Sequence record: SRR22947725_1818
DNA: 64,000 nt
Reading direction: 5' to 3' (one strand)
Shown: positions 1-64,000 of the stretch, in pieces
Layout: each line of letters begins with the position of its first letter
Numbering within the stretch: position 1 is the first letter of the stretch
Position numbers and translations under genes: made by a program
Notes under the pieces: model-generated
Databases searched by the model: none
Seen by the model: only the letters and a program-made list of their open reading frames with translations
What the model was told of the DNA's origin: nothing

Positions 1-120
1 CCGCAGCCAAGAAGGCCGCGGCGAAGCAGGCGTCAGCGAAGAAGGTGCCGGCCAAGAAGACCGCAGCCAAGCAGGCCGCGGCGAAGCAGGTGTCAGCGAA
101 GAAGGTGCCCGCCAAGAAGA
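1..120 (+). repeat. 60-bp tandem repeat (2 copies) encoding the Lys/Ala tail
   Basis: 1-60 and 61-120 are identical apart from 3 substitutions. Confidence 0.9.
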
Positions 121-161
121 AAGCTGCTGCGAAGAAGGCCACTGCGAAGAAGGAATCCTGA
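1..161 (+). CDS. C-terminal end (5' partial) of a protein with a Lys/Ala-rich histone-H1-like tail
   Basis: Frame from nt 3 reads AAKKAAAKQASAKKVPAKKTAAKQAAAKQVSAKKVPAKKKAAAKKATAKKES, then TGA at 159-161; xth ATG follows 2 nt later. Confidence 0.8.
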   Translation, partial: AAKKAAAKQASAKKVPAKKTAAKQAAAKQVSAKKVPAKKKAAAKKATAKKES

Positions 162-163
162 CG

Positions 164-934
164 ATGCGTATTGTCACGTGGAACGTCAACTCCCTACGCG
201 CCCGTCAGGAACGTGTCGAGGCATGGCTCGAGGAGGTGCAACCCGATGTCCTCCTGATTCAGGAGACGAAGCTTGCCGATGACGCCTTCCCGACGCTTGC
301 TTTCGAGGCAATGGGGTATACGTGCGCCCATCATGGCCAAGGTCAATGGAATGGCGTCGCCATTCTGTCGAAGGTCGGCCTCACCGACGTCGTGTCAAAT
401 TTTGCTGATGGCATCGAGCCCGACCCCGACGCTCGCATCATCACCGCCACCTGTGGCGGCGTCCGGGTCGCCAGTGTCTACGTGCCGAACGGGCGGGCGC
501 TCGACGACGATCACTACACCTACAAGCTCGACTGGCTCGGGCGGCTGAGGCAGCACCTCGACGCGGATACCTCCCCGGACCAGGATGTCATCATCGGTGG
601 TGACTACAACATCGCGCCTGATGACCGAGACGTGCCTGACCCGGCGAAGCTTGAAGGAGCGACGCACGTCAGTCAAGCTGAGCGGGATCGTCTGACTGAA
701 CTCGAGGCATGGGGACTGACCGATGCCTTCCGTCATTTTCATGACGGCGACAGGATGTACTCCTGGTGGGACTATCGCGGCGGCGATTTTCACCAAGGTC
801 GTGGTATGCGGATCGACCTGTTGATGTGTAGTCAGTCCGTCATCGAGCGCGCCAACTGGTGCGTTGTTGACCGCAATGCGCGCAAGGGCAAGTCGCCGAG
901 CGATCACGCACCCGTCATGGTCGATATCGACTGA
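164..934 (+). CDS. xth: Exodeoxyribonuclease III
   Basis: MRIVTWNVNS, QETK, YVPNG, GDYNIAP, RIDL and SDHAP motifs. Confidence 0.95.
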   Translation: MRIVTWNVNSLRARQERVEAWLEEVQPDVLLIQETKLADDAFPTLAFEAMGYTCAHHGQGQWNGVAILSKVGLTDVVSNFADGIEPDPDARIITATCGGVRVASVYVPNGRALDDDHYTYKLDWLGRLRQHLDADTSPDQDVIIGGDYNIAPDDRDVPDPAKLEGATHVSQAERDRLTELEAWGLTDAFRHFHDGDRMYSWWDYRGGDFHQGRGMRIDLLMCSQSVIERANWCVVDRNARKGKSPSDHAPVMVDID

Positions 935-2883
935 CTGACGAGCGGCAGGATCTGGTCTGCCAATCGAGCCGCCATGATCGGGCCGAACGAGGTGATGGCT
1001 TCCAACTCGGCCACGGTCGTCGGCTTACTCCTGGCGATTGCATTGAGGTCGCGGTCGCTGCACAACTGTGGCGGCAGCACGTCAGCCTGGCGGGCTGCTT
1101 CGTCGCGCCACGTACGGAGCGCGGCCAGCGTCGGGTCGACCCGCGCTCGTCGCCGCCTCCGAAGCTCACTGGGCAGGGGAGCAGCCGCGGGTTCGGCAAG
1201 GTCGAGATCGATCACGAACGGGCTCGGCGTGCGGGCATACCCGCCACGACGTTCCGCTCGGGTGAGCACCAATCGGTCAGATGCCCGCGTGGCTGCGACG
1301 TACAGCAGGCGAGCCTCCTCAGCCTTGGCCTCGTTGGTGGTTGCTGACTTATGCGGGACCAAGCTTGACTCGACACCGGTGACGAACACGGTGTGCCATT
1401 CGCGGCCCTTTGATGCATGGAACGACAAGAGGTCGACGCCGCCATTTGACTCGTCATCAAACGGATTGGTCATTGCAACCCAGGCCCTGAATCCGGCGCC
1501 ATCGCCGAGTTGCTGATCGCGCAGGTAGTCGAGCAGCGTGGCCGCCACCCGCCGCTCGGCTTCGAGGTCGTCGACGGCTTTGTCAGCGCGGGCTGCGGCC
1601 CGCTTGTCTCCCTCGCTGGTCGCAAGTGCCTGTTCGGCGCGAGCGGTCGTGAGCGCGTCGTAGGCATCGAGAGTGTCGTGGGCCCAGGCGCGCAGCTGAG
1701 ACGCTGAGCCGAGCGTCGTGACCTGGCGGACCACTGCCTGGAGTGGTGTGCCAGCCGCCGTCGCTGAACGTCGAACCGGAATGCCATGTGCTTCGAGCGC
1801 TTGCGCGAAGCCGCCGAGCTGAGCATTCGTTCTCGCGAGGACGGCCACTTCTCCAGCCCGAATGAGGTTGGGGTCGATTCTGGCCACTTCGTCTGCGGCG
1901 TGGCGCGCCTCGGCGGTCTCGTCCGCGCCCACAAATTGCTCAACGGGCGCGCCATCTCCTCGATGTGAGACGAGTTCGGTTAGTTGACTGGCGGCAGCGA
2001 GCACGTGTACGCCAGCCCGAACGATTTGCGGGGTACACCGGTGGTTGACCGGCAGGCGCACGATTTCGATACCGGGGAAGCGGGTCTCGACATCGACGAG
2101 CAGGGCTGGATCCGCGCCGTTGAACCCATAGATCGCCTGAGCTGGGTCACCAACGAGAAACAGGTCGTCGCGCCCGGTTCGCAGCAGGTCGACGAGGCGA
2201 TGCTGGAGCGGGTTGAGATCCTGAGCTTCGTCGACGAGCAGGTGCCGGAATCGCCATCGCAACGTGTCGGCAAACTCGCGGTCGTACTCCATGTCGCGAA
2301 TGACAAGGGCGAGCACGTCATCGAAGTCGATGATGCCGCGCTTGCGCTTGAGGAGTTCGAAGTCCCCGAACACCGTGGCTGCCCGCTCGACACCGGCGTG
2401 TGGCTTGCGGCCCTCGCGACGCGCTGTCGCGGAGTATCGATCGGCGCTCACGCCGCGTGCCGCCGCCCAGTCAATTTCGTTGATGAGACCATCGATACCG
2501 CGACGCTGTGATGGCTCGAGCACATCGCCGACAAGGCGGCGGCGATCGGCAACGATGGTCTTCGCTGGCCTCCCGGTGTCATCCCATCGCTGCTTCAGGA
2601 TGGCGAGCATGACCGAGTGGAACGTGCCGGCCTCGACCCGTTCGCGCATGCCAAGGCGGGTGAGGCGTCGCCGCAACTCACCCGCCGCTTCTCGAGTGAA
2701 GGTCAGCGCCAAGGTGTGCCGAGCATCAGCCTGCTCAGTGGCGATTCGCCATGCGATACGTCGGGTGAGCACGCGTGTCTTACCGGAGCCGGCACCGGCG
2801 ATGACCGCAACAAGGTGCGACTCGGCGGTGACCGCGGTGCGTTGATCCGGGTCGAGATCAGCGAGGAGGGCAGCGGCGTCCAC
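904..2883 (-). CDS. uvrD2: UvrD2-like ATP-dependent DNA helicase with C-terminal HRDC domain
   Basis: AGAGSGKT, LTFT, VDEAQD, VGDPAQAIYGF, HASKGREW, EEARLLYVA motifs and HRDC-like tail. Start is GTG 2883 (TAGGGT -10 lies 7 nt upstream) or GTG 2892. Confidence 0.9.
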   Translation of the reverse strand: MDAAALLADLDPDQRTAVTAESHLVAVIAGAGSGKTRVLTRRIAWRIATEQADARHTLALTFTREAAGELRRRLTRLGMRERVEAGTFHSVMLAILKQRWDDTGRPAKTIVADRRRLVGDVLEPSQRRGIDGLINEIDWAAARGVSADRYSATARREGRKPHAGVERAATVFGDFELLKRKRGIIDFDDVLALVIRDMEYDREFADTLRWRFRHLLVDEAQDLNPLQHRLVDLLRTGRDDLFLVGDPAQAIYGFNGADPALLVDVETRFPGIEIVRLPVNHRCTPQIVRAGVHVLAAASQLTELVSHRGDGAPVEQFVGADETAEARHAADEVARIDPNLIRAGEVAVLARTNAQLGGFAQALEAHGIPVRRSATAAGTPLQAVVRQVTTLGSASQLRAWAHDTLDAYDALTTARAEQALATSEGDKRAAARADKAVDDLEAERRVAATLLDYLRDQQLGDGAGFRAWVAMTNPFDDESNGGVDLLSFHASKGREWHTVFVTGVESSLVPHKSATTNEAKAEEARLLYVAATRASDRLVLTRAERRGGYARTPSPFVIDLDLAEPAAAPLPSELRRRRRARVDPTLAALRTWRDEAARQADVLPPQLCSDRDLNAIARSKPTTVAELEAITSFGPIMAARLADQILPLVSQSISTMTGA

Positions 2884-2921
2884 AGCGGTCACCCTAGGCC
2901 CGCTTTGGATACGCTGCGATC

Positions 2922-3551
2922 ATGCCCTACCCGAGGAAGCTGCTCAACGATTATGAAACCGTTGCAGTCGACCTCCACCCGCATTGGTGGTACTTCGCAC
3001 AGCCGGTTGCGGCGCTCGTCGGGTCGATCATTCTCGGTGTTCTTGCGAGGATCTACACCGACGGGACCGGCACGCCGCGCGCTGCGCTCGTGTACCTCGT
3101 CATCGCACTCATCGTCGCCAGCATGATCTGGGTCGTCGTCCGGTACCTCAAGTGGATGACGACGAGCTTCGTGATCACGTCTGACCGTCTGATCTTTCGC
3201 GCTGGGGTCATTTCGAAGATGGGCGTCGAGATCCCGCTTGAGCGGGTCAACACCATCCACTTCAGCCAGAGCATCTTCGAGCGCATCGCCGGTTCCGGGG
3301 ACCTGATCATCGAGTCAGGGGGCGAAGACGGCCAGCAACGATTCACTGACATCCGGCGCCCGGATCAGGTGCAGAAGGCCATTCACGCTCAGAAAGAAGC
3401 GCACGACAAACGTCGTTTCACGGTGAGCGGAGTTGATGTTGGCGGTGGCGATGTGGCCAGCCAGCTCGAAAAGCTCGAGGGCATGCTTGAACGGGGCACG
3501 CTGACCGCTGAAGAGTTCCAGGGACAGAAGGACAGGTTGCTCGGTCGCTGA
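2922..3551 (+). CDS. Membrane protein with bacterial PH (bPH_2) domain and C-terminal SHOCT domain
   Basis: Two TM helices; ITSDRLIFRAGVI..EIPLERVN; C-terminal LEKLEGMLERGTLTAEEF. Confidence 0.85.
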   Translation: MPYPRKLLNDYETVAVDLHPHWWYFAQPVAALVGSIILGVLARIYTDGTGTPRAALVYLVIALIVASMIWVVVRYLKWMTTSFVITSDRLIFRAGVISKMGVEIPLERVNTIHFSQSIFERIAGSGDLIIESGGEDGQQRFTDIRRPDQVQKAIHAQKEAHDKRRFTVSGVDVGGGDVASQLEKLEGMLERGTLTAEEFQGQKDRLLGR

Positions 3552-4234
3552 TGCGCGTTGTCAGCCTCGTTCCATCGAGTACCGAGACGCTGCTTCACCT
3601 CGGAGCCGACGTCATTGCGTGCACGCGATTCTGCGAACAACCGCGCATCAGCCACGTCGGCGGGACCAAGAATCCTGACATCGATGCGATCGTCGCGCTG
3701 GCGCCCGACGTCGTCGTCCTTGATCGCGAGGAGAATCGTCAGGAGGATGCTGCGGCTTTGAAGGAAGCCGGGGTCGAACTCTTCGTCAGCGACGTGACCA
3801 CGCTTGCTGGAGCTTTGAAGGTGGTCCGTGAGTTGGCGACGTTGGTCGGTGGAACGTCGGCACCGGACGTCGCGCCTGTCGTCGCGCCCATCGGACGGTC
3901 CGTTTTCGTGCCGATCTGGCGCCGGCCGTGGATGTCGATCAATGGCCAGACCTACGGTGCCTCGCTGCTCGACCATCTCGGGTGCACGCTGGTGACAGCG
4001 GAGATGGACGACGCCTATCCGGAAGTCGAGCTTGAGCAGATCAGTGCGTGGGCGCCCGATGTGATCGCCGTACCGAGCGAACCGTACGAGTTCAACGACA
4101 CCCACCTGGCAGAACTCCAGGAGGCATCACCGAATTCGACCGTCGTCCGCGTCGACGGACAAGATCTCTTCTGGTGGGGAAGTAGAACTCAGCGCGCGAT
4201 CACACGCCTGCATGCTGCGCTCCGCTCAGTGTGA
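3551..4234 (+). CDS. Helical-backbone metal receptor (BtuF-like), no signal peptide
   Basis: MRVVSLVPSSTE, VGGTKNPD, PSEPYEF, VDGQDLFWWG; TGATG overlap with upstream gene. Confidence 0.8.
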   Translation: MRVVSLVPSSTETLLHLGADVIACTRFCEQPRISHVGGTKNPDIDAIVALAPDVVVLDREENRQEDAAALKEAGVELFVSDVTTLAGALKVVRELATLVGGTSAPDVAPVVAPIGRSVFVPIWRRPWMSINGQTYGASLLDHLGCTLVTAEMDDAYPEVELEQISAWAPDVIAVPSEPYEFNDTHLAELQEASPNSTVVRVDGQDLFWWGSRTQRAITRLHAALRSV

Positions 4235-4245
4235 CCACCGGGATC

Positions 4246-5247
4246 TCAATGAACTCGGCGCGCTCCGGCGGACGGGGAGACGACCCAGCCGTCGGCCAGG
4301 GCTCCTGGCTGACAGATGGCGACGATGCAGCCACCGAACCCGCCGCCGGTCATTCGTGTGCCGAAGACACCTGGGATGGCATTGAGCCTGTCGACCGCGT
4401 CATCCATCTGTGAGGTCGACACATCGAAATCGTCGCGCAGGCTGGCGTGGCCCTCGGTCATGATCCGGCCGGCCTCGACGTAATCGCCACCGGCGAGCGC
4501 AGCGGCGAAGTCGCGAACACGCTGATTCTCGTTGATGACGTGGCGGGCGCGGCGTCGAGCGATGTCTTCGGTGATGCGCCCGACGTCGTCGAGTGTCGCC
4601 AGTCGGAGCGGCCCAATCTTGTCCTCGGCGCGAGCGCACTCGGCAACACGGTCGGCGTACTCGGACCCTTCGAGGGTGCGATGAGCGATGAACTTGACCA
4701 CCACATCGATGTCGTCGGGGACGACTTGCGGGGTGACGCTGAGGCCGTCGCAGTCAATGAGCGTTGCATGCCCAGCGACTCCGGCGGCGATCGAAAGCTG
4801 GTCCATGATGCCGGTTGGCACGCCAGTTGCCCGGTGCTCAGCACGTTGAGCTGCCTGGCTCAGTTCGAGCGGGGTGCCGTCAAAGCCGAGAGCGAGACCG
4901 ATCGCGCATTCGAGCGCGGCGCTGGAGGACAACCCAGCACCGGCCGGAATGTCCGACACGATGTGGCCGCGTAAGCCTTGCGTCGCGCCGAGTTCGGCCG
5001 ACATTGCAGCGATGTAGGAGCCCCAATGTGGCTCAACGGTGTTCGGCTCGCCATCGAACGGCAGCGAAATCGAGAGCGCTCCAGGCGCACCGTCGGAGGT
5101 CAATTCGATGACGCCGTCAGCAGCGGTGTAGGTGAGCGTGGTTCCTCGATCAATCGCCATGGGGAACACCAACCCGCCGGTGTAGTCGGTGTGTTCGCCG
5201 ATCAGGTTCACTCGACCAGGGGCGTGCACGCGCAGTGTTTCAGACAC
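4246..5247 (-). CDS. galK: Galactokinase
   Basis: APGRVNLIGEHTDY, GAGLSSSAA, GIMDQ, RMTGGGFGG; start trimmed to GTG 5247. Confidence 0.93.
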   Translation of the reverse strand: MSETLRVHAPGRVNLIGEHTDYTGGLVFPMAIDRGTTLTYTAADGVIELTSDGAPGALSISLPFDGEPNTVEPHWGSYIAAMSAELGATQGLRGHIVSDIPAGAGLSSSAALECAIGLALGFDGTPLELSQAAQRAEHRATGVPTGIMDQLSIAAGVAGHATLIDCDGLSVTPQVVPDDIDVVVKFIAHRTLEGSEYADRVAECARAEDKIGPLRLATLDDVGRITEDIARRRARHVINENQRVRDFAAALAGGDYVEAGRIMTEGHASLRDDFDVSTSQMDDAVDRLNAIPGVFGTRMTGGGFGGCIVAICQPGALADGWVVSPSAGARRVH

Positions 5248-5287
5248 GCTGAGAAGGTATCGGCTGACTTCTGCCACACTGCTTTCT

Positions 5288-6169
5288 ATGCCCCGCGCCG
5301 CTCTGGAATCTGGAATCGAACTCGAATACACCACCTTCGGCGACTCCGGAAATCCGTCTCTGCTCCTGGTCAATGGGTACACGAGTCAGATGATCGTGTG
5401 GGAGCAAGAATTTCTTGACGGCCTCGTGGCGCAGGGATTGCACGTTGTCATCTACGACAATCGAGACGTCGGCTTGTCCACCAAGTTCGACGGCCAACTC
5501 GTGGACCCGATGCAGGTGCTGCAGTCGTTGATGGCCGGCGAGCAGGTCGATGTGCCGTACACGCTGAGCGACATGGCCGCCGATGGTATGGATCTGCTGA
5601 GCTACCTGGGCATCGATCGCGCCCACATCGCCGGCGTATCGATGGGTGGAATGATCGTGCAGGTGATGGCAATTGAACATCCAGCGCGCATCATCAGCTT
5701 GACATCGATCATGAGTAGCCCTGGCGACCCGAAAGTCGGTCAGCCGTCGGCGGAAGCGCGCGCGGCACTCCTGGCGCCGCCAGCCATCGAGCGCGAGGCC
5801 TACATCGAAGAAGCCACTCGCGCTCGGGTCTGGTTGTCGAGGAAGTACTACTCCGAGGAAGCAACCAAGAATCGCTCGGCACGGCAATTCGATCGCGTCT
5901 TCTATCCCGAAGGATTCACCCGGCAGCTCGCTGCGATCTATGCAACGGGCGACAGGAGCGATCGGCTGCGGGCGCTTGATGTTCCGACGCTCGTGATGCA
6001 CGGTCGCGACGACCAACTGATCACTCCGTCGGGTGGCGAACGAACCGCTGAGCTCATTGCCGGGGCCAACTATCTGCTCGTCTCCGACATGGGCCATGAC
6101 TTGCCCGTCCCGCTCGCCCCTGTCTTCGCCGAAGCCATTGGCGGACATACCCGTACCGCAGCCCACTGA
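5288..6169 (+). CDS. Alpha/beta fold hydrolase
   Basis: DNRDVGLS, GVSMGG nucleophile elbow, HGRDD, MGHD; start trimmed to ATG 5288. Confidence 0.9.
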   Translation: MPRAALESGIELEYTTFGDSGNPSLLLVNGYTSQMIVWEQEFLDGLVAQGLHVVIYDNRDVGLSTKFDGQLVDPMQVLQSLMAGEQVDVPYTLSDMAADGMDLLSYLGIDRAHIAGVSMGGMIVQVMAIEHPARIISLTSIMSSPGDPKVGQPSAEARAALLAPPAIEREAYIEEATRARVWLSRKYYSEEATKNRSARQFDRVFYPEGFTRQLAAIYATGDRSDRLRALDVPTLVMHGRDDQLITPSGGERTAELIAGANYLLVSDMGHDLPVPLAPVFAEAIGGHTRTAAH

Positions 6170-6204
6170 ACCCGAAACCCACTGAACTCGAAACCCACTG
6201 AACT
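6162..6204. repeat. 16-bp-period tandem direct repeat CCCACTGAACYCGAAA (about 2.7 copies)
   Basis: Copies begin at 6162, 6178 and 6194; spans the hydrolase stop codon up to the next RBS. Confidence 0.85.
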
Positions 6205-6213
6205 GAGGAACCA

Positions 6214-7374
6214 ATGCCTGGACCACTCGCCGGACTCCGCGTCATCGAAATTGCCGGAATCGGACCCGGACCGTTTGCCGCCATGTTGCTGAGCGACCTC
6301 GGCGCCGAAGTCATTCGCGTCGAACGTGCCGGAGCGGTCCGCGGCGCTGCGCCGGACAAGCCAGCAGGCGATGTCAGCCTGCGCGGCCGGAGAAACATTG
6401 CCATCGACCTGAAGCATCCTGACGGTGTTGCGACGCTGCTGGATCTCGTTAGCGCCGCCGACGCGCTGATCGAAGGCTTCCGCCCGGGAGTGATGGAGCG
6501 ACTCGGTGTCGGACCGGACGAGTGCTTGGAGCGCAACCCAAGGCTGGTGTTCGGTCGCATGACCGGTTGGGGCCAAGACGGTCCGTATGCGCACGCCGCT
6601 GGACATGACATCAATTACATCTCGCTGGCAGGCGCACTTGCGCACTTCGGCCGTGCTGGTGAGGCGCCGGTCCCGCCGCTCAACATGGTGGGCGATTTCG
6701 GCGGGGGCGGCATGTTCCTCGCGCTCGGTGTGGTCGCAGCGATGCTGGAGGCCAAGGGGAGCGGGCAGGGCCAGGTTGTCGACACGGCGATGGTCGACGG
6801 AACCGCCATTCTGATGACGATGTTCTGGTCCATGAAGGCTGCTGGCATCTTTGACGAACAGCAGCGCGGCACCAACCTGCTCGACACAGGAGCGCATTTC
6901 TATGACGTGTACGAGTGCGCTGACGGTCGATACATATCCATCGGCTCGATCGAGCCGCAGTTCTACGCAGAGTTGATGCGGCTCACAGGGCTTGAGGGTG
7001 ACGAGCAATTCGCTCGCCAGATGGATGCGACGCAGTGGCCCGAACTCAAGGTGCGGATCGCCGAACTCTTCAAGACCAAGACGTGTGATGAGTGGTGTGA
7101 GCTGATGGAGATGACCGACGTGTGTTTCGCCCCCGTTCTCACCATGAGCGAGGCAGCAGAGCACCCGCACAACGTCGACCGGCAGACGTTCATCGAACTT
7201 GGCGGCGTTACTCAACCAGCACCGGCGCCGCGGTTCAGTCGCACGGCGGCCGTCGTTGACCAGCTGCCAGCTCACCCTGGCCAACACAGCAGGGAAATCC
7301 TGCTCGATTGGGGAGTCGCTGCAGACCATGTCGACGCGCTTCTCACATCGGGGGCCGTGCGCCACGCCGAGTAG
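6214..7374 (+). CDS. CaiB/BaiF family III CoA-transferase, alpha-methylacyl-CoA racemase-like
   Basis: GPLAGLRVIEIAGIGPGPF, EGFRPGVMERLG, GHDINY, GDFGGG; GAGGA RBS. Confidence 0.92.
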   Translation: MPGPLAGLRVIEIAGIGPGPFAAMLLSDLGAEVIRVERAGAVRGAAPDKPAGDVSLRGRRNIAIDLKHPDGVATLLDLVSAADALIEGFRPGVMERLGVGPDECLERNPRLVFGRMTGWGQDGPYAHAAGHDINYISLAGALAHFGRAGEAPVPPLNMVGDFGGGGMFLALGVVAAMLEAKGSGQGQVVDTAMVDGTAILMTMFWSMKAAGIFDEQQRGTNLLDTGAHFYDVYECADGRYISIGSIEPQFYAELMRLTGLEGDEQFARQMDATQWPELKVRIAELFKTKTCDEWCELMEMTDVCFAPVLTMSEAAEHPHNVDRQTFIELGGVTQPAPAPRFSRTAAVVDQLPAHPGQHSREILLDWGVAADHVDALLTSGAVRHAE

Positions 7375-7439
7375 TGCCGGGTAGCCACCGGAGAGTTGCC
7401 GGGTAGGGATGACAGCCCCGAGGTGCCACACTGTCGGCG

Positions 7440-8264
7440 ATGTCGACGCTCGTCTGCTTTCATGCCCACCCCGATGACGAGGCCATCTCCACCGGTGGCG
7501 CCATGGCTCGCGCTGCGGCGGAAGGGCACCGAGTGGTGCTCGTCGTTGCGACAGACGGCGCGCACGGCGAGGTCCCCGATGATCTTGCTGATGGCGAAAC
7601 ACTGGTGGATCGTCGCAAACAGGAGACTGACGGATCGGTCGCTGCGCTCGGCGCGCATCGTGTCGTGTTCCTCGGCTACACAGACTCGGGGATGACGGGC
7701 TGGGACCAGAATTCCGATCCCGATTGCTTTTTCCAGGCCGAACTGGCCGACGCTGCGGAACGTCTTGCTGTCATCCTCCGCGAGGAGAACGCTGACGTGC
7801 TGACTGCCTACGACTGGCATGGCAACTACGGCCATCCTGATCACATCAAGGTGCATGAGGTCGGGCATGCAGCAGTTGATCTGTTGATCTCGGAAGGTCG
7901 CGGGATCCGACTCTTCGAGGCGACGATGAACCGCGACCGTGTCATCACGATGATGCAGCAGGCCATGGAAATGGGCGTCACCCCGCCGCAGGACGGTGCC
8001 GATGGTGAGGCGTTCGATCCCGCAGGACCGGCTGACGACGGCAACCCGTTTGGGATGCTCGAGGCGGAGTTGACCCTCGAGATCGACGTCAGTGGCTTCG
8101 TTGCTCAGAAGCGTGCTGCGATCGCCTGTCACCGCAGCCAGATCAGTGACCAGTCGTTCTTCCTCGAAATGCCAGAGGAAGCGTTCACCGCGATGTTCGG
8201 GATTGAGTCGTACATCGAACGCGGCGTCGAGCCACCGATGCGTCCCGGATGGCTCTTCGCCTGA
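7440..8264 (+). CDS. PIG-L family deacetylase (MshB/Mca-like)
   Basis: HAHPDDE, LGYTDSGM, YGHPDH, HRSQ motifs. Confidence 0.9.
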   Translation: MSTLVCFHAHPDDEAISTGGAMARAAAEGHRVVLVVATDGAHGEVPDDLADGETLVDRRKQETDGSVAALGAHRVVFLGYTDSGMTGWDQNSDPDCFFQAELADAAERLAVILREENADVLTAYDWHGNYGHPDHIKVHEVGHAAVDLLISEGRGIRLFEATMNRDRVITMMQQAMEMGVTPPQDGADGEAFDPAGPADDGNPFGMLEAELTLEIDVSGFVAQKRAAIACHRSQISDQSFFLEMPEEAFTAMFGIESYIERGVEPPMRPGWLFA

Positions 8265-8304
8265 GGTGCACCATTTCACGCGAGTCCGCGGCCAAGATGT
8301 TGCT

Positions 8305-9078
8305 ATGCGTCGAAGACTGATTGCTGGGTCGATTGCGTTGGCGTTCGCCCTGGCAGCATGTGGAGGCAGCGAAGGCTCGGTCGCTGGACCGACGACAAAG
8401 CTGACGCTGTTCCCGACCACCACTACAACGGAACCTGTCGCGAGCACCACAACGGTGCAGACCAATCTGACCGCGGTGCCGACGACGAAGGCCGACGCCG
8501 TCGACGTCACCACGACGACTGAGGCCGCTCCCACGACGACGGCGGTTCCCGTCGATCCGGCCGTCGAGGCGCTGGTGCTCAGCGACGAGGGAATCGGCGC
8601 CGCAGTGTTCAGTGGCGACCCCGATGGCGTGGTCGCATTCCTCAGTTCATTTCTTGGACCGCCAACGGCTGACACTGGTTGGGTCGACCCGTTCGAGATC
8701 AGCAATTGCGCGGGCACGCAATTGCGCGTGGTGTCATTTGGCAGTCTGAGCCTCACCTTCGGCGATGTGTCGCCGGTGCTCGAGGGCCGTCCACACTTTT
8801 TCGCGTACACGTACGGCACCTATGACTTCGACGGCACCACAGTGGCGGTGAGCGATCAAACACCGTTGGGCCTGGTCACCGAGAACAGCGTTGGTCTCGG
8901 AACCGAGCTGATCCTGCTCGAGGCTGCGCACCCTGGCCTGCAACTGAATCCGGCAGACGACTTCTTCCCCGAGACCTTCGTCATCAACGACAACTTGCGC
9001 GGCGCGGTCAGCGGCCTCGCTGATGATTCCGAGGTGGTCAGCATCATCGGTGGCCAGGACTGCGCCGACCCGACGTGA
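8305..9078 (+). CDS. Lipoprotein of unknown function with Thr-rich linker
   Basis: MRRRLIAGSIALAFALAAC lipobox signal followed by Thr/Pro-rich spacer; start trimmed to ATG 8305. Confidence 0.8.
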   Translation: MRRRLIAGSIALAFALAACGGSEGSVAGPTTKLTLFPTTTTTEPVASTTTVQTNLTAVPTTKADAVDVTTTTEAAPTTTAVPVDPAVEALVLSDEGIGAAVFSGDPDGVVAFLSSFLGPPTADTGWVDPFEISNCAGTQLRVVSFGSLSLTFGDVSPVLEGRPHFFAYTYGTYDFDGTTVAVSDQTPLGLVTENSVGLGTELILLEAAHPGLQLNPADDFFPETFVINDNLRGAVSGLADDSEVVSIIGGQDCADPT

Positions 9079-9440
9079 TCGACCTGCACACCGGCCTCGG
9101 CTGGTTTCTGATCGTGTCGAATGCCGCGGTCGGTCTGTGGGCCCTCGCAGCGCAATACGTGGAGGTGCTCCGGTTGCGTGCAATGTGGTGGGCGATTGGA
9201 GCGGCGCAGATGTCGGTCTTCGCCGTCGCAATTGTCGGCGTACTGCTCGCCAACGAAGACGGTCGGGTGCTCGACGATTTTCACGCCTTGTACGGCTTCA
9301 CCACCATCGTCGCTGTCGGAGTTCTGTACAGCTATCGAACGAGCCCGTTCATCAGAGACAAGCAATACCTGTTGTACGGCTGCGGCAGCCTCTTCATTAT
9401 GGGCCTCGGTATTCGAGCGCTCTTCCTCGACGGCGGCTGA
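9075..9440 (+). CDS. Small membrane protein (about 4 TM helices)
   Basis: Hydrophobic helices with FHALYG motif; GTGA overlap with upstream gene. Confidence 0.75.
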   Translation: MIDLHTGLGWFLIVSNAAVGLWALAAQYVEVLRLRAMWWAIGAAQMSVFAVAIVGVLLANEDGRVLDDFHALYGFTTIVAVGVLYSYRTSPFIRDKQYLLYGCGSLFIMGLGIRALFLDGG

Positions 9441-9465
9441 GACAAGGCGCCCGTCAGGCGAGGTG

Positions 9466-10635
9466 TCACATGCCGATGCCGGCGGGCAGCTTGCTCGGGT
9501 CCCAGTTGAGTTGGGCCAGGCCCTGTTGGCAGGCGAATCGGTCGGTCATCCCGGCGACGTAGCCGACTGCGGCACGTAAGGCTGCGGCGCTGCCCGCGTC
9601 GATGTGGGCCACATCGATGCCAGCGCCGAGAACAGCAGCCGTGGTGGCTTGGGGAAGCGCGTGCGGGCGGTCGGCGTAGTGCTCGACCAAGGCCCGAAGG
9701 AGCGCGATGACGGCATCGCTCTGGCGCTCGCTGGCAGGGCGCAGGTAGATGTGCTCGTAGTTGAACTTGCGGAACGCCGCCAGCGCTTCGGCGATGTCGG
9801 GCGTCATGCCGACTCGACCGGATGTCATGGTCGCCGTCACCATCGCCCGGACAAATGTGCCCAGCTGAGTTGAGCGATCGCGGCCACATCGCTCGGCAAC
9901 GATCGATGGCAGCATTTCCTCGGTCACGATTCCAGCGGCGACCGCGTCTTCGAAGTCGTGGCAGACGTAGGCGATCCGGTCGGCCCATGACACCACCTCG
10001 CCTTCGGGAGTCTGCGGAGCCGGCAAGCTCCACGAGTGATTGCGAATACCGTCGAGGGTCTCGGTGCAGAGATTGAGCGGCTGCAGTGTGACGTCGGCGC
10101 CCCACGGGGCATGATCGAACCCGCCATCGAGGTAGGGCGACAAGGCATCTTCGCTGGCATGTCCGCCCGGCCCGTGACCGCAATCGTGACCGATAGCCAT
10201 CGCTTCGACGAGTGGCACATTGAGGCTCAGCGCGGCGGCGACCGACCGCCCCACCTGGGCGACCTCGAGTGCGTGGGTCATCCGCGTTCGCTGATGATCT
10301 TCGGGAAACACAAAGACCTGTGTCTTGCCGGCGAGGCGGCGGAACGACGAATCATGCAGGATGCGGTCGCGGTCGCGTTCGAAGCATGTGCGATGCGGGT
10401 CTGGTGCCTCCTCAATTGCCCGATTACCGGCCCCGCCCGACCGCGTTGCATGCTCGGCAAGGATCGCGTCTTCCCGTTCTTCGCGGATCTCGCGTCGGAG
10501 AATCGTTGTTGCGCCGACTTCGGCTCGGGAGTCGGCATGGGCCAGAACGACCTCAGCACTGGCATGGCCGGCCATCGTCGAGGCCCAGCGATCAGCACGC
10601 TTGTCGGCAGCGTCGGCGTAGGGCAAGTCGTCCAT
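9466..10635 (-). CDS. dgt: HD-domain dGTP triphosphohydrolase-like protein
   Basis: RDRDRILH, FRRLAGKTQV, RTRMTHALEV, HDCGHGP, ADRIAY..HD, YVAGMTD; start trimmed to ATG 10635. Confidence 0.88.
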   Translation of the reverse strand: MDDLPYADAADKRADRWASTMAGHASAEVVLAHADSRAEVGATTILRREIREEREDAILAEHATRSGGAGNRAIEEAPDPHRTCFERDRDRILHDSSFRRLAGKTQVFVFPEDHQRTRMTHALEVAQVGRSVAAALSLNVPLVEAMAIGHDCGHGPGGHASEDALSPYLDGGFDHAPWGADVTLQPLNLCTETLDGIRNHSWSLPAPQTPEGEVVSWADRIAYVCHDFEDAVAAGIVTEEMLPSIVAERCGRDRSTQLGTFVRAMVTATMTSGRVGMTPDIAEALAAFRKFNYEHIYLRPASERQSDAVIALLRALVEHYADRPHALPQATTAAVLGAGIDVAHIDAGSAAALRAAVGYVAGMTDRFACQQGLAQLNWDPSKLPAGIGM

Positions 10636-10696
10636 ATGGTGAGGGTACGAGATACGAGCCGGGGCCGGTCGACAATGCGGCGTTAGCCTTGCCCCG

Positions 10697-11953
10697 ATGT
10701 CCCAGTTCGTCGACGAATGCCAATTGAACGTCAAGGCAGGCGATGGCGGTGCAGGCTGCGTGAGTTTCCGGCGCGAAGGGCCCGTCGTCTACGGCGGCCC
10801 GAACGGTGGCGATGGCGGTAACGGTGGCGACATATGGTTCGTCGCTGATCACAACGTTGCGTCCTTGCTGGCCTTTCGCGACTACCCCCACCGTAAGGCG
10901 GGAAGCGGCGTGCACGGCAAGGGTAAAGATATGCACGGCCGGCGCGGCGAGTCACTCGAGATTTCGGTGCCGATGGGGACGGCCATCTCTGACATGTACG
11001 GCGGCGAACTTCTTGCCGAACTGGTCAACCACGGTGACCGTTGGCTGGCAGTAGCTGGCGGTCGCGGGGGCCGCGGCAACGCAAAGTTCCTGTCGAATAA
11101 GCGACGGGCACCAAATTTTGCTGAGCAGGGCGAACACGGCGAAGAACGCTGGCTCAAGATGGAACTGCGGCTCATGGCCGACGTTGCCCTCGTCGGATTT
11201 CCCAACGTTGGCAAGTCGACGTTGATCAGCGTCATCTCCCAGGCCAAGCCGAAGATTGCCAACTACCCGTTCACCACGCTTGAACCGAACCTCGGTGTCG
11301 TTGCACTGGACGAGGACACAGAGTTCGTCGTCGCGGACATCCCCGGTCTGATTGAAGGCGCAAGTGAGGGCAAGGGCCTGGGTCATCAGTTCCTGCGCCA
11401 CATCGAACGGGCGCTGGTGTTGTGCATCATGCTCGATCTGGCTCCGATGGATGGCGTGTCGCCGCAAGAGCAGGAGCGGGTACTGCTCCAAGAACTGGGC
11501 CAGTATCAGCCTGACCTGCTCGACCGCCCGCGGGTGGTCGTTGGGACCAAGGGCGATGCCGTTCAGCCCGAAGAACTCCAGGCACTGGGATGGGAAGGTG
11601 ACGTCATCTCGTCGGTGACCAGGTCCGGCCTCAATGATTTGGTTGGCAAGCTCGCCCAGCGAGTGCACGATGCCCGCCAGGCCATTGAGTACGCCGAAGG
11701 TGTTGTCACGATTCGTCCTGAGGCCAAGGGTGCCATGGTCGAAGTGGTCGAACCCGGCCATTTCCGGCTCGTCGGTCGTGAGGTCGAGCGCATCGTCGCG
11801 CTCAACGATGTGACCACTCCCGAAGCGCTGTCGTACATCGATCACCGTCTCGAACGGCTCGGTGTGCCCAAGATGCTTGCAAAGGCTGGAGCGCAAGAAG
11901 GCGACGTCATCTGGATTGCCGGCTTCAGCTTCGAGTACTCGCCGGACGTCTGA
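10697..11953 (+). CDS. obgE: GTPase ObgE/CgtA
   Basis: Gly-rich Obg fold, GFPNVGKST, YPFTTL, DIPGLIEGA and C-terminal OCT domain. Confidence 0.97.
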   Translation: MSQFVDECQLNVKAGDGGAGCVSFRREGPVVYGGPNGGDGGNGGDIWFVADHNVASLLAFRDYPHRKAGSGVHGKGKDMHGRRGESLEISVPMGTAISDMYGGELLAELVNHGDRWLAVAGGRGGRGNAKFLSNKRRAPNFAEQGEHGEERWLKMELRLMADVALVGFPNVGKSTLISVISQAKPKIANYPFTTLEPNLGVVALDEDTEFVVADIPGLIEGASEGKGLGHQFLRHIERALVLCIMLDLAPMDGVSPQEQERVLLQELGQYQPDLLDRPRVVVGTKGDAVQPEELQALGWEGDVISSVTRSGLNDLVGKLAQRVHDARQAIEYAEGVVTIRPEAKGAMVEVVEPGHFRLVGREVERIVALNDVTTPEALSYIDHRLERLGVPKMLAKAGAQEGDVIWIAGFSFEYSPDV

Positions 11954-11955
11954 TC

Positions 11956-13017
11956 GTGCGCGTCGTTGCCAAGATCGGAACTGCGTCGATCACCGACGAC
12001 AACGGCGTGATCGATCGCGGTGCGATCGCGAAGCTGTGCGGCGAGGTCGCGGTGCTGCGCAAACAGGGACACGAAGCGATCATTGTCTCCTCGGGTGCTG
12101 TGGCGGCCGGGGTCGCTGCGGTCGGGCTGCACGCCCGGCCCACCGACATGCCCACGCTCCAAGCGATCTCCGCAGCGGGACAGAGCCGCCTCCTCGAGGT
12201 GTACAACGCAGAACTGGAACGGCACGGTCTGGTCGGAGCGCAGCTCCTCGTCGATTCGATGGACTTTGTGACGCGCAATCAGTACTTGCACCTGAGGTCG
12301 ACCATGAATCGACTGCTCGAACTGGGTTGTGTGCCGATCGTCAATGAGAACGACGCGATCGCAAATGACGAACTTCGGTACGGAGACAACGATCGAATCG
12401 CTGCACTCATTGCGAACGGCGTTGGCGCAGATGTCCTCGTGCTGCTGACAGACACCGACGGCGTCTTCACCGCCGACCCGCGCACGGACAGCACGGCGAC
12501 GCTGGTCCCGTTCGTCAAGGCTGACGACCCGTTGCTCTCGATCAGCGCCGACGCCAACGGCAGCGCACGCGGCAGCGGTGGCATGGCCAGCAAGCTGACT
12601 GCTGCAAGGATGGCGTCATGGAGCGGTATCCGGTCGGTCATTGCGCCTGCCAACCGTCGAGGTGTGCTTTCCGGCGCTGTCTCGGACGAGCTCGTGGGCA
12701 CCACGTTTGCACCGCATGAGCGAACTCTGTCGGCTCGCAAGCTCTGGATCGCGTTTGCCGCGGAGGTCTCCGGCACGGTCATGGTCGATGCTGGGGCTCG
12801 ACGAGCACTCACCGATCGACCGAACAGCTTGCTGCCCGCTGGCGTGACCGGCGTGTCCGGTACCTTCGAGCTCGGTCAGGTCGTCGACATCACCGACGGC
12901 GATGCCGTGTTTGCACGTGGCATGGCAGCGATGAGCGCAGCTGATGCGACTTTGGCGGTCGGCGCATCAGGCGTGGGCCACGTTGTCCATCGCGACGACC
13001 TTGTCATTCTGGCCTGA
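11956..13017 (+). CDS. proB: Glutamate 5-kinase with PUA domain
   Basis: KIGTAS, SSGAV, NENDA, GDND, GGMASK, SLLPAGV, VHRDDL. Confidence 0.96.
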   Translation: MRVVAKIGTASITDDNGVIDRGAIAKLCGEVAVLRKQGHEAIIVSSGAVAAGVAAVGLHARPTDMPTLQAISAAGQSRLLEVYNAELERHGLVGAQLLVDSMDFVTRNQYLHLRSTMNRLLELGCVPIVNENDAIANDELRYGDNDRIAALIANGVGADVLVLLTDTDGVFTADPRTDSTATLVPFVKADDPLLSISADANGSARGSGGMASKLTAARMASWSGIRSVIAPANRRGVLSGAVSDELVGTTFAPHERTLSARKLWIAFAAEVSGTVMVDAGARRALTDRPNSLLPAGVTGVSGTFELGQVVDITDGDAVFARGMAAMSAADATLAVGASGVGHVVHRDDLVILA

Positions 13018-13024
13018 AGCAGTC

Positions 13025-13816
13025 TTAGGCCTCAGGGGCGGGGAGAGGCTGGCCCTCCGCTGATTCGGCCGGTGCGGCTTCGACGGCGGGCGGGCTGTCG
13101 AGACCGAGTTCTGCGCGGAGTTCGCTGAGGCGGCTCTGGGCCTCGACGTTGGCGGTTGCCTGTTCGATTTCAAGCACGCGACTCTCGACAGTGACGTCAG
13201 TCAGTTCGGCAGAGGCCTTGGCCTTGGCGTACCGGGCCTCGATCTTCTCGGTGACCTCGTTGAGCGTTGGGACGTCATCGCCAACGGTCTCGGTGAGCTG
13301 ACTCATCGCCGAGTTCATCTCTTCTTGCATCTTGGCCTGCTCAAGCTGGCTCAGGAGCTTCGACTTCTCGGCGATTTTTTCTTGCAGGAGCCGACTGTTC
13401 TGCTTGACCGCTGCCTTGGCCTGATCGGACGCCTGCGCTGATTCGAGGACCAATGACTTGAGACTCTCGACATCGGACTCGATGCTGAGGAGCCTGTCGG
13501 CGATGGTTTCTGCAGCGCTCGTGTACTGGGCGGCCTTCTCGGCATTGCCGGCCTTCTGGGCATCGGCTGCCATGATCAGCGCCTGACGGGCGTTGCCGTT
13601 GAGCTTCTCCAGCTCGGTCATCTTCTTGTTCAAGCGGATCTCGGCCTGCTTCTGGCCCGCAATGACGTTGGCAGCTTGCTCTTTGAGCTGCTTGTGTTGG
13701 GTTTGCGCTGAGCTGATTGCCTGTTCGAGCTGCACCTTTGGATCTGCGTTGTCGTTGAAGCGGCCGGTCAGCTTCGCGACGAGGTAGTTCCACTGCTTCT
13801 TGATGTACTTGAACAT
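13025..13816 (-). CDS. pspA: PspA/IM30 family protein
   Basis: ADPKVQLEQAI, KLLSQLEQAKMQE, PTLNEVTEKIEARYAKA; long coiled coil. Confidence 0.93.
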   Translation of the reverse strand: MFKYIKKQWNYLVAKLTGRFNDNADPKVQLEQAISSAQTQHKQLKEQAANVIAGQKQAEIRLNKKMTELEKLNGNARQALIMAADAQKAGNAEKAAQYTSAAETIADRLLSIESDVESLKSLVLESAQASDQAKAAVKQNSRLLQEKIAEKSKLLSQLEQAKMQEEMNSAMSQLTETVGDDVPTLNEVTEKIEARYAKAKASAELTDVTVESRVLEIEQATANVEAQSRLSELRAELGLDSPPAVEAAPAESAEGQPLPAPEA

Positions 13817-13826
13817 ACAGAGCAGC

Positions 13827-15407
13827 TTATCGGCGGCGAAGGCGACGCTTGAGCGCGTCGAGTTCAGGAGCTCCCATCGCCGTGAGCAGCCCGAAGTAGA
13901 TGATCACGCCAACCGTTGCGCCAACCACCAGCCGAAGCAGGGCGTCGACGCCGACGTTGCCACCGACGTGACGCGTCATCAACCAGACCGACTCGCCCAT
14001 CAGCGCGGCGGCAACGGTCATGCGCCAGATGCTGGCGAGGATCGGTCGGAGTTCGAATCCCGGGACCTTGTAGCTGAGCACCTGCAGCGCCCAGAACGCA
14101 GCAATCACGTAGGCGATGGCGAAAGCGGCACCGAGACCGAGGACCCCGTACGCGCCGACGAGGATGAAGGCGAGCACGATGTTCATCGTGTTCTCGACGA
14201 CGTTGACCTTGAACGGGGTCTTCGTGTCCTTGTGGGCGTAGAAGCCGCGCAACACGAAGAGGTAGATCGAGAAGGCGCCGAGGCCCAAGGCGAAGCCGGC
14301 GAGCGCTCGAGAGGCATTGAGTGCGCCCTCGGCACCGAACTTGCCGTTCTCAAGAGCGAGCCCGACCAACGGTCGTCGGAGCACAAACAGGCCGACGCCC
14401 GCCGGAATGGTGAGGAGCGCTGTCATTCGGACACCCAACGACATCGTGGTGATAAACGCCGCCTTTTCTCTGCGTGCCACCGAGCGCGCCAGTTCAGGTT
14501 GGAATGTGGTCGCGATTGAGACGCCGAGCAGACCCTGCGGGAGCACGAAGTAGGTGAACGCAGCGAAGTAGGCGAAGGTGTCCGACGTTCCCGGCTCGGT
14601 GAGGTTGCGCACGACGATGAGGGCGATGATGTTGGAGGCGACAAACCCGAACGTCCAAAACGACAAGGTCAGCAAACGCTTGACGGCGGGATGTTTGGGT
14701 TGCCAGTCAAACCGAAACTTGAAGCCCGTTGCGAGCGCTGCGGGAATGAGCGTCAACGCCATCGCACCAATACCGAGCGTTGCGCCCCAGCCGAGTGTGA
14801 GGCGAAGGCGGGAATCGGTGACCACATCGCTCAGTTGCCACACGCCGCCGGTCGGATCCGGCAAGGACAGCAACGTGACGATGATGATCAGGTTGGGCAG
14901 AATCGGACTCCACGCAGCGGCGAAGAAACGACGACGACTGTTCAGGAACGCGTTTGCAAGCCCGGTCAATCCGTAGAAAAAGATCTGAATGAGAAAGACT
15001 CGGGACAGGGTCGTTCCGACCGACCGGAACAGATCCGGATCGATGTCGTCAGCGATGTTGAGTGAGAAGACACGGAAGATCAGGGGGGCGCCGAGCACGG
15101 CGATGATCGTCAGCACCGACAGGAGAACGACACCCACCGTGATGACGACGTTCGTGGACTCGCGCCCAGACACTTCGTCGTCTTCTTCGGCAAACGTGGA
15201 GAACAGCGGAACGAGGGTGGCGGAGAGCACGCCTCCCAGCAACAGCTCGTACACGATGTTCGGTGTCTCGTTGCCGAGGATGTAGGCGTCGTTGAGCGCA
15301 GTGCTTCCGAGGACCCCAGCGAGCACGGTGACACGGAGCATGCCGGTGACGCGCGACAACGACGTGCCGGCCGCAACGACGAGGTTGCTCTTCAGCAGGT
15401 TGCTCAC
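13827..15407 (-). CDS. murJ: Lipid II flippase MurJ
   Basis: GTSLSRVTGMLR, PNIVYELLLGGVLSATLVP, RGFYAHKDTKTPF; about 14 TM helices. Confidence 0.93.
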   Translation of the reverse strand: MSNLLKSNLVVAAGTSLSRVTGMLRVTVLAGVLGSTALNDAYILGNETPNIVYELLLGGVLSATLVPLFSTFAEEDDEVSGRESTNVVITVGVVLLSVLTIIAVLGAPLIFRVFSLNIADDIDPDLFRSVGTTLSRVFLIQIFFYGLTGLANAFLNSRRRFFAAAWSPILPNLIIIVTLLSLPDPTGGVWQLSDVVTDSRLRLTLGWGATLGIGAMALTLIPAALATGFKFRFDWQPKHPAVKRLLTLSFWTFGFVASNIIALIVVRNLTEPGTSDTFAYFAAFTYFVLPQGLLGVSIATTFQPELARSVARREKAAFITTMSLGVRMTALLTIPAGVGLFVLRRPLVGLALENGKFGAEGALNASRALAGFALGLGAFSIYLFVLRGFYAHKDTKTPFKVNVVENTMNIVLAFILVGAYGVLGLGAAFAIAYVIAAFWALQVLSYKVPGFELRPILASIWRMTVAAALMGESVWLMTRHVGGNVGVDALLRLVVGATVGVIIYFGLLTAMGAPELDALKRRLRRR

Positions 15408-16102
15408 GCGGTTCGGGTCTCCTCGACAGCGAGTCGCAGTCCTTCGAGTTCGTCGACGAGATCTTCGACGTCGTGTTCGTAGGCATCAGTGTCCCCCGCG
15501 CCGATGCTGACCTCGGCTGCCCGTGCGACGAGTTCGTCGAGGCGGGTCTGGGCCAGGCGCAGCCGATTGGAGGTGCGCGTCGACTGCTCCTTGAGCCGAT
15601 CAACGCTCGCCAGTTGAGATTCGACAGACGCGATCGACGCATCGGCATCGTCGTGCTGGTGCAGGGTGTCGAGCCTGGAGCGGAGAGCCGTCGGGTCGAG
15701 GCGACGGATGGCTTGGTCGATCTCATGACCGCGGCGCGCAATCTGCCAGGTCTCGTCCAAACCATGTTCGAGCTTCTCGCGAACCGCCCGCATGCGATCC
15801 TTCACCGGTCCATCGCTGGTCGCCTCGATGGTCTGCTGCAGCTTGACGGCTGCACCCTTGGCGCTCTGGACAAACTGCCGCCAAGGTTCTTGCACCGTGA
15901 AGGGATCGATCCGTCTGCGTTGGTTCCGAGGCATCGCTGCGACGACTGAGGCGCCGTATGTCGCAGCGCCGAAGAGCACGCTGAGCACCGGATTGAGGCC
16001 GAGGAGTAATGCGAGGGCAGCGACGCCGATGCCAAGCAGAATGCGCCACGAAAGAATGGCCCGCGCGGTCTTCGGTGTGTAGAAACCGTCTCTGAATCCC
16101 AC
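15404..16102 (-). CDS. Membrane-anchored coiled-coil protein, possibly PspM-like
   Basis: Two N-terminal TM helices then a long amphipathic coiled coil; GTGA overlap with murJ. Confidence 0.75.
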   Translation of the reverse strand: MGFRDGFYTPKTARAILSWRILLGIGVAALALLLGLNPVLSVLFGAATYGASVVAAMPRNQRRRIDPFTVQEPWRQFVQSAKGAAVKLQQTIEATSDGPVKDRMRAVREKLEHGLDETWQIARRGHEIDQAIRRLDPTALRSRLDTLHQHDDADASIASVESQLASVDRLKEQSTRTSNRLRLAQTRLDELVARAAEVSIGAGDTDAYEHDVEDLVDELEGLRLAVEETRTA

Positions 16103-16126
16103 ACTGCGAGCTTACGGACTCGTGCT

Positions 16127-16801
16127 GGCTGGACGGCGGTCACGAAGCACCGCACACCATGGGAGATGGGCGAAGGGGCAACCGTGCTCGCGCTTGCGGA
16201 CGATGTCTGGGAGCTCTACGACACAACAACGGACTTGTCCCAGGCCCGTGATCTGTCAAGCGAAATGCCCGAAAAGCTGGCTGAACTCCAACAGCTCTTC
16301 TTGCTGGAAGCAGCAAAGTACAACGTCTTCCCAATCGACGATCGCACGGGTGAACGCTTCAATGCAACGATCGCCGGGCGCCCTGAGCTGCAGGCCGGCC
16401 GGAAGACCATGCGAATGAGTCCCGGGATGACGCACATGGGCGAGAACACCGTGCTCAACGTCAAGAACCGGTCGCACACGATTACCGCACAGTTTGAGGT
16501 CGGATCAGGTGGTGCTGACGGGGTGCTCGTTGCCCAGGGCGGCACTGGCACCCTGTTGGTCAACGGCTCTGTCGTCGCTGAGGAGCGGATCGACAAGACC
16601 GTGCCGTTCGTGTTCTCCGCAGACGAAACCATGGACATTAGCGAGGACAGTGCATCGCCGGTCACATCGGACTATCCAGCGGGCGATTTGAATAAGTTCG
16701 CGGGCGATCTTGCGTGGGTACAGATTGACATCGAAGAGGACGATGTCAGCCACATGGAGGCTCCCGAAGCCACGTACCACCGCATCCTCGCTCGCCAGTA
16801 G
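16127..16801 (+). pseudogene. C-terminal remnant of an arylsulfatase with an apparent internal deletion
   Basis: In-frame GWTAVTKHRTPW..WELYD..DLSQARDL..EAAKYNVFPIDDR..NVKNRSH; no catalytic N-terminal domain or CxPxR motif; begins about 25 nt from the start of the divergent gene. Confidence 0.8.
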
Positions 16802-16821
16802 CCACGGCGCTTGCTCGGTGA

Positions 16822-18216
16822 TCAGGGGCGCAGCGCTGTCTCCTGCTCGGGGGACTGGAGATCGGCGGCGATCAAGGTGGTCAATTGCTCGTCGGTGGGA
16901 ACTTCGACATCGGCGAGCCGGAGCGCGTGGTGGCCAATCGCAGCTTCGAACACGTTGCGCACGAAGCGGGCGTTACCGAAGCCGCGACCGCGTGGCTCGG
17001 CTTCGATGATCGTGCCCAGCTCGACTTTCCCGCTGTCGTCGAGGTGGTACGCCTTGCTGCCGCTGATGAGGCCGAAGATGGCGATCAGTTCGTCTGTGTC
17101 GTAGTCGGGGAACTCCACCGTCCTGGTGAATCGACTCTTCAAGCCGGGATTGGTGTCGATGAGTTCGCTCATCTCGGCCGGATAGCCAGCAGCGATGACC
17201 GAGAGGTCGTCGCGGTGGTCCTCCATGAACTTGACAATGGTGTCGACCGCTTCGAGACCGAAGTCATTCTCGCCGCCACGCGCCAGCGCATACGCCTCGT
17301 CGATCAACAGGGTGCCGCCGAGCGCCGATTCCATCACCTGCTTGGTGGTGGTGGCCGTCTGGCCGACGAATCCAGCGACGAGACCGGACCGATCGGTCTC
17401 GACAAGGTGCCCTTTGGACACGACCCCGAGCGTGCGGAAAATCTGTGAGAGCAAGCGAGCCACGGTGGTCTTGCCGGTACCAGGGTTTCCGGTAAAGACC
17501 AGATGTTTACTCGTCTCGATGACGGGCAGGTCGCGTTCGGCTCGAAGCTCTTGCACCCGGAGCAACGACGTGAGACGACGAACCTCGGCCTTGACGTGAT
17601 CGAGCCCCACGAGCGCGTCGAGTTCGGCCAACAGCTCTTCGATCGATCGCTCGGGCGGGAGTTCGACCTCGACGACCGCCGGCGGGGTTTTGCCAGCCGC
17701 GACATCGGCCTGAGCGGGGGCATCGGGCTGCCCCGGTCGGGGCACCGCGTGCTCATCCATCACGCCCAGCATCATCATGCGGAAGCGGTCGATTGCTGAG
17801 ATCTCGTCCGCCGACGGCACCATGTCGAGCGCAGCAGTCGCATGAGCAACCGACAGCGCATGGGTGTAATAGGCATGAGCGCGTCGCTGGTTGTCGTGTG
17901 CGTCCGCCTTGACGAGGAGATCAAACATGGTGCTCGGCTTGGAGAGCCAGGCAGCGGAACCGCCCAAGGTGTCGTCGGCGCGTAGCTGCGTCGGCGTGAG
18001 GATCATCGGTGGCGTGAGCTTGCGTCCGAGTGCATCGACCCACGACTCGAGTTCCTGAGAGGTGTGGCGGCCGTCCGCATCGACGACGCCAGACACGAGA
18101 TGGGCTGCCTCGATCGTGCATTCACCACGATGATCGGATCCTTCTGACAGCTCTTTCAGCAGGGAGTTCATCGTCTCGACGAACTCGTCAGACTTGTCTT
18201 CGAAGGCAGCGGGCAT
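16822..18216 (-). CDS. AAA+ ATPase, CbbX/SpoVK/EccA-like, with N-terminal helical domain
   Basis: LVGLDHVK, HLVFTGNPGTGKTTVAR, LIDEAYAL, AAGY, NPGLKSRF, GNARFVRN. Confidence 0.9.
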   Translation of the reverse strand: MPAAFEDKSDEFVETMNSLLKELSEGSDHRGECTIEAAHLVSGVVDADGRHTSQELESWVDALGRKLTPPMILTPTQLRADDTLGGSAAWLSKPSTMFDLLVKADAHDNQRRAHAYYTHALSVAHATAALDMVPSADEISAIDRFRMMMLGVMDEHAVPRPGQPDAPAQADVAAGKTPPAVVEVELPPERSIEELLAELDALVGLDHVKAEVRRLTSLLRVQELRAERDLPVIETSKHLVFTGNPGTGKTTVARLLSQIFRTLGVVSKGHLVETDRSGLVAGFVGQTATTTKQVMESALGGTLLIDEAYALARGGENDFGLEAVDTIVKFMEDHRDDLSVIAAGYPAEMSELIDTNPGLKSRFTRTVEFPDYDTDELIAIFGLISGSKAYHLDDSGKVELGTIIEAEPRGRGFGNARFVRNVFEAAIGHHALRLADVEVPTDEQLTTLIAADLQSPEQETALRP

Positions 18217-18257
18217 GGCCGTCGAGCGTAGATCACCAGGTCTGCCACACTAATTTC

Positions 18258-19907
18258 ATGACTGATTGGACCGCACCCGGACCCGGCACGTGGGAGCTCG
18301 ATACGGCGCACTTCGAAGCGACGGTGTCGCGCCCGATGCGTGACCTGATGTCCGAAGCGATGGGTGCAGGGCTCAGTGTGGGCTTTGAGCTCGCTGGAGC
18401 GCCATTGTCGTCGGTCCAAGCACGCTTTGTGAACGGGCGCATGTACACCCGTCTCGTTCCGCTCGTCGGCGGGAACTCGACGCGACCCACACCGCCGGAC
18501 AAGGTGTTGTGGCTGGTCACTCGGCTCCATCCGAGGTTCCGGCGGCGGGCCAAGCAATCGGCACGGGCAATCGACGGCAAGTTCTGGGTGAGCGAGTTCG
18601 CCCGATGGGAACGAGAGTGGAAGCCTGAACTGCAGGCGACAAATCGTCGGCTTGGCGAGGTTCCGGTTGCCGATCTGTCCGATGCTGACCTCGCAAAGCA
18701 CCTCGATGCGGTCTGGAAGCACGCGGCCTGGGCGGCAGCGTTGCACTTCCGACTTCATACTTCCGATCTGGCGCCGATCGGTCGCCTGCTTGTCGCGGCC
18801 GAAGATTGGGACCTCGACGCCAAGGAGGTGATGGCAACGCTTGCCGGAGCGTCGCCTGCGACGAGTGCGCCGGCGAGAGCACTGGCTGCGGTCCGCGCCG
18901 AACTCGCACGTGTCGAGTCGCTGCCTCAAACATTGGACGATGTCCGCTCAGCCAGTCCTGAGGCCGCAGCCTTGCTCAGCGCCTACCTTGCCGAATTCGG
19001 CAATCGAGTCACGACGGGGTACGACCTTCGCAACCGCACGCTCCGAGAACTGCCCGACGTCGTGCTTGCATCGATCAACGCATCGGATGTCGATCTCGAC
19101 GCAGCCGAGCTGGCTGGCGATCGAGCGTTCTCGGCGATGTCGAGCCAGCTTGCCGAGGCGGACCGGGCCGAGTTTGCCAGCCTGGTCGAGGAGGCGAGGA
19201 CGCTCTACGGCCTCAGAGATGAAAACGGTCCGTTGACCGCAGAGTGGCCAGCTGGCATCGCCCGCTACGCGGTACTCGAAGCCGGCCGCCGGTTGCAGGC
19301 GTCGGGCAGCATCGACGACCTCGAGCACATTTTCGATGCGTCGATTCCTGAGATCGTCGGTCTGCTGCGCGACGGCAAGTACCCGCTTGCCGCGGAGCTG
19401 AAGACCCGCTGTGATGAACGAATGGGCTGGGAAGCGCTCGACGCACCCGACCGGCTCGGTCCGCCGAGTGCGCCGCCGCCGGTCGACATCTTGCCCGGTC
19501 GCATGCCTGAGCTGATGCGCGCAGTGCTCATGGTGACCTCGCTCTTCGACCCTCCTGCTGGGGAAGAGCGTGACGGTGCTGCTGCAACGCTGTCTGGAGT
19601 GGGTGTCGGAACCGAGTCCGTGCGCGGCATTGCACGAGTGGTGGGCAACGCCGACGAAGCGTTCGAACGAGCGGAGCCGGGCGACATCATTGTCACTCGG
19701 CTCACCGTGCCCACGTTCAATTCGGTGTTGGCAATGGCCGGGGGAGTGGTGACCGAAGGCGGTGGCCTCCTCAGCCATACGGCGGTCATCGCTCGCGAGC
19801 TCGGGCTCCCGGCAATTATCGGCGTCGTCGGCGCGCTGACCGGCATCCCCGACGGAGCCGAGATCGAAGTCGACCCGGTGCAGGGCACCGTGACGCTTGT
19901 CCGTTGA
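18258..19907 (+). CDS. PEP-utilizing enzyme mobile (phospho-His swivel) domain protein without ATP-grasp domain
   Basis: C-terminal GGVVTEGGGLLSHTAVIARELGLPAIIG..IPDG..VDPVQGTV; start trimmed to ATG 18258. Confidence 0.85.
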   Translation: MTDWTAPGPGTWELDTAHFEATVSRPMRDLMSEAMGAGLSVGFELAGAPLSSVQARFVNGRMYTRLVPLVGGNSTRPTPPDKVLWLVTRLHPRFRRRAKQSARAIDGKFWVSEFARWEREWKPELQATNRRLGEVPVADLSDADLAKHLDAVWKHAAWAAALHFRLHTSDLAPIGRLLVAAEDWDLDAKEVMATLAGASPATSAPARALAAVRAELARVESLPQTLDDVRSASPEAAALLSAYLAEFGNRVTTGYDLRNRTLRELPDVVLASINASDVDLDAAELAGDRAFSAMSSQLAEADRAEFASLVEEARTLYGLRDENGPLTAEWPAGIARYAVLEAGRRLQASGSIDDLEHIFDASIPEIVGLLRDGKYPLAAELKTRCDERMGWEALDAPDRLGPPSAPPPVDILPGRMPELMRAVLMVTSLFDPPAGEERDGAAATLSGVGVGTESVRGIARVVGNADEAFERAEPGDIIVTRLTVPTFNSVLAMAGGVVTEGGGLLSHTAVIARELGLPAIIGVVGALTGIPDGAEIEVDPVQGTVTLVR

Positions 19908-19952
19908 TTCCAATTGCTGCTGGCCGCAGCTTGAGAACTAACGTCAGCGGCC

Positions 19953-20849
19953 ATGACGACTGACACCGGCGCTGTTGCCGACACCAATCGCTTCCAGGAT
20001 GTGCAGGGTGTCCGCGACGCCCTCAAGGAAGTGAACTACCTGGCAGACGATGGCATTGCTGGCGTGGCGTTCCTCGCGGACCGCCTCGGCAAACCAATCC
20101 TCGTCGAAGGGCCCGCTGGAACCGGCAAGACCCAGCTCGCCAAGTCCATTGCCGAGATCACCGGCTCACGGCTCATCCGCCTTCAGTGCTACGAGGGTCT
20201 CGATGAGAGCAAAGCCCTCTACGAGTGGAACTACAAGAAGCAACTCCTGCGGATCCAGACCGAGCGCGGCGACAACGAAGACTGGACGGAGATGAAGGAC
20301 GACATCTTCTCCGATGAGTTCTTGCTCACGCGCCCGTTGCTCGAGGCCATCACCGCCGACGAGCCCGTCGTGCTGCTGATCGACGAGGTCGACCGCGTCG
20401 AGGTCGAGACCGAAGCATTGCTGCTCGAGATCCTCTCCGACTATCAGGTCTCCATCCCCGAGCTGGGCACGATTACCGCGAAGCAGATTCCGCTGGTGTT
20501 CCTCACGTCAAACAACACGCGTGAGCTGTCCGAGGCGCTCAAGCGTCGCTGTCTCTACTTGCACGTCGACTACCCCGAGCTCGACCGCGAACGTGAGATC
20601 GTGCTCGCCAAGGTCCCGGACATCACGGAGTCGCTGGCCGACCAGGTTGCCCGCGTTGTGCGGTCGATCCGTCAACTCGATCTGAAGAAGGCCCCGAGCG
20701 TCTCGGAGACCCTCGACTGGGCCCGCACGCTGATGATCCTCAACATCGACACGATCGACGAGCAGACTGCCAAGGAAACGCTCAATATCCTGCTGAAGTA
20801 CCAGACCGACATCGCCAAGGCCACCAAAGAGTTGTCGGTCGACGACTGA
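19953..20849 (+). CDS. MoxR-family AAA+ ATPase (CoxD-like)
   Basis: EGPAGTGKT, RLQCYEGLD, LLIDEVD, TSNNTRELSEALKRRC. Confidence 0.93.
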   Translation: MTTDTGAVADTNRFQDVQGVRDALKEVNYLADDGIAGVAFLADRLGKPILVEGPAGTGKTQLAKSIAEITGSRLIRLQCYEGLDESKALYEWNYKKQLLRIQTERGDNEDWTEMKDDIFSDEFLLTRPLLEAITADEPVVLLIDEVDRVEVETEALLLEILSDYQVSIPELGTITAKQIPLVFLTSNNTRELSEALKRRCLYLHVDYPELDREREIVLAKVPDITESLADQVARVVRSIRQLDLKKAPSVSETLDWARTLMILNIDTIDEQTAKETLNILLKYQTDIAKATKELSVDD

Positions 20850-20852
20850 GTC

Positions 20853-22292
20853 ATGCTGGAACTCCTGAACGGCTTCGTCGTCGAACTCCGCAATGCCGGC
20901 CTTCCGGTCAGCCTGACGGAGAACCTCGATGCAATGGAAGCGGTGCAACACATCCCGATTGAGGATCGCGACGCGTTCAAGTACGCGCTCGGGGCCACAC
21001 TGATCAAGAATCACGCGCATTGGCGCAGTTTCGAGACGGTGTTCGAGGTCTACTTCAGCCTGCGCGGCCCGGAGTACAAGATCGGCGACGGTGACGGCGA
21101 GACCGACATCGACGAGATGTGGCGCGAAATGCAGGAGCAACAGCAGCAGCAGGAGGGCAACGGCGGCCAGGGCGGCATGGACGGGATGACGCCCGAAGAA
21201 ATCGCCCAGATGCTCATGCAGGCGTTGATGAACGGTGACCAGGGCATGATGCGCGCCATGGCCAAGCAAAGCGTCCAACGTTTCGCTGGGATGGAGCCGG
21301 GACGCCCTGTCGGCGGGACCTACTATCTGTACCGCACACTGCGGAACCTCGATCTCGACGGCATGCTCGACAAGATGATGGAGCAGTCCCGAGAGGATGC
21401 TCCTGATGACTTGACTTCACTCGAGGAGCGGTTGGAGAAAGAGGAGTACAGCGACCGGATCGAGAAGTTCAAAGGCGAGATCGAAGCCGAGATCCGGCGA
21501 CGCCTGGTGGCGGACCGTGGTGCCGAGGCGATGGCCAAGACGCTCCGCAAGCCGCTGCCCGAAGACGTCGAGTTCATGCACGCCTCGCGTGATGAGATGA
21601 CGGCACTGAAGAAGTCGCTGCAACCGTTGACTCGCAAGCTCGCGGCGCGCTTGGCTCGCAAGCGCAAGCACGGCCGCAAGGGCCCGCTCGATTTCCGCAA
21701 CACCGTCCGACACTCACTCAGCTACGGCGGTGTGCCGGCTGAGCCGAAGTTCAAGTATCCGCGACCAGCAAAACCCGAACTGATGGTGGTGGCCGACATC
21801 TCTGGTTCCGTCGCGGCCTTCGCACGGTTCACGCTGATGCTCGTCTATGCGATCTCTGGCCAGTTCAGCAAGGTTCGTTCGTTCGTCTTCATCGACGGCC
21901 TCGACGAAGTCACCGACTACTTCAAGGCCACCGAAGACATCACCGAAGCCATTCACCGGGTCAACACCGAGGCCGATGTGGTGTGGGTCGACGGGCACTC
22001 CGACTATGGCCACGCCTTCGAAGTCTTCTGGAACAAGTACGGCAAGGACGTCGGCCCGAAGACCACGGTGCTGCTGCTCGGCGATGCTCGGAACAACTAT
22101 CACGCCAGCCAGAGCTGGGTGGTCAAAGAGATGCAGCAGAAGGCGCGCCACGTGTACTGGCTGAATCCAGAACCGAAGAGCTACTGGAATACCGGTGACT
22201 CCATCGTTGGCGAGTACGGCACCTACACCGACGGTGTCTATGAATGTCGCAACTTGCGCCAACTCGAAGGCTTTGTCGAGAAGCTCGCCTAA
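20853..22292 (+). CDS. VWA-domain protein (CoxE-like)
   Basis: MIDAS motif DISGS, LGDARNN, WLNPEP, ECRNLRQL; directly downstream of MoxR. Confidence 0.9.
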   Translation: MLELLNGFVVELRNAGLPVSLTENLDAMEAVQHIPIEDRDAFKYALGATLIKNHAHWRSFETVFEVYFSLRGPEYKIGDGDGETDIDEMWREMQEQQQQQEGNGGQGGMDGMTPEEIAQMLMQALMNGDQGMMRAMAKQSVQRFAGMEPGRPVGGTYYLYRTLRNLDLDGMLDKMMEQSREDAPDDLTSLEERLEKEEYSDRIEKFKGEIEAEIRRRLVADRGAEAMAKTLRKPLPEDVEFMHASRDEMTALKKSLQPLTRKLAARLARKRKHGRKGPLDFRNTVRHSLSYGGVPAEPKFKYPRPAKPELMVVADISGSVAAFARFTLMLVYAISGQFSKVRSFVFIDGLDEVTDYFKATEDITEAIHRVNTEADVVWVDGHSDYGHAFEVFWNKYGKDVGPKTTVLLLGDARNNYHASQSWVVKEMQQKARHVYWLNPEPKSYWNTGDSIVGEYGTYTDGVYECRNLRQLEGFVEKLA

Positions 22293-22314
22293 TTCGTCAA
22301 AGGGTCGGCCGGCC

Positions 22315-23042
22315 TCATTGCGGATCGGGACCGATGATGGTCAAGACCTGATCGAGCGGCTTGCGAGCCAACCGGGGGACTTGGCAGTCCTCAACCGGAA
22401 AGCCGACAGGGAACAACACGAACGGGCGTTCATGTGAACTGCGTCCGAGCAGCTTGGTCAGAACGCCATCGGAGTTGGCGTGTGGGTCAGCGTTGCTAAT
22501 CCCATGTTGTGGAGCGCAGTGATGAACATGCCTGCGGCGATACCGCAGCTCTCCTTGACGTAGTAGTGCGTCCGCTTGGAACCGTCGTCGCGAATTCCGT
22601 AGCGCTCTTCGAACAACACCACGATCCATGGAGCGATCTCGAGGAACTCCTTGTGCCAGTCGGTGTCGAGCGGTGCGAGCTCGTGTTGCCACGCATCGTT
22701 CATCCGGTGTTCTTCGTAGTTGATTCGCTCTTCGGCTTCGGCCGCAAGGCGGATCTCGCGCTTCGTCGCCGGGTCAGAGATCGCGATGAACTGCCAAGGT
22801 TGTTGGTGTGCGCCCGACGGCGCTGTCGACGCAGTCCTGACGGCCGCCTCGATCAGCCCAACCGGCACAGGTTCGTCGGACAGCATGCGCACGCTTCGGC
22901 GGCGGTCCATCAATTGATGAAGATCATCGGCCCGCTCTGCCATGTCTGCAGATGAGTATCGACGAAAGTCGAGAGGGTCGAACGGGTGCTCGGCGACAGC
23001 AGCAGGGGAGAGGTACGGGAACTCGTAGCGCTCGATGCTCAC
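22315..23042 (-). pseudogene. Iodotyrosine deiodinase-like nitroreductase, frameshifted at about 22461 (pseudogene or sequence error)
   Basis: RRRSVR, TAPSGAHQQPW, EEERINY-like lid, ESCGIAAG, LTHTPTPMAF then TGA; the C-terminus LTKLLGR..ERPFVLFPVGFP..RKPLDQV continues in the -1 frame. Confidence 0.85.
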
Positions 23043-23061
23043 GACCGCACTGTTGCACATC

Positions 23062-23709
23062 TCACTGGCATCGGTCGGTGGCGTCGAGTGGACGCTCGCT
23101 GAGCAGACGCTCCAACTCGCCGTCGTCCGTCGCAAAGGCGGTCTGGGGCCGCGGTCGTGACCGCGCGTAGATGATTCCGACGACGTTGCCGGAGCCGTCA
23201 ACGACCGCACCGCCTGAATCGCCGACGGAGATGTCCCCGACCAGTTCGAGGCCGGATCGGCGGACCTCATCTTCGACATAGATGTCCTCAATGGTGATGT
23301 CGAGTCTGCGGGTGATCATCACGCTCACTGGGCGCACGCCGTTGTCGGGCGACCAGACAACAGCAAGTGCGTCGCCGACTTCGGCTCGGCCGACGGCGAG
23401 CGGTGGTGCCGCGAGGCCTGGAACGTCGAGCAGCGCGAGGTCCGCGTCTTTGTCAAAGGACACGACGGTGGCAGGAAACTCGACGCCGAAGGAGTCGACA
23501 ACGGTGATCGCCGTCGCGCCCGCGACTGTATGGGCGGTGGTGACGACATGCCCTGGGCGGTCCACGGCGATCCCACTCCCAAATTCTTTGGTGGTTCCTG
23601 CGCAGCCCTCAGCCACGATGCCGACGCCGGACTGGACAACGTCTGGTGCCGAGTCGCCGTCGCACCCGAGCAGCGCGACGGCCATCAGCGCGGCAACGAG
23701 ATGCTTCAC
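23062..23709 (-). CDS. Trypsin-like (S1C) serine protease, probable lipoprotein
   Basis: Signal ending ALLGC; catalytic triad motifs TAH, DLALL, GDSGG. Confidence 0.88.
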   Translation of the reverse strand: MKHLVAALMAVALLGCDGDSAPDVVQSGVGIVAEGCAGTTKEFGSGIAVDRPGHVVTTAHTVAGATAITVVDSFGVEFPATVVSFDKDADLALLDVPGLAAPPLAVGRAEVGDALAVVWSPDNGVRPVSVMITRRLDITIEDIYVEDEVRRSGLELVGDISVGDSGGAVVDGSGNVVGIIYARSRPRPQTAFATDDGELERLLSERPLDATDRCQ

Positions 23710-24821
23710 CGTCGAGCGTCGAGGAGTCGCCCGTCGCCCGCCGCGCTCTGTGTGGCGAGGTCGATGAGATGCTGCACGATCGCGCCTTCCGCGATGTCTG
23801 GTTCGATCGGCCTGCCAGCGCGCACCGCGTCGACCCAGTCGCCGACCATTGCACCGCCTGCGCGGAACACATCGCGGTAAGTGTCATGGACGCGGTCGCG
23901 ACGTGCGCCATTCCAGATGTCGTCCGGAATGTCGAGCACCTGCGCTGGGCCGGGCTGATCGGCTCGGACCCCACTCACTTGCTGCAGGTTCGACCAATCG
24001 TTGACCGCGTAGATCGTCCCATCAGTTCCGTGCAGATCAAGGTGGTGTGTCTGGTTGAACTCAGTACCTTCCCAGCTCGCGGCGCACACTTGGAGCGAGC
24101 CGTGGGCTCCGTTCGCGAACCGAACGGTCATCAGAGCGGAATCTTCGTTCTGCTCGTATGGCGAGCCATCTGGTCGTGGGCCGCGCTGATAGAAACTGTC
24201 GCTGACGCAGCCGATGTGGGTGATCTCGCCAAGCAGCCAGCGCGCGACGTGGAGCCAGTGACTTCCGAGGTCGCCGAGGACGCCCGAACCCGCCAACTCC
24301 TGATCGAATCGCCAGTTGTACTCGTGATCGCGGGCGTACCCCGTGAAGTAGCGCATGTTGAGATGGAATGGCGTGCCGACGTATCCGGTGTCGATCAGTC
24401 GCTTCACGAACTGGTTGGTCGGCATGTATCGATACGTGAACGGGACGAGCGTGATCGCTCCGGTCTCGGCGGCCCGTCGGGCCATGCGATCTGCAGCAGC
24501 GACGTCAGGGGCAAGCGGCTTTTCGCACAGTACGTGGAGTCTGCGGTCGAGTGCGGTCATCGTCAGCTCTTCGTGGCTATCCGTGCCGGTCGCCACCACC
24601 ACTGCATCGAGCCGCTCGGGGTCAAGGAAGTCGTCGCTGTCGACCGAGAACCACGGCACATCCCACGTGGCTGCAAGCGCTTCAGCGGTGGCGGCGGTAC
24701 GCCCGCAGAGGCCGACCACGCTGGCGCCGGGATGGGCAGCGAAGGCTGGCAAGTACATCGAGTCTGCCCACCAACTGGTCCCGACGATGCCGACTCGAAG
24801 CGGCGTGGGGTCGGTGGTCAT
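23706..24821 (-). CDS. Gfo/Idh/MocA family oxidoreductase
   Basis: HVLCEKPLA, PFTYRY, GVLGDLGSH; coupled to lacI by ATGA overlap. Confidence 0.92.
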   Translation of the reverse strand: MTTDPTPLRVGIVGTSWWADSMYLPAFAAHPGASVVGLCGRTAATAEALAATWDVPWFSVDSDDFLDPERLDAVVVATGTDSHEELTMTALDRRLHVLCEKPLAPDVAAADRMARRAAETGAITLVPFTYRYMPTNQFVKRLIDTGYVGTPFHLNMRYFTGYARDHEYNWRFDQELAGSGVLGDLGSHWLHVARWLLGEITHIGCVSDSFYQRGPRPDGSPYEQNEDSALMTVRFANGAHGSLQVCAASWEGTEFNQTHHLDLHGTDGTIYAVNDWSNLQQVSGVRADQPGPAQVLDIPDDIWNGARRDRVHDTYRDVFRAGGAMVGDWVDAVRAGRPIEPDIAEGAIVQHLIDLATQSAAGDGRLLDARR

Positions 24822-25831
24822 GTTGATGCTCCTGCTGTCAGGCGGCTGCTCGTCTTACGTTTGACCAGGGTCGGTGCAATCATGTGGTGGACCGAGTCGG
24901 TGCGCTCGTCGCGGAGTCGTTCGAGTATGAACCCCACCGCCAGGCGCCCGAGCTCGTCTCGCGGTTGGTTCACCGTCGTCAGAGACAGATGCTGCATTGC
25001 GGCGAGTGCCGTATTGTCGTAGCCGACGATGGAGACGTCATCCGGCACGGCGAGACCTGCGTCCTCGATGCGATCGAGCGCGCCTGCCGCGGACAAGTCA
25101 TTCGCCGCAAAGATGGCGGTGGGTCGGCTGGATTGGTTCAGCAGTTCGCTGGCCGCGTGATATCCGCCAGACTCGGTGAAGTCTCCGCCGGCCGTGACAA
25201 TCTCGGCGGACAATCCATGATCCGTCATCGCCTGTGAGTAGCCGCGTCGACGCGCTTCGGCGCCCGCTCCGGTGCCGCCGTCGATGTGTGCGATGCGACG
25301 GTGTCCAAGCTCGACCAGATAGTCGACCGCGAGACGCGCTCCGGTGACATCGTCTGTGTTGACCGAATCGATGACCTGGCTTCGACTGCTCCGACCGACC
25401 ACCACCATCTTGGTGCTCTCCGAAGCTGCCTCGATGGTCGACATCGGCATCGTTGCGCCGGCGGTGATGATGCCGTCGACTCGGAACTGGAGAAAGGTTT
25501 CCACCATCTCCGCTTCGCCCGACGGTGAACGTTTTCCGTTGCCGATGAGGACGCGGTAACCGGCTTCGTCGGAAGCAGCCTGGATGCCGTCGATGATCTC
25601 CGCGAAGAAAGGGTTGTGGATGTCGTTGAGGACCACACCGATCGTGTTGGTCCGGCGACTCGCCAGGTTTCGAGCGAGGACGTTGGGGCGGTAGCCGAGA
25701 TGTTCGGCAGCATCGAGGACGAGCTGGCGGCGGTAGTCCGACACGTTCGGTGCCTGCCGCATGACGAGCGAGACGAGCGCGAGTGAAACCCCAGCGCGCT
25801 CGGCGACTTGTTGCATCGTGGGTTGTGACAT
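24818..25831 (-). CDS. LacI-family transcriptional regulator
   Basis: TMQQVAERAGVSLALVS HTH, YRPNVLARNL hinge, PTAIFAANDL, SIVGYDN, LTTVNQP; start trimmed to ATG 25831. Confidence 0.95.
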   Translation of the reverse strand: MSQPTMQQVAERAGVSLALVSLVMRQAPNVSDYRRQLVLDAAEHLGYRPNVLARNLASRRTNTIGVVLNDIHNPFFAEIIDGIQAASDEAGYRVLIGNGKRSPSGEAEMVETFLQFRVDGIITAGATMPMSTIEAASESTKMVVVGRSSRSQVIDSVNTDDVTGARLAVDYLVELGHRRIAHIDGGTGAGAEARRRGYSQAMTDHGLSAEIVTAGGDFTESGGYHAASELLNQSSRPTAIFAANDLSAAGALDRIEDAGLAVPDDVSIVGYDNTALAAMQHLSLTTVNQPRDELGRLAVGFILERLRDERTDSVHHMIAPTLVKRKTSSRLTAGAST

Positions 25832-25865
25832 ATGAGGGGGTCCGGTCCGTTGATGCCAGCTGGGC

Positions 25866-25895
25866 TTGACACGTCGTAGTGACAAGAGCCATAGT
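25866..25895 (+). promoter_or_regulatory. Probable sigma-70-type promoter of the iol operon
   Basis: TTGACA at 25866-25871, 18-nt spacer, CATAGT at 25890-25895. Confidence 0.6.
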
Positions 25896-25906
25896 AGCCA
25901 CATCGG

Positions 25907-25926
25907 AAATTAGAGCGCTCTAATTT
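25907..25926. promoter_or_regulatory. LacI-type operator
   Basis: Perfect 20-bp palindrome AAATTAGAGCGCTCTAATTT with central CG, between lacI and the divergent operon. Confidence 0.88.
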
Positions 25927-25948
25927 TTCGCGACGGGGGGAGAGAAAC

Positions 25949-26863
25949 GTGACAGATTTTTTGACGCGGCTCGCTGGTGCCCCTATTAGCTGGGGGGTCT
26001 GTGAAGTCCCCGGTTGGGGTCTTGAATTGCAGCCACGCCGCGTGCTCGGCGAGATGCAGCAGCTTGGTTTGACTGCGACCGAGCTCGGCTCAGATGGCTA
26101 CCTTCCGACCGACCCAGCCGAGCTGAAGGATCTTTGTGCAGAGTTCGGCCTCGAGATGATCGGCGGCTTCGTCCCGCTCGTGCTGCATGAGGCAGCAGAA
26201 CTCGACGCGACCATCGAAGCCGCTCGCCGCACAGCTGAGTTGATGTCGGCCGCTGGTGCCACCGTCTTCGTGACGTCGGCTGTGACCGATTGGGATTGGG
26301 GTCCGCGCACGGCCCTGACATCTGACGACTGGAACTTCACGGCCAAGACGCTGTCGATTGTTGACGACATCCTGGGCGAGTTCGGCATGACGCAAGCCAT
26401 TCATCCTCACCTGCGGACAGTGGTCGAAACTCGCGCCGACATCGAAGCATTGCTCGACGTTTCTGATGTCGGCTGGACCTTCGACATGGGCCACATGCAA
26501 ATCGGTGGAATGGATCCACTCGAGTTCATCGACATCGCCTTTGACCGCATCCGCCATGTCCACCTCAAAGACGTCGTCATGGATCTCGCTGGACCAGTGT
26601 TCGCCGGCGACCAGTCGATTATGGACGGCGTGCAGGCCGGGATGTTCTGCAACCTGGGACGTGGCGACGTCCCGATCGGTGCCATCGTCACCGAACTCGA
26701 AGCTCGCGGGTACGACCAATGGTATGTACTCGAACAAGACGCTGCCATCACTGCGGGTGAACCCGCAGTCGGTGCTGGCCCACTTCTCGATGTTCTTGCG
26801 AGCATCGAGTTCCTCAAGGGGATCGAGGCACCCGCCTCGGCTGACGAGGAAATCCACACCTGA
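25949..26863 (+). CDS. iolE: Myo-inosose-2 dehydratase-like TIM-barrel protein
   Basis: GAPISWGVCE, IHPH, DMGH, HVHLKD, LGRGDV, VLEQD; iol cluster context. Confidence 0.75.
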   Translation: MTDFLTRLAGAPISWGVCEVPGWGLELQPRRVLGEMQQLGLTATELGSDGYLPTDPAELKDLCAEFGLEMIGGFVPLVLHEAAELDATIEAARRTAELMSAAGATVFVTSAVTDWDWGPRTALTSDDWNFTAKTLSIVDDILGEFGMTQAIHPHLRTVVETRADIEALLDVSDVGWTFDMGHMQIGGMDPLEFIDIAFDRIRHVHLKDVVMDLAGPVFAGDQSIMDGVQAGMFCNLGRGDVPIGAIVTELEARGYDQWYVLEQDAAITAGEPAVGAGPLLDVLASIEFLKGIEAPASADEEIHT

Positions 26864-26876
26864 TAAAGGGGAGAAC

Positions 26877-27917
26877 ATGAAGACATCCAAGAAGCTGCTG
26901 GCACTCCTGCCGGCAATCGCACTCGTCGCTGCATCCTGCGGCGGCTCTGACGACGACAGCAGCAGTGAGGCTTCAACCGACACTGCCGCATCGACCGACA
27001 CGGCAGCGCCGGTTGAGACCGATGCACCCGAAGAAGTCGATCAAACTCAGGCCGGCGACCTCACCTTCCATATGATCACTCACTCCGACGACGGCCCGTT
27101 CTGGTCCGTGGTACAGCGCGGCGCCGATGCCGCCGCTGAAGACCTCGGCGTGACGCTGGTGTGGAAGCCGGGCGTCAACGACGCACAGGTGATGGTGCAG
27201 GACATCGAAGCAGCCGTTGCGGAAGGTTCTGACGGCATCGCTGCATCGCTGCCCGATCCCGACGCACTCGTCGGACCGCTGCAGGCCGCAGTTGCCGAAG
27301 GAATCCCCGTGATCACCCTCAACTCGGGTGCGAACGACTACCAGGCAATCGGTGCGCTGACCCACGTTGGCCAGTCCGAAGACGTTGCTGGCAACGGTGC
27401 CGGTGAGCGTTTCAACGATGCTGGAGCAACCAAGGTTCTCTGCGCATTCCAGGAACAGGGCAACGTCGGCCTCGAAGAACGGTGCAACGGCCTCGCTGAG
27501 ACATTCGGCGGCGAAACCGTGATTGAGTTCATGGGCCTCGACGCAGACACCACCGAGCAGCAGAACACCATCAACGCCTTCCTGGCCGCTGATCCGGACA
27601 TCGACGGCGTCCTCGGCGTCGGCCCGGTCATCACCATGTCGGCACTGCGCGCAGCGCAGGACCTCGGTCGCGACCTCACCATCGGTGGATTCGACATGAC
27701 GCCGGATCTCCTCGGCGCAATCGAAGCAGGCGACGTGGCCTTCACGGTCGACCAGCAGCAGTACCTGCAGGGCTACATGCCTGTCCTGCTCATGTACCTC
27801 AACGTCACCAACCAGAACACTCTGGGCGGCGGCCTGCCGATCCTTACGGGTCCGGGTTTTGTGACAACTGACAATGCAACTGCTGTTATCGAATTGAGCG
27901 CGGCAGGTACCCGCTGA
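26877..27917 (+). CDS. Sugar (inositol) ABC transporter substrate-binding lipoprotein
   Basis: Lipobox VAASC, PFWSVVQRGA, GIPVITLNSG, DQQQYLQGY, ILTGPGFV; start trimmed to ATG 26877 (GGGGAG RBS). Confidence 0.93.
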   Translation: MKTSKKLLALLPAIALVAASCGGSDDDSSSEASTDTAASTDTAAPVETDAPEEVDQTQAGDLTFHMITHSDDGPFWSVVQRGADAAAEDLGVTLVWKPGVNDAQVMVQDIEAAVAEGSDGIAASLPDPDALVGPLQAAVAEGIPVITLNSGANDYQAIGALTHVGQSEDVAGNGAGERFNDAGATKVLCAFQEQGNVGLEERCNGLAETFGGETVIEFMGLDADTTEQQNTINAFLAADPDIDGVLGVGPVITMSALRAAQDLGRDLTIGGFDMTPDLLGAIEAGDVAFTVDQQQYLQGYMPVLLMYLNVTNQNTLGGGLPILTGPGFVTTDNATAVIELSAAGTR

Positions 27918-27933
27918 TCTGATCAGCACCAGA

Positions 27934-28007
27934 CGTTCAGTACATCGATGATGTGTTGAACGCGACGTGAATGGCGGTGGGATCGGACTCGTTCCGATCC
28001 CACCGCC
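27934..28007 (+). terminator. Two tandem stem-loops after the binding-protein gene (mRNA stabiliser or attenuator)
   Basis: 13-bp stem at 27934-27962 (2 GU pairs) and perfect 15-bp stem GGCGGTGGGATCGGA/TCCGATCCCACCGCC at 27973-28007; no U-tract. Confidence 0.7.
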
Positions 28008-28085
28008 GTCGCACCACTTCCCCCCACGCACTCCGAGTATTAACGTGGCCCGAGGGTCACATGACCAGTTCTTGCAAGGCACCCT

Positions 28086-30044
28086 GTGAACGAGCACGAC
28101 TCACCCGAAACTGCAACCGTGACACCGACTGAGGTGCCAAGCGGTGAGATCTCGACGGATGCTGCCGTTGCTGCATCGGCAGCCGGCGGCGACGAGCGCC
28201 TCGCCTACCGCTCAGTATTCCAACGGCTCTTCGTCCGCCCAGAAGTGGGCGGCCTCATTGGAGCTGCTGGCATCTGGATTTTCTTCTGGGCTGCCTCGGG
28301 CACGTTCGGCACGGTCGGGCAGACCTTTACGTGGCTCGATACCGCTGCGACGCTTGGCATCATGGCGGTTGCCGTCTCGATGCTGATGATCGGCGGCGAA
28401 TTTGACCTGTCATCGGGCGCCATGACTGGGGCAATGGGGATGTTGATCATCTACCTGGTCAAAGAGACGGGCGAACTCGGTGGCCTCGGATTCCCGATGC
28501 TGCTCGCCATTCCGTTGTCGCTCTTGGTCGCGCTGGGCATTGGCTACCTCAATGGGTTCATGGTCGAACGAACCGGTCAGCCAAGCTTTATCATCACGCT
28601 CGGAACTTTCTTCGCACTCATTGGGCTGAAGCTCGGCCTGTCGAAGCGATTCGTCGGCCAGATTCAAATCGGCCGAACCGACGAGGCCAGCGACTTCGAC
28701 TTCTTCCGACCGATCTTCGCTGCCGAATGGGCTCGCAATGAGCACCCGTTCGAGCTGCGCGACCTCTTCTATATTTCAATCTTTGCTGCTGGTGTCATCA
28801 TCGTCCTGCTCGCGATCTGTGAACTCTGGTTCCAGCGTGCCGAGGAGCGCAAGTCATCCGGCCTCATTGAGTTCATCGTTGGCCTTGGGCTTGGCATTGC
28901 TGCTGCGATTGCGCTCCATCTCACCGACGGTGTCGGAGTCAACGCCGCGATTGCGGTCGTCATGGCCGTTGCCGTCTTTCTCGGAATGCACGGCTGGGTC
29001 AGCTGGCGGTACGAGCCGATTGAGGACCGGGGGGCTGTCATCCTTGACGAGAAGATGCGCAAGTTCTTGGGGCTCGGATTCGGACTCGTCGTGCTCGGCG
29101 CGGTCATCGCGGTGCTGATCGATTCTTCGTCGACCCACGAATTCTTCTTCCCGTTCACCACGCAGGGTATTCGAGTCATCCTGTTGCTTGCGTTCGTAAC
29201 CGCTGGTATGGCCTTGATCGCCATGGCGTCGCAGGCTGCCCTGTCAGCGAGTCCGGCCACCAAGGGTGCCGTGACCTCGGTACTGGCACTCGCGGTTGCC
29301 GTCATCGCAGCCCTCACCTTCATCGACTCCGAAGCAGCGAAGTTCCGGGCCTCGCTGTTCTCGGTTCTGCTCTTCGCTGCGGTCGTCGTGTTCGTGTGGG
29401 GATTCGTCGTCTCGCGATTCGTCGAGCGTCGAGTCAAATCGGCCAGCGCTGACCACCTCGGTGGCCGAATGTTGATCTTCGGCATTGTTTCGATCTTTGT
29501 CGGACTTGCTTTCCGCATGCTGTTCATCACCGAGGCGGAACTACTTGCGGAGGTGCCCCCGGCCAAGACGTCGATTCGTCTCTTCTGGTTCGTCGCATTC
29601 ACCGCAACAATGATGTGGGTGCTGGCCCGGACGCGTTTCGGGAGCTGGACGGTCGCTGTGGGTGGCAACAAAGAAGCCGCTCGTCAAGTCGGTGTGCCCG
29701 CAGCCAGGACAAAGACACAGTTGTTCATGCTGGTCTCCGTGGCTGCTTGGTTCGTCGGCTTGCTCGTTGCGTTCCGCATCAACTCGATTCAATCAAATGC
29801 TGGTGATGGTCAGGAGTTCTTCTTCATCATCGCTGCAGTGGTTGGTGGCACGTTGCTCACTGGGGGCTACGGAACGGCCTTTGGTGGCGCGATCGGCGCC
29901 TGCATCATGTCGATGCCGTTGGCCGGCATCTCTGCTGCCCGCTGGAACACTGACTGGAGATTCCTGATTATTGGCGTGATCCTCCTGCTCGCTGTGGTCT
30001 CCAACAAGTACCTCCGCAACCGAGCCGAGGCGATCCGCCGATGA
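28086..30044 (+). CDS. Sugar ABC transporter permease with a large internal membrane insertion
   Basis: GGEFDLSSGA, PSFIITLG, TRFG..AVGGNKEAARQVGV, IAAVVGGTLLTGGYG; 652 aa. Confidence 0.9.
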   Translation: MNEHDSPETATVTPTEVPSGEISTDAAVAASAAGGDERLAYRSVFQRLFVRPEVGGLIGAAGIWIFFWAASGTFGTVGQTFTWLDTAATLGIMAVAVSMLMIGGEFDLSSGAMTGAMGMLIIYLVKETGELGGLGFPMLLAIPLSLLVALGIGYLNGFMVERTGQPSFIITLGTFFALIGLKLGLSKRFVGQIQIGRTDEASDFDFFRPIFAAEWARNEHPFELRDLFYISIFAAGVIIVLLAICELWFQRAEERKSSGLIEFIVGLGLGIAAAIALHLTDGVGVNAAIAVVMAVAVFLGMHGWVSWRYEPIEDRGAVILDEKMRKFLGLGFGLVVLGAVIAVLIDSSSTHEFFFPFTTQGIRVILLLAFVTAGMALIAMASQAALSASPATKGAVTSVLALAVAVIAALTFIDSEAAKFRASLFSVLLFAAVVVFVWGFVVSRFVERRVKSASADHLGGRMLIFGIVSIFVGLAFRMLFITEAELLAEVPPAKTSIRLFWFVAFTATMMWVLARTRFGSWTVAVGGNKEAARQVGVPAARTKTQLFMLVSVAAWFVGLLVAFRINSIQSNAGDGQEFFFIIAAVVGGTLLTGGYGTAFGGAIGACIMSMPLAGISAARWNTDWRFLIIGVILLLAVVSNKYLRNRAEAIRR

Positions 30045-30089
30045 ACCCAACCTCTGACATGGCCCTCGATTCACTCACGGAGAACAACG

Positions 30090-30881
30090 ATGTCTGATCA
30101 GCCGCTTCTGCAACTCGACAGCGTCTCGAAGTTCTATGGCAGCATCACTGCCCTGAGTGGCGTCAGTACGTCGGTCGCCGCCGGTGAGGTGACGTGTGTG
30201 CTCGGTGATAACGGTGCCGGCAAGTCGACCTTCATCAAGATCCTTGCCGGTGTGCACCAGCAGACCGAGGGAACCATCCGTCTTGCAGGCGAAAAGGTCA
30301 CCTTCGACTCTCCGCGTGACGCACTCGACAGTGGTATCGCCACCGTGTACCAGGACCTCGCGATGGTTCCGATGATGTCGGTGTGGCGCAACTTCTTTCT
30401 CGGATCCGAGCCCACCAAGAGCATCGGGCCGTTGAAGTGGATCGACACGAAAGAGGCGAAGCGGATCGCCAAGGACGAAATGGCCAAGATGGGCATCGAC
30501 ATCCGTGACACCGAACAGCCGGTCGGCACGCTCTCTGGTGGAGAACGGCAGTCTGTCGCCATCGCCCGTGCTGGGTACTTCGGCGCGAAGGTGCTGATTC
30601 TCGATGAGCCCACGTCGGCCCTCGGTGTGAAACAATCGGGCGTGGTGCTCAAGCGCATCGTCGAGGCCCGAAATCAGGGTCTGGCCGTGATCTTCATCAC
30701 TCACAATCCGCGTCACGCGTTTCCTGTGGGGAACCGGTTCCTCATCCTCAATCGGGGTCGGTCGATGGGTTCGTTCGCCAAGGACGAGATCGATGTCAAC
30801 GACCTGACGCGTCTCATGTCGGGCGGAGCAGAACTCGAAGCTCTTGAACACGAACTCCGCGACTCGGGCGCGACAAGTTGA
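30090..30881 (+). CDS. Sugar ABC transporter ATP-binding protein
   Basis: [32 protein letters not shown]. Confidence 0.96.
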
Positions 30882-31867
30882 ACCCTTCGGAGCCTTTCGA
30901 TTTGGAGGACCTCGAGATCTTGACATTTGGCCGGTCATCGGTCGACATGTATCCCGAGCAACACAATGTTGCCCTTGCTGACGTTTCCACGTTCCGCAAA
31001 TCGATCGGTGGCAGTCCCACCAACGTCGCAGTCGCGGCTGCGCGGCTCGGTCGCAAAGCCGCTGTCATCAACCGCGTCGGAGACGACGCGTTTGGTGCCT
31101 ACGTTCGACAGGGTCTTCGCGAATTCGGCGTGCACGACGAGTTCATCTCGACTGATCCCGACTTGCTGACTCCGGTCGTATTCTGCGAACTGATGCCGCC
31201 TGAAGAGCCGTCGATCTATTTCTATCGGGAGCCGCGGGGTCCGGATATGGACATCTCGGTTGCGGACATGCCGATGGATGCCATCCGCTCGGCGCCACTG
31301 TTCTGGTTGGCTGGGTCACGGTTTGCCGAAGAGCCTTCCCGATCAGCAGCAATGGCAGCACTTGAGGCTCGCGGTCGCAAGCAACACACGGTGATCGACC
31401 TCGACTACCGACCCATGTTCTGGGACTCTCCGGAGCAGGCTGCTGAGTACATCTCGCCGTCAATTGACCACTGCACGGTGGCAGTCGGCAACAAAGACGA
31501 ATGTGAGATCGCCGTCGGCACGCGCATTCCTGACGAAGCAGCGGACCGCATGCTCGAACGTGGCGTGCAGATCGCCATCGTCAAGCAGGGTGGCGATGGG
31601 GTGATGGTTGCAACTGCTGACTCACGCACCGTCGTCGACCCGATCCGCGTCCCCGTCGTGTGCGGGCTCGGGGCGGGCGATGCGTTCGGTGGCTCGTTGG
31701 CTCATGGGCTGCTCGCGGGTTGGGACCCAGCAGAGATCGTGACCCGCGCCAACGCTGCAGGGGCGATTGTCGCCGGTCGCCTGATGTGCTCGGACGAGAT
31801 GCCGACATCAGCCGAAATCGATCACCTGCTGGCGACCGGTGAGGTCCCCGATCGAGTGATCCGGTGA
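30878..31867 (+). CDS. iolC: 5-dehydro-2-deoxygluconokinase
   Basis: [40 protein letters not shown]; exact start uncertain. Confidence 0.92.
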
Positions 31868-32769
31868 TCATCAGCAACGAGGCATGGAGCGGTCTGCTTG
31901 AGACTCGCGCGACTGATCCAGGTGCGATCGCCACAGCACTTGGCGCGCGAACGACTCGACCGCTGCTCGCCGCTGACGGCAACACGTTCATCATTGCGAT
32001 CGATCACCCTGCCCGCGGCATGGTCGGGGTGTCTGGTCAACCGTTTGTCATGGCCGACCGTCGAGATGTGCTCGAGCGGACGATGACTGCGCTGGCCGAC
32101 CCGGGCGTCGATGGCGTCATGGCGACGCCCGACATTCTCGATGACCTCGCGCTGCTCGGCGCACTCGATGGCAAAGTTGCCATCGGTTCGATCAACCGTG
32201 GCGGCCTGATGGGTTCGGCCTGGGAACTCGATGATCAGTTGACAGGCCATACCGTGCCATCAATCGTCGAACAAGGCCTTGACGGCGCCAAGATGTTGCT
32301 CCGCATCGACCTGGACGACGAACGCTCAAAGCCAACGATCGAGGCCTGCGCCCGTTGGATCACCGAGCTTGCAGCCGTCCGGAAGCTGGCGATGCTCGAA
32401 CCGCTCCCGTACACAACAGATGCAAGCGGTCACAAGGTGCTCGACACCGACGACGACACGCTCGTGAAGTGCGTCGGAATCGCTAATGCACTCGGTGCAA
32501 GCTCTGCCTACACCTGGCTCAAGCTTCCCGCGACCGCCCAGGTCGAGCGCGTCATGGCCGCAACTTCGATGCCTGGACTGATCCTCGGCGGAACGCCTGG
32601 CCCCCGCCCTGAGACCGCATTTGACGAGTGGCGTCGAGCAATGGATGTCTCCAACGTTCGTGGCCTTGTTGTCGGCCGCTCTCTGCTCTATCCCTCCGAC
32701 GGAGATGTCGCTGGAGCCGTCGCAACGGCTGCAGCGATCGTTCACCCCCATCAACAAGGACCACAATGA
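31864..32769 (+). CDS. Class I aldolase-like TIM barrel of actinobacterial iol clusters (Cgl0159-like)
   Basis: DHPARG, DGVMATPDI, GSINRGGL, AYTWLKLP, VRGLVVGRSLLYP. Confidence 0.85.
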   Translation: MIISNEAWSGLLETRATDPGAIATALGARTTRPLLAADGNTFIIAIDHPARGMVGVSGQPFVMADRRDVLERTMTALADPGVDGVMATPDILDDLALLGALDGKVAIGSINRGGLMGSAWELDDQLTGHTVPSIVEQGLDGAKMLLRIDLDDERSKPTIEACARWITELAAVRKLAMLEPLPYTTDASGHKVLDTDDDTLVKCVGIANALGASSAYTWLKLPATAQVERVMAATSMPGLILGGTPGPRPETAFDEWRRAMDVSNVRGLVVGRSLLYPSDGDVAGAVATAAAIVHPHQQGPQ

Positions 32770-33932
32770 CCCGCAAGAAGATCGGCGTTGCCGTGATCGG
32801 CTTCGGCTGGATGGGCCAAGCCCACACGCGCTCGTACCTCCGCATTCCGACGCTGTTCCCAGAGCGTGACTACGACCCGGAGCTGATCATCATCAGCGAC
32901 AATTTGCAGGAGCGGGTCAACGAGGCCGTCGAATCGTTCGGCTTCCGCGAGGGAACGACCGATTGGAACGTGGCGGTCAATCACCCCGATGTCGACGTTG
33001 TCTGCGTCTGCGCGCCGAATATGTTGCATGAGCCGATCGCCATCGCAGCGGCGGCAGCCGGAAAGCACGTGTTCTGTGAGAAGCCGGTCGGCGGGACGCC
33101 CGAGCAGACGGTGCGCATCGAAGCTGCTTCGCGGGCCGCAGGTGTGATCACGGGTGTTGGCTACAACTATCGGTGGGCGCCGCTCGTGCAGTACGCCAAG
33201 CAGTTGATCGAAGACGGAACGCTCGGCGACATCACGAACTACAACGGCCGATTCTTCACGATGTACGGATCGGACCCGATGGGTCTGCTCTCGTGGCGCT
33301 TCCAACTCGACGGGGCGGGACACGGCGTGTCGTCTGACATCCTCAGCCACTCGATCGATCTCGCGCACATGCTCGTGGGACCGATCGAAAGAGTCGTCGG
33401 GACCGGCCACACCTACATTCCTGACCGTCCCATCCCACAACCCGGTGGCACCCATTACGACCTCGGTTCGCCCGAAGACCCGACTGGTCCGGTAGAGAAC
33501 GAGGACTACTTCGGGGCCATGGTCAAGTTCGAGAACGGCGCACGCGGCACCTTCGAGGCGAGCCGCACCATTGTCGGGCCAGAAAGCCAGTGCGCCTTCG
33601 AGATCTACGGAACCAAGGGTTCGCTCAAGTGGAATCTTGAGACGATGAATCAACTCCAGCTCAACCTGGTCGGCGACAAGGCCCGCGGATACACCACGGT
33701 GTACGCCGGTGATCGGTATCCATACCATGGCAACTTTGTGCCCGGCGATGCCAACTCGATCGGCTACGAGGACCTCAAGGTCATCGAAGACTACGAATTT
33801 CTGTCGAGCGTCGCCGCTGGCCGCCAACACGAGCCCGGCTTTGCTGAGGCAATCGACTACGTCAGCGTTCAGGCTGCCCTGTTGCAGAGCTGGGAGTCCG
33901 AGCGCTGGGAACCCGTGCAGCGTCTCGCTTGA
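32766..33932 (+). CDS. Gfo/Idh/MocA family oxidoreductase
   Basis: IGFGWMG, HVFCEKPVG, GYNYR, DILSH; start trimmed to ATG 32766. Confidence 0.92.
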   Translation: MTRKKIGVAVIGFGWMGQAHTRSYLRIPTLFPERDYDPELIIISDNLQERVNEAVESFGFREGTTDWNVAVNHPDVDVVCVCAPNMLHEPIAIAAAAAGKHVFCEKPVGGTPEQTVRIEAASRAAGVITGVGYNYRWAPLVQYAKQLIEDGTLGDITNYNGRFFTMYGSDPMGLLSWRFQLDGAGHGVSSDILSHSIDLAHMLVGPIERVVGTGHTYIPDRPIPQPGGTHYDLGSPEDPTGPVENEDYFGAMVKFENGARGTFEASRTIVGPESQCAFEIYGTKGSLKWNLETMNQLQLNLVGDKARGYTTVYAGDRYPYHGNFVPGDANSIGYEDLKVIEDYEFLSSVAAGRQHEPGFAEAIDYVSVQAALLQSWESERWEPVQRLA

Positions 33933-33982
33933 ACTCTGGTCGAACACGAATCGAAAACGAATCGAACGAAAGAAGTCACTCA

Positions 33983-35845
33983 ATGGGGACCCAACGATTG
34001 ACGGTCGCTCAGGCGATCGTTGCCCATCTCATCGCTCAAACCACCGAACTTGGTGACGGCAGCACAGCGTCGCTGTTTCCAGGGGTCTACGGCATCTTCG
34101 GTCACGGCAACGTCACCTGCCTCGGGCACGCCCTTGAAGAACGCAAGGACGAACTGCCGACGTGGCGCGGCCAGAACGAGCAGGGCATGGCGCTTGCCGC
34201 GACCGCGTACAACAAGGCGGTCAGGCGCCGGCAAATCATGACGGCGACATCGTCGATCGGGCCCGGCGCGACCAACATGGTCACGGCCGCAGGAGTGGCT
34301 CACTCGAATCGCTTGCCATTGTTGCTGCTCGCGGGTGACACCTTTGCCTCGCGAACTCCGGATCCGGTCTTGCAGCAGGTCGAACACTTCGGGGTGCCGT
34401 CGACCACGGTGAACGATTCGTTCCGACCGGTCACTCGTTACTGGGACCGCATCACCATGCCCGACCAGCTGCTCACGTCACTGCCTCAGGCGATCGACAC
34501 CATGCTCGATCCCGCTGACTGTGGCCCTGCATTCCTCGGCCTGCCTCAAGATGTGCAAGCCATGGCATTTGATGTGCCTGACGAGTTTGTTGCGGCACAG
34601 CATCATCGGATTGTTCGGGCCCGACCCGATCGGGGTCAACTCGCAGCGGCGGTTGATGCGCTGCGCAGCGCCAAGCAACCGCTGATCCTCGCTGGCGGTG
34701 GTGTCCACTACTCCTTTGCCGAAGCAGCGCTCCTCGCATTCGCCGAGCGGCATCGGATCCCGATGGTCGAGACCGTTGCGGGCAAGGCAAGCCTCGTCGC
34801 TGCACACGAACTGAACGCGGGACCCATTGGTGTCACAGGTTGCGAATCCGCCAATGCGCTTGCAGCCCAGGCCGATGTGGTGCTTGCAGTCGGAAGCCGG
34901 CTGGAAGACTTCACCACTGGTTCGTGGACGCTGTTCCAGCACCCGGACGTGACGATCATTGGGCTCAACGCTGCGAGGTTCGACGCCCGTAAGCGGCGTT
35001 CCTTACCCCTGGTTGCTGACGCCCGCGCTGGGCTCGAGGAGCTCACTGACGCTCTTGCCGACTGGGTCGTCGATGCAGCATGGACCGAGCGAGCAGCCAC
35101 AGAGCGGGCCGGCTACCACGCGTACATCGACAAGATTGCTGCGCCAAGCGACGACTCCGTCGCGGCCGGGGAACCCGTGACCTACGCTCAAGTCGTGGGC
35201 GCTGTCGACCGCAACAAGCAACCTGGCGACTACGTGTTGGCGGCTGCCGGTGGATTCCCGGGCGAGGTCAACAACGGGTGGCGCGCCGACGAGATCAACA
35301 GCTTCGACTGTGAATACGGCTTCAGCTGTATGGGCTACGAGATCGCCGGTGGCTGGGGCGCCAAGATGGCGATGCCAGAGCGCGAGGTCATCGTGTTTGT
35401 CGGTGACGGCTCGACGATGATGCTCAACTCCGATCTGTACAGCTCGGTCATCGGTGGTCACAAGATGATCGTGATCATCTGCGACAACGGCGGGTACGCG
35501 GTCATCAATCGGTTGCAGATCAATCAGGGTGGCGTGCCGTTCAACAATCTCCTCGACGACTGCAAGGGGCCCAACACCGAGGTCCGAGTCGACTTCGAGA
35601 TGCTGGCCAAGGCGCAAGGATGCAACGCCGAGACCGTGCACACGGTCACGGAATTGGAGTCGGCGATGGATCGAGCTCGAGCATCTGATCGGACCTACGT
35701 GATAGCGCTGCAGACCCATCGCTACGAATGGACTGAGGGCGGAACGTACTGGGAAGTGGGCGTCCCCGAAGTGTCGAATCGTCCCTCCGTCGTCGCTGCC
35801 CACGATGACGTTGCCACTGGAAAGCAAGGCCAACGTCGTGCCTGA
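33983..35845 (+). CDS. iolD: THcHDO hydrolase (ThDP-dependent)
   Basis: IFGHGNV, GQNEQGMA, SSIGPGATN, PDPVLQQVE, EYGFSCMGYE, GDGS; start trimmed to ATG 33983. Confidence 0.96.
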   Translation: MGTQRLTVAQAIVAHLIAQTTELGDGSTASLFPGVYGIFGHGNVTCLGHALEERKDELPTWRGQNEQGMALAATAYNKAVRRRQIMTATSSIGPGATNMVTAAGVAHSNRLPLLLLAGDTFASRTPDPVLQQVEHFGVPSTTVNDSFRPVTRYWDRITMPDQLLTSLPQAIDTMLDPADCGPAFLGLPQDVQAMAFDVPDEFVAAQHHRIVRARPDRGQLAAAVDALRSAKQPLILAGGGVHYSFAEAALLAFAERHRIPMVETVAGKASLVAAHELNAGPIGVTGCESANALAAQADVVLAVGSRLEDFTTGSWTLFQHPDVTIIGLNAARFDARKRRSLPLVADARAGLEELTDALADWVVDAAWTERAATERAGYHAYIDKIAAPSDDSVAAGEPVTYAQVVGAVDRNKQPGDYVLAAAGGFPGEVNNGWRADEINSFDCEYGFSCMGYEIAGGWGAKMAMPEREVIVFVGDGSTMMLNSDLYSSVIGGHKMIVIICDNGGYAVINRLQINQGGVPFNNLLDDCKGPNTEVRVDFEMLAKAQGCNAETVHTVTELESAMDRARASDRTYVIALQTHRYEWTEGGTYWEVGVPEVSNRPSVVAAHDDVATGKQGQRRA

Positions 35846-36857
35846 CACTCCCGTTCGATTCGCCGTGCTCGGCTGTGGCCGCATCGGCAAGATGCATGCT
35901 GAAATGCTTGCTCGCCAGGTTCCCGGAGCCTCCGTCAGCGTCGTCTTCGATGTCGTGGAGGCCGCAGCGCAGGCAGTGGCTGGCGACCTCGGCGTTCGAG
36001 TCGCATCGTCACTCGATGATGCCGTCAACGCAGAAGACGTTGACGCAGTAGCGATCTGCACCAGCACCGACACCCATGTCGATGCCATGGTCGCTGCGTC
36101 AGCCGCCGGCCGAGCAATCTTCTGCGAGAAGCCGATCTCGCTTGACCTGGCAGAGGTCGACCGTGGTCTCAACGCCGTCGCCGATGCTGGCGTCAAGCTC
36201 CAGATCGGTTTCAACCGGCGGTTCGACCCGAGCCATAAAGCCGTCGCCGATGCAGTGCAACACGGAGCCGTTGGCGACGTGCACCTGTGCAGCATCACCA
36301 GCCGCGACCCAGGACCACCGCCCATCGAGTACATCCGCGTCTCTGGCGGAATGTTCAACGACATGACCATTCACGACTTCGACATGGCGCGGTACGTCAC
36401 CGGCAGCGACGTCGTCGAGGTGTACGCACGCGGAGCTGTTCGTGTCGACCCGGCCATTGGCGAGGCAGGCGACATCGACACGGGCGTTGTGTTGCTCACC
36501 CACGCAAACGGCGCCCTGACCACCATCGACAACAGCAGACGTGCGGCATATGGCTACGACCAGCGCGTCGAGGCATTTGGCAATCTGGGCAAGGCAGCCT
36601 CGGACAACTACCACGACTTCAACAGCGTGCTTGCCACAGAGGCTGGGTATCGGCGGCCGCCGCTCCAGAACTTCTTCCTCGAGCGTTATGGGCAGAGCTA
36701 TCTCGACCAGTGGGCTGCCTTCCTCGACTACGTGCGCAGCGACGTGGCGAGCCCGGCCTCGGGCGCCGACGGTCGAGCCCCACTCGTGATCGCCCAAGCG
36801 GCGCAGCGCTCGATGACCGAAAACCGCCCGGTCCGCATTGCCGAGATCGACAACTGA
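35838..36857 (+). CDS. iolG: Myo-inositol 2-dehydrogenase
   Basis: GCGRIG, IFCEKPIS, GFNRRFDP, TSRDP, DMTIHDFD, YGYDQRVE, FFLERY; start probably GTG 35838. Confidence 0.93.
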   Translation: MPDTPVRFAVLGCGRIGKMHAEMLARQVPGASVSVVFDVVEAAAQAVAGDLGVRVASSLDDAVNAEDVDAVAICTSTDTHVDAMVAASAAGRAIFCEKPISLDLAEVDRGLNAVADAGVKLQIGFNRRFDPSHKAVADAVQHGAVGDVHLCSITSRDPGPPPIEYIRVSGGMFNDMTIHDFDMARYVTGSDVVEVYARGAVRVDPAIGEAGDIDTGVVLLTHANGALTTIDNSRRAAYGYDQRVEAFGNLGKAASDNYHDFNSVLATEAGYRRPPLQNFFLERYGQSYLDQWAAFLDYVRSDVASPASGADGRAPLVIAQAAQRSMTENRPVRIAEIDN

Positions 36858-36872
36858 ACGGAAGACCCTGAG

Positions 36873-37787
36873 ATGAGCGAACCACTGTCCCACTCCGGCC
36901 AGCCACTGCGTCACGCCCGCCCGGTCGGCCCGATGCGCAACACTGACCTGGCCCACCATCGCGCCCGCAACCCGGACGGCTCAGTCCGCATTGACATCAC
37001 GCCCGACAACGCCGGGTGGGACTTTTTGAGCTTCGCCGTCGTCGAGTTGAAGGCCGGCGACACCCACGAGTCCACGCGGCCCGACGAAGAGACCGCAATC
37101 GTGCCAATTTCAGGAGCCGGCACTGTGACCGCCGGAGGGCAGACCTTCGAGATCAGCCGAACTTCGGTGTTCGAAGAGATGCCCCACATCGTCTATGTCA
37201 CGCCGGGCGACGCCATCAACGTGGTCGCCTCCGAGGGCGGGTTCGAATTCTCCATCGGCTCAGCGCCGGCGGAGGGCAAGTACCCGACCCGGTTGATCGA
37301 GCCCAAGGAGATGAAGCAGGAGCTCCGCGGCGGCGGTTCGGCCTACCGCCATGTCAACCACGTGCTCGCCCCGCCGATTGACGCCGAACGGCTCATTCTC
37401 TATGAGGTCTACGTCCCGCGAGGCACCTGGTCGGGCTGGGCGCCGCATTGCCACGACGGTCGTGACGGATCGCCCTACCTCGAAGAGGTCTACTACTTCC
37501 GAGTCACACCGGACAACGGATTCGTCATGCAGCGCAACTGGCGTGACGACGAAGACTTCGACGAGCTGTTCAGCGCCCGGGACGGCGAGGCGGTGCTGGT
37601 GACCAAGGGGTATCACTCCTCGGTCGCGTGTCCGAGTTCGCACATGATGTTCCTCAACTATCTCGCAGGCGAGTTGTACGACGACGAACGTACGACGCCG
37701 CCGTGTTTCGACCCCGCGCACCTGTGGATCCAAGACAACTGGGACCACGAAGCATGGGATCTTCCCGTCGTCTCGAAACCAGAATGA
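36873..37787 (+). CDS. iolB: 5-deoxy-glucuronate isomerase
   Basis: ITPDNAGW, WSGWAPHCHD, LEEVYYF, KGYH, LNYLAG. Confidence 0.9.
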   Translation: MSEPLSHSGQPLRHARPVGPMRNTDLAHHRARNPDGSVRIDITPDNAGWDFLSFAVVELKAGDTHESTRPDEETAIVPISGAGTVTAGGQTFEISRTSVFEEMPHIVYVTPGDAINVVASEGGFEFSIGSAPAEGKYPTRLIEPKEMKQELRGGGSAYRHVNHVLAPPIDAERLILYEVYVPRGTWSGWAPHCHDGRDGSPYLEEVYYFRVTPDNGFVMQRNWRDDEDFDELFSARDGEAVLVTKGYHSSVACPSSHMMFLNYLAGELYDDERTTPPCFDPAHLWIQDNWDHEAWDLPVVSKPE

Positions 37788-38623
37788 CCACACCGGGTCT
37801 GACCGACAGCGCGGGCCGCTTCTCGATCTTGGCGATCGACCATCGCGATTCGCTCCGCGAGTTCCTTGCTCCCGACGCTCCAGCGTCGATCGATGCCGCA
37901 TCGATCACGGATCTGAAGATCGAAGTGGTGGAAAGCCTCGCGGATCTCGCCACCGGGGTGATGCTCGAACCCGAGTACTCGATCCCGCAGGTGCTTGACG
38001 CAGGGGTTCTTCCCGCAGGGGTCGGGTTCCTGGCAGCTCTCGAAGCGCAGGGTTACCTCGATGATCCGGAGGCGGAACCAACGCGGTTGCTCGACGGGTG
38101 GTCGCCGGAATTGGCCAAAGCCTCCGGCGCGTCGTCGGCAAAGTTGCTTCTGCCGTACCGCCCCGACGGACGGCTGGTTGGCGAACAGGAGGCGTTCGCC
38201 ATCCAGCTGGTTGAGGAGTGCCACGCCCACGACTTACCGATCGCGCTCGAGCCGCTGTTCTATGGACTGGCCACCCCCGGCCGTCGATCCGAGCTGATCG
38301 TTGAGACCGCTGAGCGCTTTGCTGCCTTCGGTGCGGATCTGCTCAAGCTGCCGTTTCCTGGTTCGCCGGCAGCGTGCGAACAGGTCACCGCCGCAGTTGA
38401 GGTCCCGTGGGCGATGTTGTCGGGGGGCGGATCGTTCGATGACTTCGCCGATCAGATCGCGGTGGCCAACGCGGCGGGTTGCTCGGGGTTTATGGTAGGT
38501 CGTGCGCTGTGGGGCGAGGCCGTTCGCGCGCCAGCTGCAGATCGAGCTGATCTGTTGCAGACGCTCGTTCGGCCACGGTTCGAGCGACTCGTCGCACTCA
38601 ACAAGGAGGTTGATCATGGCTGA
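37784..38623 (+). CDS. LacD/YihT-like class I aldolase
   Basis: FSILAIDHRDSL, KLLLPYRPD, LEPL, DLLKL (Schiff-base Lys), PWAMLSGG, SGFMVGRALW; start trimmed to ATG 37784. Confidence 0.85.
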   Translation: MTTPGLTDSAGRFSILAIDHRDSLREFLAPDAPASIDAASITDLKIEVVESLADLATGVMLEPEYSIPQVLDAGVLPAGVGFLAALEAQGYLDDPEAEPTRLLDGWSPELAKASGASSAKLLLPYRPDGRLVGEQEAFAIQLVEECHAHDLPIALEPLFYGLATPGRRSELIVETAERFAAFGADLLKLPFPGSPAACEQVTAAVEVPWAMLSGGGSFDDFADQIAVANAAGCSGFMVGRALWGEAVRAPAADRADLLQTLVRPRFERLVALNKEVDHG

Positions 38624-39740
38624 TGCATGGTTCGAAGCGGCTCGATGCTCGCTCGACGAGTTCCGTGCCATCGTCGAGCGTCCAACCGATATCGATGACT
38701 ACCCGCATGCGAGCCGTAGCGAGCAGGGCGTGGTCATCTATGACGCTGCGGCGCTGAACCCGAGTAAAGAATGCCTCGGTGAGATCGCCGAGGTGCTCAG
38801 CAATGGTCCGGGCATCGTGGTGCTGGAGGGGGCAGTCGCACCTGGGACCGTCGATGCAGCAACGGTTGCGTTCGAGTCAATCATCGATGGCGAACGCGAG
38901 ACCAAGGGTGAGGTGGGTGACCACTTCGCGACGGCGGGCGACAACGATCGGGTATGGAACGCGCTCGAGAAACTGGCCATTGCCGACCCGGACGTGTTCG
39001 TCGACTACTACGCCAACGATGCGATTGCGTTGGCCTCGCTCGCGTGGCTCGGCCCCAACTATCAAATGACCTCACAGGTCAACGTTGTCAACCCGGGTGG
39101 GAAAGCGCAGCAGCCTCACCGCGATTACCACCTCGGGTTCATGGAGGACGACGTCGCCGAAGAATACCCGGCGCACATTCACCGATTGTCTCCGTTGCTC
39201 ACGCTGCAGGGCGCAGTGGCGCACTGCGACATGCCGATCGAGACGGGACCAACGATGTACATGCCGCATTCCCAGAAGTACGACGCCGGCTACGTGGCGT
39301 GGCGTCGAGATGATTTCAAGGAGTACTTCGCAGAGCACCATCGCCAGTTGCCGCTCGCAAAAGGTGATGCGGTGTTCTTCAACCCGGCCGTGTTCCACGG
39401 CGCTGGAACGAACCGAACCGCCGATGTCCGCCGCATGGCGAACCTGCTGCAGGTCAGTACCGCATTTGGTCGAGCCATGGAGGCGATCGACCGGCGGGCC
39501 ATGGTCAGAGCGATCTATCCGAGTTTGCTCGCGCGACTCGATGCCGGCGGCGATCGGGCCTGTCTCGATCGGGCCATTTCGGCTTCTGCAGAGGGATACG
39601 CTTTTCCGGGTGACCTCGACGCCGACCAACCAGTCGACGGACTGTCCTCGCCCTCCGACGCAGCGATCGTGCGTCGTGCGCTCGACGAGCGTCAGACACC
39701 TCAACAACTCGATGAACAACTGAAGGAACCAAAGCCATGA
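38616..39740 (+). CDS. Phytanoyl-CoA dioxygenase (PhyH) family Fe(II)/2-oxoglutarate oxygenase
   Basis: QQPHRDYH (HxD) and FHGAGTN (distal His), RMANLLQ; AAGGAGG RBS before ATG 38616. Confidence 0.9.
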   Translation: MADAWFEAARCSLDEFRAIVERPTDIDDYPHASRSEQGVVIYDAAALNPSKECLGEIAEVLSNGPGIVVLEGAVAPGTVDAATVAFESIIDGERETKGEVGDHFATAGDNDRVWNALEKLAIADPDVFVDYYANDAIALASLAWLGPNYQMTSQVNVVNPGGKAQQPHRDYHLGFMEDDVAEEYPAHIHRLSPLLTLQGAVAHCDMPIETGPTMYMPHSQKYDAGYVAWRRDDFKEYFAEHHRQLPLAKGDAVFFNPAVFHGAGTNRTADVRRMANLLQVSTAFGRAMEAIDRRAMVRAIYPSLLARLDAGGDRACLDRAISASAEGYAFPGDLDADQPVDGLSSPSDAAIVRRALDERQTPQQLDEQLKEPKP

Positions 39741-41221
39741 ACCGAATCAGTCACTGGATCGACGGTCGTGTCGTCGCATCGACGTCAGGCAACTCCGCTC
39801 CGGTCTATGACCCGGCGACCGGAACTCAGACCGGCGCGGTCGATCTCGCTTCGATTGCCGAAGTTGATGCCGCCGTTGCCGCGGCGGCCGCAGCGTTCCC
39901 GGCGTGGCGATCGACCTCGCTCTCGCGGCGCGCCGAGGTCCTCTTCCGTATGCGTGAGCTCGTCGACGCAAACCGCAAGGAAATCGCGATGCTGCTCACT
40001 GCTGAGCACGGCAAGGTCCTGTCCGACTCGCTCGGCGAGGTCGCGCGTGGTCTTGAGAACATCGAGTTTGCATGTGGCGTCCCGCAGCTCATCAAGGGTG
40101 ACTACTCCGAGCAGGCAGCGACTGGTGTCGACGTGTATTCGATCCGTCAACCGCTCGGCGTCGTTGCCGGCATCACGCCGTTCAACTTCCCGGCGATGGT
40201 TCCCATGTGGATGTTTGCCAATGCCCTCGCCTGCGGCAACACCTTCGTGCTCAAGCCGAGTGAGAAGGACCCCTCGGTGACGATGTTTATCGCCGAACTG
40301 CTCTCGAAGGCAGGGCTCCCGGACGGGTGCTTCAACATTGTGCAGGGTGACAAGGTGGCGGTCGACCGCTTGCTTGAACACGACGATGTCCAAGCAGTGA
40401 GCTTCGTGGGCTCGACGCCGATCGCGAAGTACATCTACGAAACCGGTACGAGCAACGGCAAGCGCGTGCAGGCGCTCGGCGGAGCGAAGAACCACATGCT
40501 GGTACTCGCTGACGCCGACATCTCGATGGCCGCCGACGCTGCGGTCAGCGCAGCCTACGGTTCGGCAGGGGAGCGCTGTATGGCAATCAGCGTCGTTCTG
40601 GCCGCCGACGGCATTGCTGACGAACTGGTTGGCGCGATCGCCGACCGCATTCCGAGAATCAAGGTCGGGAATGGAATGGAGTCAGACAGCGAGATGGGCC
40701 CACTGATCACCGCTGAGTCGCGCGATCGTGTGGTTGGCTACATCGACGGAGCACCCAACGAGGGCGCGACGGTCGTCGTCGACGGTCGCGAGAGAGTGCC
40801 TGCCGAGGGCTATTTCGTCAACCCGACGCTACTCGACAACGTGACGACCGAGATGGCGTCGTACCGCGACGAGATCTTTGGTCCGGTCCTCGGTGTGATG
40901 CGCGTGTCCGGCTTCGAAGAGGGCATCGACATCATCAACGCCAACCCGTACGCCAACGGCACGGCGATCTTCACCCGTGACGGTGGGGCCGCGCGTCAGT
41001 TCCAGTTCGACGTCCAGGTCGGTATGGTCGGCGTCAACGTGCCGGTTCCGGTGCCAGTGAGCTACTACAGCTTCGGCGGTTGGAAGGCGAGCCTGTTCGG
41101 CGACACGCACATGTACGGACCCGAGGGCATCAACTTCTACACCCGGGCCAAGGTCGTGACGAGCCGATGGCCAGACCCGGCGACCAGCTCAGTCGATCTC
41201 GGGTTCCCCGAGACTCGCTGA
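39737..41221 (+). CDS. iolA: CoA-acylating (methyl)malonate-semialdehyde dehydrogenase
   Basis: ITPFNFP, KPSEKDP, FVGSTP, GGAKNH, GERCMA, EIFGPV. Confidence 0.95.
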   Translation: MNRISHWIDGRVVASTSGNSAPVYDPATGTQTGAVDLASIAEVDAAVAAAAAAFPAWRSTSLSRRAEVLFRMRELVDANRKEIAMLLTAEHGKVLSDSLGEVARGLENIEFACGVPQLIKGDYSEQAATGVDVYSIRQPLGVVAGITPFNFPAMVPMWMFANALACGNTFVLKPSEKDPSVTMFIAELLSKAGLPDGCFNIVQGDKVAVDRLLEHDDVQAVSFVGSTPIAKYIYETGTSNGKRVQALGGAKNHMLVLADADISMAADAAVSAAYGSAGERCMAISVVLAADGIADELVGAIADRIPRIKVGNGMESDSEMGPLITAESRDRVVGYIDGAPNEGATVVVDGRERVPAEGYFVNPTLLDNVTTEMASYRDEIFGPVLGVMRVSGFEEGIDIINANPYANGTAIFTRDGGAARQFQFDVQVGMVGVNVPVPVPVSYYSFGGWKASLFGDTHMYGPEGINFYTRAKVVTSRWPDPATSSVDLGFPETR

Positions 41222-41740
41222 CGACACAAAGTCGCGTACTTGCCGCGAGGATCGGAGTCGGCGGACGTCGGCGTGGGCCCAGAAGTCGCCTGCGGCGAAC
41301 CCGGTGTAGCGCTGTGTATGCACACCGTGGTAGGTCCACGCCCAGACGATGATGTTGTCCTCAGGGTCGCGCTTGATCAGGTTCCGCCATCGCTCGCGAT
41401 TGCCGTTCCACAGTTCCTCGCGTTTCGCGGCACGGTGAATGCTGCGTTTGATCACGCGCCAGGTGACGAGCCAGCGCGGCATGTCAAGCCACACGATTGT
41501 GTCGGCACTGCCCTGGGTCAGGTCCATCACCACGGAGTAATTGCCTGCTACCACCCAGCGATCCGTGTCGAGCGCCGCTGCGACTTCGGCACGAAACTGT
41601 GTCGTCGGCGTCGGCGTCCAGTCGGGCTTGTGGAAGATCGCGTCGAGTTCGACGAGGCGGGCGTCGAATTGTGCGGCGAGTTGTGCTGCGAGCGTCGACT
41701 TGCCTGACCCGGACGCGCCGACGATCGTCACTCGTCGCAC
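41189..41740 (-). CDS. P-loop kinase (adenylate kinase/FlaR-like)
   Basis: IVGASGSGKST, ELDAIFH, WVVAGNY, ADTIVWLD, LWNGNRE; start trimmed to GTG 41740. Confidence 0.85.
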   Translation of the reverse strand: MRRVTIVGASGSGKSTLAAQLAAQFDARLVELDAIFHKPDWTPTPTTQFRAEVAAALDTDRWVVAGNYSVVMDLTQGSADTIVWLDMPRWLVTWRVIKRSIHRAAKREELWNGNRERWRNLIKRDPEDNIIVWAWTYHGVHTQRYTGFAAGDFWAHADVRRLRSSRQVRDFVSSASLGEPEID

Positions 41741-41882
41741 AGCGCGTCGACGATCATTGCGATGATGGTGTGAACCGGCGGTCTCAAGAACGGTCCGGCA
41801 GGGTGCCCCATGGCTGCAGAGTCTGCCATTCAGGACGAAAGCCCCTTCAATCGTTAAGGCCTTGATGATTATGTTGGTCGTC

Positions 41883-42908
41883 ATGGCCCCAAAGACGCAA
41901 CTCGCACTCGAGATGGAATTTCCGCCGACCACCGACCAGCCAAACGTGTTTCCGCTGAGCTGGCACGCTGGCACCGCGAAGATGGAAGAGATCTGGTCGG
42001 CGAGCCAACGTGAGGTGTGGGATCCGGCCCAGCTGTCGTGGGACACCTTCGACCCCGAGTCGTACACGTGGGAAGAGCGCGAGGCAATCGCCTACTGGTG
42101 GACGCTGCTCTCGGTCTTTGATGCATCGGCACCTCCGGTGTTTGCTGAAGCGTTTGTCAAGACGTACGAAGTGCATGAGGAAGACGCGGTGCGTCGGTGC
42201 TTCTTTTCCGTCACCCGTGACGAGCAGAACCGCGAGCAAATGTGCGGCATGGCCATCACCAAGATGCTCGGCTGGCCCGACCCGCTCACCTACGAACCGA
42301 AGACCGACCTCGGCATGCGGGCCCAGCGCAATGTGAAGTGGTTGTACTTCAACGGCGATCGCTACTGGGACGGTTTCAAGCAGGCGGTACCGAAGTACTC
42401 GCTCGCTGTATTGTTCTCGTCGTTCCTGATGGGAGAGATCGCGGCAGCGACCATCTTCCACCAGATAGCCGAAGGTGCCCGCGAGCCAGTCTTCGAAGAA
42501 GCGTTCACGCATATCGGACGCGATGAGGGTCGCCATATGGCGATCTGCATGGCGCTCATGGAGCGTGACTACCCGCATCTTGACGTCACCGACCGCGAGC
42601 TGATCACGAAGCTAATCCGAGCCGGTTACCTCTTCCTGTCGGCCGTGCTGTTCGAGCCGCCGGAAGCTTTTTGGGACCTGCCGTCTGACTTCATCGAGGT
42701 GCAGCGGAGTTGTGAGGCGGTCGCCCGCGATGCCGGGTTCCATATCCCCGAGTTCAACGAGAAGAAAGAGAACTGGCGCCAGGCAATCCTGAACCTGAAG
42801 GCGGTGCTCGACAAGTACGACATCCCCTTCCCGGCGATTCCTGAGCTGCGGATCAGCGGCCAGGAGGTCAACGACATCGATCTCGAAGACATCATCCCCG
42901 TCTTCTGA
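41883..42908 (+). CDS. Ferritin-like diiron protein (putative oxygenase)
   Basis: WDP..L.W N-terminus; four-helix ligand pattern D..DEQNR..GE..DEGRH; start ATG 41883. Confidence 0.75.
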   Translation: MAPKTQLALEMEFPPTTDQPNVFPLSWHAGTAKMEEIWSASQREVWDPAQLSWDTFDPESYTWEEREAIAYWWTLLSVFDASAPPVFAEAFVKTYEVHEEDAVRRCFFSVTRDEQNREQMCGMAITKMLGWPDPLTYEPKTDLGMRAQRNVKWLYFNGDRYWDGFKQAVPKYSLAVLFSSFLMGEIAAATIFHQIAEGAREPVFEEAFTHIGRDEGRHMAICMALMERDYPHLDVTDRELITKLIRAGYLFLSAVLFEPPEAFWDLPSDFIEVQRSCEAVARDAGFHIPEFNEKKENWRQAILNLKAVLDKYDIPFPAIPELRISGQEVNDIDLEDIIPVF

Positions 42909-43975
42909 TGAGCGCAGGGGAACAGGTCATCCGGCTCGCACCGTCGGGCAAGGATGTGCGCTGCGAGCCAGGCGACACAGTCTTAGGCGCGCTCGAACGG
43001 GGCGGCTACGCGCTGCCGAACAACTGTCGAGCCGGGGCCTGCGGTGAGTGCAAAACCAAGGTGGTCGGTGGCGACGTCGATCAGGGCATGGTGCTTGATA
43101 TGGCGCTTTCGGCCGACGAGCGCGCCGATGGATATCGACTGTTGTGCATGGCCAAGCCGACGACCGATGTGGTCGAGATCGAGTTCGGCACCGACGACGC
43201 CATGCCGAAGCTCTTTCCGCCACGCGACCGCGTGCTGTCGGTCGTGACCGAGAAGATCGTGCGGACACCCAAGATTGTCGAGCTGCGAATCCGGCCGATC
43301 GGTGACCCAATTCGGTACTGGCCGGGCCAGTACCTGATGGTGGGTGACGACATGGCCGGCGCCCCGCCGCGCCCATACTCAATCGCCAACGCGCCGCGAC
43401 CCGACGGCGAAGTGGTGCTGCTTGTGGCTCGGGTTCCTGACGGAGCAACGAGCAATTGGATTCACGATCAGCTCGCCGTGGGTGATCGCATCGCCGTCGC
43501 CGGCCCCTATGGCACCTTTATCGGCGATCCGGGCACTGACACGCCGGTGCTGTGCCTTGCAGCCGGATCCGGACTCGCCCCAATTCTGGCGCTCGCTGAC
43601 GGTGCTCTTCGACGCGGTTTTAAACATCCGGTGACGCTGCTGTATTCGGCGCGGACGCACGACGACGTGTTCGACGAAGGCCTCATGGCGTGGTGGAGAG
43701 CGAAACACCGACGCTTCGAATTTCGAGTGACCTACACCGGTGAGGATCCTCCGGACGGGGCGAAGTTCACGGGCCGCATTCCCGACATGCTCAACGACGC
43801 GTTCCCTGACCTGAGTGGGCACGGCATCTTCATTGCCGGCAGCCCCGACTTCGTTGATGCGTCGGCCGAAGCGGCACGCCTGCTCGGCGCGACCAGCGAG
43901 CAGATCTTTGTCGAGCGCTACCACCCGCAGTCCCCGGCCGTGACAGCGTCGCCCGAGCGTTTGGCTCGTACATGA
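42908..43975 (+). CDS. [2Fe-2S]/FAD/NAD(P)H oxygenase reductase
   Basis: CRAGACGEC..LLC plant-type ferredoxin, RPYSIAN, GPYGTF, AAGSGLAP, AGSP; TGATG coupling. Confidence 0.93.
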   Translation: MSAGEQVIRLAPSGKDVRCEPGDTVLGALERGGYALPNNCRAGACGECKTKVVGGDVDQGMVLDMALSADERADGYRLLCMAKPTTDVVEIEFGTDDAMPKLFPPRDRVLSVVTEKIVRTPKIVELRIRPIGDPIRYWPGQYLMVGDDMAGAPPRPYSIANAPRPDGEVVLLVARVPDGATSNWIHDQLAVGDRIAVAGPYGTFIGDPGTDTPVLCLAAGSGLAPILALADGALRRGFKHPVTLLYSARTHDDVFDEGLMAWWRAKHRRFEFRVTYTGEDPPDGAKFTGRIPDMLNDAFPDLSGHGIFIAGSPDFVDASAEAARLLGATSEQIFVERYHPQSPAVTASPERLART

Positions 43976-44020
43976 CGCTGTTGTGCGACACCACGGCGCG
44001 CGTGGCTTAGGGTCGCAGTC

Positions 44021-44527
44021 ATGCATGTACTGGTCGCAACGGACGGCACCCTGGACATCACGCTGGCTGCCACGATGGCCGCGCGCCTCGCCGGCGAAAC
44101 AGGACGCGTCACGGTCTTCACCGCCGTCGAGGTGCCGCGGCAGATTCTGAGTGACCTGCGGAGTGCATCGTCGCCGGATGCTGATCCTGCACATGCCGGT
44201 GTGGCCTACCGCCGAGAACAAGCTGGTGATGCTGCGGCTGGCCATTGGATTGGTGACGATGCGTTCATTGCGCAGTATGTCGACCGTGTCGTGGCGAGCC
44301 GTACAGCTGCACTTGTCGCTGAAGTCAAAGCCGCTGGTGTCGACGTCGTCGCCACCGGTGTTGAAGGCGAGAGCGCAGCGCGATCCGTGCTCGAAGCGGT
44401 GAGCGAGCACAAGCCGGACTTGTTGTGCGTCGGGACGCACGGCCTTGGGCGTTTCGAAGGACTGCTTGGTTCATTGTCGACCAAGTTGGCGCGGCTTGCG
44501 CCCTGCCCGGTCCTGCTGCTGCGCTGA
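44021..44527 (+). CDS. Universal stress protein
   Basis: VLVATDG, VGTHGLG..LLGSLS, APCPVLLLR. Confidence 0.92.
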   Translation: MHVLVATDGTLDITLAATMAARLAGETGRVTVFTAVEVPRQILSDLRSASSPDADPAHAGVAYRREQAGDAAAGHWIGDDAFIAQYVDRVVASRTAALVAEVKAAGVDVVATGVEGESAARSVLEAVSEHKPDLLCVGTHGLGRFEGLLGSLSTKLARLAPCPVLLLR

Positions 44528-44535
44528 GTCGTCGG

Positions 44536-46320
44536 TCAGTTGATCCGACCGGCTGCCCGGGCCGCCTCTTCGGCTGCGTTCAGTTGGCCTTCCACAATCT
44601 TGATGCCATTGGCCCAAAAGTTTGGATCAGCGAGGTCGCAGCCGACGATCTTGCCGAGTTCTTCAGGGGAGCGGCTCCCTCCGGCGCGAAGGAGGTCGAG
44701 GTATGCGGGAACGAACGCATCGCCCTCTTCGATATATCGGGCGTACACCGACAACGCGAGCAGCTGACCGTACGCGTAGGCGTAGACGTAGCCAGGTGTC
44801 CCCATGAAGTGAGGGACGTAGCTCCACCAACTGCGGTACCCCTCGGTGACCTCGACCGAGTCGCCGAGCATGTCGTGTTGGCTCTGTGCCCAGAGCTCAC
44901 CGAACTGCTCCACAGACAACTCGCCGTCGTTGCGCCGCGCCGTGTGGCACGAGTCTTCGAAGCGATTCATTGCCACCTGTCGGAAGACGGTGGCAATGGA
45001 ATCTTCGAGCGTGCTGGCGAGGAGCGCGAAGCGTTCCGTCGGGTCGTCAAGGGTTGCAAGCAATCGACTGCTGGTGACGGTCTCGCCAAAGACTGATGCA
45101 GTTTCGGCAACAGTGAGCGGCGTCGACTGGTGGAAGATGCCCTGCTCGCGGGCGAGCTGAAAATGCGCTCCATGTCCAAGCTCGTGGGCGAGTGTTGCAA
45201 CGTCGCGTGACGTGCCGGTCCAATTGAGGAACACGTACGGGTGGTGCGATGGGGTGACAGGCGCAGCGAACGCACCGCCGCGCTTTCCGGGTCGGACCGG
45301 GGCGTCGATCCACGGCTCGTCAAGGAAGCGCCCGACGACGTCGGCGAGTTCGGGCGAGAACGAGTTGTAGGCGTCGCGAACGATGCTCACGCCTTCATCC
45401 CAACGAAACTCTTGCTCGGTGTCGGCCACCGACGCCATGCGGTCGTAGTCGGCGAGCTTGTCGATTCCCAGGACTTGTGCTTTGAGCCGATACCAGCGCT
45501 GGGGGAGCGAGTAGTTGCTCACCACTGCCTCAATCAGGGCGTTGACCGATTCGTCGGAGGCCTCGTTGGCGAGGTTGCGGGATGAAATCCAGGTGTTGTA
45601 GCCGCGCTGGCGATCGCTGATCGACTTGTCGAGCAGCAGTGTGTTGAACACGTAGGCCCGTGTCCGGAGTCCTGGTGCGAGCCCCGCGGTGACGCCTTCG
45701 GCCGCCTGCTGACGGATGCTGCGGTCGGGGTGGGAGAGCAGCGAGAGGGCCTCCATCAGAGAGACTCCGGTCCCGCCGTGCTCGTCGGGGACGTCGACCT
45801 CGATTGCCGAGGTCAACTCGTCAAACAGCCGAACCCAGGCAGCTCCGCCGACCTGTGCTTTGTCAGCCAGCACGGTTTCTTCGGCCTCGCTGAGCAGATG
45901 GGGCCGCTCGAGGCGGACCTGTTCGAGATGATGGCGGCAGAAGTCGAGGCGATTGTCACCGATGATGCCGGCGACATGCTCGTCATCTGCGGCTGCCCAC
46001 TCGAGCTCGAAGAAGATCAGCATCGTGTTGATCTGTGTTGCGCGCTGCTGCGAGTGCGCCATCGCTGCGCCGCGAGCAGGATCACTGGTGTCGGTACTGA
46101 ACGAGAGCATCGGGTGGTACCCCGCCCGAGCCAGCAGATCCATCACGGTCGCCATGGAGTGCATCGCGTCGGCCAGCTGGCCGGCATCGAGTGTGCCAAC
46201 CCGCCCGCGGAGGTCTGTGAGTTCGGTGGCAGACGATTCGGCAGCGTCGAACAGTTCGTCGATGGAACGACCATCGAGGATCGAGTCGATGTCCCAGGCA
46301 ACGTTGGTGACGTCAGTCAT
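44536..46320 (-). CDS. pepF: M3B oligoendopeptidase F
   Basis: WID..GKRGGAF, TLAHELGHGAH, AETASVFGE, PHF..YVYAYAYG; start trimmed to ATG 46320. Confidence 0.92.
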   Translation of the reverse strand: MTDVTNVAWDIDSILDGRSIDELFDAAESSATELTDLRGRVGTLDAGQLADAMHSMATVMDLLARAGYHPMLSFSTDTSDPARGAAMAHSQQRATQINTMLIFFELEWAAADDEHVAGIIGDNRLDFCRHHLEQVRLERPHLLSEAEETVLADKAQVGGAAWVRLFDELTSAIEVDVPDEHGGTGVSLMEALSLLSHPDRSIRQQAAEGVTAGLAPGLRTRAYVFNTLLLDKSISDRQRGYNTWISSRNLANEASDESVNALIEAVVSNYSLPQRWYRLKAQVLGIDKLADYDRMASVADTEQEFRWDEGVSIVRDAYNSFSPELADVVGRFLDEPWIDAPVRPGKRGGAFAAPVTPSHHPYVFLNWTGTSRDVATLAHELGHGAHFQLAREQGIFHQSTPLTVAETASVFGETVTSSRLLATLDDPTERFALLASTLEDSIATVFRQVAMNRFEDSCHTARRNDGELSVEQFGELWAQSQHDMLGDSVEVTEGYRSWWSYVPHFMGTPGYVYAYAYGQLLALSVYARYIEEGDAFVPAYLDLLRAGGSRSPEELGKIVGCDLADPNFWANGIKIVEGQLNAAEEAARAAGRIN

Positions 46321-47102
46321 GCGTTGTTCCTCCGAGTGAAGACCGGTTCGTCCGGGGTCGACTGTGCGGCGTCGAAGCGATATCCGTTGTTGTCGAATGC
46401 AGTGAGCGCCTTGGCGGTGGTGATCCGTTCCCTGACGATCCAACCGGCCATGGCGCCTCGTGCTTGTTTGGCGAAGAAGCTGACGATCTTGAAGTCGCCA
46501 TCACCTTTCGCGTCGAGGAAGCGTGGTGTGATGATCCGGCCGTCAAAGCGTTCGGGCTGGACGACCGAGAAATACTCGTTGGAGGCGAGGTTGACGAGCA
46601 CCTTTGCTCCCGGCGATTCGGCGAGCGCTGCATTGAGCTGGTCGGTGACTTCATCGCCCCAGTAGCTGTAGAGGTCGCCACCGTTGTCGTGCGTGAGTTT
46701 GGATCCCATCTCGAGCCGGTAGGGCTGAATGAGGTCGAGTGGCCGCAAAACGCCGTGGAGGCCGGACAGAATGCGCAGCACCTTCTGGGAATGCGTGTAG
46801 TCGCGCTCGCTGAACGAGCACGCCGCGTCGAGGCCGGTGTACGTGTCGCCGTCGAATGCCAGGACGGCAGGACGAGCGTTGTCTGGAGTGAATGGTGTCG
46901 TCCAGTCTTGGAAACGTTCGTGGTTGAGGTCCGCGAGCGATGCCGAGATTGACATCATCTTCGACAGCTGGTCCGGAGATTTCTCGGCCATCAGGCCGAC
47001 GAGTTCTTCGGAGCGGTCGATGAGGATGGGCTGGCTGTGCTTCGACGTCGGCAATGGCGACTCGAAGTCCAGCGCCTTGGCGGGTGAGACCACGATCAAC
47101 AT
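46317..47102 (-). CDS. yaaA: Peroxide stress protein YaaA
   Basis: MLIVVSPAK, LRILSGLHGVLRPLD..YRLEMG, NLASNEY, SFFAKQARG; start trimmed to ATG 47102. Confidence 0.95.
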   Translation of the reverse strand: MLIVVSPAKALDFESPLPTSKHSQPILIDRSEELVGLMAEKSPDQLSKMMSISASLADLNHERFQDWTTPFTPDNARPAVLAFDGDTYTGLDAACSFSERDYTHSQKVLRILSGLHGVLRPLDLIQPYRLEMGSKLTHDNGGDLYSYWGDEVTDQLNAALAESPGAKVLVNLASNEYFSVVQPERFDGRIITPRFLDAKGDGDFKIVSFFAKQARGAMAGWIVRERITTAKALTAFDNNGYRFDAAQSTPDEPVFTRRNNA

Positions 47103-47148
47103 GCCCTCTGGTCTATCTGAACTGGGGCGGCCGTGGGACACTCAGGTG

Positions 47149-48027
47149 ATGAGTGGACCATCAATCACGCTGATCGGGCCAGGAGCAATTGGAGCTGCGC
47201 TGGCCGCAGGCCTGGTCGAAACCGGTCATGACCCGACGCTGGTCACGCGTACCCCGTTCGACCGGCTGCGTGTCGAATGGCCCCTCGGGTCGATCGACGT
47301 CGAGGTGAACTGCGTGGCCATGGTGGAGGCCATCGGGCCAGCTGATGTGGTGATCGTCGCCACCAAGGCAACGCAGAATGCTGCTGTTCTTGAGTATGTC
47401 CGCGCCGCAGTTCGTCCCGACTCAGTCCTGCTGATCGCCCAGAACGGGGTCGATCACCTCGATCGGTTCGACATCGAGTGCGGCATCGTTCCTGCCATCG
47501 TGATGCTGCCGTCTGAGCGCACTGGGCCCGGCCAGGCCCAAGTCGGATCGCCGTCTCGGCTTGTGATCCCAGATGGACCAGCCTCAGCCACCGTGCAGTC
47601 GATCTTCGAGGGCTCCTTCATCGATGTCGAATTGACCGCAGACTGGACATCGGTGGCCTGGCTCAAGCTGATGATGAATGCGGCGGTCGGCGGAATTGGC
47701 GTCCTGACTGGACGCGGATCAGACGTCTTTCGCGACAGCGACGCCTTGAGTCTGCTGGAGGCATTGATGGAAGAAGTGGCGACGGTCGGTCGTGCCGAGG
47801 GTGCGGTGCTTCCTGATGAATTGCCGTCCCGACTCCGGCGGTATCAGGAAAAGAACGCTGGCGGGCACACCACGTCGATCGTGGTCGATCGGCTCGCCGG
47901 ACGATCCACCGAATGGCGCGAGCGCAATCAGGTTGTGGTCGACGCGGCCAGCCGACACGGCATCGACGTTCCACTCAATACGACGGTCGCGACGTTGATG
48001 CGCTTGGGCGAGCCGCGGCCAGCCTGA
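47149..48027 (+). CDS. panE: Ketopantoate reductase family protein
   Basis: IGPGAIG, ATKA, QNGV, WLKLMMN, TSIVVD; start trimmed to ATG 47149. Confidence 0.85.
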   Translation: MSGPSITLIGPGAIGAALAAGLVETGHDPTLVTRTPFDRLRVEWPLGSIDVEVNCVAMVEAIGPADVVIVATKATQNAAVLEYVRAAVRPDSVLLIAQNGVDHLDRFDIECGIVPAIVMLPSERTGPGQAQVGSPSRLVIPDGPASATVQSIFEGSFIDVELTADWTSVAWLKLMMNAAVGGIGVLTGRGSDVFRDSDALSLLEALMEEVATVGRAEGAVLPDELPSRLRRYQEKNAGGHTTSIVVDRLAGRSTEWRERNQVVVDAASRHGIDVPLNTTVATLMRLGEPRPA

Positions 48028-48067
48028 ACTCGCTCGGCTTGGCCGGTCGTTTGTTACGTTCGAGACC

Positions 48068-48946
48068 ATGAGCGTCGACAGCTACGCATTTCTGCCACGA
48101 GCATTCCGAGCGATGTACGAAGTTGCTCCGCAGCTCGATCATGAGCCCGTGTGGGCCGAATTCGACAAGCCACTTGAGGAAGCGACCATCGGTCTGCTCT
48201 CGAGCGCAGGGATCTTCGTCGAGGGTGAGCAAGCAGGTTTCGATGTCGAACGTGAGCGCCAAGAACCAACGTGGGGTGACCCAACGCTGCGAGTCATCCA
48301 ATCCGACGTCGCGCAGGCTGACATCGGCGCGACGCATCTCCACATTCGAACCGATGATCTGCTTGCAGATGTTGATGTTGCACTGCCGATCAACCGGCTC
48401 AATGAGTTGGCCGCAGAGGGCTGGATCGGCGCATCAGCAAAGGAGCACTTCTCCGTCATGGGATTCCAGGCCGAGGGTGCCGAGGTGTGGCGCACCACGA
48501 CCGGTCCGGAGATCGCGGCGCGCTGTCACGCCGCCGAGATCGATGCGCTGATCCTTGCGCCCGCTTGACCGGATTGCTGCAAGAACGTGCCCGTGTTGGC
48601 ACGGATCATCGAAGCTGCAGGTATCCCCACCGTCACCGTCACGATGATGCCGATCATGTCGGACAAGTATCGCTCGTCACGGATTCTGGGAGTCGAGTAT
48701 CCGTTCGGTCACTCCTTCGGTGCTGCCGGTGACCACGAGATGCAGGGCCGGACACTGTGGGCTGCGCTCCAACTGTTGGTCGCAGCGCCTCGGCCGGGAG
48801 GTCGCTTTGACCTCTCCGAGCAGTGGCCGGGCGACGCACGCGAGGCCTACAAGCGTTGGCAGCCTGACGAACCGAGTCCAATCGTTCTGCACAGTATGGA
48901 GATGATTCGCCAGGCCCAAGCGGCAGCAAAGCAGGCGTCGGACTGA
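48068..48946 (+). CDS. PrdB/GrdB-family selenoprotein (292 aa, Sec167 at in-frame TGA 48566-48568)
   Basis: ORFs 48068-48568 and 48587-48946 are in the same frame; readthrough gives LILAPA-U-PDCCKNVPVLARIIEAAGIPTV, matching the PrdB/GrdB UxxC site. Confidence 0.85.
48569..48607 (+). promoter_or_regulatory. Putative bacterial SECIS element
   Basis: Stem CGTGCC (48586-91)/GGCACG (48598-603) closing loop CGTGTT, 23 nt after the UGA; possible lower stem GATT/GATC. Confidence 0.6.
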
Positions 48947-49019
48947 CGCCCGGCGTGTTCTCGCCGGTTCTGACCTTCAGCCCTGTCGGATTCTGGCCAG
49001 ATGTCGAGAGAATGAGGGC

Positions 49020-49238
49020 ATGAAACTGCTCGAATTCTCCAGGGAGTCCAAGATGCGCCGCGAGGCGGTCGCCGAACAACTTCGTCGTCTCGCCGACCAG
49101 CTTGAGCGGCACAATGATCTCGAATTCAATCTTGAGGGCATCCGATACACGGTCGACGTGCCTGATCAGGTGACGCTTGAAGTCGAACTTGAGCTTGGCG
49201 ACGGTGGCAATGAACTTGAGATCGAGATCAAGTGGTGA
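49020..49238 (+). CDS. Amphi-Trp domain protein
   Basis: AVAEQLRRLADQL amphipathic helix, VPDQVTLEVELE and terminal ELEIEIKW. Confidence 0.9.
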   Translation: MKLLEFSRESKMRREAVAEQLRRLADQLERHNDLEFNLEGIRYTVDVPDQVTLEVELELGDGGNELEIEIKW

Positions 49239-49379
49239 GCGGCCCGGAGTGACTCGGTTCCCTCGAAACGGGGCCCAAGAGTGACCCTCCGTGCGCGAGG
49301 ATCCACGTAAGCCCTCCCCTCGGCCGTATGATCTCCGCAGAGCACGTCAGTAGGGCGTGTTCGAAGCGAAAGAGAACCA

Positions 49380-49577
49380 ATGCAAGGCACCGTGAAGTTT
49401 TTCAACAGCGAGAAGGGCTTCGGCTTCATCTCACGCGAGGGTGGGGAGGACGTGTTCGTCCATCACTCCAACATCTCCGGAGAGGGCTACAAGTCCCTCG
49501 ACGAGGGTCAGAGCGTCGAATTCGACATCGGTCAAGGCCGGAAGGGTGACGAAGCTCAGAACGTCCGAGCACTCTGA
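49380..49577 (+). CDS. cspA: Cold-shock protein
   Basis: [15 protein letters not shown] (RNP1), DVFVHHS (RNP2); TATGAT -10 at 49327-49332. Confidence 0.96.
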
Positions 49578-49591
49578 ACACCACGCTTTAA

Positions 49592-49634
49592 ACAGCGCCG
49601 CCGACCTCCAAGGGTCGGCGGCGTTGTGCGTTTT
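49592..49634 (+). terminator. Intrinsic terminator between convergent csp and GerMN genes
   Basis: 15-bp stem ACAGCGCCGCCGACC/GGTCGGCGGCGTTGT, 6-nt loop, then GCGTTTT. Confidence 0.85.
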
Positions 49635-49671
49635 CGGGCGCCACGCCGTCCAGCGTGTCTGAGGGGGAGCG

Positions 49672-50688
49672 TTACCGTTCGGGCAAGACGATTGGGACCT
49701 CGACAAGATTGACAGGGGCGCCGTCACGTGGGGAGTCTTCCCACATGATGATGGCGCCGGGTCCGGGTTGGTACTCCGACGGGAAGTCCGATACATCGAC
49801 CGCCACTTCGAAGATGCCCCAGGTCCCGTTGCCGCCGGTCGCTGTCGTGAAGCCCTCGGTCATGAGCTCGCCGTCGTTGTCGCCGCTCGTAATGGCGTAT
49901 CGGACTGTCGCTTCGAACGTGTTCGATTCTCCTCGAATCACCAGCGGGTTGGTGACCTCAGCGCCAGGGGACGGCTGCTCGATCATGATGCTGGCCCGAA
50001 CCTCCGCGAAACTGTCACGGGTCAGCCCTTCACCGACCACGAACCCGTGCGACAGGATTGGGTCGACCGCCGTGCCCTCGATGTGGAACTTCACTCGGTC
50101 GATTTCGTCGAACTGGGTGATGGTGAAGACGACCTGAGCCAGCCGAATCGTCTCGTCCAGCGAGCCACTCGAGCTCGCGAATTCTGTCGAGAGGTCGACG
50201 GTTGCGGTCGCTCCGTCGCGGGCGATTCCGAGCACCTTCGTGCCGGGTGGAATGCTGGTCGTCATTCTGATTGACCGCTCATCGGCGTTCAATCCGTTGA
50301 ACAGCATCTCCAGGCTGCTGCGGACGGGGACGTCGGCGGCGACCTCACGTGTCCCCGCGCCCAGACGTTCCGGGGAGCCAGCCGAAGGGTTCCGGACAGT
50401 CCAGCCCCAGTAGACGTTCGCAGAGGTCGTCGTGGCCGGCAGGGGAGTCGTCGCGGTCGCCTCGGCGGTCGTCGTGGCGGGCAGGAGAGTCGTCGCGGTC
50501 GCCTCGGTGGTCGTCGTGGTGTCAATGGTGCTGGTGCTGGTGCTGCTCTCCGGTTCCGCGCTGGGCACCGAAGGCGTCGATTCCGTCCCAACTTCGGCAG
50601 CGCCACCACACGAGACACCAAGACACCCCAGCCCGAACGCGACAGCGCCGACGATGACGAGACTCTTCTGCGGCCATCTGGCGGGCAT
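49672..50688 (-). CDS. Lipoprotein with GerMN and Gmad2 Ig-like domains
   Basis: LGVSC lipobox, Thr-rich linker, TSIPPGT..ATVDLS..RLAQVVFTITQF, GESNTFEATV..WGIF; AGGAGG RBS. Confidence 0.88.
   Translation of the reverse strand: MPARWPQKSLVIVGAVAFGLGCLGVSCGGAAEVGTESTPSVPSAEPESSTSTSTIDTTTTTEATATTLLPATTTAEATATTPLPATTTSANVYWGWTVRNPSAGSPERLGAGTREVAADVPVRSSLEMLFNGLNADERSIRMTTSIPPGTKVLGIARDGATATVDLSTEFASSSGSLDETIRLAQVVFTITQFDEIDRVKFHIEGTAVDPILSHGFVVGEGLTRDSFAEVRASIMIEQPSPGAEVTNPLVIRGESNTFEATVRYAITSGDNDGELMTEGFTTATGGNGTWGIFEVAVDVSDFPSEYQPGPGAIIMWEDSPRDGAPVNLVEVPIVLPER
50425..50519. repeat. 42-bp intragenic tandem repeat (about 2.3 copies) in the Thr-rich linker
   Basis: Copies start at 50425, 50467 and 50509; encode TTT(T/A)EATATT(L/P)LPA. 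Confidence 0.85.
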
Positions 50689-50788
50689 CGTGCACCTCCT
50701 GATATCACCGTCGCGCCAACGCTGTCGCTGGCCCAGGGTCGAACGTCACGTGGTCACATCGTCAGCTCGGAGGGCTGATGACAGGCGA

Positions 50789-52294
50789 TTAGGTGCGCTG
50801 GTAGTTCGGGGCTTCCTTGGTAATCGTCACGTCGTGCGGGTGGCTCTCTTGGCGGCCGGCGGTGGTGACCCGCATCATCTTGGCGCTGCGCAGCTGCGCC
50901 AGCGTCGCGGCCCCTGCGTAGCCCATGCCGGAGCGGAGGCCACCGACCAGCTGGTAGGCAACGTCACCGAGCGGGCCGGAGAACGGGACGCGACCCTCAA
51001 TCCCTTCGGGCACGAGCTTCTGGCTCGCTGCACCGACTGCACTCTTCGAACTGGAGGACTGGCCGGTGGCGTAACGGTCTTGGCTGTCGCCCGTCATCGC
51101 GCCCATCGAGCCCATGCCGCGGTAACTCTTGTATCGGCGGCCCTCGAACAGCTCCATCTCGCCCGGGCTCTCCTCAACTCCTGCAAGCAGGGATCCGAGC
51201 ATGACCGTTTCAGCACCAGCAGTGATCGCCTTCACGATGTCGCCGGAGAACGTGATGCCGCCGTCGCCGATGATCGGGATGCCCATCTCCTTGGCGCGTT
51301 TTGAGGCGAAGTAGATCGCCGACAGCTGAGGCATTCCCGCGCCGGATACGACACGGGTCGTACAGATCGAGCCTGCACCCACGCCGACCTTGACCGCATC
51401 GGCGCCGGCCTTGGCCAACGCTTCTACACCATCTTCGGTCACCACGTTGCCGGCGGTGACGGCAAGTTCAGGCCAGGAACCCTTCACCCGCTCGATGGTC
51501 TTGATCACGTTTGCCGAATGCCCGTGCGCCGTGTCGATCGACACCGCATCGACCCCCATCGAAACCAACGCGTCGACGCGCTCTTCGACATCGGCGCCTA
51601 CACCGATTGCCGCAGCGCAGCGGAGACGTCCCTTGCCATCGCGGGAAGCGTTCGGGAAATCCAACCGCTTCTGGATGTCCTTCACCGTGATGAGGCCGGC
51701 CAGACAACCGACGCCGTCGACGAGCGGCAGCTTCTCGATGCGATGTTCCTGCAACAGCAACTTTGCCTCATCGAGGGACGTACCGACGGCGGCGGTGACT
51801 AAGCGGTCAGAGGTCATGAAGTCGGTCACTGGCCTGTCAAAGTCGGTCCCTTCGCAGAACCGGATGTCACGGTTGGTCAGAATCCCCACGAGGTGACCCT
51901 CGTCGTCGGTGATCGGCACACCACTGAACTTGAACCGGTGCATCAACGCCTCGGCCTCATGCAGCAGCGCAGTCGGTGGGAGCGTGACCGGGTCGGTGAT
52001 CATGCCCGATTGGCTGCGCTTGACCTTCTGCACTTCAGACGCCTGATCAGCGATCGACATGTTGCGATGGATCACACCGATGCCGCCGTAGCGGGCCATG
52101 GCGATGGCCATCCGGCCCTCGGTCACCTTGTCCATCGCTGCGGACACAAGGGGCACGGCCAGTTCGATGTCGCCGGCGAACGTCGCGGTCGTATCGACCT
52201 CGTCGGGCAAGGTTTCGGAAAACCCAGGGATGACGACGACGTCGTCGAACGTCAGCGCCTCAAATCGGTCGAAGAGATCGTCGTTGATACTCAT
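50789..52294 (-). CDS. guaB: IMP dehydrogenase
   Basis: ALTFDDV, SAAMD, CBS pair, [28 protein letters not shown]. Confidence 0.97.
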
Positions 52295-52320
52295 GGTTGA
52301 TCCTCTGATAGATGTTGATG

Positions 52321-53007
52321 TCAGGTCAAGGGGGGAGTGGGCGCTGCTGTTTCCAGTGTGACAGCACGGTGCAAGTCGTCAATGTCGGTGAAGCGGCGCG
52401 AGCACAGGTTCGCCATGACGCCGACGAGGAGGCGGTGCTCGATGGCATGCACCGCAGTCTCGAATTCTTCGATGGAGCGAGTCGTGTCGATCGGTACTGC
52501 CTCGGTGGCGAGCAGTGGGCCGTCGTCGACACCTTCGTCGGGAACGAAGTGAACCATCACGCCCGACTCGGTTCGAGTACCCGCAACCGCTTCGTCCCAG
52601 GCACGCTCGATCGCGCGCAGCCCAGGCAACTCACCTGGCTGAGCTGGGTGCAGGTTGACCACTCGACCGGGAAACCAGCCCAAGAAGCTCATCGTGAGAA
52701 TTCGCATCCAGCCAGCCAGCACGATGAAGTCGGGATCGAACCCGGCGACCAACTCGGTGAGCCGGGCGTCGTAGTCCGGCCGGTCTTCACCCGAACGCAT
52801 GCCAATACGAACAGCGGGTACACCTGCGGCGTCGGCGCGCTGCAGTGCAAACACGTCCGCCTTGTTTGACACCACCGCAACCACCCGGCCATTGATCCGG
52901 CCGTCAGCACACGCGTCGAGGATGGCCTGCAGGTTGGATCCGTTGCCGGACACCATCACCACCAACCGCTGTTCGCGAACAGGACGTTCCGGCTGCTCGC
53001 CAATCAT
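52321..53007 (-). CDS. purN: Phosphoribosylglycinamide formyltransferase
   Basis: SGNGSNLQA, LAGWMRIL, NLHPA, GVMVH, VDDGP; ATG 53007 overlaps the purDM stop (ATGA). Confidence 0.95.
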   Translation of the reverse strand: MIGEQPERPVREQRLVVMVSGNGSNLQAILDACADGRINGRVVAVVSNKADVFALQRADAAGVPAVRIGMRSGEDRPDYDARLTELVAGFDPDFIVLAGWMRILTMSFLGWFPGRVVNLHPAQPGELPGLRAIERAWDEAVAGTRTESGVMVHFVPDEGVDDGPLLATEAVPIDTTRSIEEFETAVHAIEHRLLVGVMANLCSRRFTDIDDLHRAVTLETAAPTPPLT

Positions 53008-55208
53008 GACAACACCACTCTTTCGTTCGTCGAGCCCGGCGTTCGGTCGGTCAGTTCGCCGATGACCCACGTGGTCTCGGCGATCGATGCTTGCACTACG
53101 GCTGTCTGGTCAGGAGCGCACACGACAACCATGCCGACGCCCATGTTGAGGGTCCGGTACAACTCGACGGTGTCCATCTGCGGAGTCAGCTCGCGGACAA
53201 GCTGGAAGAGGGGTGGCACGGGCCAGGAACCCAACGTGATGTTTGCATCGACATTGTCGGGCAGCACCCGCGGCAGGTTCTCGGGGAGTCCGCCGCCCGT
53301 GATGTGGGCCAATGCCTTCACGGCGCCCGTCTCGAACGTGGGTGTCAGGAGATCGAGATACGAGCGGTGAGGTTCGAGCAGGGTCTCGCCGAGAGGACGG
53401 TCGAAGCCGTCGGGCGCCACATCCATCGGGGCCCACTCAAAGATCTTGCGCAACATCGAATAGCCATTCGTATGCGGCCCACTCGATGCAATGCCGATGA
53501 GAACGTCCCCTGCGGCAACATCGTCGCGCGGGAGCAACTCGGACCGCTCGGCAACACCGATCAGCGTGCCGGCGATATCGAACGAGCCGGGCTGATAGAC
53601 GCCTGGCATCTCGGCGGTCTCGCCCCCGAGCAATGCACACCCAGCGGCTTTGCACGCGTCAGCCATCCCGCCGACAACCTCGGCCACCAGGTCGGCGTCG
53701 AGGACGCTCGCCGCGATGTAGTCCAGAAAGAACAGCGGTCGGGCCGACTGCACCAGGACGTCGTCAATGCAGTGGTTGACGATGTCCATGCCGACGCCGC
53801 GGACCATGCCCAAGCGCGCGGCCAACTCGACCTTGGTGCCCACCCCGTCGGTGGAGGCCACCAGCACCGGCTGATCCATTGCCTGAATACCCGCAGCGGA
53901 AAACACGCCGCCGAAGCTGCCGACGCCCTTGAGGACGCCCTCACCGGGCGTGTCGTGAGTGGCTTCGACGGCGGCCTTCATCTCGTCAACGGCGCGTGTG
54001 CCCTCGTCGATGTCGACGCCGGCCGCGGCATAGCTGGCAAGGCCCGCACCGGGCGCCCGCCACGCAATGTCGCGTCGCACCTGCATGCCGTCGAACGTGA
54101 TCCTTGCCATCCGGCCGTAGGCCCGATCGCGAGCAGCGCCCAGATCGGTGCCCAGTCCGGTGACGGCCAAGACGCGACCCCCCGATGTCTTTCCATCGGC
54201 GCCGACTCCCGCATCAAAGCGATAGGTGCCCTCCACGTCACCGCGATCAATGATCGAGTGTCCAGTGCCAGGGTCGTCTGGATAGCCAGGCGATGCTGCA
54301 ACAACGGTGACCGCTGACTGGGTCGAAATTCGCAGTGGCACACTGCCCACATCGCCTTGCGTGCAGGCGAGCGCCAATTCCGCGAGGTCGGTCTCGAGGA
54401 GAGGCAACACCGTTTGCGCCTCAGGGTCGCCGAAGCGCACGTTGTACTCAATGAGGCGCGGACCGTCGGGGGTGAGCATGAGTCCCGCGAAGATCACGCC
54501 CACGTAGGGGGTGCCCTTGGCAGCGAAGTGGTCGAGTACTGGTTGTACGAACTCGGCGATCAGTTCATCACCACTGAACGGAACTGGTGCGGGCGCATAG
54601 GCGCCCATGCCGCCGGTGTTGGGTCCGGTGTCGCCCTCACCAATGCGTTTGTGATCCTGTGCCAAGGGCAGCGCAACAGCAGCCGTGCCGTCACACAGCG
54701 CGAGTAGTGAACACTCGGGCCCGCGCAACCGCTCCTCCAGCAGGAATGGTCCGGTCGACGCAGCATCGGCAATGGCCTGCCGTGTCTCGGTATCGCTGTC
54801 GGGAACTGCAACGCCCTTACCGGCAGCCAAACCATCGAGTTTGACGACGACGGGTGCATCCAAATCGGCCCACCAGGCGAGTGCGGCGTCCTCTCGGTCG
54901 TTGCCCTCAAACCGGGCAAAGGCCGGGCCGGCAATACCCAGTTCGGTTGCCAGATCGCGGGCGAATCCCTTTGAGGCTTCCAACTGCGCCAGTTCGGCTG
55001 TCGGTCCAAACGACGGGATGCCTCGCTCAGTTGCGAGATCAGTCATGCCCGCAACCAGCGCGGCTTCCGGGCCGGGAATCACCAGATCGGTGTCATTTGT
55101 GCTTGCGTCGTCGAGACCAGAGGCCAACCGAACGTCATGCCCATGCTGTCGACAGGCCCAGGCAATCGCCTGCTCGCGGCCGCCGCCGCCAATCACCAAG
55201 ATGCGCAT
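53004..55208 (-). CDS. purD-purM: Fused GAR synthetase-AIR synthetase (PurD-PurM)
   Basis: N-half GGGGRE, KLDGLAAGKGV, DHKR..GPNTGGMG, EYNVRFGDPE; C-half YAAAGVDI, STDGVGTK, GGETAEMP, HITGGG, NMGVG. Confidence 0.95.
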   Translation of the reverse strand: MRILVIGGGGREQAIAWACRQHGHDVRLASGLDDASTNDTDLVIPGPEAALVAGMTDLATERGIPSFGPTAELAQLEASKGFARDLATELGIAGPAFARFEGNDREDAALAWWADLDAPVVVKLDGLAAGKGVAVPDSDTETRQAIADAASTGPFLLEERLRGPECSLLALCDGTAAVALPLAQDHKRIGEGDTGPNTGGMGAYAPAPVPFSGDELIAEFVQPVLDHFAAKGTPYVGVIFAGLMLTPDGPRLIEYNVRFGDPEAQTVLPLLETDLAELALACTQGDVGSVPLRISTQSAVTVVAASPGYPDDPGTGHSIIDRGDVEGTYRFDAGVGADGKTSGGRVLAVTGLGTDLGAARDRAYGRMARITFDGMQVRRDIAWRAPGAGLASYAAAGVDIDEGTRAVDEMKAAVEATHDTPGEGVLKGVGSFGGVFSAAGIQAMDQPVLVASTDGVGTKVELAARLGMVRGVGMDIVNHCIDDVLVQSARPLFFLDYIAASVLDADLVAEVVGGMADACKAAGCALLGGETAEMPGVYQPGSFDIAGTLIGVAERSELLPRDDVAAGDVLIGIASSGPHTNGYSMLRKIFEWAPMDVAPDGFDRPLGETLLEPHRSYLDLLTPTFETGAVKALAHITGGGLPENLPRVLPDNVDANITLGSWPVPPLFQLVRELTPQMDTVELYRTLNMGVGMVVVCAPDQTAVVQASIAETTWVIGELTDRTPGSTNERVVLS

Positions 55209-56719
55209 CAGGCGATCACTCCCTCGAACGCCAGCTTGGCCTGCGCATCACCGACAGCGAGCGGGTAGTCGCCCGTGAAGCATGCGTTGCAGTACCCCTC
55301 GCCGGACTCGGTGTCGTTGACGGCTCGCATCATCCCTTCCAGCGACAGGAAGGCAAGGCTGTCGGCACCGATGTGCTCTTGAATCTCAGCGACCGAGAGT
55401 CGTGCGGCCATCAGGTCGTTGTCGTGGCCCATGTCGACGCCGAAGTGGCAGGCATGCTTGATCGGCGGACACGTGATGCGCATATGCACTTCGCTCGCCC
55501 CAGCGTCTCGAACCAACTTCACGAGCGGACCGGCGGTCGTGCCACGGACGAGCGAATCGTCGATCATGATCACCCGCTTCCCCTTGAGGTTTTCGCTCAG
55601 CGCATTGAACTTCAGCGCGACACCGCGTTCGCGGATGTCCTGCGTGGGTTCGATGAACGTGCGGCCGATGTACCGATTCTTGATCAGCCCATCGTTGAAC
55701 GGCAGTCCACTCTCCCGTGCGAAGCCGATCGCGGCAGGAATCGACGAGTCGGGTACGGGAATGACGACATCGGCATCGACCATCGATTCCCTCGCCAGCT
55801 CGATACCCAGCCGCTGCCGCGCGTGGTGCACGCTCTTGCCATCCCACACAGAGTCGGGACGCGAGAAGTAGACGAACTCGAACGTGCAGCGCGCACCTTT
55901 GGGTTGGGGCGCCAGCACCTGGGTCCGCTCGATCTCGCTGCCGCGCAACGTGACCATTTCGCCGGGTTTGACCTCGTCGATGTCCACGCAGCCCAGCGTT
56001 GACAGTGCACAGGTCTCGCTTGCGACGGCATGGCCGCCATGAGGGAGGCGTCCGACGCTCAGCGGACGGAAACCCCATGGGTCGCGCACGGCAATGACCT
56101 GGTCGGCCGCCAGAATGACCAGGGAGTACGCGCCTTTCCAGGCAGGCAACGTTCGCTCGATCCGCTCCTGCCAAGTCTGCCCGCCAGCAGCAGCGAGCAT
56201 CAGCGTGAACACCTCGGTATCGCTGGTGGCCGTCAGGCCGAACCCCTTGTTCAGTAACTCGTCACGCAATGCCGTCGCGTTGACCAGGTTGCCGTTGTGG
56301 GCCACCGACAGCGGCCCGTGCATGGTCTCGACGAGGAACGGCTGGATGTTGCGCTCGGCATTTGACCCCGTGGTGCTGTAGCGGGTGTGCCCGATGGCGT
56401 GGTAGCCGGTCAAGGGTGCGAGCGCCTCGGGCGTGAACACCGTGGAGACGAGACCCGCTTCTTTATGCAACCGTGACCGTTTGCCGTCACTCACCGCAAT
56501 ACCTGCGGCCTCCTGTCCTCGATGCTGCAACGCAAACAGCCCGAAGAACGCCAGCTGCGCGACGCCCTCTCCGTGCGGCGTCGACAGACCGAGGACGCCG
56601 CACTCGTCGCGTGGCTTGTCGCTGATGCGCACCGGCGTTTCCGTTGTTTGCGTACCCAGGAGGTGTCGTCCGCGACCCGTGCCGGGTACGCAAACGGATG
56701 TGTGGGGTGTTGTGTTCAT
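55208..56719 (-). CDS. purF: Amidophosphoribosyltransferase with long propeptide
   Basis: DECGV (catalytic Cys40), LQHRGQE, HTRYST, HNGN, DDSLVRGTT, CNACF; ATGA overlap with purC and GGAG RBS. Confidence 0.96.
   Translation of the reverse strand: MNTTPHTSVCVPGTGRGRHLLGTQTTETPVRISDKPRDECGVLGLSTPHGEGVAQLAFFGLFALQHRGQEAAGIAVSDGKRSRLHKEAGLVSTVFTPEALAPLTGYHAIGHTRYSTTGSNAERNIQPFLVETMHGPLSVAHNGNLVNATALRDELLNKGFGLTATSDTEVFTLMLAAAGGQTWQERIERTLPAWKGAYSLVILAADQVIAVRDPWGFRPLSVGRLPHGGHAVASETCALSTLGCVDIDEVKPGEMVTLRGSEIERTQVLAPQPKGARCTFEFVYFSRPDSVWDGKSVHHARQRLGIELARESMVDADVVIPVPDSSIPAAIGFARESGLPFNDGLIKNRYIGRTFIEPTQDIRERGVALKFNALSENLKGKRVIMIDDSLVRGTTAGPLVKLVRDAGASEVHMRITCPPIKHACHFGVDMGHDNDLMAARLSVAEIQEHIGADSLAFLSLEGMMRAVNDTESGEGYCNACFTGDYPLAVGDAQAKLAFEGVIA
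56646..56695. repeat. REP-like inverted repeat inside the 5' end of purF
   Basis: Perfect 12-bp arms GTTTGCGTACCC / GGGTACGCAAAC with a 26-nt spacer. Confidence 0.75.
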
Positions 56720-57666
56720 GCAGGAATCTCCAGTGCGCTGACTGCGTCAATGATGCGTTGTTCGGCGGGATAAGTGGCCCGTTCGAAGGCGAGCCCCGTG
56801 AGGCGCTCGTAGGTCTCGATGTAGCGAGCGCTTGTCTGCTCCCACACCTCGGCGGGCAGCTCAGGGACATCGCCTTCGCCGGTGTAGCCGACGTCGGCCA
56901 GGGCCCGGCGGACGACTTCTTTGTCGAGGCTCTGCGGCTCCAGGCCGGCGGCCAACTGCTCCTCGTACGTCTCGGCGACCCAGTATCGCGAGGAGTCGGG
57001 CGTGTGGACCTCGTCGATCAGCATCACGGCGCCAGCTGCGTCGAGGCCGAACTCGTACTTCGTGTCGGCCAAAATGAGCCCGCCAGCCGCTGCTCGTTCG
57101 CGGCCACGTTCGAACACCGCAAGTGCTGCTGTGCCAACCTGATCCCAGACATCACGATCGACGTGGCCCTCGGCAACAACGTCCTGAATGTCGAGTGGAA
57201 CGTCGTGCTCGCCGAAGTCGCCCTTGGTGGTGGGCGTGATGATGGGCTCGGGCAATGCGGTGTTCTTGGCTAAACCATCGGGGAACTCATGGCCGTAGAT
57301 GTTGCGAGCACCCGCCGCGTACTGCGTCCACAACGCCGTGTCGGTGACTCCACTGATGTGTCCACGGACGACGACCTCAACGCTGAGTGGAGCGGCCTCG
57401 CGGGCAACAAGGACGTTCGGATCGGGCAGCGACACGACATGATTCGGCACGATGTCGGCGGTTTGCTCGAACCACCAGGCCGCCAGTTGGTTCAACACCT
57501 GGCCCTTGTAGGGCACCCGGGCGATGATCCGATCGAATGCAGACAACCGGTCCGTGGTGACGAAGAGCCGCTGCCCTGAGCCGAACGCGTACGAAACGCG
57601 CACCTTGCCGAGCCGGCGATCATGGAGTGGTAACTCGATGCTGTCGAACGGCTCGGGGAGTGTCAC
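56716..57666 (-). CDS. purC: SAICAR synthetase
   Basis: GKVR, TDRLSAFD, EVVVRG, TPTTK, ADTKYEFG, DEVHTPDSSRYW; start trimmed to GTG 57666. Confidence 0.95.
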   Translation of the reverse strand: MTLPEPFDSIELPLHDRRLGKVRVSYAFGSGQRLFVTTDRLSAFDRIIARVPYKGQVLNQLAAWWFEQTADIVPNHVVSLPDPNVLVAREAAPLSVEVVVRGHISGVTDTALWTQYAAGARNIYGHEFPDGLAKNTALPEPIITPTTKGDFGEHDVPLDIQDVVAEGHVDRDVWDQVGTAALAVFERGRERAAAGGLILADTKYEFGLDAAGAVMLIDEVHTPDSSRYWVAETYEEQLAAGLEPQSLDKEVVRRALADVGYTGEGDVPELPAEVWEQTSARYIETYERLTGLAFERATYPAEQRIIDAVSALEIPA

Positions 57667-57670
57667 GTGC

Positions 57671-58414
57671 TCAGAGTCCCTTGGCGTGTCGCACGCCGTT
57701 CTCGAACAATCGGAGACCCAAACTGGAGGGTTCACCAGCACCCCGCGTCTTCACAGCAGCACTGCGGCCGTGGTGCGGATGTTGTCGCGCCACAATGTGA
57801 TTCTCAGGGTGCGGCATGAGGCCGAGCACCACGCCGCTCGAATCGCAGACGCCAGCGATGTCGGCAACTGAGCCGTTGGGATTGGTGCTGCGATATCGCA
57901 GCGCAACCTGCCCAGCAGCGGCGAGAGAATCAGGGTCGGGGTGCACGTAACGGCCCTCGCCATGGGCGATCGGGCAGTGGATCGGGTCCTCGATTCCCGA
58001 GGTCCACACCGACTTGCTCTTGACCTCGGTCTCCAACACGACCCACCGGCAGTCGAAACGGCCCTGCGCGTTGTGTCCGAGAGCGCCGGGCAACAACTTG
58101 GTCCGCGTCAGCACCTGAAAGCCGTTGCAGATGCCGATCAGTGGGCGCCCGCGGGCGACAAAGTCGCGTAGCTCATCGCCCAACCCCATCATCAAGTCGA
58201 GCGCCAGCATGCGACCAGCGCCCAACGAATCGGCGTGGCTGAATCCTCCGGCGACGACGGCCAGTCGGTAGTCGCCCAACAGTCGCGGTCGCTCGACCAA
58301 CTCGCTCGCCAACACGATCTTTGCGTCAGCGCCTGCTAACTCAAGCGCTTGGCGTACGTCACCATCACGGTTGGTGCCAGGCCCGGCGATGACGACGGCG
58401 GGAACCTTGCTCAT
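57671..58414 (-). CDS. purQ: FGAM synthase glutaminase subunit
   Basis: PGTNRD, GGFSHAD, GICNGFQ, AHGEG, NPNGS, MPHPE. Confidence 0.96.
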   Translation of the reverse strand: MSKVPAVVIAGPGTNRDGDVRQALELAGADAKIVLASELVERPRLLGDYRLAVVAGGFSHADSLGAGRMLALDLMMGLGDELRDFVARGRPLIGICNGFQVLTRTKLLPGALGHNAQGRFDCRWVVLETEVKSKSVWTSGIEDPIHCPIAHGEGRYVHPDPDSLAAAGQVALRYRSTNPNGSVADIAGVCDSSGVVLGLMPHPENHIVARQHPHHGRSAAVKTRGAGEPSSLGLRLFENGVRHAKGL

Positions 58415-61242
58415 GACGTTGCCTGCAGTCCGTTGTGGGTGGCGTAGGCCTCGTGGTTGAAGGCATCAGCGAGATCGGAGACCAAAATTGGTTCGACTCC
58501 GGGCAACGACAACATGCCGGACTCGCTGACCTCGCCGATTTCAAGACACTCGTCGTCCATGATCCGCTTGAACGCTGCCACGCTGCGCGGCTCGATCTCG
58601 ACGACCAAGCGACCCAGCGACTCGCTGAACAGCGACGTCGATAGATCGTCGTGCGGTAACACGTCGATGGTGGCGCCGAGGCGCCCGGCCAGGCACATCT
58701 CGCCGAGGGCGACGGCGAGTCCGCCTTCGCTCACGTCGTGGCAAGCCGCGACCAGTCCGGCCTGCATGGCGGCGTGCAGATGGCGATACCGATTGGGAGC
58801 ATCAGGGTCCGGGGCTGGAGCGGCGCCGGCCACCGGGGGAGCGCCCAGCACCTTGTCGAGGTGAGATCCGGCGAATTCGGAATCAGTCGACCCCAGGAGC
58901 ATCAGCACATTGCCGGCCTCGGCCAGGTCAGGGGTAACGCACCGATTGGCGTCAGGTACATGTGCGACCGCGGTGATGACGAGCGTCGGCGGCACGGCGT
59001 GACGCTCGCCGTCGTTGCCGATGTACTCATTGTTGAGGCTGTCTTTGCCCGATACGAACGGAGCGTTGTACATGTAGGCAGCAGCGCAACATCCCTCGAC
59101 CGCTGCGGCGAGCTCGCCCAGCGTGCTGGGACGACGCGGGTCACCCCACGAGAAGTTGTCGAGCAGTGCGACCATGTCGGGGTCAGCCCCGACGGCCACC
59201 ACGTTGCGAATTGCCTCATCAACAACGGCGTAGGCCATCGCCTCAGGGTCGTGGATGCCGTACCACGGGTTGACGCCGATGCCGATCGCGATGCCGTGCT
59301 CAGCCAGCGGTTCGGCCAGGACCACACCATCGGCAGGCCCATCACCAGCTGCGCCGATCAGCGGACGCACCACGGTTGACCCCAAGATTTCGTGGTCGTA
59401 GCGATGAATCGTGCCTGCCTTGCTCGCGATGTTGGGATGCGACATCAGCGCGATCAGCGCCGCTTTCGGATCGGCCACCGTTCGGCCGACCGACGGTGAT
59501 CGATCAGGCTCGGGCAAGACGGCGTTCATCCGTCGCTGTGGACGACCGTCGTGCAAAAACGCCGTGTCGATCTCGGCCACCGGCGTGCCGCCTGATCGGA
59601 CTGTCAGAACGCCATCACCGGTGAACGCGCCGATGTCGGCTACGCCAACACCCACGCGCTTGCAGCGATTGAGAATGGCACTCACGTTCCGCGATGGCAC
59701 CGAGATGACCATGCGCTCCTGCGCCTCGCTCAGCCAGACTTCCCAGGGCTCGAGGCCAGGGTATTTCCGCGGCACGAGATCCAGTTCCACGTCGGCGCCG
59801 ATGCCCTCCGCCATCTCGCCCACCGCTGAGGACAGACCTCCGGCTCCGCAGTCGGTGATCGACGAATACAAGTCCTCCGCACCGATCAATGCGTCGATCA
59901 GCAGCTTCTCGATGATCGGATCGCCGATCTGCACACTTGCGCCTGCGACCTCGCCAGTGCTTGCATCCATTGTCGCCGACGAGAACGTCGCACCTCGAAT
60001 GCCGTCGCGGCCGGTTGCGCCGCCGAGTACCAGCACCCGATCGCCGGCATGCGGTCCTTCATGGAGGGGCCGCGCCTTCGACGTACCGATGCAGCCGGCG
60101 AAAACCAGCGGATTGGTGGTGTATGTCGGGTCGTACAAGATTGCGCCGGCCACGGTGGGCAGCCCGATCTTGTTGCCATAGTCAGCAACACCGTCGATCA
60201 CGCCCTCGCGGATTCGGCGTGGATGCAGCGAGCCGTCCGGGAGGTCGCTCAGCGGCAGGTCGGCCGGCCCGAAACACAAGATGTCGGTAATCGCGATGGG
60301 CTTGTGTGCAATACCCAGCACGTCGCGAATCACGCCGCCGACACCGGTGTTGGCTCCACCGAATGGTTCGACTGCAGATGGATGATTGTGCGTCTCGGCT
60401 TTGAGCGCAATGGTGATGCCTTTGTGAAACTCGACGATGCCGGCATTGCCGACAAAGGCAGAACGCACGAACGGTGCATCGATGGTTTCGGTACAGAGCC
60501 GCAGTTGCTGCATCAGCGGCTCGATGACCTGCTCGCCCTCGGGCCCGCCCGTCGCGTCAATCGCGGCCCGGAAGGTTTTGTGCGCGCAGTGTTCGCTCCA
60601 GGTCTGGCCCAACGTCTCCAACTCGAGATCTGTGGGATCGCGATCCAATCCAGTGAAGTGATCACGAATGACGACCATCTCCTCCGGGTCGAGGTAGAGC
60701 GCCCGCTCGACGTTGATCTCGGCCAGTCGCGTCTCGTCGGCTCCGCGAATCGGAATGATCGCGGCCGTCGAACGAATATCTTCGCCGCCCGGGTGTGCGG
60801 GTTCGATCGTGCCCCACGCCCATCGTTCGATGATCGTGTTCGCCACAACGCGCTCGATGATGTCGTCGGCCACATCGTCAGCGAGGCCCTCGTCGAAGCG
60901 AATGCGTAGACCTGTCGCGGCTGCCTCGATGTCAATACCCAAGGTGCCGCAGGCATGCCGCACGGCATCGGCGCCGCTGTCGGTGACGCCGGGTTGCAGG
61001 GTGATCTCGACCGCATGGCTCGTCGGAAGCTCCCAGTTGCCACGCTGAAGCAGCGGGTCGACGAGCACACTGTGGAGCCGATCGAGTTGTGCCGAATCGA
61101 GGTCTCCGTCGACGAACACGATGTCGGCAATGGCGACCTCGCCGATGTTGCCGAAACCAAGATCACTCGCGCCTCGCTCGATTGCCGCGGCGCGCGGATC
61201 GGCCTCGATCGGATGGAGGGTGAGACGGTGCCTGGGGGCCAC
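58411..61242 (-). CDS. purL: FGAM synthase PurL with N-terminal PurS-like domains
   Basis: QTWSEHCAHK, ETHNHPS, DCGAGG, SEAQER, GKDSL, HDVSEGG; about 160-aa N-terminal extension with DP and PGVTD PurS-like motifs. Start is GTG 61242 (TACAGT 7 nt upstream) or ATG 61266. Confidence 0.93.
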   Translation of the reverse strand: MAPRHRLTLHPIEADPRAAAIERGASDLGFGNIGEVAIADIVFVDGDLDSAQLDRLHSVLVDPLLQRGNWELPTSHAVEITLQPGVTDSGADAVRHACGTLGIDIEAAATGLRIRFDEGLADDVADDIIERVVANTIIERWAWGTIEPAHPGGEDIRSTAAIIPIRGADETRLAEINVERALYLDPEEMVVIRDHFTGLDRDPTDLELETLGQTWSEHCAHKTFRAAIDATGGPEGEQVIEPLMQQLRLCTETIDAPFVRSAFVGNAGIVEFHKGITIALKAETHNHPSAVEPFGGANTGVGGVIRDVLGIAHKPIAITDILCFGPADLPLSDLPDGSLHPRRIREGVIDGVADYGNKIGLPTVAGAILYDPTYTTNPLVFAGCIGTSKARPLHEGPHAGDRVLVLGGATGRDGIRGATFSSATMDASTGEVAGASVQIGDPIIEKLLIDALIGAEDLYSSITDCGAGGLSSAVGEMAEGIGADVELDLVPRKYPGLEPWEVWLSEAQERMVISVPSRNVSAILNRCKRVGVGVADIGAFTGDGVLTVRSGGTPVAEIDTAFLHDGRPQRRMNAVLPEPDRSPSVGRTVADPKAALIALMSHPNIASKAGTIHRYDHEILGSTVVRPLIGAAGDGPADGVVLAEPLAEHGIAIGIGVNPWYGIHDPEAMAYAVVDEAIRNVVAVGADPDMVALLDNFSWGDPRRPSTLGELAAAVEGCCAAAYMYNAPFVSGKDSLNNEYIGNDGERHAVPPTLVITAVAHVPDANRCVTPDLAEAGNVLMLLGSTDSEFAGSHLDKVLGAPPVAGAAPAPDPDAPNRYRHLHAAMQAGLVAACHDVSEGGLAVALGEMCLAGRLGATIDVLPHDDLSTSLFSESLGRLVVEIEPRSVAAFKRIMDDECLEIGEVSESGMLSLPGVEPILVSDLADAFNHEAYATHNGLQATS

Positions 61243-61429
61243 CGGCGCGACTGTAGGGAACCCCATACGACACCAGTGAAATTTGTACAAAAGGTTTGCG
61301 GGCTCGATGCCGGCGAAGAACCTTCGCACGAGCAGCCAGTTGGCCCGACACTGTCGGGGCCAAGACGAATGAGCGACACGAAAATGAGCGGAGTGCGGCG
61401 TTGGGGTCGATCACTGCGATGATGGAGCG

Positions 61430-62131
61430 ATGGCAGACGGAGCGACACGGGTGGTGCTGATCAGGCACGGAGAGTCTCAGGTCACCGTCGACCGCGTCAT
61501 CGGCGGCCACCGCACATGCAGCGGCCTTTCCGACCTGGGACGACAGCAAGCAGCGCGTCTCCACGACCGACTCGCCAACACACACGAACTTGATGGTGCG
61601 GTGCTGATCAGCAGCAACTTCGACCGAGCGATCGAGACTGCCCAGGTCATTGGTCCCGCCATCGCAGGCGCGGACCTCCTGATCGACCACGGATTCGGTG
61701 AACACGATCCCGGACCGGAACTCGACGGCATGACATTCGCTGCCTATGTCGACCGGTTCGGATCCCCTGACTGGGGCGGCGACCCCCATCACGAGGTCTT
61801 CCCGGGCGGTGGCGAGACCATTGCCCGATTCCACCTGCGGGTCGGATCAACCCTGTCGAAAACGCTCGCGACGCACCCTGGGCGGACGATCGCAATCTCC
61901 TGCCATGGTGGTGTTGTCGATGCCATCTTCCGTCAACTCCTGCGCACAGCGCCCACCGGAGCGTTCGACCTCTGGACGTCGAACACGTCCCTGACCGAGT
62001 TCGTACCCTCGCAGCGCGCCGCCGAATCAGCGACCGACTCGAAGTGGCGCCTCGTCCGGTACAACGACGCCGCACATCTTGCAGGCCTCCCACCAGCCAC
62101 CAACCCTCCCGCTCAACGTCGCGACGACTGA
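61430..62131 (+). CDS. Histidine phosphatase family protein
   Basis: LIRHGES, LSDLGRQQA, RAIETA, HGGV, NTSLT, YNDAAHL. Confidence 0.92.
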   Translation: MADGATRVVLIRHGESQVTVDRVIGGHRTCSGLSDLGRQQAARLHDRLANTHELDGAVLISSNFDRAIETAQVIGPAIAGADLLIDHGFGEHDPGPELDGMTFAAYVDRFGSPDWGGDPHHEVFPGGGETIARFHLRVGSTLSKTLATHPGRTIAISCHGGVVDAIFRQLLRTAPTGAFDLWTSNTSLTEFVPSQRAAESATDSKWRLVRYNDAAHLAGLPPATNPPAQRRDD

Positions 62132-62152
62132 GCGTCGCTGGACCGGAACGTC

Positions 62153-63499
62153 ATGACCTCGCAGCGAACCGCTCGACACTGGATCGTCGTCGGTGCCGGT
62201 TCAGCCGGGTGCGTGCTCGCCAACCGACTGTCAGCGGACTCCGATTGTCGCGTGACGCTCCTCGACGATGGCCCCGACTTGCGGCAGGATGCGATTCCGG
62301 CAGCAGTTGATGGACCCAACTTTCTTGACGCCCTGAACGAGCCGGGCCGAACCCACGCTGATCTGCTCGCCAAGCGCACCACCGACGCTGAACCGAGTCC
62401 GTACCCGAGGGGACGCGGTTTGGGAGGATCGAGCGCAGTCAACGCCATGGTTGCCCTGCGCGGCAGCGAACAGCAATACCGCGACTGGGGATGGAGCGAC
62501 GCTCACCGCGCATGGGATCGGGTGCAGATTCCGGCCGAGGCGGCAGCCGACGCGGAACTCGGCGTCGTCGATCGAGCACTGCTTGCGGCGGCACCACGAA
62601 CCGAACGGGCGCTGCTGACCCGCCGGGCGGGCCGCCGGATCACATCGGCAGAGGCCTACCTCTGGCCGGTGCTCGACCGACCGAATCTTGTGGTGCGGCC
62701 GAACACAGCCGCCGATCGTCTTCGCATCTCAGGCCGCCGAGTCACGGGGGTGCACCTTGTCGACGGCACCTCGATCGACGCCGACCATGTCGTTGTCGCG
62801 GCCGGTGCAATCCACACACCTGCAATCCTGCTCCGCTCAGGGCTGGATACACCGGGCATTGGCCAGGGCCTCCAAGATCACCCGGCGGCTCCGCTGACGT
62901 TGTTGCTGCGCGATGGCGTCGACAACTGGCCGGGCGGCCTGGTCATCGGCACGCTCTTGCACCAGCACATCGGTGAAGATCTCGTGCAGCTCCTCCCGAT
63001 GAATCACATCGGTCGGGTGCCCGGCGCCGAACGTCTCGCACTGTTGATGCCGGCGCTGATGACTCCGTCAGGTGCCGAGGGCACCGTCACGATCGACCGT
63101 GAGGGTCAGCCGCTCGTCGACTTCGCACTCTTGAGTGATGCTGACGACCTTGCAGCACTCGGCGCAGCGGTCAGGCTTGCGCTGGATGTTCTGTCGCAAC
63201 CATCGTTCACGGACATCGTCGAAACGGTCTACATCGACGAGCATGGCACCACGGCGGACGCGCTGGTCGACGACACGACCCTCCAAACGTGGCTCCGCAG
63301 CCGGGCAGGCGACTACGTCCATGCATCGAGCAGCTGTGCAATGGGCGTCGTCGCCGATGATCACTTCAGCGTGGTGGGCTACGAGGGACTGTCGATCTGT
63401 GACGCGTCGGTCTTTCCTAACATCCCGGATGCAAACACGCACCTTCCGGTGACTATGGCCGCTGAACGCTTCTGTCTGCGTGAAACAATGTCGGCATGA
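62153..63499 (+). CDS. GMC family flavin oxidoreductase (possibly MftG-like)
   Basis: VVGAGSAGCVLANRLS, GRGLGGSSAVN, AGAIHTPAILLRSG, LQDHP, DASVFP..NTHL. Confidence 0.9.
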   Translation: MTSQRTARHWIVVGAGSAGCVLANRLSADSDCRVTLLDDGPDLRQDAIPAAVDGPNFLDALNEPGRTHADLLAKRTTDAEPSPYPRGRGLGGSSAVNAMVALRGSEQQYRDWGWSDAHRAWDRVQIPAEAAADAELGVVDRALLAAAPRTERALLTRRAGRRITSAEAYLWPVLDRPNLVVRPNTAADRLRISGRRVTGVHLVDGTSIDADHVVVAAGAIHTPAILLRSGLDTPGIGQGLQDHPAAPLTLLLRDGVDNWPGGLVIGTLLHQHIGEDLVQLLPMNHIGRVPGAERLALLMPALMTPSGAEGTVTIDREGQPLVDFALLSDADDLAALGAAVRLALDVLSQPSFTDIVETVYIDEHGTTADALVDDTTLQTWLRSRAGDYVHASSSCAMGVVADDHFSVVGYEGLSICDASVFPNIPDANTHLPVTMAAERFCLRETMSA

Positions 63500-64000
63500 C
63501 TTCGGACTTCAGTCTCGGCCTGCACGAACTCGGTGATCAGTGTTTCGCATATCTGCAGCCGGACGGCAGTTGGGGCTGGAGCAACGCCGGTCTCGTTGTC
63601 GGTGATGGCCAGTCGCTGCTTGTCGACACCCTCTTCGATCTCAATCTCACCCGTGCCATGCTCGACGCAATGGCCGCGCACACCGCTGCGGCGCCCGTGG
63701 ACTCGCTGGTCAATACCCACGCCAACGGTGACCACTGCTACGGCAATAGCGAGGTGCGCGTCCGATGGTCCGAGGTCGACATCGTGGCATCCGCCGCCTG
63801 TGCCGAAGAGATGCCGCACACGCCACCGTCGATGCTGCACGCGCTCAACCAGGCACCGGGCGAAGTCGGCGATCTGTTTCGCAGCTTCTTCGGCAAATTT
63901 GACTTTGACGGCATCGAACTTGAGCTGCCGACAACGACGTTCAGCGGCCGTCATGCCCTTGATGTGGGGGGACGCCGCGTCGATCTGATCGAGGTGGGCC
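63496..64000 (+). CDS. MBL-fold metallo-hydrolase (3' partial, absent from ORF track)
   Basis: ATG 63496 (ATGA overlap) gives MTSDFSLGLHELGDQCFAYLQPDGSWGWSNAG..LVDTL..VNTHANGDHCYGN, open to the window end. Confidence 0.9.
   Translation, partial: MTSDFSLGLHELGDQCFAYLQPDGSWGWSNAGLVVGDGQSLLVDTLFDLNLTRAMLDAMAAHTAAAPVDSLVNTHANGDHCYGNSEVRVRWSEVDIVASAACAEEMPHTPPSMLHALNQAPGEVGDLFRSFFGKFDFDGIELELPTTTFSGRHALDVGGRRVDLIEVG

Follow-up and report, generated by a model that had tools for sequence, protein, structure and literature searches.

A UGA-recoded selenoprotein gene related to PrdB and GrdB, proposed to encode a stand-alone Sec/Cys enzyme

PrdB- and GrdB-type selenoproteins and the gene in the window

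The D-proline reductase selenoprotein PrdB (TIGR04483) is known from Clostridium sticklandii and C. difficile, and in organisms with the known enzyme prdA, prdB and other prd genes are clustered. GrdB, a further relative, has around 430 residues and is partnered by GrdA, GrdC and GrdE. Its motif is UxxCxxC, as given in the consulted part of a review (PMC13188914).

Genes of this type have also been recorded in the sea. According to the available parts of two marine selenoproteome surveys, 42 'Proline reductase PrdB' genes were found in the Sargasso Sea in 2005 (PMC1088965) and 235 Sec and 110 Cys PrdB forms in the GOS study of 2008, whose supplementary file 1 includes a read with U-P-D-C-C, while two other sequences in the same passage of that supplement have U-P-V-C-H-Q instead (PMC2398784). 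These marine 'PrdB' genes resemble the gene described here in being UxxC selenoproteins with the PF07355 domain that are abundant in the oxic surface ocean (PMC1088965, PMC2398784). The kind of gene is therefore already known, having been counted as 'PrdB' in both surveys. In contrast with the present analysis, the surveys, in the parts available, lump such genes under PrdB and describe neither a separate UPDCC clade, nor a missing PrdA, nor a SECIS element (PMC1088965, PMC2398784). Our literature searches turned up no paper treating an orphan or PrdA-less PrdB-like family.

The gene lies within a 64-kb stretch of DNA from an Ilumatobacter-like genome that was analysed as a whole (the window). 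Its features are as follows:

48068..48946, plus strand: complete selenoprotein gene as predicted, with 292 codons from ATG 48068 to GAC 48943, then the TGA stop 48944-48946
48068-48568 and 48587-48946, plus strand: two ORF calls, in one frame and parted solely by TGA 48566-48568
48566..48568, plus strand: UGA predicted, on comparative evidence, to encode selenocysteine U167, with which the U-P-D-C-C motif begins
48569..48580, plus strand: codons P168, D169, C170 and C171, with conserved residues and synonymous codon variation
48944..48946, plus strand: true stop codon, likewise TGA, at the end of the read-through frame

The preliminary description, made from the sequence of the window, had noted two ORFs in one frame separated by a single TGA and six sense codons, and all of these elements were found where it had placed them. 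The six codons between the TGA and GTG 48587 are CCG GAT TGC TGC AAG AAC, encoding P-D-C-C-K-N. ORF pairs split by one TGA were frequent in the window, with 238 raw candidates; a GC3 filter did not discriminate among them and missed the true gene.

In line with the homology to PrdB/GrdB that had been proposed, the read-through product matched the NCBIfam PrdB profile (TIGR04483) with E = 5.5e-33 over nearly its whole length (positions 14-220 of 238). The score of 114.4 bits is below the equivalog cutoff of 300. A BLASTP comparison with P0185, a bona fide PrdB that reaches 453 bits on TIGR04483 against the same cutoff, gave 28% identity over 230 residues (E = 8e-33). In this alignment, U167-x-x-C170 fell on the active-site C-x-x-C of P0185, so that the Sec occupies the active-site Cys column. 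The two proteins also share size class and fold family. On the other hand, the window protein differs from PrdB in having U-P-D-C-C followed by N-V-P-V-L-A-R and in being longer at the C-terminus by about 50 conserved residues.

The resemblance to GrdB/GrdF/GrdH (PF07355, TIGR01917/TIGR01918) was weaker and concerned the C-terminal 120-190 residues of these proteins, which include the Sec motif (E = 1e-7 to 4e-10). TIGR01918 scored 34 bits against a cutoff of 65.45, over residues 98-214 only, and Pfam GRDB (PF07355) scored 21.4 bits against a gathering cutoff of 22, over residues 32-164 only. PF07355 matched 52 of the 70 members of our homolog alignment (A3) at E <= 0.001, and a precomputed PF07355 hit was present on many database relatives. 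In the ESM Atlas, P0123, a natural Cys homolog, matched no clusters other than those of the GRDB family. The chemistry of GrdB is likewise that of Sec plus Cys; in contrast to GrdB, the window protein is devoid of the N-terminal half and its gene has no grdA or grdE neighbour.

A quick IQ-TREE reconstruction with 70 rows placed the 42 rows bearing [U/C]PDCC on one side of a branch with SH-aLRT support of 99, and P0185 outside it. The [U/C]PDCC clade occurs in Actinomycetota (Acidimicrobiia), Chloroflexota, Dormiibacterota, Myxococcota, Pseudomonadota and Acidobacteriota, i.e., its hosts are not the amino-acid-fermenting Clostridia in which PrdB is known. By these sequence comparisons, the predicted product is distantly paralogous both to D-proline reductase PrdB and to the C-terminal half of GrdB, and belongs to a separate clade.

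Conservation of the UGA codon and of the Sec/Cys site

For the comparative analysis we used the best 80 of 241 genome loci, taken from species-representative genomes and covering 97-50% protein identity; 78 genes from these loci entered the codon-column analysis. Codon 167 was TGA in all 80 loci, which span at least six phyla, and in most of them the tblastn alignments crossed the TGA, running from residue 1 to residues 273-292. Both halves of the gene were conserved at the protein level, with no further stops or frameshifts. A fresh nonsense mutation in a PrdB-like gene would also appear as a single in-frame stop in one sequence; however, the occurrence of the same TGA at the same codon in all 80 species-level genomes, together with the intact coding character of both halves, refutes the pseudogene explanation, to which we assign practically no probability.

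Immediately 3' of the TGA, the residues were almost invariant (P168, D169 and C170 in 78 of 78 genes and C171 in 77 of 78), while each of them was encoded by 2-4 synonymous codons. Fixed residues with variable codons indicate selection at the protein level directly after the UGA and, hence, that translation continues through it. The preliminary description, which had proposed one 292-aa UGA-recoded selenoprotein, is supported by this pattern. It had also considered the additional Cys of U-P-D-C-C to be unusual, which did not hold, as this residue is a hallmark of the subfamily, present in all but one of the 78 genes. C170 would be the resolving Cys of the UxxC motif, with C171 as the extra one.

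The same pattern bears on the possibility of two separate genes, in which translation would end at UGA 48566 and a second protein of 119 residues would start from GTG 48587. Standard ORF calling does yield two ORFs. Similarly, among the 120 best database matches listed, 115 are N-terminal pieces that span just the first 51-57% of the query and 5 are full length, which also fits gene calls that end at the UGA. Nevertheless, the six codons between UGA and GTG include the invariant P-D-C-C with its synonymous variation and must hence be translated in frame, each natural Cys form is one continuous protein of 279-320 residues, and the UGA is fixed in the best 80 of 241 loci with no drift among stop codons. 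Full-length Cys homologs begin with the same M-x-V/I-D-S as the window protein. An AlphaFold2 model of the complete product showed one compact domain across the UGA junction (pLDDT 96.2, pTM 0.93). Overall, two independent genes are highly improbable.

In the AlphaFold2 model, U167 was placed between a strand (160-164) and a helix (168-183), and a site at which a beta-strand gives way to a helix is typical of CxxC redox centres. A sequence search of solved structures (PDB copy) gave no match, a profile search gave nothing significant (its top match, a designed P-loop protein, had E = 0.0045) and Foldseek of the model against solved structures returned 0 matches at E <= 0.001; the structural comparisons consequently provide no lead to function.

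The residue found in homologs at the position of the TGA, a check suggested in the preliminary description, was Cys in 59 of the 75 other relatives spanning the site. Six full-length close relatives also carry Cys there, within the motif A-P-x-C-P-D/G-C-C. In a few database proteins this column is occupied by G or W, which is most simply explained by gene prediction with genetic codes 25 and 4.

These few G and W entries could also be taken as a sign that the UGA is read through or recoded as something other than Sec, be it by near-cognate insertion of Trp or Cys or by local reassignment. Such a reading would further agree with the genomic data, since no selA, selB, selD or tRNA-Sec gene was present within the 64-kb window; tRNA-Sec was not found in the flanks of loci L001-L060 either. 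Against it, Cys, the signature partner of Sec in Sec/Cys pairs, is found in most homologs at this column, and a hairpin corresponding to the SECIS model, with frozen synonymous sites, directly follows the UGA. Furthermore, TGA terminates 41 of the 47 Pfam-supported genes of the window, and the selenoprotein gene itself, which indicates that UGA is a normal stop here and that its recoding is site-specific. We consider non-Sec recoding very unlikely. From the comparative evidence, UGA 48566-48568 is to be read as selenocysteine in a site-specific manner.

The hairpin downstream of the UGA

A 6-bp stem with a CGUGUU loop located 23 nt downstream of the UGA had been reported in the preliminary description as a SECIS-like hairpin, and it is present in the sequence:

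48584..48603, plus strand: predicted SECIS element, within codons N173-R179, with the block AACGUGCCCGUGYUGGCRCG

Its stem is formed by 48586-48591 with 48598-48603 and its apical loop by 48592-48597, and the distance from the UGA to the stem is 17 nt. The bacterial SECIS model, as given in the Fig. 2 legend of the review consulted in part, comprises a loop of 3-9 nt, a stem of 4-16 bp, a spacing of 16-37 nt, G in the first two loop positions followed by U, and an MFE <= -7.5 kcal/mol (PMC13188914). The hairpin fits this published model on every point, with its 6-nt loop, 6-bp stem, G-U at loop positions 2-3, 23-nt spacing and MFE of -10.4 kcal/mol (PMC13188914). The latter value, calculated for the 23-nt hairpin by itself, was equalled by just 2 of 200 shuffles. 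By comparison, stretches of 42-81 nt folded at shuffle level (z = +0.43, +0.02 and -0.31), so that single-sequence folding alone is insufficient to establish the element.

Codon usage across the 78 genes from the best 80 of 241 loci was more informative. AAC GTG CCC GTG, encoding N173, V174, P175 and V176 and corresponding to the 5' arm and the loop, did not vary in any of the 78 genes, in contrast with the remaining 79 of the 83 conserved degenerate codon columns, all of which vary. L177 was always YTG, and A178 was GCA or GCG, which pair with U, in 74 of the 78 genes, GCA being rare at other Ala columns. The exact 20-nt pattern occurred once, at an identical offset, in 74 of the 80 loci, and RNAalifold chose the same 6 base pairs. 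A degenerate 38-nt pattern from the TGA through the hairpin gave 1 match in the window vs. 0 in 100 shuffles.

No compensatory covariation was detected: five of the seven tested pairs were invariant, one changed on one side (U-A or U-G) and there were zero double changes, because the hairpin hardly varies. Exceptions to the consensus consisted of a stem U-C mismatch in 5 of 81 sequences and an A instead of C/U in the loop of one. The structure is thus supported by synonymous-site invariance and by its fit to the published model, and not by covariation. Searches of Rfam gave no match at gathering scores in the whole window and, at E <= 10 in 48500-48700, only a chance snoRNA (E = 8.8); bacterial SECIS elements are poorly represented in this database.

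Bacterial SECIS elements usually show little mutual resemblance, according to the same review in the part consulted (PMC13188914). Here, by contrast, one 20-nt sequence is nearly unchanged across six phyla in the best 80 of 241 loci, since the same nucleotides also code for a conserved peptide. Seven codons encode both the peptide N-V-P-V-L-A-R and the RNA hairpin, which accounts for the freezing of their synonymous sites across phyla.

Genomic context, proposed mechanism and implications

Two genes precede the selenoprotein gene:

46317-47141, minus strand: yaaA, two genes upstream, as previously described
directly upstream of the selenoprotein gene: a PanE/ApbA-like reductase gene

Scanning of 46000-49700 for promoters and terminators revealed no promoter-like site and one weak terminator-like hairpin at 48034-48046. 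The orphan context proposed in the preliminary description was corroborated: families corresponding to PrdA/GrdE, GrdA or the thioredoxin system had 0 members among the 68 window ORFs, the 138 immediate neighbours at the best 80 of 241 loci and 19 representatives of recurrent neighbours. Nor were other prd genes found in the window or next to the gene at these 80 loci. When ORFs lying within 6 kb were clustered all against all over 81 regions, no partner common to several clades emerged; recurrent neighbours were clade-limited (PhzF-like plus MsrB, FAD-linked oxidase, GntR regulators and PanE-like), and those of the window gene were common only to the two closest Ilumatobacter loci.

The gene could still be a true subunit B of a D-proline, glycine or related reductase whose pyruvoyl (PrdA/GrdE type) and electron-transfer partners are encoded elsewhere in the genome, in which case it would be a selenoprotein without being stand-alone. 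PrdB is its best-scoring curated family, its Sec shares an alignment column with the active site of a bona fide PrdB, the marine surveys, in the parts available, file such genes under that name, and the view of this genome is limited to 64 kb. However, the profile score is far below the equivalog cutoff, the clade is set apart from the bona fide PrdB row and the window protein has some 50 extra conserved C-terminal residues. In addition, prd genes are clustered where the enzyme is known, whereas PrdA/GrdE and GrdA were not found among the 68 window ORFs or the 138 and 19 neighbours scanned at the best 80 of 241 loci, in six phyla. We therefore regard a subunit B role as unlikely.

With regard to 48068-48946 as a whole, we are highly confident that it is one 292-residue SECIS-recoded selenoprotein gene encoding a PrdB/GrdB paralogue, a proposed stand-alone Sec/Cys enzyme. 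During translation, the hairpin located 17 nt past the UGA would work as a bacterial SECIS and, by analogy with the established bacterial mechanism, would be bound by SelB-GTP-Sec-tRNA(Sec), with Sec being inserted instead of termination. The ribosome would then carry on via P-D-C-C-K-N to the real stop at 48944. In the resulting protein, Sec167 may act as the nucleophile and Cys170 (perhaps Cys171) may resolve the adduct to give a selenenylsulfide, which would be re-reduced by a cellular dithiol reductant encoded elsewhere. The enzyme would need no pyruvoyl partner of the PrdA/GrdE type, and its substrate would not have to be D-proline. The data are compatible with a stand-alone redox function, as the preliminary description had suggested.

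Extending this proposal to the entire [U/C]PDCC clade, we lean, by a modest degree, towards the view that its members are not D-proline reductases and instead form a selenoenzyme family in their own right, self-sufficient and found in mostly aerobic, non-fermenting bacteria from at least six phyla. This family would carry out a reductive reaction without a pyruvoyl partner and would be encoded with a dual-coding SECIS that also specifies the N-V-P-V-L-A-R helix next to the active site.

The findings do not add a new category of biology, as UGA recoding, the PrdB/GrdB superfamily and the ocean abundance of such genes are all established. They do reveal that the family is mis-annotated almost everywhere: since most of the closest database entries listed end at the UGA position, protein catalogues lack the half that carries the active site. 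They also isolate a well-defined orphan clade whose members are called "proline reductase" in published lists despite the absence of the partner genes nearby. Recognition of the gene implies that this Ilumatobacter lineage would use selenocysteine, as would many Chloroflexota, Dormiibacterota and Myxococcota. With its sequence frozen across phyla, the SECIS offers a simple target for read-through reporters and, if the clade is indeed a distinct family, it would provide an unusually clean natural system for studying the mutual constraints between SelB recognition and protein sequence.

The in-frame UGA and its conservation

The gene under study lies on the plus strand at 48068-48946, where two ORF calls share one frame:

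Parts of the reading frame
ATG 48068 to TGA 48566-48568 (+): first ORF (ORF call)
Directly after TGA 48566-48568 and before GTG 48587 (+): linker of six sense codons, P D C C K N (sequence)
From GTG 48587 (+): second ORF call, the same frame being open to TGA 48944-48946 (ORF call)

Reading the internal TGA as selenocysteine (Sec, U167) gives a 292-residue product with ...LILAPA-U-PDCCKNVPVLARIIEAAGIPTV... around the site. TGA otherwise serves as the usual stop here: 41 of the 47 Pfam-supported genes in the window end in it, and it is also the selenoprotein gene's own stop. The ORF layout, internal TGA and downstream hairpin of the preliminary description agree with the sequence, and its reading of the two calls as one UGA-recoded gene was borne out by comparison with other genomes. 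A genome scan with one genome per species yielded 241 related loci, of which the best 80 were analyzed; these belonged to Actinomycetota, Chloroflexota, Dormiibacterota, Myxococcota, Pseudomonadota and Acidobacteriota. The codon aligned to residue 167 was TGA in all 80, and the tblastn matches crossed it in one frame at 97-50% identity, with both flanks conserved.

A protein search found 173 relatives. Among the 120 listed, 115 stop after 51-57% of the query, most being exactly 166 residues long, at 98% to 54% identity; the other five, of 279-320 residues, cover the whole protein and have A-P-x-C-P-D/G-C-C at this site. As for the residue that homologs carry at the TGA, Cys was present in 59 of the 75 fetched homologs spanning the site, and the remainder had G (6), S (6), W (2), D (1) or E (1). 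Three database proteins (P0126, P0143 and P0186) show Gly or Trp in the Sec column (N-G-P-D-C-C, A-W-P-D-G-C), most simply explained by gene calling in which genetic code 25 or 4 was applied to the TGA.

A stop codon fixed at one site across lineages, with conserved in-frame flanks and Cys elsewhere, is the classical signature of selenocysteine. Judged by these comparisons, the gene is a real selenoprotein gene. A nonsense mutation is excluded by the TGA in 80 lineages, the conserved in-frame flanks and the Cys of other relatives.

Frozen codons and the SECIS hairpin

Coding after the UGA was analyzed in a codon alignment of 78 genes, namely that of the window and 77 loci (L019, L047 and L054, of partial coverage, were left out). 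P168, D169 and C170 were present in all 78 genes and C171 in 77, while four, two, two and two synonymous codons were in use, respectively. Fixed as residues yet synonymously variable, this stretch is therefore under protein-level selection in this frame. We then considered the 83 ordinary columns in which at least 69 of the 78 sequences share a degenerate amino acid. Of these, four consecutive columns and no others use a single codon in every sequence: N173 (AAC), V174 (GTG), P175 (CCC) and V176 (GTG). L177 is YTG in all sequences, and A178 is GCA in 55, GCG in 19 (both able to pair with U) and GCC in four, GCA being in the minority at other Ala columns. Codon entropy was at least 1.0 bit in all remaining four-fold columns. 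These frozen synonymous bases coincide with the hairpin:

Parts of the predicted hairpin
48586-48591 paired with 48598-48603 (+): stem (sequence, folding)
48592-48597 (+): apical loop, CGUGUU (sequence, folding)

The stem begins 17 nt and the loop 23 nt from the UGA. The isolated hairpin had a minimum free energy (MFE) of -10.4 kcal/mol, which was equalled by 2 of 200 shuffles; single-sequence folding alone was unconvincing, because stretches of 42-81 nt around the hairpin were no more stable than shuffles. A 20-nt pattern, AACGTGCCCGTGYTGGCRCG, occurred once and at a constant offset in 74 of the 80 loci, the six exceptions being five with the GCC Ala codon (a U-C mismatch) and one with ATG in the loop. 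RNAalifold chose the identical six pairs. No covariation was detected, since five of the seven tested pairs were invariant and one varied between U-A and U-G only; the proposed structure thus rests on synonymous-site invariance, not on covariation. No Rfam family matched the hairpin.

According to the legend of Fig. 2 in PMC13188914, the bacterial SECIS model has 3-9 nt in its loop and 4-16 bp in its stem, with G at the first or second loop position and G or U usually next; 16-37 nt separate the UGA from the loop, and the MFE is at most -7.5 kcal/mol. The hairpin agrees with the model on every one of these points, and this fit, together with the synonymous sites frozen in 78 genes, upholds the earlier proposal of a SECIS-like element. 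Comparative evidence shows site-specific recoding of the UGA, directed by a predicted SECIS overlapping codons 173-179.

Family, phylogeny and fold

In line with the PrdB/GrdB-family assignment made from the sequence alone, the read-through product matched the NCBIfam PrdB model TIGR04483 (E = 5.5e-33, 114 bits, profile positions 14-220 of 238), below its equivalog cutoff of 300. GrdB-type models matched no more than the C-terminal part, at 30-39 bits, with TIGR01918 (34 bits) below its cutoff of 65.45. On Pfam GRDB, the window protein scored 21.4 bits against a cutoff of 22, and 52 of the 70 members of a broader alignment (A3) matched at E <= 0.001. A true PrdB in its Cys form, the database protein P0185, scored 453 bits on TIGR04483; the window protein is 28% identical to it over 230 residues (E = 8e-33), and the C-x-x-C of P0185 aligns with U167-x-x-C170.

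A quick IQ-TREE was computed from 70 rows, comprising the window protein, six Cys forms, 35 of the 80 loci and 28 more distant relatives. The 42 rows with the [U/C]PDCC motif formed one side of a branch with an SH-aLRT of 99, and PrdB P0185 fell outside it. Four Cys forms (P0007, P0009, P0015 and P0123) were nested within the Sec-containing clade next to locus L078, and another, P0011, stood next to L068, which suggests secondary Sec-to-Cys replacement in at least two independent events. Locus L009 (contig CAXMSE010000068.1), binned as 'uncultured Gammaproteobacteria', carries a copy within the Acidimicrobiales clade, sister to L005, which points to mis-binning or recent transfer.

AlphaFold2, run with an alignment, predicted one compact alpha/beta domain (pLDDT 96.2, pTM 0.93) with U167 between strand 160-164 and helix 168-183. 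Such a position at the start of a helix following a strand is typical of CxxC redox centres. Sequence, profile and structure searches found no solved structure resembling the model.

Genomic surroundings and possible function

The window is collinear with L001, a contig from a MAG of Ilumatobacter sp., and 97.4% identical to it over 13.8 kb, which places the host among the Acidimicrobiia as an Ilumatobacter-like organism.

Neighbours of the selenoprotein gene (window ORF annotation)
46317-47141, strand opposite to the selenoprotein gene: yaaA
Probably near 47146 to 48027, directly upstream: PanE/ApbA-like reductase
49020-49238, downstream: Amphi-Trp-domain ORF

The 40-nt gap between the PanE-like and selenoprotein genes contains a hairpin (48034-48046, +) that, with its T-rich tail, weakly resembles a terminator. 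Elsewhere in the window, purine-biosynthesis genes are apparently fused in a 734-aa ORF with GARS (PurD) and AIRS (PurM) domains (53004-55208, -) and in a 972-aa ORF with PurS, FGAR-AT linker and AIRS (PurL) domains (58411-61329, -). A long cluster at about 23700-41200 resembles inositol or sugar catabolism (three GFO/IDH/MocA oxidoreductases, a LacI regulator, a sugar ABC transporter, a PfkB kinase, a Cgl0159-like protein, a TPP enzyme, KduI/IolB, a DeoC-type aldolase, a PhyH dioxygenase and an aldehyde dehydrogenase). At 18168-19913 (-), a single TGA at 18950 separates two ORFs of one frame (321 and 253 aa), neither with a Pfam match; a 625-aa ORF on the other strand (18030-19907, +), whose sole Pfam match is a C-terminal PEP-utilizers domain, overlaps them.

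The gene's neighbours are common to L001 and L002 only, and recurrent neighbours at other loci are limited to particular clades. In about ten soil MAG loci of Dormiibacterota and 'Chloroflexi CF' (L035, L042, L045, L048, L052, L058, L063, L070, L074, L076), a PhzF-like gene lies upstream, and in most of these a convergent methionine-R-sulfoxide reductase gene (SelR/MsrB domain) follows, which hints weakly at an oxidative-stress or redox theme. Beside this hint may be set the peroxide-stress gene yaaA, two genes upstream in the window. About ten Anaerolineae/Tepidiformales loci (L028, L029, L032, L036, L046, L050, L055, L057, L059, L075) have an FAD-linked oxidase gene (FAD_binding_4 + FAD-oxidase_C, GlcD-like) upstream on the same strand, roughly 0.9-1.3 kb, and GntR regulators occur near the gene in three Ilumatobacter loci.

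The reported lack of nearby partner genes held: PrdA/GrdE, GrdA, thioredoxin and thioredoxin-reductase families were found neither among the 68 window ORFs, nor in 138 immediate neighbours of the 80 loci, nor among 19 representatives of recurrent neighbour clusters, which also represent eight very long helicase-nuclease ORFs omitted from the 138 for size. Given these results and neighbours that are only clade-limited, we regard the gene as a stand-alone unit; a PrdA-like partner encoded elsewhere in the genome seems improbable to us.

When a bacterial ribosome arrives at a UGA that encodes Sec, the apical part of the hairpin is the binding site of SelB-GTP-Sec-tRNA(Sec); here this complex would place Sec at UGA 48566-48568. 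Sec167 may then act as nucleophile, Cys170 and/or Cys171 would resolve the adduct to a selenenylsulfide, and a general cellular reductant would re-reduce it, no pyruvoyl partner being needed. The chances that these functional steps hold together, from nucleophile to reductant, appear about evenly balanced.

This type of gene has been catalogued as PrdB since 2005. The Sargasso Sea selenoproteome has 42 genes entered as 'Proline reductase (PrdB)', their motif being UXXC (PMC1088965), and the GOS survey counts 235 Sec and 110 Cys forms under pfam07355, with one U-P-D-C-C read in supplementary file 1 (PMC2398784). The entry in reviews from 2022 and 2026 reads only 'D-proline reductase, TIGR04483, UxxC' (PMC9312934, PMC13188914). 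A literature search on PrdB-/GrdB-like families, PF07355 and Ilumatobacter selenocysteine found no work separating or studying the orphan clade; newer selenoprotein databases may list the family. Since the score lies below the curated PrdB cutoff and the PrdB partner genes were not found nearby, the name 'D-proline reductase' should not be transferred to this gene. The interest of the family lies in a SECIS that dual coding holds frozen across phyla, and in the function of a widespread selenoenzyme.
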